This document shows, one piece after another, positions 1 to 64,000 of a DNA stretch of 64,000 bases (position 1 is the stretch's first letter; each line of letters opens with the position of its first letter). The DNA lies in NCBI RefSeq assembly GCF_003918875.1, contig NW_025766115.1:1364001-1428000 (forward strand). Reading direction: 5' to 3'. The translations under genes and the position numbers were made by a program. The notes beneath the pieces were generated by a model. It did not search any database. It was not told the origin of the DNA and saw only the letters and a list, made by a program, of their open reading frames with translations. Origin of the DNA: Haliotis rubra (Eukaryota).

Positions 1-716
1 TCAGGAGAGTTTGCTTTCTTTCAAGATCAGAGTTTCATGTTTTGTGCTGATTTCATTGCCTTATAATTAGACAGGATATTGTTTTGAGAATATAACAAGC
101 TACAAGACTAAATTTTGAGTTTTTTGGTTAATTACTTCCAGATTTAGTTGTATTTTCACATGTTCCTGTGAAATAATAGATGATCAGGTGACTTTTAAAA
201 CTTAACAGCAAACCTGTTCATGTTTTTGTCACACCTGTACCTACTTGACAGAATGGGTCTGATTTGTACTGTCAAGTCTAGGGACCATTCATAATATATG
301 GCTTAGTTTGATGACGATCATAAGGATCCCACGTTTGGAGGGGTGGTGAAATGTGAAAGACTTTTAAGTTTTTGCTAAGAAATATGGGAATGTCCATAAA
401 TTATGCATGGTCCAGTAGTAAGCTACTTCACAGTTGTGGTGTTCATCATTAATGAGTTAATAAAAATAAACATCTGCACTGACATGGTTTTATGTTTTAT
501 GGATTTTGAGACATTAAACACCATATTTTAAGTGTGTGTTTTCAGAAGAAAAATCATATATCAGTAATTTGTTATTACAGAACACTTTATTGGTTTTTGC
601 ATTATGTTACTGTTCACTATCGCCTTTATGGCTCATTTGTTTATGGTAATCATATGTGGTATTTTTTTACACCATTCATGATTGCAGCATACATAATCTG
701 GAAACACTCACTGAAC

Positions 717-912
717 ATTTACCGTATTATTTACGGTAGTCATTGTTACGGTCTTCCGTATTATTTACGGTATAATTACTGGCAGCACGGCTGCCGAACT
801 TTCGTTACGCCGTATTATTTACGGTAGTCATCGTTACGGTTTACCGTAAAATTTACGGCATAAATACTGGCAGCATGGCTGCCGAACTTTTACCGTAAAA
901 ATTACGGTAAGG
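717..912. repeat. Short hairpin-type repeats (TTACCGTA-N-TTTACGGTA; TACTGGCAGC..GCTGCCG), probably the subterminal region of a DNA transposon truncating the U1 array
   Basis: Repeated palindromic units; abuts a truncated SINE at about 925. Confidence 0.4.
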
Positions 913-1209
913 TTTCTGATAATTATCGCCTATTGTGGCAAGTTTGGGTTGCTGAAGACCTATTCTACCCCGGTTTCACGGTCTCGAGTAAATATGAAAT
1001 GCTTTAATATTATACTGCCGATGCCACGTTAACGATTTGGTTTTTATAGCATACCCCGACCCACGTACAATGTGTGTCGGGGTAAGTTATGACCTCAAAG
1101 ACATTTAACAATACAAACTGATGTACAGTCAGCTAATAGCAGCAGCAAGAGAGACGGTGTTGGTCACATGTTCCTTGATAGTTGAATTCTATTCTTTGGT
1201 TTGAGTTTT

Positions 1210-1373
1210 CCGGGGGTTGGCGCGGACGCAAACCCCTCCACTTATAAATTACGTACTCGAATCACCCCTATTTGGCGTGATCGCAGGGGTCAGCCAAGCC
1301 AAGGTGCAATGGAAAGGCCTCACCCTGGGAGAACCGATGCTGAGAACGGCCACCTCCCGTACCAGGTAAGTAT
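1210..1373 (-). ncRNA. U1: U1 snRNA variant, class A copy 1
   Basis: Reverse complement starts ATACTTACCTGG; SL1 loop TTCTCAGCAT; SL2 ATTGCAC; SL3; Sm-like AATTTATAAG; SL4 GCG-TCCG-CGC. Several private substitutions. Confidence 0.9.
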
Positions 1374-2063
1374 GCCAGCTCACATTTTCAACACACTACT
1401 TGTTCTGGTAGGGGCTCTCACTAAGCTGAGGTGGCATCACGAGTGTATCTCGGATTATTTAGAAACTACAGCCGTTACCTTTACAATATTGTCAACAGGG
1501 ATGTCTGTGACGGTACTCGTTCATTTTTTGGTCGATATCATTTATTTCATTTTCTTCCAGTTATCATACAGGTAGAGAGAGTTTATCACCCTAACCCATC
1601 TTGGTGAAGGAAAATGTATATTACTGCAGACGTACTTCATACGTCTCTCTGCAAGTACGTTATCTTACATGATACATATGGAAAACGTTTATTGTACGGT
1701 TTCAGATTTTGAAACATCACATTCAAATATTTCCCCATTTGTTCATGCAGACCAGCTTTTCAAAAACGTCTGTCACAGTAGGTAGTTTTATGTGTACTTC
1801 ATAGCACTTGGAATTTCAAATACCTCTACAAGTACATTATCTTCCATCATACGTACGGAATACGTTTTCTGCGTTCCTAGATTTCATCACATTGACAACA
1901 GTTTTCGTGAGCCTATACCCGTCATTTTTTCGAGAACATCTAAGTAGATGTATTCCCCCGTCCCCAGCAGAAGTGGCAATCAGAAATGATACTCTACATG
2001 GAACCAGTTGGGGTTTATTTCGAAACTTTATTAACAATACACGTGACAAAATTAATAACTTTC

Positions 2064-2291
2064 TGGTTTAACCCGCCCTCAGCAACATTCCAGCTATATG
2101 GCGGCGGTCTGTAAATAATCGATTTTGGACCAGGCAATCCAGTGATCAACAGCATGAGCATTGATCTACTTAATTGGGATACAATTACATGTGTCAACAA
2201 AGTCAGCGAGCCTAAAACCTCGACCCCATTAGTCGCCCCTTATAGGTATGGGTTCCTGAAGATCAATTCTAACCCGGATCTTCCCAGGTTC
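2064..2291 (-). mobile_element. SINE family 2 (Nin-like central domain) in a class-A spacer; paralogous copies at 5973-6187 and 9085-9313
   Basis: Matches the recurrent element GACCCGTGAAGATCCGGGTTAGAA...CCATGCTTGTCGTAAGAGGCGACTAA...GCTGGAATATTGCTGAGTGCGGCGTAAAAC. Confidence 0.8.
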
Positions 2292-2430
2292 ACTGTGTGT
2301 CGGGGTAAGTTCTGAACACAAAGACATTTCACAATACAAACTGATGTACAGTCAGCTAACAGCAGCAGCGTGAGAAACGACGGCCACGTCTTTCTTGGTA
2401 GCAAAATTCTATTCTTTGGTTTGAGTTTTT

Positions 2431-2594
2431 CAGGGATTAGCGCGGACGCAAACCCCCACACTTATAAATTACGTACTCGAGTCACCCCTATTTGGCGGTG
2501 ATCGCAGGGGTCAGCCAAACCAAGGTGCAATGGAAAGGCCTCACCCTGGGAGAACCGATGCTGAGAACGGCCACCTCCCGTACCAGGTAAGTAT
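2431..2594 (-). ncRNA. U1: U1 snRNA variant, class A copy 2
   Basis: ATACTTACCTGGTACGGGAGGTGGCCGTTCTCAGCATCGGTTCTCCCAGGGTGAGGCCTTTCCATTGCACCTTGG...GTAATTTATAAGTGTGGGGG...CCCTG; colinear with metazoan U1. Confidence 0.92.
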
Positions 2595-2640
2595 GCCAGC
2601 TCACATTTTCAACACACTACTTCTTCTGGTAGGGGCTCTC

Positions 2641-2654
2641 ACTAAGCTGAGGTG
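2641..2654 (-). promoter_or_regulatory. Putative snRNA PSE, class A (CACCTCAGCTTAGT at -60); also at 1420-1433, 4016-4029, 5318-5331, 6538-6551, 8613-8626
   Basis: Position typical of a PSE; resembles the TCACC-starting vertebrate PSE; pattern shared with class B upstream regions. Confidence 0.65.
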
Positions 2655-3810
2655 GCATCACGAGTGTATCTCGGATTATTTAGGAACTACAGCCATTAAC
2701 TTTACAGTTTGTCCAACAAGGATTTCTGTGACGGTAATCCTTCATATTTTGGTCGATATCATTCACTTCATTTCCTTGATTATCATACAGGTAGACAGTT
2801 TATCACACTAAGCTATCTTGGAGAAGGAAAATGTATATCACTGCAGACGTACACCATACGTCTCTCTACAAGTACATTATCTTACATCATACGTATGGAA
2901 AACGTTTATTGTGCGTTTATCAATTTTCATATTTCACATTCAAAACTGTTAGCGTGAGTTCATATCTCTCAGATTTTCATAAACGTCTCATATTCAAAAT
3001 AGGTACTGCTATGAGAACTTGATAGCACTCGAAATATCAAATGCTACTAAAGATGGGATCGGTTTGTATTATTTTGAAATTTATCCAACGGAAATATCTC
3101 CAATAAAATGCTAAAACATTCATCCAGAAACACTGTATAGCATGAACAGCAAGACATTTTTACCAAAATATGTTCAACAGAGGTAAATGTAAAGTCGTTT
3201 ATTTAGTTTACAAGCGATGGTGCTGACGCACACTAAGTATATCTGTACCCAAATTTTCGTTAAAAGTGCACTACATTGCATCATCAATACAATGCTACTC
3301 GCTCGATTTTCTCTTCCAGGTGCCAGGATTGGTTCCTCTTCATTACCTTCTGTCAGGCTCTGGGTAGCATTTGTATAGCATAGAGAATATCTTTAAAAAA
3401 TATTCAATTCAAAACGGACCTACACTATACGTTTCATTAAATACACTAAATGTTTAAGTAATAAGCAAGAAATAACTATGATTAATATACTGACGTTTTA
3501 AATATTCCAGTAAGGGACACCAGAAATGCATTAACATATCGAACCCGTCTTCGAGGAGCCAACGCTTTAACCACTTATATATTAATATAACTAACTGATA
3601 ATTATTCTTAAAGATTTGGCTAGGAAATGTAGCCTTATATTGCCCATGCCACGTACAATTTCAACCCACCCATTGTGTGTCGGGGTAAGTAATGACCACA
3701 AAGACATTTAACAATACATACCGATGTACATTAGCTAATAACAGCAGCTTGAGAAACGACGGTTGGTCACTTTTCTTGTTACCACAATTCTATTCTTTGA
3801 TTTGAGTTTT

Positions 3811-3972
3811 CAGGGTTAGCGCGGACGCAAATCCCACACTTATAAATTACGTACTCGAGTCACCTATCCATGGCGGTGATCGCAGGGGTCAGCCAAACCA
3901 AGGTGCAATGGAAAGGCCTCACCCTGGGAGAACCGATGCTGAGAACGGCCACCTCCCGTACCAGGTAAGTAT
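3811..3972 (-). ncRNA. U1: U1 snRNA variant, class A copy 3 (altered SL3 loop, shortened SL4)
   Basis: Same core; SL3 reads TCACC-GCCATGGATA-GGTGA. Confidence 0.88.
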
Positions 3973-5108
3973 GCCAGCTCACATTTTCAACACACTTCTT
4001 CTGGTAGAGGCTCTCACTGAACTGAGGTGGCATCACGAGTGTATCTCGGATTATTTAGAAACTACAGCCATTAACTTTACAGTTTTTCCCAACAGGGATT
4101 TCTGTGACAGTAATCCTTCAAGTTTTGGTCGATATCATTCACTTCATTTCCTTCCAGTTATCATACAGGCAGACAGTTTATCACACTAATCTATCTTGGA
4201 GAAGGAAAATGTATATTACTGCAGACGTGCACCATACGTCTCTCTACAAGTATACATCATCTTACATCAAACGTATGGAATACGTTTACTCTAGAGTTTA
4301 TCGATTTCTCAACATGACACTCAAAATTGTTTCAATGAGCTCATGCACACCAGATTTTCATAAACGTCTAAAGTTCAAAGTAGGTAATTTTATGAGCACT
4401 TGGTAGCACCTGAAATATCAAGTACCTCTAACATGGAAAGAGATTGTTTCATTTTGAAATGGGTTCAACAGAAACATCTACGATAGAATGCTAAAACACT
4501 AATCCACAAACACTGTATAGCATGAACAGCATGACATTTTTTCCAATATATTTTCAGCAGAGGTAAATGTAAACTCTTTTATTTAGTTTATAAGCGTTGG
4601 TGCTGACCCACAATCAGCATATATGTACCCAAATTTCCCTTAAAAATGCACTGAAGTGCATCATCAATACGATGCTACTCTCTCGATTTTCTCTTCCAGT
4701 TGCCAGGATTGGTTCCTCTTCATTACCTTCTTGCCAGGCTGGGAGTTGCATTTGTACAGCATACAGAATATCTTTATAATCATTCAATTGAAAACGGACA
4801 TACAGTACACGTTTCATTAAATACACTAAATGTTGAAGTAATAAACAAGAAATATCTATGATTATATAAGTTAATGTAAAATGAATTCATACTAACTGAT
4901 AATTATTAACGATTTGGCTTGGAAACGTAGCCTTATATTGCCGATGCCACGTACAATTTCAACCAACCTACTGTGTGTCGGGGTAAGTTATGAACACAGA
5001 CATTTAACAATACATACTGATGTACAGTAAGGTAACAACAATAGCAGCTTGAGAAACGACGGCCACGTCTTCCTCGTTACCACAATTCTATTCTTTGATT
5101 TGAGTTTT

Positions 5109-5271
5109 CAGGGGTTAGCGCGGACGCAAATCCCCACACTTATAAATTACGTACACGAGTCACCCCTATTTGGCGTGATCGCAGGGGTCAGCCAAACCAA
5201 GGTGCAATGGAAAGGCCTCACCCTGGGAGAACCGATGCTGAGAACGGTCACCTCCCGTACCAGGTAAGTAT
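5109..5271 (-). ncRNA. U1: U1 snRNA variant, class A copy 4
   Basis: Same core as copy 2 with a few substitutions and a 1-nt SL3 deletion shared with copy 1. Confidence 0.9.
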
Positions 5272-6327
5272 GCCAGCTCACATTTTCAACACACTACTTC
5301 TTCTGGTAGGGGCTCTCACTAAGCTGAGGTGGCATCACGAGTGTATCTCGGATTATTTAGAAACTACAGCCATTAACTTTACAGTTTGCCCCAACAAGGA
5401 TTTCTGTGACGGTACTCCTTCATATTCTGGTCGATATCATTTATTTCACTTCCTTCCAGTTATCATACAGGTAGACAGTTTATCACCCTAACCCATCTTG
5501 GTGAAGGAAAATGTATATTACTGCAGACGTACACCATACGTCTCTCTACAAGTACATTATCTTACATGATACGTATGGACAACGTTTATTGTACGGTTTC
5601 AGATTTTGAAACATCACATTCAAATATTTCCCCATTTGCTCATGCATAACCAGCTTTTCAAAAACGTCTGTCACAGTAGGTAATTATATTAGTACTTCAT
5701 AGCACTTGGAATGTCAAATACCTCTACAACTACATTATTTTCCATCATACGTACGGAAAACGTATGCTCCGTTCCTCCATTTCATCACATTGACGACAGT
5801 TTTCGCGAGCGTATACCCGTCAGTTTTCCGAGAACATCTAAGATCTAAGTAGATGTATTCACCCGTCCCCAACCGAAGTGGCAATCAGAAATGATATTCT
5901 ACATGGAATCACTTGGGTTTATTTTGAAACTTTATTAACAAATAAAAAATGTGACAAAATTAATAACTTTCTGGTTTAACGCCGCACTCAGCTCTATGGC
6001 AGCGGTCTGAAAATAATCGATTCTGGACCAGGCAATCCAGTGATCAACAGCATGAGCATTGATCTACTCAATTGGGATACAATTACATGTGTCAACAAAG
6101 TCAGCGAGCCTAAAACTCGACCCCATTAGTCGCCCATTATAAGTATGGGTTCCTGAAGATCAATTCTAATCCGGATCTTCACAGGTTCATTTGTGTGTCG
6201 GGGTAGGTTATGAACACACAGACATTTAACAATACATACTGATGTACAGTCAGCTAACAGTAGCAGCGTGAGAAACGACGGTTGCGTCTTTCTTGGTAGC
6301 AAAATTCTATTCTTTGGTTTGAGTTTT

Positions 6328-6491
6328 CAGGGGTTAGCGCGGACGCACACCCCTCCACTTATAAATTACGTACACGAGTCACCCCTATTTGGCGGTGATC
6401 GCAGGGGTCAGCCAAGCCAAGGTGCAATAGAAAGGCCTCACCCTGGGAGAACCGATGCTGAGAACGGTCACCTCCCGTACCAGGTAAGTAT
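6328..6491 (-). ncRNA. U1: U1 snRNA variant, class A copy 5
   Basis: Same core; SL2 closing pair changed from C-G to U-G. Confidence 0.9.
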
Positions 6492-6991
6492 GCCAGCTTA
6501 CATTTTCAACACACTACTTCTTCTAGTAGGGGCTCTCACTAAGCTGAGGTGGCATCGCGAGTGTATCTCGGATTATTTAGAAACTACAGCCATTAACTTT
6601 ACAGTTTGCCCCAACAAGGATTTCTGTGACGGTACTCGTTCATATTTTGGTCGATATCATACACTTCATTCCCTTTCATTTATCATACAATTAGACAGTT
6701 TATCACGGTAACCTAGCTTGGTGAAGGAAAATGTATATTACTGCAGACGTACACCATACGTCTCTCTACAAGTACATTATCTTACATCATACGTACGGAA
6801 AACGTTTATTGTGCGTCGGTCGATTTTCATATATCACATTCAAAACTGTTAGCGTGAGTTTATACCTACTTGATTTTCATAAACGGCTAATTTTAAATTT
6901 AGGCACTGCTATGAGTACTTGATAACACCTGAAATATATAATACCACTAAACATGGAAGCAGTTTCTATTATTTTGAATTGGTTTAACGGA

Positions 6992-7471
6992 GTGAGTGAG
7001 TTAAAATTTATCGTCACATCGGCAATATTTCAGCCATATCGTGACGAGAACAATTAATTTTATACATAGTAATGAATGGTAAATAGTAAAAACCTGTCAA
7101 CGAAGGACAGTAAAATAACTAGATTATCACAGATTCGAATTTAAAACTAGTAATTGAATCTAATACAGTTTAAACATAGATGACAATACAAGGTAAAAAC
7201 AGGCTATAGATTGCCAACAACTGAAGGTAGATCACCATACTAGGGACCATGGGGACTTACAGTACATTTGCTCCCTGCTTGAACCCTAGCTGGATTTACA
7301 CCATCCCTTCAGCTATTAGCAATTTTAGATAATCCAGCCACAAATTAAACGAACATATATTCTACGATTAAAATGGTAGTAGGTTTAAATTTACTTTGAA
7401 TGTTTTGGGACTTACGTACTCTCCCAGGACAATAATTTTACAGTACTTAACCCCCTTTTAGGGTACAGCCA
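6992..7471 (-). mobile_element. 5'-truncated non-LTR retrotransposon 3' UTR with (CACT)n tail
   Basis: 12-bp TSD TGGTTTAACGGA (6980-6991, 7472-7483); absent from paralogous spacers; 3' end GCTGAAATATTGCCGATGTGACGATAAATTTTAACTCACTCACTC. Confidence 0.75.
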
Positions 7472-7890
7472 TGGTTTAACGGAAATATCTCCAAGAAAAT
7501 GCTGAAACATTCATCCAGAAACACTGTATAGCAGGAACAGTAAGACATATTTTTCAACAAAAAATATTTTCAATAGAGGTAAATGTAAACTCTTTCATTT
7601 AGTTTACAAGCGTTGGTGCTGACGCACGCTCAGTACACCTGTGCCCAAATTTCCGTTAAAAGTACACCACATTGCATCATCAATACAATGCTACTCGCTC
7701 GATTTTCTCTTCCAGTTGCCAGGACTGGTTCCTCTTCATTACCTTCTGCCAGGCTGGGAGTTGCATTTGTACAGCATACAGAATATCTTTAAAATCATTC
7801 AATTGAAAACGGACATACAGTACACGTTTCATTAAATACACTAAATGTTGAAGTAATAAACAAGAAGTAACTGTCACCGAGTAAATGTGA

Positions 7891-8160
7891 GTGAGTGAGT
7901 GAGTTTAGTTCTACGCCGCACTCAGCAATATTCCAGCTATATGGCGGCGGTCTGTAAATAATCGAGTCTGGACAAGACAATCCAGTGATCAACAACATGA
8001 GCATCGACCTGCACAATTAGGAACCGATGACATGTGTCAACCAAGTCAGCGAGCCTGACCACCCGATCCCGTAAGTCGCCTCTTACGACAACCATAAGTC
8101 GCCTTTTGTGGCAAGCCTGGGTTGCTGAAGACCTATTCTACCCCGGATCTTCACGGGTCT
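7891..8160 (-). mobile_element. SINE family 2, full length
   Basis: 13-bp TSD CGAGTAAATGTGA (7878-7890, 8161-8173); (CACT)n tail. Confidence 0.9.
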
Positions 8161-8403
8161 CGAGTAAATGTGAAATAAATTTAATATTAACTGATAATTA
8201 TTATTAACGATTTGGCTTGGAAATATAACCTTATATTGCCGATGCCACGTACAATTTCAACCCACCCATTGTGTGTCGGGGTAAGTAATGACCTCAAAGA
8301 CATTTAACAATACAAACTGATGTACAGTCAGCCAATAGCAGCAGCAAGAGAGACGGTGTTGGTCACATGTTTCTTTCAATTCTATTCTTTGGTTTGAGTT
8401 TTT

Positions 8404-8566
8404 CAGGGGTTAGCGCGGACGCAAACCCCTCACTTATAAATTACGTACTCGAGTCACCCCTATTTGGCGGTGATCGCAGGGGTCAGCCAAACCAATGTGC
8501 AATGGAAAGGCCTCATCCTGGGAGAACCGATGCTGAGAACGGTCACATCCCGTACCAGGTAAGTAT
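8404..8566 (-). ncRNA. U1: U1 snRNA variant, class A copy 6
   Basis: Same core; SL2 loop ATTGCACATT, plus other private changes. Confidence 0.88.
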
Positions 8567-9630
8567 GCCAGCTCACATTTTCAACACATTACTTCTTCTG
8601 GTAGGGGCTCTCACTAAGCTGAGGTGGCATCACGAGTGTATCTCGAAATATTTAGAAACTACAGCCATTAACTTTACAGTTTGTCCAACAAGGATTTCTG
8701 TGACGGTACTCGTTCATATTTTGGTCGATATCATTCACTTCATTTCCTTCCAGTTATCATACAGGTAGACAGTTTATCACCCTAACCCATCTTGGTGAAG
8801 GAAAATGTATATTACTGCAGACGTACACCGTACGTCTCTCTGCAAGTACATTATCTTGCATCATACGTACGGAAAACGTATATTGTACGTTCCTCGATCT
8901 CATCACATTGACAATGTCTTGCGTAAGCCGATACGAGTTAGTTTTCCGAGAACATCCAAGATGTAAATAGATGCATTTACCAGTACCCAACAGAAGTGGA
9001 AATCAGACATGCCACTCAACATGGAACAAGTCGGGTTTTAACTTTGTTAACAAATACATGTGACAAAAGGAATGATAACTTTCTGGTTTAACGCCCAATT
9101 CAGCAATATTCCAGTTATGTGGCGGCGGTCTGTAAATAATCGAGTCTGGACCAAACAATCCAGTGATCAATAGCATGAGCATCGATCTACGCAATTAGGA
9201 TGCCATGACATGAGTCAACCCAGTCAGCGAGGCTGGCCACCCGATCCCGTTAGTCGCCTCTGATGACAAGCATTGGTTACTTAAGATCAATTCTTACCCG
9301 GACCTTCACGGGTTGGGTAGTCACAGTACTGTTTGATACAAATACACGGAAGTGAGAGAGTTTAGTGCATAGGCTGAGACAATTAAGATAATTTAGTTTC
9401 ACTATAAATACTAAATGTTGAAATTATAGCCAAGAAATAGCGAGTTCAGATATAAATAACTAAATATGAATGAATTGTAAGTGATAATTATTATTAAATA
9501 TTTGACATAGAATATTAGACATAGCCTTATTGTATTTTGTTGATGCGACGTACAATTTCAACTCACCCATCACTGATAAACAGTTAACATGGCGATGTTA
9601 TAATGAACCACAACACTTTCAGCATTTGAC

Positions 9631-9650
9631 AATTCTATTCTTTTATTGGA
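9631..9650 (-). terminator. 3'-box-like element (AAAGAATAGAATT) downstream of U1; equivalent element behind every copy
   Basis: Conserved AAA(G/A)A(A/T)TAGAATT about 10-25 nt after the U1 3' end in both classes; similar to the AAARNNAGA part of the snRNA 3' box. Confidence 0.5.
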
Positions 9651-9655
9651 GTTTT

Positions 9656-9820
9656 CAGGGGTTAGCGCGGACGCAGACCCCCACACTTATAAATTACGTA
9701 CTCGAGTCACCCGCATTTGGGGTGATCGCAGGGGTCAGCCAAACCGAGGTGCAATGGAAAGGCCTCGCCCTGGGAGGACCGCCTTGCGGATCACGGTAAC
9801 CTCCCGTACCAGGTAAGTAT
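9656..9820 (-). ncRNA. U1: U1 snRNA, class B copy 7
   Basis: ATACTTACCTGGTACGGGAGGTTACCGTGATCCGCAAGGCGGTCCTCCCAGGGCGAGGCCTTTCCATTGCACCTCGG...CGATCACCCCAAATGCGGGTGACTCGAGTACGTAATTTATAAGTGTGGGGGTCTGCGTCCGCGCTAACCCCTG. Full U1 cloverleaf with compensatory pairs. Confidence 0.96.
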
Positions 9821-9864
9821 GCTTTGGTTTCCTTCAAATCAGTACTAATACTTGCTCTGGAATG

Positions 9865-9878
9865 ACTCACTTGGGGTG
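9865..9878 (-). promoter_or_regulatory. Putative PSE, class B (CACCCCAAGTGAGT at -58); also at 13122-13135, 14562-14575, 16011-16024
   Basis: Same CACCNCARNTNAGT pattern at the same offset. Confidence 0.65.
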
Positions 9879-10885
9879 TTGCGGCTTACATATCGAACCT
9901 ATATAAACAGCAGAGTAATAAGGGAAAATACATCTCTTCTGCATTCAAAATACAAATCAACTTTAATTTTGTGGTATTTACGGTTTTTAATAAGACTGTG
10001 CCCGTTAAACGTAGACTTCATTTGGGATCATAACCGACACAGTTGTGTACACGCATAGTCAACGTATTCCGTCTAATCTCCGTACAGGGTTGAGAGGATA
10101 CAAACATTTATTGAAGGATACGCGAGCCTGAAACCTTACTGGTATTATGTACAACAAATAACTTTGCTAACTGCGAATCAAAGTCTCGGTTTCACTTTCT
10201 ATGTCTTGAATACCGGGATATTAAGAAGCATAATCAACATTAAAGTCTATCAAAGGAGATATCCGAGGCGGCGCTGTTTTGAGTTTGCAAACAATGAAAT
10301 GTGAAGGTCACTTACGTCGACCAATCAAACACTAGCATTTGAACCTGTAGGGTCGCACTGCCTTTCCTTCTGCCTCGACACGAGGTGTAGAGTAAGGTGG
10401 TGTTATTGATTTACCGCTGTAGGTCACAAAACCATGAAAACCCCGTTACGGTCATTGCTGCAAAAGATGCAGGAAACGTCTGGCTTCACTGTGAAAGGGT
10501 TCGACTCGCTGATATACTGTTAAAACGAAGAAAAAGTATTCATTGTTGATCAAAGGCAATTGATAAATTAACATTTTCAAGTGTACACAGTCCAGAAGTA
10601 TTTCGGCATAGATCTTATACAGTTGTCAAACTGAAGGAAATACTACCGACAGCACAAAACAACTTCTAAAATGCCAATCAAAGCGATCTTGGGTCCGTTT
10701 TACATGTTGTCAGCTCATGGACCCAAAATGATTAGACAGGCGGAGGGATGTTTCTTTAAATAGTATTTACCTTTTTCTGGTCATATTATGTATAAGTATG
10801 GAATTTCTTAAAGCCTGGAAAGTAATGATATTTCATCACTGTTTTCCGCTAAATTCATCACAGAACCTATTCATTTCTTTGTAGT

Positions 10886-11343
10886 GTGTGAGTTTAGTTA
10901 AACGCCGATTTAGCAATATTTCATCAAATTGGCAATATTTCATCAAATGGGCTTCACATTGTACATTTGATCTGAAGAAAGACTTTGAACTATCAAAAGT
11001 TCAGTTAGACATTGATATCATTCTTTACGGCAACCCTGCTCTGCCAAATACTATCAATGAAAATATATTTAGACATGTGCATAAATACATTGTACGAAGT
11101 AAGCGCTTCAATTAATCAATGATATGTCTCAATATTATTATGTCCATCCATTACGTCCAATCATTATTGTTCATGTTTCTGATGGGAGCGGGCGGTAATA
11201 AGTTACATAACTTGTGCTCAATCCATTTCAACACTGAATAAAATATGTCCAAACAACAAACATTGTACCCATGTGGGGAATCGAACCCTGGTCTTCGGTG
11301 TGGTGAGCGAACGCGTTAACCACTAGGCTACCCCACTGTCCCC
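10886..11343 (-). mobile_element. SINE family 1 (tRNA-Asp-like head) split by a LINE fragment
   Basis: Tail half at 10886-10964 and head half at 11260-11343. Confidence 0.8.
10965..11259 (+). mobile_element. 5'-truncated CR1/L2-group LINE: ORF2 C-terminus plus 3' UTR
   Basis: Encodes ...DIILYGNPALPNTINENIFRHVHKYIVRSKRFN* (stop 11115), the LLxG..N..IF..V..YI..SKRF end typical of invertebrate CR1-like ORF2; AATAAA and CAA-type tail; TSD ACATTGTAC. Confidence 0.8.
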
Positions 11344-11521
11344 ATCTCTTTGAAACGCATCATTAATACATATTACACCTGTACTACACATACCTGTTAC
11401 AACATACAAATACAACATGATATGTATTACTATCATATAAAGATGATTATAAATTCTATCTCACATACGTGTACATGCTTTTAATAGCATTACACACGCT
11501 GGAATAGGGTTAGAAGAACGG

Positions 11522-11870
11522 GTGAGGTTCGTCGTGCTTGAGAATATTTCGCTCATATGGCATCGTGCATGCATGCGTATGTGTATGTGCGGCTGCTTGT
11601 ACTAGCCCAGACTGAAGCTGGTTTTATAGTGCTAGCCCACTGAGATACCATGCCGCAGTGAAGCATGAATACCCCACTCAGACACATTATACTGACTCCG
11701 AGCCGACCAGTCCTTGTTGTACCCATCAATGCCGAGCGCCAGACGAGCGCCAGACAGGGACCAACAAGTACCATATTTTAACGTCTTTTGGTATGACGCG
11801 GTCGGGGATCGAACCCGCGACCTTCCGCTCTCCGGGCGGACGCTCTAACCACTACACCACGGAGGCGGTC
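11522..11870 (-). mobile_element. SINE family 3 (tRNA head plus Meta/MESC, RUDI-like domain)
   Basis: A box TGGTGTAGTGG, B box GGTTCGATCC, GTCATACCAAAAGAC..AAAATATGGTAC core; TSD TTAGAAGAACGG. Confidence 0.88.
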
Positions 11871-12484
11871 TTAGAAGAACGGCGCCTCATAAACCTTAAG
11901 TACTAAGCTTAGAATCAGTTTTACCCGAGGTTGAAGTTTTGCCCGTTTCACAAAGCAAAGCAGCTAATTAATATAGAATGTAAAGTTGTAATCGTTCGTC
12001 ATGAAGGGATACGAAACTTTCACATTGTAAATTGCATTTTTTCGCGCTTTGGGAGAAAGAGACAAGTTAGTGCAACACGGAACCCAGAAATACGCCACCT
12101 ATTTCACGGGGACTGAAAAATATCAAGTGTGGATCAGACAATCCAGTGATTGTTATTACGAAGAACGATCCATCCGGGTTACGATAACACATATCAACCA
12201 AGTCACTGTGTTTGGTCACTCAATCCATGTGGCCGCATTTCAGAACAATCAAAGGTTGCTGGGGACCATTTTAACCTGTAATCCCCACTGCTATACATGT
12301 CTACTTTTAATCTAGCGCTTAAATTATTCAGTCTAAGAGACAAACACCAAGCACAACAAAATCTCGATACCAAGATATCGATCCGATCACGGTAACAATC
12401 TCGAGAAGACTAATTCTAACGGAGAAATCTCATGTTCCAGCTCCATATCTTTGTTAAAATCAATGAAATAATTGAATACAAAGA

Positions 12485-12707
12485 TTGATTTGTTCTTTAA
12501 CGCCACACTCAGCAATATTCCAGCTATATAACGGCGGTCTGTAAATAAAGTCTGGACCAGACAACCCAGTGATGAGAATCATGAGCATCGAGCTACACAA
12601 TTGGGACACGATGACGTGTCAACCAAGTCAGCGAGCCTGACCACCCTGAAGTCAACTCTTACAAGCATGGGTTACTGAAGACCAATTCTAACTTGGATCT
12701 TCACGGG
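12485..12707 (-). mobile_element. SINE family 2
   Basis: Matches the family consensus; a degenerate copy lies at about 12125-12285. Confidence 0.8.
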
Positions 12708-12912
12708 TGGAATAAAAAGAGACTAAGTGCTTTTTAGCACTGCGCCCCCGTATGAGGACGCCGTGTTTGTTTGGGTGGGAAATCTTCTCTATATTATGAT
12801 TACAAAGGCATTTAACAATACGTACAGTCAGTAACCCACAATATAGCAGCGTGAGAAACGATGTTGTCACATCTTTATTTCTTGCCCAGTTCTATTCTTT
12901 GATTTGAGATTT

Positions 12913-13077
12913 CAGGGGTTAGCGCGGACGCAGACCCCCACACTTATAAATTACGTACTCGAGTCACCCGCATTTGGGGTGATCGCAGGGGTCAGCCAAA
13001 CCGAGGTGCAATGGAAAGGCCTCGCCCTGGGAGGACCGCCTTGCGGATCACGGTAACCTCCCGTACCAGGTAAGTAT
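12913..13077 (-). ncRNA. U1: U1 snRNA, class B copy 8
   Basis: Identical to copy 7 by inspection. Confidence 0.96.
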
Positions 13078-14352
13078 GCTTTGTCTTCCTTCAAATCAGT
13101 ACTAATACTTGGTCTGGAATGACTCACTTGGGGTGTTGCAGCTTACATATCGAACCTATATAAACAGCAGAGTAATAAGGGAAAATACATCTCTTCTACA
13201 TTCAAAACACAAATTAATGTTTAATTTTGTGGTATTATATTTTTTTTAAAGACATTGTGCGTTTTAAGAGTCTGTTTTGTCTCAAGGAACAAAACTGACA
13301 ACATCGTGTGAAGGTGAAGCCTACGTATACCGTCTATTCTCCATACAGGGGCGAGAGAGGGCGAACATTCGTTGAAGCATGCGAGAGTCCGTGAAGCTGA
13401 TATCAGCCATTCACATCAAACAGCTCACTCCGACCTAAATAGCTAACACCAACCTGACACGTCTAATTCCTCACTGCATGTCATGAATACAGCGACAGTA
13501 AACAACATTATCAGAGTCGAAGTCTATTTAAGAGCATGCAACCGAATTCGGAGTGGCGCTGTTCAGAGCTTGCAAACAATGAAAGGCACTACAGCCAATC
13601 AAATCCCAGCTCGCGAACCTTGAGAATGGGTATGAAGCTTGTCTATTTGCTCAGTCAAAACACGAGGTATGCAATTCTAGGTTTCTCTCGACTTTTGTGT
13701 TGTCATTTGTTCTTATCGTTGTTAATCAATCTATTATTTCAACTGTATTCATGAACCAGAGAAGCGTTTGAAATCACGCTTCACTTATCTTTATTAGCAT
13801 TTAACATTTCAATGTCATCGCTAGAAACAATTAATGGTTCAGAGGGGAGGGTTGTTTCACTTCTCTGCAAACACAAAACAGGCGTGGATCGCTGAAACGG
13901 ACCTCGTTGAACGAATAGTTAACACTCTTTATTCCAGCTTCTTATTTATTCTATGGAAATCAAAATAATTGGTAAAGAGAGGGCGGGTATGGAGTAATCG
14001 CTTTTCATTCTACTCCAGCAAGGTCAGGCTGAACATCATCATACGTATATGCAAACAATTAATAAAAGTTAGAATCAACCACGAGAATTATTCTCTATTA
14101 TTTGAGTTGGGGACTAATTCTAACCTGTAAGCCCCCCCCGCGAGATATACCTGTCTACTTACAATAAAAATAGAGGGAGTGTTTTCAGCACTGTGAGCAC
14201 AGCAGTATGAGGACGTAGCGTTTTTTGTGTATGGGGAGACTCCCTTGATTAAGGTTACAGAGGTATTTAACAGTTGGTTAACAACAGCATGAGAAACGAT
14301 GTTGGCCACATCTTTGTATTTAGTACAATTCTAATTTTTGATTTGAGTTTTT

Positions 14353-14517
14353 CAGGGGTTAGCGCGGACGCAGACCCCCACACATATAAATTACGTACTC
14401 GAGTCACCCGCATTTGGGGTGATCGCAGGGGTCAGCCAAACCGAGGTGCAATGGAAAGGCCTCGCCCTGGGAGGACCGCCTTGCGGATCACGGTAACCTC
14501 CCGTACCAGGTAAGTAT
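14353..14517 (-). ncRNA. U1: U1 snRNA, class B copy 9
   Basis: As copy 7 but Sm region AATTTATATG. Confidence 0.96.
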
Positions 14518-15800
14518 GCTTTGTCTTCCTTCAAATCAGTACTAATACTTGCTCTGGAATGACTCACTTGGGGTGTTGCGGCTTACATATCGAACCTATA
14601 TAAACAGCAGAGTAATAAGGGAAAATACATCTCTTCTACATTCAAAACACAAATTAATGTTTAATTTTGTGGTATTATATTTTTTAAAAACATTGTGCGT
14701 TTTAAGAGTCTGTTTTGTCTCAAGGAACAAAACTGACAACATCGTGTGAAGGTGAAGCCTACGTATACCGTCTATTCTCCATACAGGGGCGAGAGAGGGC
14801 GAACATTCGTTGAAGCATGCGAGAGTCCGTGAAGCTGATATCAGCCATTCACATCAAACAGCTCACTCCGACCTAAATAGCTAACACCAACCTGACACGT
14901 CTAATTCCTCACTGCCTGTCATGAATACAGCGACAGTAAACAACATTATCAGAGTCGAAGTCTATTTAAGAGCATGGCAACCGAATTCGGAGTGGCGCTG
15001 TTCAGAGCTTGCAAACAACAATGAAAGGCACTACAGCCAATCAAATCCCAGCTCGCGAACCTTGAGAATGAGTATGAAGCTTGTCTTTTTTATTTGTTCA
15101 GTCAAAACACGAGGTATGCAATTCTCGGTTTCTCTCGACTTTTGTGTTGTCATTTGTTCTTATCGTTGTTAATCAATCTATTATTTCAACTGTATTCATG
15201 AACCAGAGAAGCGTTTGAAATCACGCTTGACTTATCTTTATTAGCATTTAACATTTCAATGTCATCGCTAGAAACAATTAATGGTTCAGAGGGAGGGTTG
15301 TTTCACTTCTCTGCAAACACAAAACAGGCGTGGATCGCTGAAACGGACCTCGTTGAACGAATAGTTAACACTCTTTATTCCAGCTTCTTATTTATTCTAT
15401 GGAAATCAAAATAATTGGTAAAGAGAGGGCGGGTATGGAGTAATCGCTTTTCATTCTACTCCAGCAAGGTCAGGCTGAACATCATCATACGTATATGCAA
15501 ACAATTAATAAAAGTTAGAATCAACCACGAAAATTATTCTCTGTTATTTGAGTTGGGGACTAATTCTAACCTGTAAGCCCCCCCCGCGAGATATACCTGT
15601 CTACTTACAATAAAAATAGAGGGAGTGTTTTCAGCACTGTGAGCACAGCAGTATGAGGACGCAGCGTTTTTTGTGTATGGGGAGACTTCCCTTGATTAAG
15701 GTTACAGAGGTATTTAACAGTTGGTTAACAACATCATGAGAAACGATGTTGGCCACATCTTTGTATTTAGTACAATTCTATTTTTTGATTTGAGTTTTTT

Positions 15801-15966
15801 CAGGGGTTAGCGCGGACGCAGACCCCCTACACATATAAATTACGTACTCGAGTCACCCGCATTTGGGGTGATCGCAGGGGTCAGCCAAACCGAGGTGCAA
15901 TGGAAAGGCCTCGCCCTGGGAGGACCGCCTTGCGGATCACGGTAACCTCCCGTACCAGGTAAGTAT
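15801..15966 (-). ncRNA. U1: U1 snRNA, class B copy 10
   Basis: As copy 9 with a 1-nt insertion before SL4. Confidence 0.95.
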
Positions 15967-16935
15967 GCTTTGGCTTCATTCAAATCAGTACTAATACTTG
16001 GTCTGGAATGACTCACTTGGGGTGTTGCAGCTTACATATCGAACCTATATAAACAGCAGAGTAATAAGGGAAAATACATCTCTTCTACATTCAAAACACA
16101 AATTAATGTTTAATTTTGTGGTATTATATTTTTTTAAAAACATTGTGCGTTTTAAGAGTCTGTTTTGTCTCAAGGAACAAAACTGACAACATCGTGTGAA
16201 GGTGAAGCCTACGTATACCGTCTATTCTCCATACAGGGGCGAGAGAGGGCGAACATTCGTTGAAGTTTGCGAGAGTCCTCGTGAGGCTGATATCAGCCAT
16301 TCACATCAAATAGCTCACTCCGACCTAAATAGCTAACACCGACCTGACACGTCTAATTCCTCACTGCATGTCATGAATACAGCGACAGTAAACAACATTA
16401 TCAGAGTCGAAGTCTATTTAAGAGCATGCAACCGAATTCGGAGTGGCGCTGTTCAGAGCTTGCAAACAACAATGAAAGGCACTACAGCCAATCAAATCCC
16501 AGCTCGCTAAGCTTGAGAATGAGTATGAAGCTTGTCTTTTTTATTTGTTCAGTCAAAACACGAGGTATGCAATTCACGGTTTCTCTCGACTTTTGTGTTG
16601 TCATTTGTTCTTATCGTTGTTAATCAATCTATTATTTCAACTGTATTCATGAACCAGAGAAGCGTTTGAAATCACGCTTGACTTATCTTTATTAGCATTT
16701 AACATTTCAATGTCATCGCTAGAAACAATTAATGGTTCAGAGGGAGGGTTGTTTCACTTCTCTCCAAACACAAAACAGGCGTGGATCGCTGAAACGGACC
16801 TCGTTGAAGGAATAGTTAACACTATTTATTCCAGCTTCTTATGTATTCTATGGAAATGAAAATCATTGGTTAAAGAGAGGGCGGGTGGCCAAATCTTTGT
16901 ATTTAGAACAATTCTAATTTTTGATTTGAGTTTTT

Positions 16936-17100
16936 CAGGGGTTAGCGCGGACGCAGACCCCCACACATATAAATTACGTACTCGAGTCACCCGCATTTGG
17001 GGTGATCGCAGGGGTCAGCCAAACCGAGGTGCAATGGAAAGGCCTCACCCTGGGAGGACCGCCTTGCGGATCACGGTAACCTCCTGTACCAGGTAAGTAT
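16936..17100 (-). ncRNA. U1: U1 snRNA, class B copy 11 (array edge)
   Basis: As copy 9 with G>A at the SL1 base and GGGTGA (class-A-like) at the SL2 base. Confidence 0.94.
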
Positions 17101-17144
17101 GCTTTGTCTTCCTTCAAATCAGTACTAATACTTGGTACAGAAAT

Positions 17145-17158
17145 ACTGAATTGTGGTG
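17145..17158 (-). promoter_or_regulatory. Putative PSE of copy 11 (CACCACAATTCAGT at -58)
   Basis: Motif retained although the surrounding upstream sequence differs from other class B copies. Confidence 0.62.
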
Positions 17159-18329
17159 TCCTTACAAAAAGGGAACATGTTTTGTTTTTTTAAATACAGT
17201 ACACAAGAGTGTGTTTATTCTTTCAAATACTTTGATTAATACATATATATTTTTGTGGTGTATAACATCTACCTACTTGTTGTACATATAACCGACATTA
17301 TGTGCTTATATTGCTTTGCATCAAGTCGCTGCAAGCCGTGGACAAAATGTTGTCAATTACTATTCTCGCGACACGGCTCCTGGTTTCGCCTGCTCACCAG
17401 AAAATCATCCACATGTTGTTACCCACACTGTTACGAGTTCGCGAAGGGTCAAAGATAACAACCAATCAAATCGTATCTAAGGCGCCTGCTCGCGACAGAC
17501 AAGCATTAACTTGATGATGCGCGTACGGCGAGACACTCACTCTGTGCCATAACCGAACAGTATTCGAACCAGTTATCAGACCACTATTCATGAGTAAACC
17601 AAATAAAACATCAACAACAGTGAAACATGGCCCTTTTGAGTATAATTCGAAATATGAACACCCCAGGAAGCTCAGAATGTCGTTTAGAAGTATTATCCTT
17701 ATTATTCTAAAATTATGTATTTTCTTGTCATTGCATATACCTGTAAATCACTATTTCTAAAATTATAAGTGTATCATGACTGGCTATACTGATTCTTTAG
17801 GGGGGAAACGCTGAAAATAGTATGTCGATCATAGTTATGTACTGCGCATGTGTACACATATAAAGTTGATGTGCCTCCATACCTAAAATTATTTCAGACA
17901 TGTTACTCTACATCAATACCAACTTTGATGCTTTTATCATCAAATGCATAGTTCTTATGGAAACTTGATCTTAGCCGCTCTACTATCGAGGTTAACATAC
18001 TACAAGATGACAAATGATCACAAAATGTCAAAGTCATACAGTTGACTTCACAACATCCAGAGATCCCTTCTCCAATCAGCTGTAAAGAGCTGTAAAGCTA
18101 CATACCCTAACAGAAAAACGTGTCAAAATACGCACGAGCCGTAAAGTGAGCGAATGTTGTTGTTGTTGTCGTTGTTGTCAACATATATTGTCACCTGCAA
18201 ATATTATACTAATCACAGGATTGTCTGGTCCAGACACAATTATTTACCTACCGCCACCATTTACCTAGAAAATTGCAGTGTAGCGATAAACCGACAATCA
18301 AACGAAACCAAACCAAAATGTCAATATAG

Positions 18330-18331
18330 CA

Positions 18332-18381
<50 letters not shown>

Positions 18382-18510
18382 TGCGTGGGTGCAAGGGTGC
18401 GCAGCCCCTCCCCATTTGACCCGTGAAAACGGGTGAAAATGAAGTGTTCAAGAGTGCGCGTCTCTCTCTTCCACCCCACCCCCCTTCTCAAAAAGCTGTA
18501 TCCGCCCCTG
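18330..18510 (-). mobile_element. MITE (CAGGGGCGGATACAG family) containing a (TG)n(TGCG)n microsatellite; intact relative at 58349-58514
   Basis: End CTGTATCCGCCCCTG and interior homologous to the 58349-58514 copy, which has TIRs and TSD TGTAA. Confidence 0.7.
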
Positions 18511-19978
18511 AATAGTACCCAATCTGCATCGATCAATTGTCAGTCACCGGACTGTCTGGTCCAGATTTGATTGTTAACAGACCGAATCATGTACAGGAAA
18601 ATCTCCGAGTACGGAGTTGTACATCAAACATATCCTCCGATGTTGTGAGTTACCCGTTCTCACGATTCCGTCAGCTCACCCCCACCCCTGAGCAAGTATA
18701 CTTTCGATAGAATCCCATGAAAGAGTAAATATTTACCCGCTCCGCATCTTTCTCCTCCCTTTCCTGCATACAGTGCCCCACGTTCAGCCGTTCAACTATC
18801 ATTTCTTGTAACATACCAACCCAGGATTGCTCATGATGACAAACAGCCATTGAGCGCTTGACAAAACTTCTGGTCATTTTGCTGTAGCACGTGAAGTCCG
18901 TGCGCAACATTCGTGGGGTGCACGTGATGATCACGCAGAAAAAAAGTACTCAGTGTCTTTTCACGCATTATTGGCGGTGTTGAGTTTTTATTTGGAAGAA
19001 TTCAAGTTGTGAAATCAATAACAAATACGTTTACACCAAACTAAAGTGGCAAACGTACTTTCAATCACATATTTGTGAGGCAAAGAGTTGTCGATTTTTG
19101 GGGGCGGTTTTCCGTGTTTTCATACTGACGTGAAACAATTCAAAAAACCTTATTTCAATTTTCCCCGCGGCTGTATAAATTCCCCCCCAGAATTATTCTC
19201 ATTGAAATAACAGGTTCCTGAAGCCAAGAGAGTGATTTACATCATAAATTGATAATTTATAATGACAGTTATCAAGTGCTGTCAATTCCAATTTTCATCA
19301 AACTAAGTTACACATTTTCTGAAAAATATGTTTTTATATATATTTTTCGGCCGCCCGCTCTCTTGCCCTTTAGTTTGGTGATGACAAACACATATAATAC
19401 GGACGGTCTCAGAGCTTGCTTTTTTTAGAAGTATTTCTGAAACGCGGGCGCATTGAGCGGTGGGTTGTGACAAGAAAGCCTTGAAGTTGTGAAATGTCTA
19501 AGGGAGGTAACTCCGGACACCCTATTTCATCAACACGACAATCCATATGTATGTTCTTCTTGACGAATGCTGTGCTGTGGGAAGCTGATAGATAGGAGAT
19601 CACTGGTGTACATGTATTTAAAGATGCATAACCAATACGAGTCCGTGATTTGATAATCCGATACATTCTCTATACGGACGATAACTGGGTTTTCACTCAT
19701 CCATTCGCACAGTTTGAACCTTTCCCTCTGAAGGAGGCACCTGAATAAAGGGATGGAATTACCAATATGCTATGCCTGTCTTAAGACACGACTAGATGCC
19801 ATGATTACTTCGGTGATTTAGTTTTGCTGCTGTTCTTTTTTAACTGTTAGCATTCTAGCGCACCAGCTTGTTGGTATATGTACTCTTCAGGAAGCTGGCG
19901 ATGAAGTGTGAGGGTACTCTGATCCATAGTCGGGGAAACTTATATTGAGCCATTGTGCACTGAAGGAATCATCATCAT

Positions 19979-20242
19979 NNNNNNNNNNNNNNNNNNNNNN
20001 NNNNNNNNNNNNNNNNNNNNNNNNNNNNNNNNNNNNNNNNNNNNNNNNNNNNNNNNNNNNNNNNNNNNNNNNNNNNNNNNNNNNNNNNNNNNNNNNNNNN
20101 NNNNNNNNNNNNNNNNNNNNNNNNNNNNNNNNNNNNNNNNNNNNNNNNNNNNNNNNNNNNNNNNNNNNNNNNNNNNNNNNNNNNNNNNNNNNNNNNNNNN
20201 NNNNNNNNNNNNNNNNNNNNNNNNNNNNNNNNNNNNNNNNNN
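19979..20242. other. Assembly gap (N run)
   Basis: N bases. Confidence 1.
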
Positions 20243-20750
20243 ATTGAAGGGTGACATTTTACTGACGCCCCTGGCTCCGGTAGTCTGGACCTTTGTTAGA
20301 AGCAGTTACTGTCATGTTTAGTTATATTTAAACATATTTTATTCACAAAGTGAAAAGAATCGGGGTCAAGTTTGTTACAACTTAATACCGTCAAGGCGCC
20401 AGGGGAATATCTAAATGTAACAATAATCGGTCTCTTCTTCGCACACGTACACCATTCGTTAATCCGGGTTGTTTTTCTTTTTTTATTCCTTCTCAATGGG
20501 ATATGTATTCTGGCACGTGGGGACTGGGGGACGAATGTGTCCCAGCACCCTAATCCCGGTCGTAAGAACTAAACTGAAGAATTTTTGGGTAAGAAATGGT
20601 CCCCGTCATCTTTGCTGGCCATACGACTTCGTGGATCGCGTGGTCAGGATCGGTGTATTGGTTGGTAACGTACATGCCTTCGTCCCCAGAAATCGTGGGT
20701 CGTTGCTCATAGCATCGGCCTTTATATGGTCTGTGTCTGGCTTGACTGCG

Positions 20751-20920
20751 ACTGACTGACTGACTGAGTTTGGTTTAACGCCGCTTTTAGCAATATTCCA
20801 GCAACATCACGGCGGGGGACACCAGAAATGGGCTTCACACATTGTACCCATGTGGGGATTCGAACCCGGGTCTTCGGCGTGACGAGCCAACGCTTTGACC
20901 ACTAGGCTACCCCACCGCCC
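20751..20920 (-). mobile_element. SINE family 1, full length
   Basis: GGGCGGTGGGGTAGCCTAGTGG..GTCACGCCGAAGACCCGGGTTCGAATCCCC head; (CAGT)n tail; TSD GGCTTGACTGCG. Confidence 0.9.
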
Positions 20921-21307
20921 GGCTTGACTGCGGCAACAAACACACACAGGAGAGGCGAAGTGAGTTTGAATGAGTTTAAGATTGCGTTCAAACTTGCATG
21001 GAACATTTTAACGACTTTCATGCAGTGTGCGTCTGCGTGTGCGTCTACTGGCTAACAAGAGATACCCCAATCATTTGGTATGAGGCGTCTTTGGGATACA
21101 AACCACCGATCCCCCTATCTCTGGACAAACACTCGTTCCACTAGACCTTTTTTTAACACCAGGTCGTTCAGTGAAGAAATAATTAGTATTTCTGTAAGCC
21201 TTAGGGAATATGACAAAGTGTAATTTATATATTATAAATAAAATAAAATATAATCTTTCAAGCCGACTAGATATTCTTGTTGGGTGAATGATTCTTTGTA
21301 GATATTA

Positions 21308-21472
21308 GTGAGTGAGTGAGTGAGTGTGGTTTAACGCCGCCTTCAGCAATATTCCAACAATATCTTGGACATAACACTAGAACATGGGTTCAAACATTAC
21401 ACCCATCGACTCGAACCCGGGTCTTCTGTCTGACGAGCGAACACTTGAACCACAAGGCTACCCCACTGCCCC
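21308..21472 (-). mobile_element. SINE family 1, diverged
   Basis: Homology to the family consensus; (CACT)n tail. Confidence 0.75.
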
Positions 21473-22130
21473 AATGTAGATAAGATACTCTGGGTAATCG
21501 AGATTACCTTATATACTGAACAAATTACATTTTTCAAATCCTCGGTATCCCTCGGGATGAAAATTGCAAACCCAGGATAAATATTTAAATTAAGTATTGG
21601 TGTTATTCTTTGTTTAGGAAGCTTTTTAAAATCATTTCAAACAATAAATCGATATCTTTTATCAAAGTTTACTTGTTTGATAAAGCACATGCTGTACCAC
21701 TATACAGTGACACTTTAATCGGTAAATGGATTTTGCAATAAAAACATTTGTGCAGAAAATAACGTTTGGGTTACTTGACTGGAATGAAGACAAAATTGAA
21801 GGAAGGAGCTCGACTGCCAAGTAATGGGATGAAGGTGGCAATTTCGACCGAGTATTTGGAATTTGTAGCGTGTTTTGTATTGATTGTGTCTTGAGTGACG
21901 ATGCTGCTTGAGCCCGGAGTCTTGATTGAAATCACCTGCGGGGACTTTTTGAAGATATAATGTTGTTTTACGACTTATTTTATTGCAAGAATTCGGACTT
22001 GTGCCATTGCACACTCAGATTCAATTTCGCTGAATTTAGTCAAAATTGACACAAACGTGAACAAACTGATAGTGTCCTTCACCTTCGTTCGCCAGCTGTT
22101 GTATCCTTACGTTCAACCACAGGCAAACTG

Positions 22131-22215
22131 TTGCGCAAATAGGGTTGCGCAACAGAGAGAAAAATGACCAGTCTTTGCGCTACAGTTTGCCCGTGGTTCA
22201 AGTGATATGACGTCA
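22131..22215. promoter_or_regulatory. Candidate regulatory cluster: two TTGCGCAA (C/EBP) plus TGACGTCA (CRE)
   Basis: Perfect palindromic sites at 22131, 22145 and 22208 in CpG-rich unique DNA. Confidence 0.35.
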
Positions 22216-22329
22216 AGCCCGTGCGAGTGAATGATGTTTTGTCGGGTCAGCAGTATTACATCTCGAGTAAAACAACGGGTAATTACTCGAAATAACAACC
22301 TTACGAGAACTGAAACAAAACAACGATAG

Positions 22330-22507
22330 AGTCTTTGAACGGCATTTAGAAGTGATACACATACAGGCGAGAATTTATGGATATCAACTTCTGTAGTTTG
22401 AGGAACACGACGTTTCTTCTTTGTTCTGATTCCTTCATCAGGTGAATAAATAAAACGTTGTGTTCCTTAGATTAAATAAGTTGACATCAATAAATTCTCT
22501 CGCCTTT
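22330..22507 (-). mobile_element. Penelope-like element terminal remnant with inverted partial repeat and minimal hammerhead core
   Basis: 13-bp TSD AAAACAACGATAG; minus strand CAC-CTGATGA-N18-GAAACGTC-GTG; 22450-22505 is an inverted copy of about 22365-22415. Confidence 0.7.
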
Positions 22508-22804
22508 AAAACAACGATAGTTGACAGAAAGGGCAATGGCCAACGCCAACAGCGCCCAAATCTCCCTTGGAGCTTACGAAAACCATGAAATAAGGAGAAT
22601 TCGTTCGGGCCTGAATCCCTACATGAAAAGAATGAGTAGATGGAACATTATTGTCCCCAAGCCACAATAATAGGCTGTAATATTATAGACTGAGATCATG
22701 AGAGTGGTCGTGTACAGGACCAACCTTTAATACCCCTCTCTGTTGAGAACAAGGTTTCTTTAGGTTTGTACTCTGAAGTCTGCCTTTTTTCTGCGAAATG
22801 AGGA

Positions 22805-24810
22805 GCCAGGTATACGCCCATGCAGAGGTGGTAGTGAGTACCCTGATATATATGATACCAGGTATACGATCAGAGGTGGTAGTGAGTACCCTGATATATA
22901 TGATTACCAGGTATACGATCAGAGGTGGTAGTGTGAGTACCCTGATATATATGATACCAGGTATACGATCAGAGGTGGCAGTGTGAGTACCCTGATATAT
23001 GATACCAGGTATACGATCAGAGGTGGTAGTAGAGTACCCTGATATATATGATACCAGGTATACGATCAGAGGTGGTAGTGAGTACCCTGATATATATGAT
23101 ACCAGGTATACGATCAGAGGTGGTAGTGAGTACCCTGATATATATGATACCAGGTATACGATCAGAGGTGGTAGTGAGTACCGATATATATGCTACCAGG
23201 TATACGATCAGAGGTGGTAGTGTGTACCCTGATATATATGACCAGGTATACGATCAGAGGTGGTAGTGAGTACCCTGATATATATGATACCAGGTATACG
23301 ATCAGAGGTGGCAGTGAGTACCGATATATGTTACCAGGTATACGATCAGAGGTGGCAGTGAGTACCCTGATATATATGATACCAGGTATACGATCAGAGG
23401 TGGTAGTGTCGATATACCCTGATATATATGCCCAGGTATACGATATAGAGGTGGATCAGCGGTGAGTACCCTGATATATATGTTACCAGGTATACGATCA
23501 GAGGTGGTAGTGAGTACCCTGATATATATGTTACCAGGTATACGATCAGAGGTGGTAGTGAGTACCCTGATATATATGCTACCAGGTATACGATCAGAGG
23601 TGGTAGTGAGTACCCTGATATATATGATACCAGGTATACGATCAGAGGTGGTAGTGAGTACCCTGATATATATGATACCAGGTATACGATCAGAGGTGGT
23701 AGTGAGTACCCTGATATATATGATACCAGGTATACGATCAGAGGTGGTGGTAGTGCAGTACCCTGATATATATGCAGATACCAAGGCGCATACGATCAGA
23801 GGTGGCAGTGTGCAATACCCTGATATATATGATACCAGGTATACGATCAGAGGTGGTAGTGAGTACCCTGATATATATGTGGCAATACTATCAGATCAGA
23901 GGTGGTAGTGAGAGTACCCTGATATATATGATACCAGGTATACGATCAGAGGTGGTAGTGAGTACCCTGATATATATGATACCAGGTATACGATCAGAGG
24001 TGGTAGTGAGTACCCTGATATATATGCTACCAGGTATACGATCAGAGGTGGTAGTGAGTACCCTGATATATATGTTATATATGATACCAGGTATACGATC
24101 AGAGGTGGCAGTGAGTACCCTGATATATATGATACCAGGTATACGATCAGAGGTGGTAGTGAGTACCCGGATATATATGATACCAGGTATACGATCAGAG
24201 GTGGCAGTGAGTACCCTGATATATATGATACCAGGTATACGATCAGAGGTGGCAGTGTGAGTACCCTGATATATATGATACCAGGTATACGATCAGAGGT
24301 GGTAGTGAGTACCCTGATATATATGATACCAGGTATACGATCAGAGGTGGTAGTGTGAGTACCCTGATATGTTGCCAGGTATACGATCAGAGGTGGTAGT
24401 GAGTACCCTGATATATATGCTACCAGGTATACGATCAGAGGTGGTAGTGAGTATCCTGATATATATGTGATACCAGGTATACGATCAGAGGTAGGCAGTG
24501 AGTACCCTGATATATATGATACCAGGTATACAATCAGAGGTGGTAGTCTGAGTACCCTGATATGTTGCCAGGTATACGCCCAGGGGTGGTTGTCAGAACC
24601 CTGATATGTTGCCAGGTATACGCCCAGGGGTGGTTGTCAGAACCCTGATATGTTGCCAGGTATACGCCCAGGGGTGGTTGTCAGAACCCTGATATGTTGC
24701 CAGGTATACGCCCAGGGGTGGTTGTCAGAACCCTGATATGTTGCCAGGTATACGCCCAGGGGTGGTTGTCAGAACCCTGATATGTTGCCAGGTATACGCC
24801 CAGGGGTGGT
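22805..24810. repeat. Minisatellite: about 35 copies of a 48-bp unit, then about 5.5 copies of a related 44-bp unit
   Basis: GATACCAGGTATACGATCAGAGGTGGTAGTGAGTACCCTGATATATAT (48 bp); from about 24564 GTTGCCAGGTATACGCCCAGGGGTGGTTGTCAGAACCCTGATAT (44 bp). Confidence 0.97.
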
Positions 24811-24972
24811 ACTCAGTACCCCAGATGCACAGGGTGGTACTGCATATTTACCCAGCCGTACGCTCTGGGCGTTGTCATACTAAATTATCTCAGTGTAACG
24901 ACATTCGAAAGTGTGATAAAGCAAGTGTGGTGCGATCGGCTTTGCGATACGATCGCAGGCCCAGAACTGGTC

Positions 24973-25130
24973 GTGAGTGAGTATGGTTTTACGCCGCTTT
25001 TAGCAATGTTCCAGCAATATCACAAGCGGGGACACCAGTGGGCTTCACACATGGTACCTATGTGGGGAATCGAACCCGGGCCTTCGGCGTGACGAGCGAA
25101 CGCTTTAACCACTAGCCTACCCCACCGCCC
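24973..25130 (-). mobile_element. SINE family 1
   Basis: Consensus match; TSD CAGAACTGGT. Confidence 0.88.
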
Positions 25131-25319
25131 CAGAACTGGTAGTGAATACCCTGATGTATTACAAGGTGCACGTCACCATTTGACATGTCCACGTGGCATA
25201 TAAATGTAATCATGAAATTATTGTAAAAGTCCGATATTATTCTATTCATATAACAGACCAATGGGCGATAATCTCTCCTGATGAATAAGCGTTCGCTCGT
25301 CTGGACGAAGACCCAGGTT

Positions 25320-25891
25320 TAGACAAATGCTTAGTCCCTGAATATACATGTATTAATTTTGATATCAATAAATTTAACTCATTTAAATTGAAAAGAAGCC
25401 CCAGTCAGTTGGGAGATTCAGAACATGGGTGAGGTGAGGTGAGGTGAAATTGGGTTTAACGTCGTGCTTGAGAATATTTCGCTCATATGACGACGTGCAT
25501 GCGTGTGTATGTGTATGTGCGGCTGCTTGTACTAGCACAGACTGAAGCTGGTTTTATAGTGCTAGCCCACTGAGATACCATGCCGCAGTGAAGCATGAAT
25601 ACCCCACTCAGACACATTATACTGACTCCGAGCCGACCAGTCCTTGTGTGTACCCATTAATGCCGAGCGCCAGGCAGGGACCAACATATTTTAACGTCTT
25701 GTGGTATGATGCGGTCGGGGATCGAACCCGCGACCTTCCGCTCTCCTTGCGGACGCTCTAACCACTACACCACGGAGGCGGTCCTCAGAACATGGGTAAA
25801 TCTACACTTGTTTCTTTTACGGCTTTAGCATTGCAGGGAGGGCTAGGCAACTAGGAAAAATAATGTGGTTCAGGGACTGCGAGACAGGCTA
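25320..25891. mobile_element. Non-autonomous DNA transposon, TAG..CTA ends, 9-bp TSD (AcademH-like), containing a SINE
   Basis: TSD ACCCAGGTT (25311-25319, 25892-25900); homologous to 27272-27470. Confidence 0.75.
25431..25784 (-). mobile_element. SINE family 3, full length
   Basis: TSD TCAGAACATGGGT; (CACCT)n tail. Confidence 0.9.
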
Positions 25892-26643
25892 ACCCAGGTT
25901 CTGAACGTTTCTGGTGCATTGGTGGGAAACTGTTAGAGCATTGCTACGACATTGCTGGACTGTGACTTCGCTGTGAAAATTCCTGGAACATTACTAGTAC
26001 ATTTTCCAAACCCAGAACTCAATCATTTGTTGACAAAAGAGAGCCTTGTCTAACCAACACTAAGTGTTCCGAATATACACTTTCGAACCTTTTCACGATC
26101 TGAAACACAGGTTTGGTGGCAGATATTGTCAGCTCTGGGATCAATCATGTACAGCTAAAACAACACTGCATTCATAAGCAAATACCCAGGAGGAATTGCG
26201 TGAAGATTGAAGAGCCTTTTATCGGTGGTGCGGCAACGTCACCACAGGCGGTGTCAAACATGGACTATAAATGTACATACGTATGCTAGTCTGCCATTAA
26301 CTCCACTGAAAAACAGATAATGTAATGACCCATTCATGACAATACCTATTTGAACTGGGAGTAGTGTCCGAGAGTCTTTCAACTGACCATGTCAAGGCGT
26401 CATGCTGAGCGAGCGAGTGTGGTTTAACGCCGCTCTGAGCAATATTCCAGTTAAGCGTGAGAGAAAAGCCGGAAGTGATGCAGGTCTGAGACGCTTACCA
26501 TTTTATTGAGACGCACGAACACAGGAACGGTGCTGGAAATATTAGAAATATCAGAAACAACATGTGCATCTTGGAAATAGATTGTGTTCATCTTCTGAAA
26601 TGCCATGTGCACTCCTTTGTGTGATCAGCATCAGCCTTGGATT

Positions 26644-26644
<1 letters not shown>

Positions 26645-26726
<82 letters not shown>
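26645..26726. repeat. Compound microsatellite (TACA)n(CA)n(TACA)n
   Basis: Visible directly. Confidence 0.95.
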
Positions 26727-26728
<2 letters not shown>

Positions 26729-26923
26729 ACATTTGTATAGCGCCGATATCCAGCTCAGCTCAGCTGCTCAAAGGCGCTTAGTTTTCCCCTCGTTCACTGG
26801 ATGTCAATCTCAACGGCACATCGTATTGTCAATCTCAACTCCCTGGGGAGCATACAATTATGGATTATGTGAGACATTTCCTATACGTGCACGTATATTT
26901 ATCATCTGGCTAGTTTGTCAAGA

Positions 26924-27084
26924 GGGGGTGGTGGGAAAGCCTAGTGGTTAAAGCGTTCGCTCGTCACGGGTTCGATTTCCCACATGGGTACAATGTTTGA
27001 AGCCCATTTATGGTGTCCCCCGCCGTGATATTGCTGGAATATTGCTAAATGCGGCGTAAAACGTCACTAAAGTCAGTCAGTCAC
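26924..27084 (+). mobile_element. SINE family 1
   Basis: Consensus match with an internal deletion before the B box. Confidence 0.8.
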
Positions 27085-27271
27085 TAGTTTGTCCAGATAG
27101 CGACAAAGGCGGCATGGGAAGCTGTTTGGAATCTATAGCTGTAGAGTGACCCCACACTTGTTCAAGGGGGCGGTTGGTTAACGTAGTAGTTAAGGCGTTC
27201 GCTCCTCACAAGGGTGTGAAGCTTATTACAAGCATCGATTCAACGAATACAGTGACCTGCATCAACCAGGT

Positions 27272-27470
27272 TAGACTAAGGCTTAGTCTCTGAATATATA
27301 TAATTTTGATAGTAACAAACAAGCCCATTTATATTGAAAAGGAGCCCTAGGGAGACCAGAGATTCCTGAACCTGAGGAAGTCTAGACTTGCTTTATTTAG
27401 GGCTTTAGCACTGCAGAGAGGGCTTGGCAGTGGGGAAATTAATGTGGTTCAGGGACTGTGAGACAGACTA
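27272..27470. mobile_element. AcademH-like non-autonomous element (199 bp) inserted in a family-2 SINE remnant
   Basis: TAGACTAA...CAGACTA with perfect 9-bp TSD CAACCAGGT. Confidence 0.78.
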
Positions 27471-27546
27471 CAACCAGGTCAGCGAGTCTGCCTACCTGAA
27501 CGCGTTTGACGCCTCTTGCGAACTAGAATGAATTGCTGAGGACCAG

Positions 27547-27659
27547 GGCCTAGATTTTCGAAGCTCTCTTAGCGCTAAGATAGTCGTAATTATAAGTTAA
27601 TGTTAATGTATGACACTTACGACTATCTTAGCGCTAAGAGAGCTTCGAAAATCTAGGCC
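27547..27659. mobile_element. PIF/Harbinger-type palindromic MITE
   Basis: Perfect 43-bp TIR GGCCTAGATTTTCGAAGCTCTCTTAGCGCTAAGATAGTCGTAA; 3-bp TSD CAG. Confidence 0.85.
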
Positions 27660-27975
27660 CAGTTCTATCCCGCATCTTCACGGGACAGAAGCAGAGTTTG
27701 CTAGTGACTTGTGTGTTACAGCGACAATCTCTCTACACATCTGGTCCCCGTTCCACAAAGCGAAGTAAGCGTTACGACTGTTGTAAACTTTTATTATATT
27801 TAATTAACTAGGCTGGAATAAAAATAAAATAAAAACAAACAAAACAAACAAACTTTATTAAACAGTATGGGACGTTATGATTGCTGTAAGTATTTTGTAC
27901 TTTGTAAATTGGAAAACACCACCCTTTCCTTCCTTCTTTCTTTGAATACACCCTGAATACTCCCATGTATTACTC

Positions 27976-28327
27976 GACCGCCTCCGTGGTTAGAGCGTCC
28001 GCCCGGAGAGCGGAAGGTCACGGGTTCGATCCCCGATCGCGTCATACCAAAAGACGTTAAAATATGGTACTTGTTGGTCCCTGCCTGGCGCTCGGCATTA
28101 ACGGGTACAACAAGGACTGGTCGGCTCGGAGTCAGTATAATGTGTCTAAGTGGGGTATCCATGCTTCACTGCGGCATGGTATTTCAGTGGGCTAGCACTA
28201 TAAAACCAGCTTAAGTCTGGGCTAGTACAAGCAGCCGCACATACACACACACACGCATGCACGTCGTCATATGAGCGAAATATTCTCAAGCACGACGTTA
28301 AATCCGATTTCACCTCACCTCACCTCA
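27976..28327 (+). mobile_element. SINE family 3 (8-nt deletion in the A box)
   Basis: TSD CCCATGTATTACTC. Confidence 0.9.
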
Positions 28328-29780
28328 CCCATGTATTACTCAGAAGTGTGACGTTCGACACTGACCTATATAAGAACACTGCATGCCTCCACCTATGAGT
28401 TGGGGAACATACGTAGTGCTAAATAATTGGTCCAGGTGTGGAACGTCGTGTCTTGCAGTGTTGTTTTGTACTACCTCGCTGTGTACCTTGGCGGTGCCAG
28501 GATCCGCTCACTCACCCACATGGATGTGCCTTGTTTGGTCTGACAGCGCCCTACTCGTGGGTTAACTTTACTAATTTGCAAACCAACCACAAACGTCCAT
28601 TCCGGGTCATGTAAATAAAATGCGCAAGCAGAGTGTTCTAACATATTCATCAAAGTTACCAGCGATGGTTTCCCGGATTATATTGTAATAATCCTGCGAT
28701 ATCAAAACGGGGTATGCCAGAAATGGGCTTCACATTTTGTAACCCGTGTGTGGAATCGAACCCTGGTCTTCGGCGTGACGAGCGGACCCTTTAACCACTA
28801 GCCTACCCCACCGCCCCAGAACTGGTAGTGAATACCCTGATGTATTCCTTCAAGAGTAAATGAAAAAACTTGTATATAACCAGCGCTTAGCAAACCATAA
28901 ATTTATGAATAACTATTGAAAATCAAAATGAAATTGTAGTATGGTAAGGTAGATATGGTTTCGTGTTCAAAAAAGGGGAGGTTACCCCCACCCACCCCCA
29001 AAAAGGGGAGGGTACCCCCACCCCGTTCCTACGACCCTGAAACGTGTGAATCGCATTGCAGTCTGCATACGTTGGGCCAGAGACTGGTTAGGCGTACAGA
29101 GTAGACGTCCCTTAGGTAATTATATGTACGCCATCACATCTTGTAAACTAACTTAATTAAATAATTGGCTGTTCGAATTATTTACTTTCACTCCCAGTCA
29201 GAGTGACGTTACCTTGACAACCATAACAGCGATTTCCAGGATAGTGACGAGTTTATTGACTATTTAATATGCAAACGCTAGCCTTTTATTTTCAAAGGGG
29301 TTCGATTCCCCACATGGGCACAATTCATGGTTAATTTCTGGTGTCCCCGCCGTGACTCTAAAAGAAAACTAAACTCAGAGTCAGTCAGGTACTTCATGGT
29401 TAATGCACTCTGAGAATATCAGAAAAGAACGTCTGTCAACTCTGAACTGTTACCCTTTCGCCGATTCGAATATTTTTTATCAACCATGCAGGTCTGTCAA
29501 GAATTACATGCTGGAAGTAAGGGAAGCAAGGCCACATGCTATCCTGTAGAAATCACACCCACGTTTTGTTTTTAAAATAGCGGGAGTCAAAATTATATAA
29601 CTGTTTTCAAAACGTTGAAAATGGTTGAATTTTGAAACATGAAAGGTTAATAATTACTAACTGTATTGATTGTGGTTGAAAAATATGGTAAAAATGTTTT
29701 GGAAAATATAAATACATTGCCTCCGATTTGCTACAAAGCCGAAAATATTTCAGTGAGTACCACAGACATTTCCTATGCAG

Positions 29781-29807
29781 TGACGTCAGGCGTGGGAAAC
29801 CGGAAGT
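29781..29807. promoter_or_regulatory. Candidate promoter module CRE-CSL/Su(H)-ETS
   Basis: TGACGTCA gg CGTGGGAA a CCGGAAGT, contiguous, at the edge of a CpG-rich to CpG-poor transition. Confidence 0.5.
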
Positions 29808-32150
29808 AAAAGCAAATACTATTTGTTATACAACAACTCGTATAGAAATAACATTGATGATACTTTCTAAAACAAAACTCAAACACAACTTCCATCAAAT
29901 AATACACCGTATTCAATGCTTTTGTCAAATATTTCTATATTTATTCTGTACAATATTTCATAAGGATACTACTTCTAAATATCAATTTGATATTATCTTA
30001 GAAAAATAGTTGTAGCACTACTACTATATTCTAATGACGTTGAAGCAGATGACAGGTTGAAGAAGCGATAATGTTGTGATGTTTTTATCTTGCACACGTT
30101 TGAGGAGTAAACCGATTGACTAATCAGATCTTGGTGACGGCTTGTACATGAACAGGACTCCCTATCGACAAAACAACTAAAGGTAGGCAATGCGCCATTA
30201 GTGAGCGTTATGTGCGATGCTACGGGTGTGCCAGTGGATTGTTTTGATTTTCTGCCTGTTCAACTGCAAAGTCCAACAAGCTATTTTATCTATATTCATT
30301 GCAGAGTATAGGATATCAAGATGACCTTGTTTTTACCTTCGTTCGAGTCTCAAAGTAAACCGCTGAGATATATAGCTATTGATTTTGAACTCGCGTGTAT
30401 TATCAACACAGGGGCCTCAATGAGATCGAAATCTTGTCGGATACTCAGTGGTCGTCTGCACTGGGAATTAGTGTTGGCTTTACACACATGTACACTTTTC
30501 AGAAACACACCCCAGGGCCACACGAACCACGGTATTAATTTTCAAACCAACTGTAGGAATGATGACAACAATACAAGCATATTTAACGCAGAAAACAACT
30601 TACAAAATGTGAAATGTCAATAAGTTCACCCAACTGGAACCACAGAAATACCAGAAGAAGATGCTTAATTTGTACCATTTTCCTGATACGTTTTGATAAC
30701 ATATGTCACTTTTATGTGTGTTTTTTTACGTTTTGTTTGTATTTTGTTTAATTGACAATATCCCAGATTAGACATACAGGGTCCAAGCCACGAGAGGCAT
30801 GCAAACGTCTTTACATAGCATGAGCAAAGTTATTCAATGAATTTCGGAAGCTATTGTGATGCATTTTAATATTAACAGTGAGAATGATAATGGAGGCGGT
30901 ATGGCTATTACACAGACTCAGATTTTTGTTTATTTGCAAATTGGACATTAATGACGTTTATGTTCATTCATGCTCATATCCACTCTGTACTTTCTGTACT
31001 GTACCATATAGAGTTACATTTATTGTTAGACTCATGAAACTGATAATTCCATTTTTATCAATGAGGATTCTGTCCTCATGTTATAATAGATTTGTGTTGT
31101 ATATTCAAAGAAGCCAAACAATCTAAGAACAATATCAAAACTGTTCACTTCATTGCGATAAGGATGAGGGTAGGTCATTGACTAGCTGCTCAGTATAGCG
31201 TCACTCTTTGAAGGCATTGTGCTGTCACTGACTGTCTGTCTAAATATAGTGTGGTGGTATCAACACATTCAGAAGGTGTCATTGACTGGCTGTCATATCC
31301 TGTAGGAAGAGGGATGTGTTTCATACCCGGTAAGATGTACAGGTGTTCCGATTAATTCAAATAATCGAAGATTGGTCGCAGTGACCAATCGCCCAAGCAA
31401 TCGATCACATTTTCTCATAATCAAACACAAAAGATTTTGGAACTACTGTTTTAGTCTTTGAAACACTTGACGGTGGAACACATCTTAGAGTTAGAAATTG
31501 TCAGGGCCTGAAAACGTGTTCAATTCTTAAAAAACTCACTTCACTAACTGAAAAGTCATCACTGAATATTTCTCTAAGACTCCAGGAAGTTTATGTTCAT
31601 GATATATTAGTCATCACTTTAAAGTAGCAAGTTGCATCATGTTAAACATATCTGTAATAACAACCTGGATAGGAAAATCTGAAAAATGACGCTTACCAAT
31701 TTTTTTCGATGATTGTTCATTGGTAATGAAGCAACCATCAATTGTGAGATTTCAACCAATTCCCAACACTAGTGAGATGTTACATCATACAAGGAAGGAA
31801 GTGTCTGAAGCTCTCTGACTTAGTGTATAATCGTACAATAACTGTCTGTCGCAGTGTAACATCACACCCTCATGACTAAGGTCAGTGTTTGTCATTGACT
31901 GGAATTTTAGTGTTACCCAAAACACAAACACCTTTTGATTATGATAGACTCAGGGCTCTTGTGACTGCCAGGATGTTTCTATAATATTTTATTTAGAATC
32001 TATCTTCATGTTGCTTCAGGAGATTAATGAACAAGGTTAAATTAAGAGTTTCAAGACTAGTGAAGTCTGGTAGTACAAGACCAGGAGACTTCATAAAGGA
32101 GATGTTAGAATTTCCTTGTGGCCTACAGCTTTAGTTACTTCTACTTTACA

Positions 32151-32317
32151 GGGGGCGGTGAGGTAGCCTAGTGGGTAAAGCGTTTGCTCGTCACACTGAA
32201 GACCCGGGTTCGATTCCCCACATGGGTACAATGTGTGAAGCCCATTTCTGGTGTCCCCTGCCGTGTTGTTGCTGGAATATTGCTAAAAGCGGCGTAAAAC
32301 CAAACTATCTCTCTCTC
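32151..32317 (+). mobile_element. SINE family 1
   Basis: Consensus match. Confidence 0.88.
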
Positions 32318-33295
32318 TACTATACAGATTAAGTTTCTTCCAACATTTGTCATTAAATTAAAGTTAAGTGTTTCTGTTTCATGCATGCCAATGATCTTTT
32401 TTGTATAAAGATATGAGAATTATAGGGATGGAAATTTATACAATTTTAAAAAGGCCTATATCTGCATAAAAATTCCAGGGGTAGACCCCATTGTTGAAAT
32501 CCATGTTTCCTCAGCTCATTACAATAACTGGTTTAAGTAAAATAACTCACTTTTGGGAGAAAGAAGTGGACTCTAGATTTGAAACAAATTGAAAGAACAG
32601 CAGTTGTTTATCTAAGTGAATACATGATTGTGAATAGCTGAACTTCTTGCATGGTGTACGTAATTCGATAGTCTCAAAAGAAAAAATACGTTCTTTGACC
32701 ATATGTTCTTTATATAAGTGATACATATTTGCCATACTTTTAAACCCTACAGGGAAAGCATGTAGTCATTCTCAGCACCTGCTGATAACAATAACATATA
32801 GTCAATGTATTAAAAATCAGAACTTTTCCTGTGTTTCTAGGATACTTTTACACTTGGCTGTAAATGTCTAACATTTTCCCAGCCTATCTCTTTCTACATA
32901 TTGCCAAATCAATACCAGACACTATTCTATCAGTGTTCATACCGTAACTGAAGAAACATTTACTGTAATAACCTGTTACCTAACACCAAAGAAGACTGTT
33001 ACCCAACATTTTTGCTTCCAGTAGGAATAAGCTATACTGAACCCAAAAAGTTAGGTATCATGGGTCGCGTACCGATCTGTCGAATGCATTTTATGGTAAT
33101 GAATACAAATAATATCCATGAATACTTTATGGTAAATAGCCCGGAATTAAAATAGCAAACATGTCATGTAATTGCTTAAGTTGAAACATTTATAGTATAT
33201 TTTCTATAAAACAGAAAAGCAGTACATGGCAAACAAAGCTTATAGTCTACTAACACTAGTGACATGCTGTAAGGGACCCAATTCAAAATAACACA

Positions 33296-33457
33296 GGGCG
33301 GTGTGGTAGCCCAATGGTTTAAGTGTCCACTCCTCACGCTGAAGACCCGGGTTCGATTCCCCACATGGGTACAATGTGTGAAGCCCATTTCTGGTGTCCC
33401 TTCCTTGATATTGCTGGAATATTGCTAAAAGCGACGTAACTAAAACCATACTCACTC
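33296..33457 (+). mobile_element. SINE family 1
   Basis: Consensus match, diverged. Confidence 0.82.
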
Positions 33458-36400
33458 AAGCTAACAAGTTTTTCTACTGCATGGCTTGGATATCCCTCAT
33501 TCCCTTTGTTCACAATTAACTGTTAATTTAAAGGCCTGGGGTTGTCCAAAAATAATTCTCAAAATGTATGTTTACATGATGTACTGGTACTTCTTTTTGC
33601 TGGACAAGCGGTTGGTCACATGAGTATACACGCATTTGTAACTTCACACGTTATTCAGCAGATTTATTATTAAATGACATACACAGACTACTTCCTCGTT
33701 TCTGGGGAAATCCCTGGGAATTCCCAAGCTCGATTATGTAGAAAAACATAGTTTCTGATCGTTTAGGCCCTAAATCTCAAACTTGTGTTTCAGTATTCAC
33801 TGAGATAAGCCAGACAGTTTGACTTCATGCCCATTTAAGTAAGAACATCATGACAAAGACCCATCCCTGAGAAAAAAAGAAGGAAGTTCACACCCAAACT
33901 ACTGACTCAGTACATGTCAAGGCTGACAAGTGAGAGTCTTCAGCAATCTATAAATTTACCTTAGTATCTATTTGATACATCTTTTCATCAACTGTCAACA
34001 GCTGGTGTATTGATCAATGAGGACTTACACTGGTGATCAACACAGGTTAGTGAACAGCTTCGAAATTCTCTCTCTTATCTCCAATTTCATTTCTCTGTAC
34101 AGTTGGTTATTGTATGGCTGTCAGTGTGATCAGTCATGCTTGCCAAATCAAACTGTGTAATACATCCCTAGAGGTATGAAATAGTAATATGAAAAATTAT
34201 AAGAGTTCCCTTTCAGGTTGAGTTCATTGGAGCATGAACCTTTAGAGAGTGAGAGCCAAACAATTTAAATTATGCATGTGTTGCAAGTTCTGACGGTTAT
34301 ACATTTTGGCCCTCACATATGAAGGTTTATGTATCCAAAAAACTCACACAAAGTGAAATTGTTTGGTGGCTTTGAAAGACAGGGGAATAAATTTACGTTG
34401 GTTAATAATACCTGAAGTTTTGTAACCATAATTTTAGTTAAAACTGTTAATCATCTCCTGCTTCTGAATTGTTTAAATTCTTTTCTTTGCTTTGTCCAGA
34501 ATAAGTGTCGTCCAAATGTCTGCCATATTCATCCCCAATATTTTAAACTCCTCTAAGTGCCGGTCATGGTGGAGTCCTGACAAGTTAATATTTTTTCCAG
34601 ACATGGAATTGATTGGAATAGCTTTTGCATGGATCAAAACAGTACCTAATTTCGTGCCATGGCATGGTAAATATTGAAATGACATGGATGAAATGTTTTC
34701 ATTGAGCCCTAATGGCATGATTAAAACTATGAAAATAATACACACCTTCATTTAATGGAAAATGAGATAAATTTGACCAACAGAAATGATTCAAAACCTA
34801 TTCTTGCACCCCCTGAACCTGTTTATTGATGCTTCTCTCATTCTCATGGGCGTGGCCATTTTGAATGCCATAACAGGATCATATTCTTAATGTATTCTCA
34901 TTCGTTGCACATCTTGTTCTTAAGTTGGATGATTCCACACCAATTCCTGGGAAAATGCCCTATTACGACTCACGCGTAAAATGTCCTGAAATCAAAGAAA
35001 ACAGCATGACTTTTTCTCCTAGCATGACTCTTTTGGATACTATATTCTGATTGGTTGATTTCTGACCACAATCGATCTTAAACCTAAATCAAAGGACTGC
35101 AAATTACATGGACCACTGCATCTGCGTATGAATACATAGCACTCGATGACCTTATTGTTTGTAAATAAATGTCAAAATCGAATATCAGCGTTTTGATTTT
35201 GGTAGCCTCTACACTTTGTTTGGAGATGGATTTGATCTTAAATAATAATGCTTAATTCATGACCTACTAGATTCAATCATCAAAGATTTCAGTCTTTCGA
35301 TGCCTTTGCTCTTTCATTTTCGTAGCGGCAGTGAAACAACAATCCCACCCCGTTGGTCCCGGCTGCGGGATGTGTTCGGCTTTAGGTGACATTTACAAGT
35401 CTTAAATCACAAGCTAAAGAACCACCAAAAGTAAAACAGAATAGATTTATCTCCTTATTTAAACAACACATAAATCACTTGAAACTGAGATGGGATTGTA
35501 CCTTGCTGGTGTAGTTGTAGTAGACATATGTTGATATCAGCGAAGACCTTTGAGGGAATTGTGAACATACTTCAGTTGAAGCTTAATAATGAATCAGAAA
35601 CATCTGACATCATTACTGTGTTTTGTGTTCAATGTTTAGTGGGTCCCTGTTGTAATCCAAATGTCACCGGTTCATCATGTGGAGGGAGGGCAGCCTGTTA
35701 TTGTGACTGTGAGTACCAGAGGAATCATGAAATGTAAAGGTTTTACACCTAAAACTTGGAAATGTTTCTCCGCATTGGCACGTCATTTCGAAATGAATGT
35801 ATCAGTCATTTTAATCATCAGTTTGGCAGTAAAAAGAAAAAAAATAATATTTTGAGTGTCGTTCAAATGATTTTCTATTGTCAATAAATGCTTGGCAACT
35901 AACGCTATATTAAGGGGCCAGTTTTAATGTGTACCCAGTTGGATGTTGTAATCCAAAAGAAAGTTGACTGAACCAGCCCTCAGACTACTGGATGAAGTTA
36001 CGGATTGTGAAGTTACATACTTTGAAGTTACACTTCAAATTTGTTATTTTTAAAGGCAATAATTTTATTGTTTAGGTATGAATATCGCGTCAAAGATTGT
36101 CTGCAAAGCTAATTGCTCTGTTGTAATATACTAAAAGGATCATGTGAAAATTCCTTTAATATTTTCCAGTTTTCATCACCAGCTTTGAATGCCACTGTGG
36201 GAGGAAATCGAAAATAAATAAAGGAACACATCTATGAAATGGTGTTCTGTTGTTTAGGTCAGGAAATATATCAGGGCTCGATTTAGTGGTTTGTTACTTG
36301 CACTGGTGCAAAATATTATTAAGTGCAACCTAGTTAAATAAAGTCAATTTCCTTTAAAATAAACATCTAAGTAATTCAATAGCACATTTCTTTCTTGGTG

Positions 36401-36495
36401 TTCCTTGGCTGGTGCAACTGTTTTCCTTAGGATAACATCTCTTAAATTGAGTATATATATGGTAGTGAGGTGAATCAGGAAGTCATGTACTCAGA

Positions 36496-36891
36496 CAGGG
36501 TTTTCTCGGGTTCTGGGGAACACCAATTATTATCTTAAAGGGTTCTTGCAGGCAATATGAGGGTCCTATGAAGTAAAGGTGTAGAGAACTGTATGTTTTA
36601 ATAATTTTTTCAGAGCCTGGAATGAATCATTGATCATGTGGACAGATGGATGAAATGATGCAATGAAATAAACAACCAAACACTTAGCAAAGTCAGAGAT
36701 GTGTTGTGGGTAGTCTGTCATACAGACCCTGAAACAAATATATCCTCGAGAGCCCATACAAGTCTAGAATATGTGGCAAGTCTAGATTTCCACAGTTTTA
36801 GGGTACAATCAATAATATTGTGCATCTGTGTGAATGCAGAGAATTTTTATCTGCGTCCATTCTCTACATTTGTGCGTCACGAGAAACCCTG
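36496..36891. mobile_element. MITE with CAGGGTTT(T)CTCG TIRs; second copy at 44146-44498
   Basis: TIRs, near-perfect 8-bp TSD TACTCAG(A/G), and internal homology between the two copies. Confidence 0.75.
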
Positions 36892-37785
36892 TACTCAGGG
36901 GATGTTTATACATAAAACATGTATAAGTTGAATTCTATTAGAATCCTAAATTGGCTTTGGAGGAAAGCTTTGATTCAATTCTAGTAAGCCTGACAAAGAA
37001 AATTATTTCCAGAAAAAACCCAATTTGTATGATAGTGTAGTTTCACAGTTTGTGACTTTATGCATAAAAATATTATAAGTTGAATATATATCTGAAATGC
37101 CAACCATGTTATTGTTGCCCATATATATGGTTATTAAGTAATATATCAGTGCAGTTAATATTTGAATGTAGCAAGAATAGAGATTTCCATTAGATTTTAA
37201 TAGGTCTGTTCATAATGTGGAAACTATCAGGACAAGATATGAATACAAGTAATGAAGCTCTATGCAATAAAATCATTAATGAAGAACACTGCTGCTATTA
37301 CAGGCCAGTGATACACCAAGAATCAATACTGTAGAGTTTCATGTTTCATGGTAGGTGAATAGTTCACTGTCACTTTGTGTGATCAGCATAGTGTCACAGT
37401 GGCTCTGTTTGTATAGGAATGTGGGAGCGGCTCACAACCGACCTTATAACACATCCTCAGTGTCCCATTGGAAGGTTGTCAGTGATAGGAAAGCCATAGA
37501 CAAGATGGTACAATTTTGATGAAGATTGTGCTCAGTTTCCTGTTGCCTGCTTGAGCAGATAGAGGCCATATAATTCCTTGTGTCAAGTAACAATTACTTG
37601 CAAGTTTTAACCCCAAAAGTTCATATAGCGCAGACTAAACATCTCCTGAGTTCTGTCTCCTCAGTACTCAACAGAATGAAGATAACCTGATATGGGCAGA
37701 GGGCACTGTTCACCTGGCCAGTGATTTCTTGTTCTGAATGACGTCAAAATGACCTATTTTAGTCGGAATCTTCCCAAAATTTTGA

Positions 37786-38083
37786 CAGGGCTCGATTTAA
37801 GAGATGTTAACCTACTTGCACTGGGTGCAACCTAAGATAAATAAGTCTGCATTATACCTAGTCTGCATTATACCTAGTTGCACCAGCCAAATTCCAGTTG
37901 CACTGCCTTTATTGTAGTATGTAATGAAAGAAATATGCTCTTGAATTATGTACATATTTCATTCAGAAGTTTACCCACTAACAAATTGACTTGCACCTGG
38001 TGCAAGTTAGACTAATAACTAGGTTGCACTTTGTGATATTCGGTTGCACCAGTGCAAGTAACAAAGCACTAAATCAAGCCCTT
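37786..38083. mobile_element. MITE with CAGGGCTCGATTTA TIRs and 5-bp TSD TTTGA; inverted partial copy at 36272-36453
   Basis: TIRs and internal TTGCAC(C/T) repeats. Confidence 0.72.
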
Positions 38084-38251
38084 TTTGATGACATGAAGGT
38101 AAAAATTCTGATAACGTGTTGGTAAAATATGTAATGACATGTAATGGAAATGTAACTAAAACTATAAGTCTGCATTATTTTGGCCAAGGTTTCCATGTAA
38201 CATGTTTACTATTTCAGTTACCCGTCCTCAACAAAATTCTCTTATTTCGGA

Positions 38252-38421
38252 GGGGCAGTGGGATAGCCTAGTGGTTAAAGCGTTCGCTCGTCACGCCGAA
38301 GACCCGTGCTCGATTCCCCACATGGGCAAAATGTGTGAAGCCCATTTCTGGTATCCCCTGCCGTGATATTGCTGGAATATTGCTAAAAGCGGCGTAAAAT
38401 CAAACTCACTCACTCACTCAC
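38252..38421 (+). mobile_element. SINE family 1
   Basis: TSD CTCTTATTTCGGA. Confidence 0.9.
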
Positions 38422-40515
38422 TCTTATTTCGGAATAGTAGACTACTGGCAATGTAAAACCATGTGTAAAACCATGTGTAAAACCATGCTATAAACATTGA
38501 ATCTCAATCTATGCTCATGCTGGTGATTACTGGATTGTCTGGTCCAGATTTAATTATTTACAGACTGCCGCCATATAGCTGAAATATTGCTGAGTGTGGT
38601 GTTAAACAACAAACAAACAAAACACAAAACCAATATGTATCTATGATTACTGTAACTGTAGCTACTTATCATAATGACATAAGAATGTTGTATAATTTAC
38701 CTTGTCATAGAATGAGCTATAAGTGTTGGTTTTCCCATTTATTCATATGCCAGTCATGATAACATAGTAAGTTTAACAAGGATATTTCTGATATTACCGT
38801 TCCCAGTGTAAATGTCTCGTGCAAGCCTGGCATTTGCAGTACACTCATTCTCAATAAATGGGCGCATTTGACCATATATATCAAAAGCCGAAAATAAAGT
38901 TCACATATATTCATTAACTATAAGTTTATTTCAGAGTAGAGTATTAGGTACATAATATACAACAAGAGTTGTCAAGTAGTCTTTGTTTTAAACATACTAT
39001 TTTTCGACTCAAAGTTATGCTTCGAGTTCCCAAAAATGTAGCTAAGTAATGTACGTTACGGTAAAAGTGGTACTGAAATACATTGATTAGTATTAAACAG
39101 AGATATTACACATATATTTTCTTCTTCTTTACTGTAGTGGAGAATATTCTGGTGTTAAAAAAACAAATAACTGTCATGAATATCAAAGAAGAGTTCCAGC
39201 CGAGATCTTCAAAGGTCACTTATCTTTTCGGCCCAAAACTGTGTCAGTGTAATTTCAAACTACATCATTTGGTTTATGTGATGTCCACAAAATACACATG
39301 TTTAGACACAAGAACATTTCTAGAAGTCGACAATTAAACGATTATCTACGAAATAATTTCAATTCCCTATATGGATACAATGTGTGAAGCCCGTTTCTGG
39401 TGTCCCCTGACGTGATAATGCTGGAATATTGCTAAAAGTGGCGTAAAACCCGACTCACTCTCTAATTCATTTCTACAGGATATTTCAGCTTCATTATCCT
39501 CTCCATCTACACATTTGAAATGTACGTTACCATCTTACGTATTCTCATGTTTTACTCCAAATACTCTCTAGATATCTGGAGTTGCATTTATATACTACAT
39601 GCAAACACTTATGCCAACAACATGTACAATTATGCAAGTATCAGTAGCTATTGAAAGCGATTCCCAAAATATAAATAGCCTAAAATTCAATAGCTTTTAG
39701 CAAAATTGTTTTACATTTGAATTCAAGACGTAAAATAATAAACGCATGGATATATCTGCTTAATCCATTCTTCATACGAGTTAAGCATCTTAAAAATTTA
39801 ATAATATTAAAGATTATGAAATTGATGTTTACTCTACATGTCCATGAATAACTGGATACTCTGGTGAAATGTGCATTACTCAGTGTCACGTACATTTCAC
39901 TATCTGTTTACATGCATATTTCGTCAACCATAGTTCACAATCAGCCACAGCCAAGATACAGAAGTAAATTAACCCAAGGGGAATGGATTGTATGAACAAA
40001 ACTATTTCTATACATTCTATGACACAAAGAAACATATTGATACCAAAGTTTCAATCACGATTTAATCATATTTTGAGCGATACTTAAGGTATTAATTTGT
40101 AGATCTGCCGCCTCAGCACTCTATGACACGTGGTGGGTTAAAATAATGACGTGCGCAAAAGTGGTATTGAGCTTGACAACGTCGGAATAAGAAAATCCGA
40201 TTGTACTGGTATTGTACATTTCAGTAACGTACATTTCTTTCTATCAACAATTTCCCAATATCTGTTAAAACTTGTTCAGTATTAAACCAAAAATGTTGAT
40301 ATCGTGATGAGACCATTAATGTTTATAATTATCATGCAAGATAATTTGGATATATTTTGTTTACTTTGATATTATAATAGTCACGTACATTACATCCATA
40401 ACTATACGCATTTGACAGGCCTAGTTCAAACAGGGACACAGTAGAAACATGCAAACTTTGGGGATCCGTCAGACTTCTTTTCAGAGTTCTTTCTCATGAC
40501 TATCTCAAAACAGAA

Positions 40516-40685
40516 GGGGCGGTGGGGTAGCCTAATGGTTAAAGTGTTGGCTCGTCACGCCGAAAACCTGGGTTCGTATTCCTACATGGGTACAATGTGT
40601 GAAACCCATGTCTGGTGTCCCCGCCGTGATGTTGCTGGAATATTGCTAAAAGCGGCGTAAAACCAAACTCAGTCAGTCAGTCAGT
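40516..40685 (+). mobile_element. SINE family 1
   Basis: TSD TCAAAACAGA; (CAGT)n tail. Confidence 0.88.
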
Positions 40686-41264
40686 CAAAACAGATGTGTC
40701 ATATGCGCATATATCTTAAACAGTGCCCCAAATCCTTTAATGAACTAAAGAAAGCTGACTCAAATTTTTCGTAAATTACAAACTGGCAAACGACACTTTA
40801 GACTTGACATTAAAGTTATTTAACGTCCTGTTCAGTGTCTGTGATAGGTAAATGAAACGTCTGTTATTGCCAAATACTACAGTATGTTTACCATGATATC
40901 AGTTATGAAAATTACAAACTAATTGTCCTTTAAGGTGTGAACAGAATGTGCGGCGACAGTCACGTATGTTTCAAAATTAACGATCAATTGGATATATTTC
41001 ATTTATTCCCGACATGTGGCAGACACACGTTGTTTAAATCTTTAGTAGGGGTGATAACATGTTGCAAAAAGCAAAAGAATCAACTAAAAAGGAAAGCCAG
41101 GAAAACACAGGTCGCGGCGACACAAATGCGCCCATTTATTAAGAATGAGTGAGTAATCTGATTTAAGCAATAAAGTAAGAGATCCTTGTCTGAGTGTGAT
41201 ATTCAGATTTAGCACCAGGCATCAAGAACCCTATTCAGGACCTTTTTATTCTCAAGACTCCCTT

Positions 41265-41439
41265 GGGGCTGTGGGGTAGTCTAGTGGTTAAAGCGTTGGC
41301 TCGTCATGCCGAAGACCCGGGTTCGAATCCCCACATGGGTACAATGTGTGAAGCCCATTTCTGGTGTCCCCCGCCGGGATGTTGCTGGAATATTGCTAAA
41401 AGCTGCATAAAACCAAACTCAGTCAGTCAGTCAGTCAGT
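41265..41439 (+). mobile_element. SINE family 1
   Basis: Consensus match; TSD approximately TCAAGACTC. Confidence 0.88.
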
Positions 41440-41470
41440 CAAGACTCTCTTTGGTTTAGTAGATAAAGTG

Positions 41471-41806
41471 CAGTGTGTGAAATAGTTTCCAAATTTTGCA
41501 AGCCAGTCGGGCTAGCTATGTCTAAAAGTTACTAGCTCACAAAATAATTCACTACCCCGACATTTAAATGTAGAAACTAAGCAAAAGATTACAAAAAGGT
41601 AAAATACCATCATTTATCAGGCCATAATCTTGCATAATTTAAAAGTGTATTATAACTTAACAAGTAGGAGAGAGTGATATCATATATTTAAAAAATGACC
41701 CCATGAAAATCCACTAGCCAGTCGGGCCAGTGACTGTGGAGATTTACTGTCCCAACTGGGTTTTACTAGCCACAGGCTAGCAGGCCAGTGGCTATTTTGC
41801 ACACTG
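41471..41806. mobile_element. MITE with CAGTGTG..AAATAG TIRs; second copy at 49443-49767 (TSD CCAATG)
   Basis: TIRs and internal CTAGCC repeats shared by both copies. Confidence 0.75.
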
Positions 41807-42076
41807 GAGTGTCTGCCAGGACAATAGACGGTCCATGGTTAGATCCCCTGGTGTCATCATACCAAATGTTAAAAGATGGTATTTGTTGTTACCTTGCCTG
41901 GCAATCAGCATTAAAAGGAACACAACAAAGACTAAGCTGTCTTGGAGTCTGTATACTGTGTCTGAATTGGGTGTTCTTGTCAGACTGTTGCATGGTATCT
42001 CATAGGTCTCCAACACCAACAAGATTACTTTAGATTAGTTTCAGCACACATGCTTCCAGTGGCACCTTCACATTCA

Positions 42077-42427
42077 GAAGTGGTGTAGTGGTTAGAGCGT
42101 CCTCCCGGAGAGCGGAAGGTCACGGGTTCGATCCCCGACCGCATCATACCAAAAGACATTAAACTATGGTACTTGTTGGTCCCTGCCTGGCTCTCGGCAT
42201 TAATGGGTACAACAAGGACTGGTCGGCTCGGAGTCAGTATAATGTGTCTGAGTGGGATATTCATGCTTCACTGCGGCATGGTATCTCAGTTGGCTAGCAC
42301 TATAAAACCAGCTTAAGTCTGTGCTAGTACAAGCAGCCGCACATACACATACACACACATGTATGTCGTCATATGAGCGAAATATTCTCAAGCACGACGT
42401 TAAACCCAATTTCACCTCACCTCACCT
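42077..42427 (+). mobile_element. SINE family 3
   Basis: TSD CACCTTCAC(A/G)TTCA; an older degenerate copy lies just upstream (about 41826-42005). Confidence 0.88.
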
Positions 42428-42442
42428 CACCTTCACGTTCAT

Positions 42443-42665
42443 TTCTTTGAATGGCATTTAGAAGTCATACACATAAGGAAGAGAGTTTATATGGATGTCA
42501 ACTTCTTTATTGTGAGGAACACAACATTTCGGAGTACATCCTTACTGCTTCCTCAGGTGAATGAATGGTTTTAGACAGAGAGCATTCAACTTCTTTGAGA
42601 GGCATCTTAGAAGTTGTAAAGATGAAGGAAAACCATGTTCTATGGATAGTCAACTTCTGTATAAT
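42443..42665 (-). mobile_element. Penelope-like terminal remnants (tandem partial copies) with hammerhead core
   Basis: Homologous to 22330-22445; minus strand CAC-CTGAGGA-aGcAG..CTCC-GAAATGTT-GTG. Confidence 0.65.
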
Positions 42666-42991
42666 AATGGAGAGAGCATATATATATCAAATGTACATGT
42701 AAGAACAATCAAGTAAAAAACAACAAAGGTGTAGGCTAAACAATGGAAGCCAACAGTTAAGTGGTGTTGACGTGTGGTTGGTAAAGGGCAAATGGAAGCC
42801 ACACTCTCTTCTTTCACAGTTATTGTCAGCTACTTGCTATTCTGACTTTGTCAAGTAACCAGTGAGTTGGTATTTTGTGTCACTTTTTGGCAATATTCCA
42901 TCAATAACCTTCCCAGGATGCAAGGAATGTATATCACACATTGTATCCATATGGTTATAAACCCAGCACTATGGCATAATTATGGCGTTAG

Positions 42992-43288
42992 TAGGGGTGA
43001 AACAGTACACCATGGTATCAGTAGAACTGCAGTATTTTGCCTTTGGTTCGATATACCATAATACAATCTAAAAGTTCGATATTTTCGGTTTTTTGTACCA
43101 TCATTTTATTAACCTTTTTATTCCTATTCTAACATGTCGAGAATTTGAATCATTTTGTAAAAATCTATTCATTTCTTTGCTATTTTCTAGGAAGTAAGTT
43201 ATCATGTACCGAACCAAAATGGACCGATCCGAAGGCGTTGTACCTCAATACTACCATACCGTGGTAAGAGCGTACCATTTCACCCTTA
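42992..43288. mobile_element. hAT-type MITE
   Basis: TAGGGGTGAAA..GTAC TIRs; 8-bp TSD GG(C/A)GTTAG. Confidence 0.75.
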
Positions 43289-44513
43289 GGAGTTAGAGAT
43301 TGAGTAGAGTTAACACTGACTTCTGCAGTGATCAGTAGTTCCTAAAGTTTCAAATCTTTTATTCATGTGGGGCATTGAACAGATCTTGTCTGGTGAACAT
43401 TTCAACCACGAGACTGTGCCATCACTGACTAAACCAAAAGCAGCGTTAGAATACACCTAATGTTATTAAAGGAAGATTTAGAGCTCTTTCTGATCTGTGA
43501 CCTGTTCTTTTTTGAACACCACAGAGGTTTCAGAGCTGTAGCTGTGATGACCATCATGGCTTGCTGTCCTGACGATTGTTTTGCAAGTGGAACCAGTGTC
43601 TGGTTTGATGACTGTTTCATGGCTGTTGTCTGAGGACCGAGTGTCGTATATCTATTCTGCCTCTGATATAACAGTTTATGTGGTGTCTGGTACCATCCAT
43701 CTCGTCTGAGGAACGCTTTTAATACCAGCCATTATCAGATAGACTGGGTTAGATTACAGTCTCTCATGTATAAACGTGGATACAAAAGCTGGATATGGTT
43801 AGTTAACTGTCATCGTGTTATGAAGGAATACTATACCTACATTGTTGTTATTCCAGGATGGCTGTCTCTAGGAGATGTTACAAATACCATGTCCCATAGT
43901 GGGGGTTGGGATAGGAAGTTGATGTGGTGTGTGCAAGTTTTTATTGTTTATGTCTGGCCTTGGTTATTGCAGTCGTCATGTTTTGCACAATACAGAGTTA
44001 CAGTAAACAAAAACATGTCATTTGTAATTTAATTAAGGCTGAGTATCGTCAGAGTTTTTGTGGTTCAATGTACTCAGTATCACCATATAGACTGTCAATA
44101 TTCCTGGTCTCATGATACAATTTCTGTTAGTTTTAGAGGCACCCTCAGGGTTTTACCTCGACTCACAAACATGGAGGTCCTCGGAACACCCAATTATTAG
44201 TTTTAAGGGTCCTTGCAGACAATATGAGGGTCCTGTGAAGTAACCTTGTAGAGAACTGTATGTTTTGATAATTTCTCTAGAGCCTGGAATGAATCATTGA
44301 ATCATGTGGACTGATGGATGAAATGATGCACGTAACTGCTCTGAAAGAAACAACTAAGCACATAGCAAAGTCATAGATGTGTTGTGGGTACTACAAGTAA
44401 TGTGTGGCATACCTCTGGCCACAGTGAATTCTTTTTCTGCATACATTCTCTACATTTGTGCGTACTTGATGAATATTTACGCATAGCGTAAAACCCTGCA
44501 CTCTCTAAAGCTG

Positions 44514-44686
44514 GGGGGGGCGGTGGGGTATCCAAGTGGTTAAAGCGTTCGCTCGTCACGCCGAAGACCCGGGTTCGATTCCCCACGTGGGTACAATGTG
44601 TTAAACCCATTTCTGGTGTCCCCTGCCGTGATATTGCTGGAATATTGCTAAAAGCGGCGTAAAACTAAACTCACTCACTCACTCAC
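44514..44686 (+). mobile_element. SINE family 1
   Basis: TSD CTCTAAAGCTGGG. Confidence 0.9.
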
Positions 44687-44922
44687 TCTAAAGCTGGGTA
44701 TCATCTTGAGTTCTTCTGGTAGGATTAGTATCATGATACAGACTTTCAATACACACAAGGAAAGGACACAAATGTTGACATCACTGAAGTAAGACTCTAA
44801 GACCATCTTACCACCTTTCTCTGTTTGAGGATATTTCACCCTCATGTTCAGCTGTGGCACTTTGCTACTGCGGGATTAAACTCACCCGTTTCTGATCTCA
44901 CAAACTTAGGATTCAAATATTA

Positions 44923-45144
44923 GTGAGTGAGTTTAGTTTTACACCGCACTCAGCAATATTCCAGCTATATGGCGTCAGTCTGTAGATAAACGAATCTGGA
45001 CCAGACAATCCAGTGATGAACAACATGAGCATTGATCTGCGCAACTGGGAACTGATGAGCATGACCGACTAATCCCGTTAGATGCATCTTACGACAAGCA
45101 TGGGTTACTGAAGGCCAATATTCTAACCCAGACCCTCACGGGTC
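44923..45144 (-). mobile_element. SINE family 2
   Basis: TSD GATTCAAATATTA. Confidence 0.88.
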
Positions 45145-45245
45145 GATTCAAATATTATCTGTACGTAAGCATTGATCATAAACATCATAGTTATCAGGGA
45201 ATCGTTATTAGCCCAAGCCTCCTTACATATCCTGTGACCCTTTCA

Positions 45246-45887
45246 GCTGGAAGACTGGTGCAGGTACATTTATGCCACTAAACTAGTGCAATGCTAATTA
45301 AATTATCCTCACGTGAGAGTATACCAGATATTAAACGCCATCCCTCATCTGCTGGAGAGAGACAAGTAAAATTGTAGAAACACTAGTGGTTTGAATCAAA
45401 GTATAGTTGAGTATAGTAAAACTAGTCTGATATGCATTGGGCACGAGATGGACTTAGTTTCAGTGTCTGTGGTGTTCTGCCCATGTACCAGTTTGCCAAG
45501 TTCTGAGCATGTTAAAGGCGGTATTCTGTGGGTGTGTTGATATTTAAAGGTGAATTCTGCACAGGGCTGGAAGACTGGTGCAGGTACATTTATGCCACTA
45601 AACTAGTGCAATGCTAATTAAATTATCCTCACGTGAGAGTATACCAGATATTGGACGCCATCCCTCATCTGCTGGAGAGAAGCAAGTAAAATTGTAGAAA
45701 CACTAGTGGTTTTGAATCAAAGTATAGTTGAGTATAGTAAAACTAGTCTGATATGCATTGGGCACGAGATGGACTTAGTTTCAGTGTCTGTGTTTCTGCC
45801 CATGTACCAGTTTGCCAAGTTCTGAGCATGTTAAAGGAGGTATTCTGTGGGTGTGTTGATATTTAAAGATTAATCCTGCACAGGGCT
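45246..45887. repeat. Recent tandem duplication, 2 x ~320 bp
   Basis: 45246-45565 is nearly identical to 45566-45887. Confidence 0.95.
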
Positions 45888-47731
45888 CATTGAGAACTTG
45901 CACTGCTGCAACTTGAAACAGCAAAATGTAACCTCATATTTATACCAACTTACACACAGTGCATGTTAATATTGTGCTGTTCAAACTGACTTCAGCTGGA
46001 AAACAGAATGAAGGGGAACTGTGTTGGAGGAATCATTAGGAACTGGCTTGGAAGAGTAATGGCTACACTGATCTAGAATAGTTTGATTGTAATGATATTC
46101 TAAATTATCAATACCAAAACTTAAGCATCATACATGATTTTATATTGAGCAGCAAGTGCAACCAGCTTTTGTCTGGATTATTACCTTAGCTTGCAAGCAG
46201 GCAGTGTCTGCGACCCTCTATTACCTTAGTCAGACAGAAGCCTTGCACTGTATATTTCACAATGACTTTGACTGAAGTTGTTTTATGTGACATGAGACAT
46301 TTGTTTGCTGTTTATAAATTTTATGTTTGTTAATAATTTCAATTTCAATTATAAGAAATATTAAATCTGAAATGTGTGTATAATTTTATTCCATGGGTCC
46401 TGTGCATTTTCAATGGGTCAGACAGACATCTGAAACTTACAGGACCAAATGTCCTGTGACTTTGAAACACCATTCGTGAACACTGAGTAGGTTCTATTTC
46501 CTTCAATCAATCCTTTCCTTCTTCTCCCCTCCTCCGCCTTCTTTCTTTTCCTTTTTCTCTTTCCCACTGAAATCGAACACAGTTTGGTTGTTACTTCTTT
46601 AGGTTTGAGCACGTAAAGGTCAGGAAATCTGATTTGCCAGTGGTTGTTATTTAAACTGAAATATTAATCAAAGTGAGAATTTGCCCAACTACAGCAGTGC
46701 GATAGAGATCATAGTCAGGCTAGTTGATGACGGAATGTGCGCTCACTGCCCACGTGATTATTGGCCTGATGATCCTTCTGGAAAAAAGTCGTCTGTTAAT
46801 TGTGTTGGAGAGACACTTATAGGAAATGGTTTACACAAATCAGATCCATTCTTGTTGGGTGAAGTCGCCATTTCCTGACAAGTTGGAAAATAAATGAGAA
46901 TTCTGTTGGGCATGATCTTCCAGGCAGCAAGTAATTGCTTGTCTACCGCTTGAAAATGTGTGTAAAAGTGTACCGTACAATCTAGGCTCAAAATCTTTCT
47001 AGAACACATCAATAACAGTGAGCAGGATGGACATGAACCAGGAGGATGATCTAGGAAGCCATGTTGAGACTTGCAGGGGTTTATGGCAGGAAATCCTGTG
47101 TCCTTTATGCTTAAACAAGGAAAACATGTCAGGGTCAGAAGGGTTTAGTGGAGTGTATCCACAAGGACATAGAAAAATTGTTACGCATGTTTAGGAATGA
47201 ATGCGGCTATTTCATGGTACCAAGTAAAATTGATTTCTGTATCCAGTCATTTATGGAAATATATTATTGGAAATATTACACCTACTCTCACCTTACCATG
47301 GTGCCAGAGAGGTTGATTTAAATAATTTGTTAATTTACAAGACTTTTCATTGTTTTTAAACAAATTCAGAAAAATATTTTCATTTATCATTATAGACTTC
47401 AAAGTGGTCTACTGTGCATGTTATCCTGTTTCGGTCGTTGGAATGTTCTTGTTTTTTCTTCTAGTAATGGTTTGTATTGAAATTCTACCATTTGAGAAAC
47501 CTTGGGGAGACATCTTTCTCCAAATATATATAGAAGTGGGTGAGCTGGGTTCAACGCCTCTTTGAAGAGTATACATTTGTCAGTTTTGGGAAGGAATCCA
47601 GAAGTAATGAAGGTCCTTGATGTTTACTACTGTGGTGAAACTCATGAACATAGGGATGTGCTGATGAACCAAGGAACATAACTTGTATGCAAATATATGA
47701 AAAAAAAGTATCAACTTTCATAAGTAAAAGA

Positions 47732-47915
47732 CTGACTGACTGAGTTTGGTTTTAAAGCTTTTGGTAGCAATATTCCAGCAATATCCGGGGGGGACACCAG
47801 AAATGGGCTTCACATGTGTGTGCCCATGTCTGGTGTCAACCCAACCTTGATGGACGAAGTCAACGCTTTAACCACCAGGCTAACAGCCCTCATAAAAACA
47901 TACTCACTCACTCAC
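47732..47915 (-). mobile_element. SINE family 1 with an extra, oppositely oriented tail
   Basis: TSD TCATAAGTAAAAGA encloses both parts. Confidence 0.8.
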
Positions 47916-48817
47916 TCATAAGTAAAAGATTGTTTTGGGTGGAATATAGCCTGTAATGTATCTTTGTATCTTGCCAGTGAAATCTGTGCTCAAATTGTTT
48001 TTGCCAACTAGTTTACTGCTGTTATGATTTGTAAAGGAAGTTGGATCATCAGGTTAGCCATGTTTAGCTGACTACTAACTGACTGAGTGTTTTTCTGCCT
48101 TCTGTCCTTCTGGACACTAAAACACATGATTTCTCCTTAGGGAATTGTTTGCCTCTGTTCACACATCAGTGAATGGGTACCTGGTAGGAGGAGATAATGA
48201 TTTGACTGGTAATCTTCTTTTCTGCTTGGGTTGCACTCTCCCCATGGAGCTGAGAATGGAAATAGAGTACACACTGTTCCAGTGACCAGGGTCATAAGAT
48301 CTTCCATGGTGTAAGCACATTTGAGCAATTACAGTGGATGCATGTGACTGTGCAGGAAACAGGCAACTGTTTCTAGAATCTTGTCGGTAGATGTGTAAGT
48401 GATTTATGGCCCTTTTTGAGAGGGGCACCTGCCGGATCTGCAACTGTTTCTGGGAGGCTCATTGGCAGGTGCCTTGTGTATTGCACAAGGAGTGAACATG
48501 TGTTAAACAGATCCCGGAATACTGCTGGTACCAGTGTCACCGCAATTAGCCTGACTTGCCATTATAACTTCACACTTCAAGTAGAAATCTGCAGAAATGA
48601 CCAATCTATCACTTTAAAATAAACACTGAAATGGTAGTATTTGTGATTAGGCACATGGAATGGTTTAGCACATGTGATATACTTTTTTACATGCCTATCA
48701 AAGAATTGCAAGCATGGTTTAAATGAATATCTTCATAGTTTGGCCTGCAGTGTGTACAAGGATGAAGGCATTACAATGTCTAGAACTTTGAACACGCTGA
48801 TGTTGCGCAGGATGCAT

Positions 48818-49012
48818 GTTGCTTGGTTGGTGCCACGCTCAGCAATAATCCAGCAATTTGGCGGTGATCTGTAAATAATCGAATCTGGACGAGACAGTCC
48901 AGTATTCAACATCATGAGCATCGACCTACTCAATTGGGATACGATGACACTTGTCAACCAAGTCAGCGATCCTCCCCACTCGATCCTGTTAGTCGCCTCT
49001 TACGACAAGCAT
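48818..49012 (-). mobile_element. SINE family 2
   Basis: Consensus match, 5' end missing. Confidence 0.8.
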
Positions 49013-51819
49013 GTATTAAGGATTAAGCATGTATTGAGGATGTTTTGATATATCTGAGACATACTACCCTCTTCCGGTATATCATGTATAGGATAATCAA
49101 TTATTGTGCTTCTTGAGTTCTTGGTTTTGGTGCTAGTGCTTTTATCTGGAGACCCTTATATTTGTATATTTCAAAACTATTAAGACAGGAGCACCGTATC
49201 ACCAAGTTGTCATAGCATTTAATCACAGAATTTGAAGACCCTTAAATTTGGATATTTCAAAGTTACCATTTTGATGTGTTGTCAATTCACTAAGTGACTG
49301 GAGCTTTAGTAAAACTCTATACATAAGCATTTAAGCTCTACAATTGTTTTGTGAAATGACCCACATGATGTTAATCAGTAATTTTGGACACTGGTTTAAA
49401 GCATGTATTTTCAGGTGTGTCAGTTGGCAATGCAGGCCAATGCAGTGTGTGAAATAGTTTCCAAATTTTGCTAGCCAGTCAGGCTAGCTATGCCTGAAAG
49501 TTACTAGCCCACAAAATATTTCACTAACCCCAAATTTGACTATAGGAGCAAACCAAAAGATTACAAAAATAGATGAAAATAAGGTATTTTTGGCATGACA
49601 TGGGTTTCATCTTTAAGCTGCTAATATGATGAGGACAGATAAGTGTATTACAACTTAACAAGTCGGAGAGAGTGATATATTTACAAAATTATGCTGTGAA
49701 GATTTACTGGCCTGACTGGATTTTTACTAGCCACAGGCTAGTAGGCCAGTGGTTATTTTGCACACTGCCAATGGTTGATAGCATGATTGATCAGAGTCCC
49801 ATGTGTTTGGGGCGTGACACACAATGACACAAGCCACAGAGCTTTGACCACCAGGTTAGTCAGCTCTAATGAGGAGGACGACAACCCGACACACATTTCA
49901 TCTTCTTGTATTCTTTCACTGTAACATTTCGGTACAGATACTGGCATTTTATCAAGCACGCGATCAGCAACCGAGTAGGACATGATTATATTACAGAGAT
50001 TGCTTGTACAGAGATTAACTAAAACAACAATCAAGGGTTGCAGTGTAATGATAAGGATGAAGTCTGGCAGAGTCATGATATGGACTGGTGCCCAAGATGT
50101 CAATCACCACATTGTCTGGCCCAGACTTGATTATTTACAGACTACCATCAAAAAGCTGTGATACTGCCGATTTAGGCGTCAAACAACATGAAGACATTGT
50201 GAAAACACATTTGAAATTAAAAGTGTGTTTAGTTCTCTTATTTGTTCTACAGTTTGGCCAAGCCAACAGAAATGTAGAAAACATTTAAATTCCAATTATA
50301 ATTTTTCAGGGTTTTTTTCTGATGATCGTGTCTATGAATAAAGGCTGACAACTGTTACCTAACTGACTGAGACACTGTTCATGCTCCGTGACCCACAGTT
50401 GCTTTCTCAAATTCCTTTCAGACCTCACAGACGCTCCAAACATTGTGCGATATTGTGTGGCTTTGTACTGGTGTACACACTGTGCAGTGTCAGCATCGTC
50501 ACAATTCACCAAAAGGAAATGGAGCAATTATTTCTCATCCTGCCAACCCTCCTATAATATATATGTCATTGTGTATTCTTAAAAAAACATTATTTCATAG
50601 TTTCTTTTATATTTTGAACACCATCCAAAGCTCTGAGAAAAATATCATCTGTTAGAAGACAGACCTCACAGCATGGCCTTTTGCAGAGTGAAAATTATAT
50701 GATAAGACATTTGTGTTGCTTGATGTGCCTATTTTACACAAATTGTAATGAGTGTGTAAAACATGTAAGTATTTCTTATCTACTAGCAATAGAAATTGGC
50801 ACAAGCCATGTCGACCTTGCCAAATGGTGCAGTTATTAAGGCATCATAAGCATTGAGACTGTTGAAAAATTTGCCATTTTAACCTTTTTTATGCAGGCTG
50901 GTGGACTAACAGGGATAGTTTCTATCACAAGCTACGCATATTTATTAATGTATTATAAATCAGGATAAAATCAGTAGGTCTATTTGATAGAAAAAAATGA
51001 TATATATATTTATTATTCAGTTTAGTGTTGGATAATATGTGCACATGGAAATGACAATGATGTTCATGATAGTGGACTTAATTAGTTTTGTAGTTCTCAG
51101 TCTGTGACAATACACATTACAACGCTGCTGGAGGCGAATAAAATATGTTTTGATCTAGTAATATTTGCTGACACAATGCGTACATCACACGAAGATATAC
51201 TGAAAATATTGTCATGGAACATATTTAGACAGACTCCAAGGTTTATGGCAACAAGTGTGTAAAACCATGAATTCATGAGCTGAAATCGAAACAGTATTTA
51301 AATAAGCAATGTCTTGCATGTTTACCAATAGATTTAAATATATTCAAAGCAAAATTTGGGCACAGAATCTTGTTCACCTTTTGGGACATTTTAAGTTTTG
51401 CTTCCAATACCACCAAAATGTAATGCCTCTTGGCAGCAATATATGGCACTGTTATGATAATACATGGCTTGAAAATGAACGGCCATAAGAATTGATCGGG
51501 GCTGGGCAAGATCCAAGCTGGCCAAGCTGGGTGTGTGTCCTGCTGCTCTGGAAGTACGAGACAAGGTGTATGTTTTATTCTGTTAGCTGTAAGTGGCATA
51601 AAGCATGTCACTGCCATCAGCTCTTATTGATTGCCCACGCTCACCAAGCAACCAGTTTACCATGCAAGCAATTACTCTGCACAGCCTATGATATCACAGT
51701 TGATGCCAGGGTTTGGTAGTCCAGTGTTCCTTCGGCCAGTTCCTAGAAGGAGCTGACAGGGTATGTAACTGTGCGTGACGGATCAGGAGCTCTACAGCAA
51801 TTGTATGTAAGTATAGGAC

Positions 51820-52017
51820 TAGAATAACGTTTAGTCTCTGAATGTATAATTTTGATACTGACAATATCCATTTAAATTGAAAAGGAGCCCCAGTGAGATG
51901 TGAGATTCAGAACCTGAACCTGCGGAAATCTAGACTTGCTTCATTTAGGGCATTAGCATTGAAGGGAGGACTAGGCAGTAAGGATTATGTGGTTCAGGGA
52001 CCGTGTGTTATAGAGTA
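51820..52017. mobile_element. AcademH-like element, diverged
   Basis: Homology to 27272-27470; degenerate TSD GTATAGGAC/TTATAGGAT. Confidence 0.68.
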
Positions 52018-52255
52018 TTATAGGATTTACATATTCTGCATTGTATCATAGGGCTCTGTGTGTGTTTAATACTGCACTTTGCAATATTTCAGCTATGTGA
52101 TACTGGCCTGTAGATTATCAAGTCTGTACCACACAATCCAGTGATTGATAACATGAACATGCATTGAGGGTATTCACTGAGTCTGACCACCTGATCCAGT
52201 TAGGCATTTACAACCAGCATAGGTTGCTGGGAAACCATTTTAAAAGGAGTCACTA

Positions 52256-52492
52256 GAGTGAGTGAGTGAGTTTAGTTTTACGCCGCACTCAGCAATATTC
52301 CAGCTATATGGTGGCAGTCTGTAAATAATCGAGTCTGGACCAGACAATCCAGTGATCAACAGCATGAGCATTGATGTGTGCAATTGGGAACCGATGACAT
52401 GTGTCAACCAAGTCAGCGAGCCTAACCACCCGATCCCGTTAGTCGCCTCTTACGACAAGCATGGGTTACTGAAGGTTCATTCTAACCCGGGT
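52256..52492 (-). mobile_element. SINE family 2
   Basis: Near-consensus; an older degenerate copy lies at about 52060-52240. Confidence 0.88.
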
Positions 52493-52904
52493 CGTCTCCA
52501 CTGGAGGCACTGTAAGAGTAGCAGTGATAGTATGTGTTAACATGTTCATATGTGGTCACATACCGATTTTAGCAACATGTCAGGCAGGGGACATCAGTAT
52601 GGCTTCACCCATTTTAACCATGCAGGGAATCAGACCCGGGTCTTCGTTGTGACGAGTGGAGGCTTCAACCATTGGGCTCCTCACTGCCTCTCTTCATGTG
52701 CAGTTTCATGAACACAACAGTATGGAAATTTATGCTGGTTATTAATTTTATGTGAAACTGTATCATGTATATTTCATGCAGTGAAAACGATATCTACATA
52801 TACATTGCTATTTTGTGTTCACTTAATGAGATTGGACACAATGAGCTAAATATTGTCACAGTCTGTGACTGTAGGTGAACTGCATGTGAATGAAGCAGAG
52901 CAGC

Positions 52905-52905
<1 letters not shown>

Positions 52906-52935
<30 letters not shown>
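52906..52935. repeat. (AAT)n microsatellite
   Basis: Visible directly. Confidence 0.95.
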
Positions 52936-53039
52936 GTGTTCTTGTATAGCGCACAAATCAAACTGCAAGGCAATTTCTCTAGGCGCATATCAATGTCAAT
53001 CATTCTTTTATTATGTTGCTGATACACAGGCATGCATAT

Positions 53040-53532
53040 GGCCAAATAAAAAATATGTTGTGGTTCCGATTAGAATTAAAATTTAGGGGTAGGTAGGTAG
53101 GATGTTTTTTAACATTTTTTTTAAACTGACTGAATGAGTATTGTTTTATGCCATTTTCGCAATATTCCAGCAATATCACGACGGGGGACACCAGAAATGG
53201 GCTTCACACATTGTACCCATGTGGGGAATTGAACCCATGTCTTCGGTGTGACGAGCGGATGCTTTAACCACCAGGCTACCCAACCACCCCTTTCTTTTTT
53301 TAGAAGTAAAGTACAAACTAATAACACATCTATCAATGTGTAATTGTTTATTCAATCAAGCTTGCGGCCATCATGTTGACTTTCTTTATCAGAATGACCG
53401 ATGTCAGTCGGTGCTGAGAAAAACAATGGTATCTGAAAGCTTATATTATTCATACCGCTTTAAAAAAATAGGGTCGGCACCAGAATTCAAGGGTCGGTCG
53501 GGTAATCGGAACCACAGCATTTTTTTTAGGCC
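53040..53532. mobile_element. Zator/Harbinger-like MITE containing a family-1 SINE (53125-53290, minus)
   Basis: GGCC..AAAAAA.ATG(T/C)TGTGGTTCCG TIRs; 3-bp TSD TAT. Confidence 0.68.
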
Positions 53533-53675
53533 TATACCTTCAAAGTGGCTTTAAACCCACAGCCCAAGTTTGTCAGTATTTTGTCTTATATCAGTGTGTG
53601 ATTGTAATCAGTGCTAAGTTTTGGTCAAGTTGATTTGGTTTAGAAAAGTTAACCCAAACATCTACTGGAAATGGC

Positions 53676-53844
53676 TGACTGACTGACTGAGTTTGGTTTT
53701 ACGCCGCTTTTAGCAATATTCCAGCAATATCACGGCGGGGGACACCAGAAATGGGCTTCACTCATTGTACCCATGTGGGGATTTGAACCCGGGTCTTCAG
53801 CGTGACGAGCCAATGCTTTAACCACTAGACTACCCTACCGCCCC
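53676..53844 (-). mobile_element. SINE family 1
   Basis: TSD CTACTGGAAATGG. Confidence 0.9.
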
Positions 53845-54767
53845 TACTGGAAATGGAGTCAAATTACGTTTGAGTTAGTCAGATGGGCATTTTTGTGTGT
53901 GTTACATAATACAGATTATATTAGAACCGACCCAGAAGGTAATACAAACAGCATCCTGTTGCAGTCATAAGGGAGACTTAAAGGCTCACATTTTCGACAA
54001 TATTTTGGCCTATATAATATATATTGGGGTACATGCACTCACTTTAGTTTCCTATTGATGCAATAATATTGCCGATGTGACGTTAAATATTAACTCACTC
54101 ACTATTGATGCAATAAAACACTTGTTATCCCTTACGACTTGCCTGAAACGGATAATTGAAACTTTGAGGCGAACAGCTTCCAAACAGATAGCACTTGCCA
54201 TATATGGAATGTAAACAACTGCTCCATACATAAAAAAAAATCGCATGCAGTGTTGTCGCTGTTTGCCGAATTGGTTTCAATCACAAGTTTGGGTAGGATA
54301 TTCGTAAAAAGTGCTCCAAGCGACATATCTCTATGGTGTTCGCTTGAAATAATGTTCGTCTGGTGGAGGGCGCGAGAGTCGATTTAATGTAATGTTGCAT
54401 TAATTCGTTCAAACTTTTTGATTTAATATTGTAATCCAAATGCGTAATTTTTTGGAATAAATTATAGAGTAGCTTCTCTGAGGGCTGATAGTTATTATTA
54501 TTGAGAGAAATGCATTATTTATTTTAGAGAAGAGTGGTGTGATATATAGCGCCTTTAATGAATCAAGGTGTCTGGCTCACAGTTGGTGACCAGGTTGATA
54601 GTCTGTCATTGTACCCTGACAATGTGGGACAATGTTGTGTGTGTAGCACTCAACACTATACAGATTGATGGGTGAGTGAGTGAGTAAGGTTTTACACTGC
54701 TTATACTAAAAGTTTTAGCAATATTCCAGCAGTATCACGAACCGGGGACACCAGAAATGGGCTTAAC

Positions 54768-54990
54768 CAGTGTATGAAATAAACTCAAAATCAGGGCTGG
54801 TAACTTCAAAATGTTACCAGCCCCAAATGGATTTAACCAGATCAGACACCAACATATGGTGAATTTGCTCAAATGTATGGGACATCTAAAAATGTTACCA
54901 GACCATCGGGCTGGCTAGCTGTAAATTTAGACCGTCCGTCAGAAATCTAGACCATCTCGGGCGGTCGGACGGGCCTTATTTCATACACTG
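54768..54990. mobile_element. MITE with 15-bp TIR CAGTGTATGAAATAA inserted in a family-1 SINE
   Basis: Perfect TIR; SINE tail upstream at 54671-54767. Confidence 0.75.
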
Positions 54991-55005
54991 GCAACACATT
55001 GAACC

Positions 55006-55230
55006 GACCTACCTGTTGGAAAGATCTGGGTTAGAAATGATCTTCACCTGCCCAGGCTTGTCATAAAAGGCAACTAGTTGGATCTTGTGATCAGACTGAT
55101 TGCTTTTGTTGACACATATATGTCATTGTACCCCAATCACTGGATTGTCTGGTCCAGACTGGATTATGTACAGACCGGTGCCATACAGCTGGAATATTGC
55201 TGACTGCAGCAGTAAACAACAAATAAACAT
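55006..55230 (+). mobile_element. SINE family 2, diverged
   Basis: Consensus match. Confidence 0.75.
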
Positions 55231-55231
55231 C

Positions 55232-55579
55232 TAGGGCTGGGACGATTCATCAATGCACCGATACATCACGATACATTTTAAGCTTGATACAGCTATCGTA
55301 TCGTCGACTGGTGTATTGATACAAAACGATGCACGACTTTTTTTCAAAACAGTATTATCTAAAAGTACTTATTTAGAGAAATATACGCAAGTATGATAGA
55401 GTTACTTGTTTGTTTATTACAATAGTGTTATTGTTATACACAAATACCTTGAAATAAATCATTTTAAATTTTAATACTGTGTCATTCTTTCAAGGTGTAT
55501 GTATTGTAATAGTATCATATCGGAGGTAAAATATCGCGATGGGTATAGTATCGTGACATAGTGTATCGTCCCAGCCCTA
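55232..55579. mobile_element. hAT-type MITE
   Basis: TIR TAGGGCTGGGACGAT; subterminal CGATAC repeats; 8-bp TSD at 6/8 match. Confidence 0.8.
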
Positions 55580-55998
55580 CAAACATTCCAACCAAGTCAC
55601 CAAGCCTGACCACCTGATCCTATTCGTAACCTCTTCTAACTGGCAAGGGTTGTTAGCAACCTGTATATTCTTATCAGAAATCCCAACGGATGTGAGAAAT
55701 CATTGAGTAATTTGTCATTATAATGAAGTCAGCAGTAAAATCTTGCCCACACTTAATGATATCCACTAGACCCACAGATACTTGAGCTATCTGGCATTTG
55801 CAGAGATGTCAATGACTTTATCATAGTCGCTACGAATTTTAGCCTCAAACTATGCCAATACGATTGCAATAGAAACTCTACTAAATTTGAAGAAAATTCA
55901 TTAAAATTCAGATATATAGACAAAAACATTTTCATCGATTAAATACATTTTCGCCAAAAAGAGACAAGAAGAAATGTAATGCTGATACGTGTAATTTG

Positions 55999-56147
55999 GA
56001 AATCTGGTATTGGAGGTATGTGAAATCTGCTGTTGGAGGTATGTGAAATCTGCTGTTGGAGGTATGTGAAATCTGTTGTTGGAGGTATGTGAAATCTGCT
56101 GTTGGAGGTACCCGGTATGTGAAATCTGCTGTTGGAGGTATGTGAAA
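55999..56147. repeat. 23-bp minisatellite, about 6 copies
   Basis: Unit GGAGGTATGTGAAATCTGCTGTT. Confidence 0.93.
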
Positions 56148-56986
56148 TTGAAGCTTACTCTTGATTAGTGTCATATTATCTCTCTCAGAATCCATCATGA
56201 TTTTAAGTATTTAGTTGACTACTAATTTTGATCCTTGACACTACTATTTGCAACACTTTGGGGTTGGCATCTCTACATTTGAGGTGATTTGATGTTCCAT
56301 ATACTCAGCCTGTTCTGATGCGATGTTTACATAGTATTGTTTTGAAATGCAGATATTTTGTCAGTTATATGTTAATTTAGTTGTCACAGCTGTTCCTGGG
56401 TTGTCCCACTTCATGGACAGGTGATGGTGATTTCTATGGAGAAGCATGTACAAAGTGAACGCCCCCTGCCCTTAAAATTTATGTACAAAGTAAGTGATCC
56501 CCATGCATGTCATGTACAAAATCAATGCCTCCCAATCCGATAATTTCTAAGCATAATTTTTTAAATTTAACATAAGATTTTCAAGGACATTTTTATCCTT
56601 TTACTAATTTTGAACGGGACATGCTTCTCTAGTTGCTAATATTGAAGAAATAGCAGTCAGTCAGTGTCCTAGAATTTGAACTATTTTAGAACATTGGGCA
56701 ACAGCAGTGTTGAATGTGTAGGATTATGATCTGTTAAGTGCGTAGCTGTAGTTTTAGTTGGAGTGTACATACATGGAGGCAAGTCTGTTGATAAGCATGA
56801 TATGCCAACATTGAAGTCACGAAGTAGTCCCATGAAGCTGTGCATGAGCTGTCAAGTCTGGAAAACCCATCTGAAACACATTCCTACTGCAAAGGGCCAG
56901 TGGGGTAGCTAAGTGGTCAAAGTGTTTGCTCGTTATGACAGATGTGTGAAGTGCTTGTTGACATATTGGCATTAACTGTGACTCCC

Positions 56987-57362
56987 TAGACTAACGCTTA
57001 GTCTCTGAATATATATAATTTTGATCGCAACAAACAAACCCATTTAAACTGAATGGGAGCCCAAGGCAGACCAGAGATTCAGAACCTGAGGAAAACTAGA
57101 CTTCATTTAGGGCTTTAGCATTGCAGAGAGGACGAGGCAGTCAGGAAAATAATGTGGTTCAGTGAGTTGAGTGAGTGAGTTGGGTTTTACACCGCTTTTA
57201 GCAATATTCCAGCAATATCACGGCGGGGGACACCATAAATGGGCTTCACACATTGTGCCCATGTGGGGATTCAAACCTGGGTCGTCAGCATGACGAGCCG
57301 ACGCTTTAACCATTAGGCTACCCCACCGCCCCAATGTGGTTCAGGGATTGTGAGACAGACTA
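56987..57362. mobile_element. AcademH-like element containing a family-1 SINE (57163-57332, minus, TSD AATGTGGTTCAG)
   Basis: TAGACTAA...CAGACTA; 9-bp TSD GTGACTCCC. Confidence 0.8.
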
Positions 57363-58348
57363 GTGACTCCCTTACTCCTGGGGCCACCACTGATGTTCGA
57401 AAATTGAAGAAATTATAATTATTTCCTGCATTTACCAATTGTTATTTTCTGTGTGAAATAACAAAAGAAGTTAATGCTGAGAGATTTAGACTTCTAGCAG
57501 ATAACTGTTGCCTCAAACAGTTCCAACAGAAACATTCTTCCAAACAAACCAGTTAGCTATACTAATCGTCCTTTTAATGCCAAAACTCAAGCCGTGTTGT
57601 CTTAAACACTTTCAGTGAAGGGTCTTGATGACATAGACCTTGATTAGTTTCGTCCCAGGTCAGCAAGATGTCTTGAGAATAATATTGACCTTACTGTATT
57701 GTCAGACAGAACTTGTCAATACTGCCACAAATTGGGCTGTCTGTGAGGGACTGTCTTGATTGGATTCCAGTTTGTACCCAGCCCAGATTTGACAGAGCCT
57801 GTCTATAATGGAGACTCCAAACTTCAAAGGTAGTGGCTGTTTATTCGATTAGTTGAGTTCAATTCTGTCTGGGCAATTAGAGTGAAGGTTGTCGGTAATT
57901 GAAATGTGTCCAATAATTTGCCTCAGAGCCCAGAATATGTTTTGAGAAGATCTACACAAGTCTGTGAGTTGACTGAAGTGTTCTCTCAAATATAACAAGT
58001 TTCTTCGTCCTGATCGGAATTTTATGAAGTTTGGCTAGAATAATCTTTGATGAACTCTGCGGCATTCTGGGAACAATCACCATTTGGGATGACATAAGCT
58101 GAGGATTGTTATCAATCTCGGTCTATATATGAGTTAATCTACCAGTCCAAAGTAAAATTACATCGGGTGTAGAAAGCTTAGGTGATACTACACTATGTGA
58201 TGGCATCAGAGGCATCTGAATATGTAGGAAACAAGTTTGTATTGGACTTGTTCATAGGATGTTATATTTGATACAGATATTTGACAGTTATGACAGTTTC
58301 TGTGCTGAACTGATGAAGATGAAATGCTTCATGACTCGTGATGTGTAA

Positions 58349-58514
58349 CAGGGGCGGATACAGCTTTTTGAGAAAGGGGGTGCACACTATTGAGAAAAGC
58401 GAGGGGTGCACACTTCATTTTCACCTGAGTTTCAATGGTCATTTAACAAACGTTCAGCACAAAAGGGGGTGGGTGGGTGCACACCCCTGCACCCCCCCTC
58501 TGGATCCGCCTATG
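58349..58514. mobile_element. MITE CAGGGGCGGAT..ATCCGCCTATG
   Basis: Imperfect TIR; TSD TGTAA. Confidence 0.75.
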
Positions 58515-58579
58515 TGTAATATGTACATACAAGTTCTGTTAGTTTTTTAACTTTGCACTTTGCAATATTCAAGGTATAT

Positions 58580-58934
58580 CAGGGCTCCAGATAATTTTTC
58601 AACGTCAGGAGTACATACTCCTTATTTGTTCAATATAGGAGTACTGGAAAACCTTAAGTGTACATTATGATTTAGAGTACTGAATGGAATTTAATGGAAT
58701 ATCAGCAATCTTATGTTTCGTTTCATATATGCACCACAACATTGCTGCTCTTGTGTAAACAGGTCAATAAACAATAAAACAATACTTTTTCAGATAAATA
58801 CGTCTGTAAATGATTCTAAGACCGTACACCATTGCTGTGGTGCGTATCTGCTACGTTTTCTAAATTATTTCCTACCGTATCGTGCATATTGTATATCCGT
58901 ACATACACCGATACGGCCCTTATCTGGAGCCCTG
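58580..58934. mobile_element. MITE with 15-bp TIR CAGGGCTCCAGATAA splitting a family-2 SINE (about 58540-59124)
   Basis: Perfect TIR; TSD TATAT; SINE sequence resumes at 58935. Confidence 0.8.
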
Positions 58935-59586
58935 TATATGATGGCTGTCTGTAAATAATTGAGTCTGGACCAGACAATCCAGTGATCAACATCATGAGTA
59001 TAGATTGGGATATGATGTCATGCAAGAACCAAGTAAGCAAGCCTGACCACCTGATCCTGTTAGTTGCCTTTTACGACAAGCATGGGTCGCTGGAGACCAA
59101 TTCTAACCAGGATCTTCATGGGCCGTGTACTTACCACAACAACAAGATACGTCCTTTATGAAATGAACTCAGTTCAGATGACTGGTCATAGAAATATCAT
59201 GACATAGGCATGACGGATTTACCAAGTCATATGAAAAGTACAAGTGTTATGAACCTCTTTGGATTGCATATGTACTTGTATTTTGGTTCTACGTGTAAGC
59301 CTGCATGTACGCTGTGCTATTGTGTTGGTATCTGCAGACCTGTGTATGTGATGCCAATGTGGTATTTAGGACTCCAGGTGTTCCTGGTTAATGTAGAGAC
59401 CAGCTAGTGTACGGCAGGTAGCATGTGTAGTTGGACCACACAGTGCAAAAGGAACGCAACTGTTTAGTTGTTGTGTCATGAGTGAGTATGTGTCGCTTTG
59501 GATGAAGGTAGGCCTCATTTTGACCTGTGTTTCATGTGCAGCTTGAAGCACTATTCTTTGCTGGAATATTGCTAAAAATGGTGTAC

Positions 59587-59797
59587 NNNNNNNNNNNNNN
59601 NNNNNNNNNNNNNNNNNNNNNNNNNNNNNNNNNNNNNNNNNNNNNNNNNNNNNNNNNNNNNNNNNNNNNNNNNNNNNNNNNNNNNNNNNNNNNNNNNNNN
59701 NNNNNNNNNNNNNNNNNNNNNNNNNNNNNNNNNNNNNNNNNNNNNNNNNNNNNNNNNNNNNNNNNNNNNNNNNNNNNNNNNNNNNNNNNNNNNNNNN
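59587..59797. other. Assembly gap (N run)
   Basis: N bases. Confidence 1.
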
Positions 59798-62700
59798 CCC
59801 TGTCCCAATGTTTAATGTATTTGTGCATATCATTAACCCATAAGTCAGACCAAAGTCCTGTTCATTATTCTTATACATTGTACAGGACCAGCCAACTGTA
59901 TTCACACATGTCACACATTGTGTTCACCAGAGTGACAGATGTTACCAGACTTATTGAAACATTGATGTTTATGCAATGTTTTCACGTTCAGAAACTCATT
60001 TTCGAAATTGACAGGGATCTTGGGCAATTGAGGTTTGTAAATTGAAAAACACAGATTGGAAATGTTTTATCTTTTCCAAATTGCATTATCCTAGTGTCTA
60101 CCATAACGAGCACTACAAAGACGAATCATTGTGTCATTAACTCTGTGAATCTATGTCAGTAGCTCAAGTGTTACATCACGTGGCAGAGTGATTTATGATA
60201 CCCGACTGCTGGCATACATTATGCAATAACCTACTCCAGGTGCATACAATGCTTGCGATAGTCAGTGACAGCAGCTGAAAAAAATACTGTTCTGGTTAAT
60301 TATCACTAACTGGCTCAAAGATCGGTCAATGTTTACCTGTATTATGGCCTGCATGTGTGTATGAGGGGGGGTCCTGTGCAACCAAAACTTCAACATGACA
60401 CAGTATTAGATACGTGACACTGATCTCCCCAGAACTAATAATATGATTTTGTTTATTCTGTACCCAGCTGGTGTTATTACTCAATTAAACTTTTGTCCGT
60501 TTCAGTTGTTACCAATACAGACAACCAAATATTTACTTTTAATCAAGTGCAATAGCTCAAAGTTAATATTTTCAACTATATTTTTTTGCCATCATGTCAT
60601 GTTTTTACTGGTCGCATACTGATGTAAGTGAAATATATTACTATTTTTTTTGATACTTGCACTTAATGAATTTCTGACAGACTGCAGCCAATATGTATAT
60701 GGAAATATCAACATGGCATCGATATGCCATACATACAATATACATAGGATTGTGCTGCATGTCCTGTACGGTTCTAGTACATCATCTACAGAAGTAATGT
60801 TATGGACAGTGATGAAAATGAGATGGGCTCCAAGAGGAAGTTGACATTCTGCTGGTATCTGGGAAACTGAATATATACATGACCTTTAAACTTAGAAATG
60901 TCTGGTCTCAGCTGTCGTGTCATCCCGATATTCTCGGGCTGCATCATCTGCATCAGTCCTGGATGTAAGTGGACGGTTCTGGAGGTAAGCTGAAGTATGG
61001 TCTTGAAATTCGTCTTCAAATTTGAGACCTGTTGAGTGTGAGGAAGTGGTGACAGTTATTGACTACAGTACAAAATCAATATTTCTCCAAGTTCAGATTG
61101 TCCCAGGGATGGTTTAGAACGAGAAGATGCACATTTCAGCATCAGACATACACACCATTGTTGCACTCGTGTAGCTGTGCCAGTGCTGGAGTTTGTGTCA
61201 GAGATGGAGTCTCGGCGCCGATAAAGACCAAGTCCAGGGTGTCGCATGTGTCACTGGCGTCCCCGTCTGTCTGTCCGATCATCTACCTTCAGACCATGGA
61301 GGTTAGCTGCCATCAGTTCTGTGATCCCTGATTTGGTGTGGTCAGATATATATGAAACTTTTGTCCGGAAAATCAATAAGATAGAAGCATGGTTCTGTAA
61401 GATACATTGAGGAAGAGGGGTGAGGGATAATTTTCATTGATTATCTTAAATGTCACGATATGCTAATGATTCTAGCATTTATTTAGCTCGGCCTTCTTTT
61501 TGTATGGAAGTCTCGGGTCAGCTTAGCGAGTGGGATCTGTTTCTGCAGGAGACCTGTGTTGGCGTGAGCAGGCTGCAGCAACCAAATTAATTGCTACACT
61601 ATAGCCTGCTTATGAAGAATGAATATTGAAACTTTATGGATTTTGTGACAAAGCCAGAAGCGGTTTCTTTGCAACATTTAACAAGATTCGCTTAACTGAA
61701 AGTGTATGAAAATCTTGTTGTTACATCTTTGACAATTCATCTGTCCAAGAAAGCCGATCAATGAAGATAGAAAGGTACCCCGGTCTGGATTGTGCCATAA
61801 CTCAACTAGCTTCATTGGAATTTGACAGGAAATCAGCTTGGCTTGGTGGTTGTGCCAGAACAGATCTCATCAGGTATGAGAAAGACCATTAGTTAGGCTG
61901 AAGCATTTTATTACAGAATTATCTTCGTCACTTCATACATGTTTATTAGCTGGCTTTTTCTTCTGATATTCAGCTGTTTTCATACCTTCGAAATTATGAC
62001 TCTTGTCATATTTTGAGGACAAAATATTAGCTCATCACAATCTCAAAGCGTGTTTCAGGAGTTTTGTCAACGTTAAAACAAAACATTTGGTAATGTCATT
62101 ATTAATTCAGTATTGTTAACAATACCTGTTGTATGATGTCATGCCAGAGATATCTGGAAGTCTGTGATGGCAAAACTATCCATGACAGAATTTGCTGTAC
62201 AGAGTTGTGTTTCTTAGCTGTTCCAGCATTTGCTGCCTCTGACTTCAAATTTCAGTGTGTTTCAGTTACTTTTGTATTGTTTATATATCAGAGGAAAGAA
62301 ACTCCCAAAAATTTCAGCCAGACCGCAGGGCTGGTTAGATGTAAACTTGCCAGCCCTGATCAAAACGTACCTGCCCACAAAATATCTTCATATACATGTC
62401 TAAATTTTAACCCGACCGTCGGGCAGGTGACTTTGAGAATAACCCGTCCTGGGCAGTCAGGCAGGCAGGTATTTCGAACGCTGTATATATGCAAGTGAAA
62501 AAACTTTAAGTAGATTAAATGGAAATGGAAAACATATAGGAATGTATTTTAAAATATCTAGCGTTTTGTTTAATGAACTCAGGTACCAACTTTAATACTA
62601 ATACATTTATCCTGAAACTTCAATAGTTTTTCCTGGGTACTTGCACTTTGCTGGCACCACAAAACCTGCATTGGTCATGAGGACAGCCGTACCACAAATG

Positions 62701-62949
62701 ATTTTTATGTTTCCAACTAAACGCAGATGTATATATGAATGCTGATCATTGGCAGACAACATTATTTATGTTCATTGAAGCTCTGCGTTTGTCATCAGCA
62801 ACAGGTATACATTACTCATTAAAAGAGTGATATTATCAAAGTGGTGGTGTGGTGTTTAACTTTATTTAAGCTGAACATGAGGGCACTAGGATGAGCAATA
62901 CCTCACTCTTAACACAATCATGTCACATTATACCTACTTACTTTGAAAG

Positions 62950-63191
62950 AACCTGTGAAGATCCAGGTTAGAATTGATCTCCAGTAACCCATGCTTGTCG
63001 TAAGAGGCGACTAATGGGATCGGGTGGTCAGGCTTGCTGACTTGGTTGACATATGTCATCATATCCCAGTTGCGTATATCGATGTTCATGCTGTTGATAT
63101 CTAGATTGTCTGGTGCAGACTCGATTATTTACAGACCGCCACCATATATTGGAATATTGCTAAGTGCGGCGTAAAACTAAACTCACTCACT
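62950..63191 (+). mobile_element. SINE family 2, full length
   Basis: ACCTGTGAAGATCCAGGTTAGAATT...CCATGCTTGTCGTAAGAGGCGACTAA...(CACT)n. Confidence 0.88.
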
Positions 63192-64000
63192 ACTTACAGA
63201 GAAATTTGTTTTTCGAGACCATTCCAAGGGAATAGTGTGAACTTTGTTCACTTTTTCCACAAGATACTTTTCATTTTCTGTCAGTTTTATTCATTTCCAG
63301 TTCAACGAGGAGTTAAAACATTTAGAACCATGAGGACTGGTTCAAACTTATAGCCCTCAAATGAAACCAGTCAATGAGCACAGCCATCTTTTTTATTTGT
63401 CTGGGACAGTTGGATGGATGGTTGGTAGATTATCTGTGATTTGAATGAATAGCAAAACCACTAGCCCAGAACACATATATTTTCTTCCAGTCAATTTGTT
63501 AAATTCCTTATTGATTAAGCTGGGTTAGTAAAATAGTTGTTTAAGCCCAAGATCTCGGATTGATGCACTACAAGGGTCCAGTTCATTGACATTAGAAAGT
63601 TTAAAGGCACACTATCACACCACACTTCTCTAAAAATCAATATTGCATTTCTCTCATTAATACTAACTATCAGACCCCACCAAGCTACTATATAATATAT
63701 TTTGAAACAAAAAGTATGTATTAAGATTACAATATGAAATTAAATGGTTTGAATGAATTAATGCAAGGTTGCATCAAATGGACTCTCGCGCCCTCTACCG
63801 ACCCAACTGTATTTCAAGCGAACCCCATAGAGTTATGTCCCTTGGAATGCTCTTTACGAATATCCTATAATGCAACTTGTGATTGAAGACAGTTCGGCAA
63901 ACACCGACAACACCGTGTGAAACATTTTTCAAAGTATGGAGCAATTGTTTATGTTCCATATATGGCAAGTGTTATCTGTTTGGAAGCTGTTTGCCTCAAA

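What the first reader, a model, noticed from the sequence alone, without database searches (positions are those of the whole stretch)
1210..8566. Six-copy family of variant U1 snRNAs whose U1-70K-binding loop is replaced
Seen: all six class-A copies have SL1 = GGGAG..RCCG-[UUCUCAGCAU]-CGGUUCUCCC (copy 6 has one stem mismatch), 2 nt shorter than class B. The new loop is invariant in all six. The 5' end AUACUUACCUG, helix H (GUAC/GUAC), the U1A site AUUGCAC, the SL4 UNCG loop, a PSE-like motif and a 3'-box-like motif are all retained. The stem varies only between G-U (copies 1-3) and A-U (copies 4-6) at one pair. Known: metazoan SL1 loop GAUCACGAAG is the U1-70K RRM site. Inference: an amplified, separately promoted U1 class that can still pair with GU donors but lacks normal U1-70K binding or binds a paralogue or other protein, i.e. 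a candidate alternative U1 snRNP (splicing or telescripting modulator, possibly stage- or tissue-specific). Caveat: copies carry private mutations, so relaxed selection is possible.
Basis: partly seen in the sequence, partly recalled or inferred. Interest (0 to 1): 0.85.

Follow-up and report, generated by a model that had tools for sequence, protein, structure and literature searches.

The report
Variant U1 gene cluster in abalone
Six neighbouring copies of a splicing RNA gene (U1) share an altered version of the loop that normally holds the U1-70K protein; they look like working but loosely constrained "variant U1" genes of a kind already known in humans, and no data available here show whether they are expressed.

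Summary
The window holds 11 U1 snRNA genes, all on the minus strand. Six class A genes (1211-8566, Rfam 98-108 bits) carry the stem-loop 1 (SL1) loop UUCUCAGCAU. Five class B genes (9656-17100, 138-142 bits) carry GAUCCGCAAG.

- **Which class is derived.** A U1 gene on a metagenome contig has the loop GAUCCGCUAG, so the class B loop is normal for this lineage. Class A carries 15 derived changes against 1 for class B (p=0.0005). About half of its fixed changes fall in the loop.
- **"Replaced" overstates the change.** The core UC.GCA of the loop survives. The equivalents of the U1-70K contacts G28, A29, A36 and G37 are lost.
- **What class A keeps.** It keeps the 5' end, helix H, the U1A loop, the Sm site, SL4, a proximal sequence element (PSE) CACCN5TNAGT at -60, and the 3' box.
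- **Constraint is relaxed but present.** Gene diversity is 0.050, against 0.105-0.15 in class A's own flanks (p=2e-5). The 5' half of the gene is tightest and the 3' half is near the flank level. Class B genes differ by 0-3 bases while their flanks differ by 28-60%. Four of the six class A copies have broken stem pairs.
- **Expression is untested.** The public runs that hold class A gave DNA-like contigs.

My best reading is a set of vU1-like variant genes that are probably transcribed and bind U1-70K poorly. A dedicated alternative snRNP remains possible, at about 0.25. The scan had already noted this array's PSE, Sm site and class B loop.

The parts
1211..1373 (-). Class A U1 gene, copy 1 (SL1 loop at 1337-1346)
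   Evidence: RF00003 102.7 bits. G-U variant. C deletion in SL3, C to U in the SL3 3' strand, and changes in SL4.
2431..2594 (-). Class A U1 gene, copy 2 (SL1 loop at 2558-2567); closest to the class consensus
   Evidence: RF00003 106.1 bits. No broken pair; one G-C to G-U change in SL4.
3810..3972 (-). Class A U1 gene, copy 3 (SL1 loop at 3936-3945); the most damaged copy
   Evidence: RF00003 98.1 bits. SL3 loop rewritten, SL4 G to A, and a shortened 3' end. Its PSE lies 3 nt closer to the start because of a 3-nt deletion.
5109..5271 (-). Class A U1 gene, copy 4 (SL1 loop at 5235-5244)
   Evidence: RF00003 108.3 bits. A-U variant. C deletion in SL3, A to U at the junction, and an A-C mismatch in SL4.
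6328..6491 (-). Class A U1 gene, copy 5 (SL1 loop at 6455-6464)
   Evidence: RF00003 102.5 bits. No broken pair. The closing pair of the U1A loop is C-G to U-G.
8404..8566 (-). Class A U1 gene, copy 6 (SL1 loop at 8530-8539)
   Evidence: RF00003 100.5 bits. Broken pairs in the SL1 stem (U-C) and in the SL2 base (A-C).
1420..1433 (-). PSE-like motif CACCTCAGCTTAGT of copy 1. The same motif lies at 2641-2654, 4016-4029, 5318-5331, 6538-6551 and 8613-8626 for copies 2-6.
   Evidence: CACCN5TNAGT starts at -60 in class A (-57 in copy 3) and at -58 in class B and in the U1 of the unrelated contig L001. The block from -75 to -36 has diversity 0.033, against 0.105 further upstream.
1184..1210 (-). 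3' box region (AAACTCAAAYCAAAGAATAGAAT) of copy 1. The same region lies at 2404-2430, 3783-3809, 5082-5108, 6301-6327 and 8377-8403 for copies 2-6.
   Evidence: Conserved within class A and shared with class B, while the sequence just beyond it diverges by 15-19% within class A and about 40% between classes.
9656..17100 (-). Comparator: five class B U1 genes (9656-9820, 12913-13077, 14353-14517, 15801-15966, 16936-17100) with the loop GAUCCGCAAG
   Evidence: RF00003 138-142 bits. The genes differ by 0-3 nt while their flanks differ by 28-60%.

Best explanation
Class A is a young, locally amplified sub-family of U1 snRNA genes. It arose from the lineage-normal class B type inside the same tandem array.

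Shown here:
- The founder picked up about a dozen changes. About half of the fixed ones sit in the SL1 apical loop. They remove the equivalents of G28, A29, A36 and G37 of the U1-70K site, shorten the upper stem by one pair and weaken the hairpin (-12.1 against -16.1 kcal/mol).
- A core unit of about 650 bp (-340 to +150) was then copied at least six times. The copies still exchange sequence.
- PSE, 3' box, 5' end, helix H, U1A loop and Sm site are intact.
- Within class A, selection (or homogenisation) still holds the promoter and the 5' half of the gene. The 3' half drifts at close to the flank rate, and individual copies collect stem-breaking mutations.

Inferred:
- The genes are most likely transcribed by RNA polymerase II through SNAPc and cleaved by Integrator like normal snRNA genes. 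They would then give a U1-like RNA that can pair with GU donors and take up Sm proteins and U1A.
- That RNA should bind U1-70K poorly or not at all.
- By analogy with human variant U1 genes, the RNA is probably a minor, partly quality-controlled species rather than a second mainstream U1.
For: -: six coherent genes with full U1 architecture and a common altered loop.
- PSE CACCN5TNAGT at -60 in class A and at -58 in class B and in L001.
- the 3' box is conserved in both classes.
- gene diversity 0.050 against 0.105 (upstream) and 0.149 (downstream). Variable columns are 23/164 in the gene and 120/384 in the flanks (p=2e-5). The 5' half is at 0.030 and the 3' half at 0.071; the 3' half does not differ from upstream (p=0.31).
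- 5' half against flanks p=2e-6; SL1 against flanks p=0.001; hairpin energies; all four gametes in 8 of 10 site pairs, which means exchange among copies.
- the downstream flank distance from class A to B2 (0.27-0.31) equals that from B2 to B3/B4 (0.28). Over that span the genes differ by 16-25 positions for A against B2, and by 1 for B2 against B3.
- 15 class-A-derived changes against 1 class-B-derived, with L001 as outgroup (p=0.0005).
- the outgroup loop is GAUCCGCUAG.
- Kondo 2015 gives the U1-70K contacts.
- human vU1s with altered SL1 are TMG-capped and Sm-bound, hold little U1-70K, are low in abundance and are mostly splicing-inactive.
- a U1-70K-site mutant U1 is degraded by the NEXT-exosome.
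- an independent DNA run (X14) has a contig over 5197-5376 with the same loop, so the class is not an assembly artefact.
Against: - No transcript evidence of any kind. The runs found hold class A as DNA-like contigs that run into the flanks.
- The lower diversity of the gene and promoter could come partly from preferential gene conversion rather than selection.
- The clustering of changes in the loop (P=0.0004) and the tight conservation of SL1 afterwards fit a selected new loop just as well. That is the rival reading.
- U1-70K binding was judged only by analogy with the human structure. The lineage's own normal loop already differs from the human one at three central positions.
- The UC.GCA core that stacks on the RRM is retained, so some binding may survive.
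Confidence: 0.5

Rival explanations
1. Class A encodes a dedicated alternative U1 snRNP. The new SL1 loop was selected. The particle lacks U1-70K or binds a paralogue or another RRM protein, and it acts in a stage- or tissue-specific way in splicing or in protecting transcripts from premature cleavage.
For: - Changes on the founder lineage are concentrated in the loop: about 5 of 11 fixed events fall in 11 of 167 columns (P=0.0004).
- After amplification, SL1 has 2 variable columns of 34, against 31% in the flanks (p=0.001). The whole 5' half and the PSE are 3-5 times less variable than the flanks.
- All other protein and RNA contact sites, the promoter and the 3' box are kept.
- Class-A-like contigs occur in runs labelled as several other organisms.
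- Developmental switching of U1 isoforms from separate gene arrays is known in Xenopus, mouse, sea urchin and fly.
Against: - Relative constraint is 20-30 times weaker than for the neighbouring class B genes.
- Four of six copies have broken stem pairs or deletions, and the 3' half evolves at about the flank rate.
- No RNA evidence.
- Human U1 variants with altered SL1 are mostly inactive in splicing and are removed by quality control.
- No candidate partner protein was identified.
Confidence: 0.28
2. Class A is a transcriptionally silent array of dead U1 copies. A single inactivated gene was amplified by unequal crossing-over. The apparent conservation of gene and promoter comes from gene conversion among copies and from the short time since amplification.
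For: - Private stem-breaking mutations in copies 1, 3, 4 and 6.
- The founder lineage changed at roughly the rate expected from flank divergence (a rough estimate from about 100 flank sites).
- There is clear exchange among copies (four-gamete test).
- No listed run holds the gene as RNA.
Against: - The gene has significantly fewer variable columns than the flanks of the same unit, which were amplified with it (p=2e-5; 5' half p=2e-6).
- The PSE and 3' box are the best conserved flank segments and match the motif and spacing seen in class B and in another organism's U1.
- No class A copy has been converted at any diagnostic site by class B neighbours.
Confidence: 0.17
3. Assembly artefact: a collapsed or chimeric array with sequencing errors that mimics a second class.
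For: None specific. Tandem arrays are hard to assemble.
Against: - The six copies share 12-13 fixed differences from class B and have distinct, alignable flanks.
- An independent run (X14) gives a contig over the class A promoter and SL1 with the same loop. Runs X1-X3 hold class-A-like contigs.
Confidence: 0.02

Closest known systems
Human variant U1 snRNA genes (vU1 / RNVU1, and the U1-like vU1A genes)
   Same: - They are U1 paralogues with their own PSE-type promoters and 3' boxes, clustered near or apart from the canonical array.
- Many carry changes in the U1-70K and U1A sites. One (vU1A5) has an SL1 described as completely different from the canonical one.
- Their RNAs are TMG-capped and Sm-bound but hold little U1-70K.
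- They are low in abundance, mostly inactive in splicing reporters, and subject to NEXT-exosome or TUT4/7 quality control (PMC3561869, PMC10870369, PMC13573567).
   Different: - Human vU1s are heterogeneous, and many are also changed in the 5' splice-site-pairing end and in their 3' boxes.
- The six abalone copies form one homogeneous class. Their 5' end, U1A loop, Sm site and 3' box are intact, and the class-wide damage is focused on the SL1 loop.
- Expression is shown for the human genes and is not shown here.
Embryonic versus somatic U1 gene arrays of Xenopus, mouse (U1b), sea urchin and Drosophila
   Same: Separate tandem or clustered U1 gene sets with different promoters give isoforms that switch during development (summarised in PMC4291461). 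The repeat unit of about 1.2-1.4 kb is of the same order as the sea urchin U1 repeat; that figure is from memory and was not checked.
   Different: As far as I recall, those isoforms differ by a few nucleotides and keep the U1-70K loop. Here the loop itself is altered, and constraint is visibly relaxed.
Canonical U1 snRNA (Rfam RF00003) of the same lineage (class B and contig L001)
   Same: Class A shares with it the 5' end, the four-way junction, the U1A loop, the Sm region, SL4, the PSE motif and spacing, and the 3' box.
   Different: The SL1 loop is UUCUCAGCAU rather than GAUCCGC(A/U)AG. The hairpin is one pair shorter and about 4 kcal/mol weaker. There is an extra G and an AG-for-GC change in SL3, and a U-for-C change in SL4. 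Rfam scores are about 35 bits lower.

Membership tests
U1 spliceosomal snRNA (RF00003) | Covariance-model score above the curated gathering threshold over the full model | tested here: met
   98.1-108.3 bits against a threshold of 69.5, model positions 1-166 of 166, for all six copies.
U1 spliceosomal snRNA (RF00003) | Invariant single-stranded 5' end AUACUUACCUG that pairs with the 5' splice site | tested here: met
   Exact in all 11 genes.
U1 spliceosomal snRNA (RF00003) | Four-way junction (helix H with SL1, SL2 and SL3), followed by the Sm site and SL4 | tested here: met
   The RNAalifold consensus over the 11 genes gives this fold. Copies 2 and 5 have no broken pair; copies 1, 3, 4 and 6 have 1-3.
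U1 spliceosomal snRNA (RF00003) | U1A-binding loop AUUGCAC in SL2 | tested here: met
   Present in all six. In copy 5 the closing pair is C-G to U-G.
U1 spliceosomal snRNA (RF00003) | U1-70K-binding SL1 loop (metazoan GAUCACGAAG; in this lineage GAUCCGC(A/U)AG) | tested here: not met
   The class A loop is UUCUCAGCAU. The equivalents of G28, A29, A36 and G37 are lost, and U30, C31, A32 and A35 are kept. Actual binding was not testable.
U1 spliceosomal snRNA (RF00003) | Sm site of the form R-A-U(3-6)-G-R | tested here: inconclusive
   AAUUUAUAAG in all class A copies and AAUUUAUA(A/U)G in class B. The outgroup L001 has AAUUUUUUAG. The site is atypical but is shared with the presumably functional class B.
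Pol II snRNA-type gene (active variant U1 gene, vU1-like) | PSE at about -55 to -60, and a 3' box within about 20 nt of the 3' end | tested here: met
   CACCN5TNAGT at -60 (class A) and at -58 (class B and L001). The 3' box is shared with class B. Function is inferred from conservation only.
Pol II snRNA-type gene (active variant U1 gene, vU1-like) | Stable transcripts with a TMG cap and Sm proteins | not testable with these tools
   The run search listed no RNA holder. The four runs laid gave DNA-like contigs.
U1 pseudogene array (neutral decay) | Gene divergence equal to the divergence of co-amplified spacer | tested here: not met
   Gene diversity is 0.050 against 0.105-0.149 in the flanks (variable columns p=2e-5). 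However, the 3' half of the gene (0.071) is not distinguishable from the upstream flank (p=0.31).
U1 pseudogene array (neutral decay) | Loss of promoter or 3' processing signals | tested here: not met
   PSE and 3' box are intact in all six. Only copy 3 has its PSE spacing altered, by a 3-nt deletion.

The most novel reading that the evidence does not exclude
Abalone keeps a second, selected class of U1 snRNP. Its SL1 loop was remodelled so that it no longer takes up U1-70K, or takes up a different RRM protein. The result would be a particle that still recognises GU donors but is uncoupled from U1-70K-dependent functions (SR-protein bridging, inhibition of poly(A) polymerase). It would be expressed from its own promoter in particular stages or tissues.
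Probability: 0.22. Interest if true: 0.7.

Novelty: new member of a known kind. Interest (0 to 1): 0.36.

Why it matters
If class A RNA is made and assembled, it would be a natural, homogeneous U1 variant in which essentially only the U1-70K site is disabled. That is cleaner than the heterogeneous human vU1s as a system for asking what a U1 particle does without U1-70K, and for asking whether snRNA quality control of such variants is conserved outside vertebrates.

If it is not expressed, or is only a decaying offshoot, it is an ordinary example of birth-and-death evolution in an snRNA gene array. Its main use would then be the side-by-side contrast in constraint between two classes in one array. 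The array also defines the snRNA PSE and 3' box of this mollusc lineage.

Tried and rejected
1. **Expression from public reads.** The run search with copy 2 used only 13 sampled words and listed no run on record as RNA. I laid X1, X2, X3 and X14 on 5000-9900. The contigs over class A ran into the promoter or into unlike flanks, which is DNA-like. Class B was not covered in X1-X3, but a filter for human-like conserved sequence makes that hole meaningless. Organism names are coded, so cross-species conservation of the loop could not be read. Only X14's contig over 5197-5376 could be shown to carry the same loop.
2. **Metagenome scan.** A scan for the shared 5' end plus SL1 stem gave a single contig, and it was class-B-like. 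No second scan was allowed.
3. **Literature.** I found no paper in the held library on abalone or mollusc U1 variants.
4. **A template for the new loop.** The 10-mer and its complement occur nowhere else in the window, so a local templated replacement is not supported.
5. **Loop invariance as evidence of selection.** I rejected this as a stand-alone argument. At the gene's own rate of variable columns, ten invariant columns are expected about one time in five.
6. **Other U1 fragments in the window.** There are none. The 1-mismatch match at 50762 is isolated.
7. **A duplicated U1-70K gene.** I could not search for one: no genome-wide access and no tool-supplied query protein.


Full report
**What is there**

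An Rfam scan of the whole window finds eleven full-length U1 snRNA genes and nothing else. All are on the minus strand between 1211 and 17100.

- Six genes score 98-108 bits (class A): 1211-1373, 2431-2594, 3810-3972, 5109-5271, 6328-6491 and 8404-8566.
- Five genes score 138-142 bits (class B): 9656-9820, 12913-13077, 14353-14517, 15801-15966 and 16936-17100.
- The 10-mer TTCTCAGCAT occurs six times in 64 kb, against 0.14 expected, and always at the stem-loop 1 (SL1) loop of class A.
- The 5' end ATACTTACCTG is exact in all eleven genes.

- SL1 stem GGGAGGUG(G/A)CCG / CGGUUCUCCC, with G-U in copies 1-3 and A-U in copies 4-6;
- a G to U mismatch in copy 6;
- helix H GUAC/GUAC;
- AUUGCAC in SL2;
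- a UCCG tetraloop in SL4;
- a length 2 nt shorter than class B.

A BLAST of the class A unit against the window finds no further copies or fragments.

**Which class is the normal one**

The class B loop, GAUCCGCAAG, is not the metazoan consensus either. A scan of public metagenome contigs for the shared 5' end plus SL1 stem returned one contig, L001. Its U1 gene scores 149.7 bits, has the SL1 loop GAUCCGCUAG, and carries the same upstream motif at the same distance. The class B type of loop is therefore normal for this lineage.

With L001 as outgroup, 15 of the consensus differences between the classes are derived in class A and 1 is derived in class B. Tajima's relative-rate test gives chi-square 12.25, p=0.0005.

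Earlier agents of this scan call the genome an abalone. I did not verify that.

**What changed in the loop**

Aligned to class B, the class A loop differs by four substitutions and a 2-nt deletion, and it keeps UC.GCA.

The human U1-70K/SL1 crystal structure (Kondo et al. 2015, PMC4383343) describes these contacts:
- G28 flips out onto Tyr112.
- A29 and A36 close the loop with a trans Watson-Crick/Hoogsteen pair.
- U30 contacts Leu175 and Asp177.
- C31 and A32 stack on the RNP phenylalanines.
- C33 and G34 are held by loop 3 of the protein.
- A35 to G38 stack continuously.

Class A loses the equivalents of G28, A29, A36 and G37. It keeps U30, C31 and A35, and it has A at position 32, as in human U1. 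The upper stem is one pair shorter, and the isolated hairpin is weaker: -12.1 against -16.1 kcal/mol, and -9.6 in copy 6.

"Replaced" therefore overstates the change. Impaired U1-70K binding is a reasonable inference, but it is not a demonstrated fact.

About five of the eleven or so fixed events on the class A founder lineage fall in 11 of 167 alignment columns (binomial P=0.0004). Three explanations fit this clustering:
- one complex mutation;
- loss of constraint on the loop alone, after a first hit;
- selection for a new loop.

No template for the new loop exists elsewhere in the window.

**Signals for transcription and processing**

All eleven genes and the L001 gene carry CACCN5TNAGT. 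It starts at -58 in class B and L001, and at -60 in class A. In copy 3 it starts at -57, because of a 3-nt deletion.

Just downstream of the gene, both classes share AAACTCAAAYCAAAGAATAGAAT.

Within class A, the block from -75 to -36 has diversity 0.033 and the 3' box region has 3 variable columns of 27. Diversity is 0.105 in the distal upstream region and 0.149 further downstream. These are the features expected of an snRNA-type Pol II promoter and an Integrator-dependent 3' box. Their activity is inferred from conservation only.

**How strongly class A is constrained**

The class A copies share an alignable core of about 650 bp, from -340 to +150, at 89-93% identity.

| Segment (class A) | Diversity |
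|---|---|
| Whole gene | 0.050 |
| Gene, nt 1-82 | 0.030 |
| Gene, 3' half | 0.071 |
| Upstream flank (-340 to -76) | 0.105 |
| Downstream flank (+28 to +146) | 0.149 |

- Variable columns are 23 of 164 in the gene and 120 of 384 in the flanks (Fisher p=2e-5).
- For the 5' half of the gene, p=2e-6. For SL1 alone, p=0.001.
- The 3' half is not distinguishable from the upstream flank (p=0.31).

So the refutation criterion "gene divergence equals spacer divergence" is not met for the gene as a whole. It is nearly met for SL3 and SL4.

Class B behaves very differently. Its genes differ by 0-3 nt, while their flanks are 28-60% different or unalignable.

The downstream flank of class A is as far from that of B2 (0.27-0.31) as B2 is from B3/B4 (0.28). 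Over that span, B2 and B3 genes differ at 1 position, while class A genes differ from B2 at 16-25 positions. Relative to flank divergence, class A has therefore changed some 20-30 times faster than class B.

The consensus fold shows broken pairs in four copies:
- copy 6: SL1 U-C and SL2 A-C;
- copies 1 and 4: a deletion in SL3;
- copy 3: SL3, SL4 and the 3' end;
- copies 3 and 4: an A-C mismatch in SL4.

Copies 2 and 5 have no broken pair.

Five informative sites in the gene give all four gametes in 8 of 10 pairs. The copies therefore exchange sequence. Part of the excess similarity of gene and promoter could be homogenisation rather than selection.

**Expression**

It listed 19 runs holding parts of the gene, under nine coded organism labels, and none on record as RNA.

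I laid X1, X2, X3 and X14 on 5000-9900, which spans copies 4-6 and the first class B gene.
- X14 covers 29 of 30 bins, so it is DNA of this or a close species. Its contig over 5197-5376 carries the same loop and the G variant at 5248.
- The X2 and X3 contigs over copy 4 extend 14 and 58 nt into the promoter.
- The X1 contig over copy 6 runs into an unlike downstream flank.

All of this is DNA-like. It shows that the class is not an assembly artefact and that class-A-like genes occur in several sample labels. It says nothing about transcription.

**Comparison with what is known**

Variant U1 genes are well described.
- Human vU1 genes have active promoters. Their RNAs are TMG-capped, Sm-bound and bound by U1-C, but they precipitate poorly with anti-U1-70K and anti-U1A (O'Reilly et al. 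2013, PMC3561869).
- Several human variants have many SL1 changes. vU1A5 has an SL1 described as completely different from the canonical one. These variants are low in abundance, and most fail to support splicing (PMC10870369).
- A U1 with a mutated U1-70K site is degraded by the NEXT-exosome (Ma et al. 2026, PMC13573567).
- Developmental switching between U1 isoforms from separate gene sets is known in Xenopus, mouse, sea urchin and fly (PMC4291461).

I found no paper on abalone or mollusc U1 variants in the held library.

The abalone class is thus a new member of a known kind. Its distinguishing trait is homogeneity: one class-wide lesion focused on the U1-70K loop, with the other functional elements intact.

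**Verdict**

The class is real, separately promoted and not evolving neutrally. It is far less constrained than its neighbours, it is decaying in several copies, and it is untested for expression.
- Most likely (about 0.5): class A is a set of vU1-like variant genes that are probably transcribed, give a minor U1-like RNA and bind U1-70K poorly.
- A dedicated alternative snRNP stands at about 0.25-0.3.
- A silent dead array stands at about 0.15-0.2.

The N runs at 19979-20242 and 59587-59797 were left untouched. The read laying stretch was 4901 letters.

Noticed in passing
window 1211-17100, about 30 nt upstream of each gene's 3' end: All 11 U1 genes have the atypical Sm region AAUUUAUA(A/U)G; contig L001 has AAUUUUUUAG. 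In class A and in the first two class B genes, the adjacent UAAGUGU is complementary to the U1 5' end AUACUUA. The minimum-free-energy folds pair the two. The other three class B genes, with UAUGUGU, do not show this pairing.
   Followed up: partly
window 16936-17220 (class B copy 5): This copy has a G to A change that breaks the basal pair of SL1. Its upstream sequence is unrelated to the other class B copies beyond about -45, although a PSE-like CACCACAATTCAGT still sits at -58. It may be a diverging or decaying member.
   Followed up: no
window 5984-6311, 6968-7459, 7788-8279, 9100-9427: Spacer segments covered at very high summed depth, with many joints, in all four public runs laid. They are high-copy interspersed repeats inserted between U1 units. 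They account for the longer spacers upstream of copy 5 and of the first class B gene.
   Followed up: no
about -290 to -235 upstream of each class A gene, e.g. window 2829-2884: The best conserved distal upstream block in class A (95.6% identity) contains the inverted repeat GACGTA-N5-TACGTC. It may be a distal enhancer element. No 8-mer from this block is shared with the class B upstreams; the only three shared 8-mers lie elsewhere and at other distances.
   Followed up: partly
window 22823-24821: A minisatellite of about 41 copies of a 48-bp unit at 90% match. It creates long spurious ORFs on both strands.
   Followed up: no
window 722-890: Two copies of an 88-bp tandem repeat downstream of class A copy 1.
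   Followed up: no
L001 805-968 (contig Ga0256826_1097385): This metagenome contig carries a U1 gene (149.7 bits) whose first 21 nt match the abalone genes. Its loop is GAUCCGCUAG, and its PSE-like CACCGTCTGTTAGT lies at -58. It is probably from another mollusc-like animal in the sample.
   Followed up: partly
class A downstream flanks, window about 1060-1210, 2281-2430, 3671-3809, 4970-5108, 6178-6327, 8267-8403: By their downstream flanks the copies pair up as 1 with 6 (p-distance 0.04), 2 with 5 (0.11) and 3 with 4 (0.14). This hints at a duplication of a three-unit block. Gene-internal variants do not follow that pairing.
   Followed up: no
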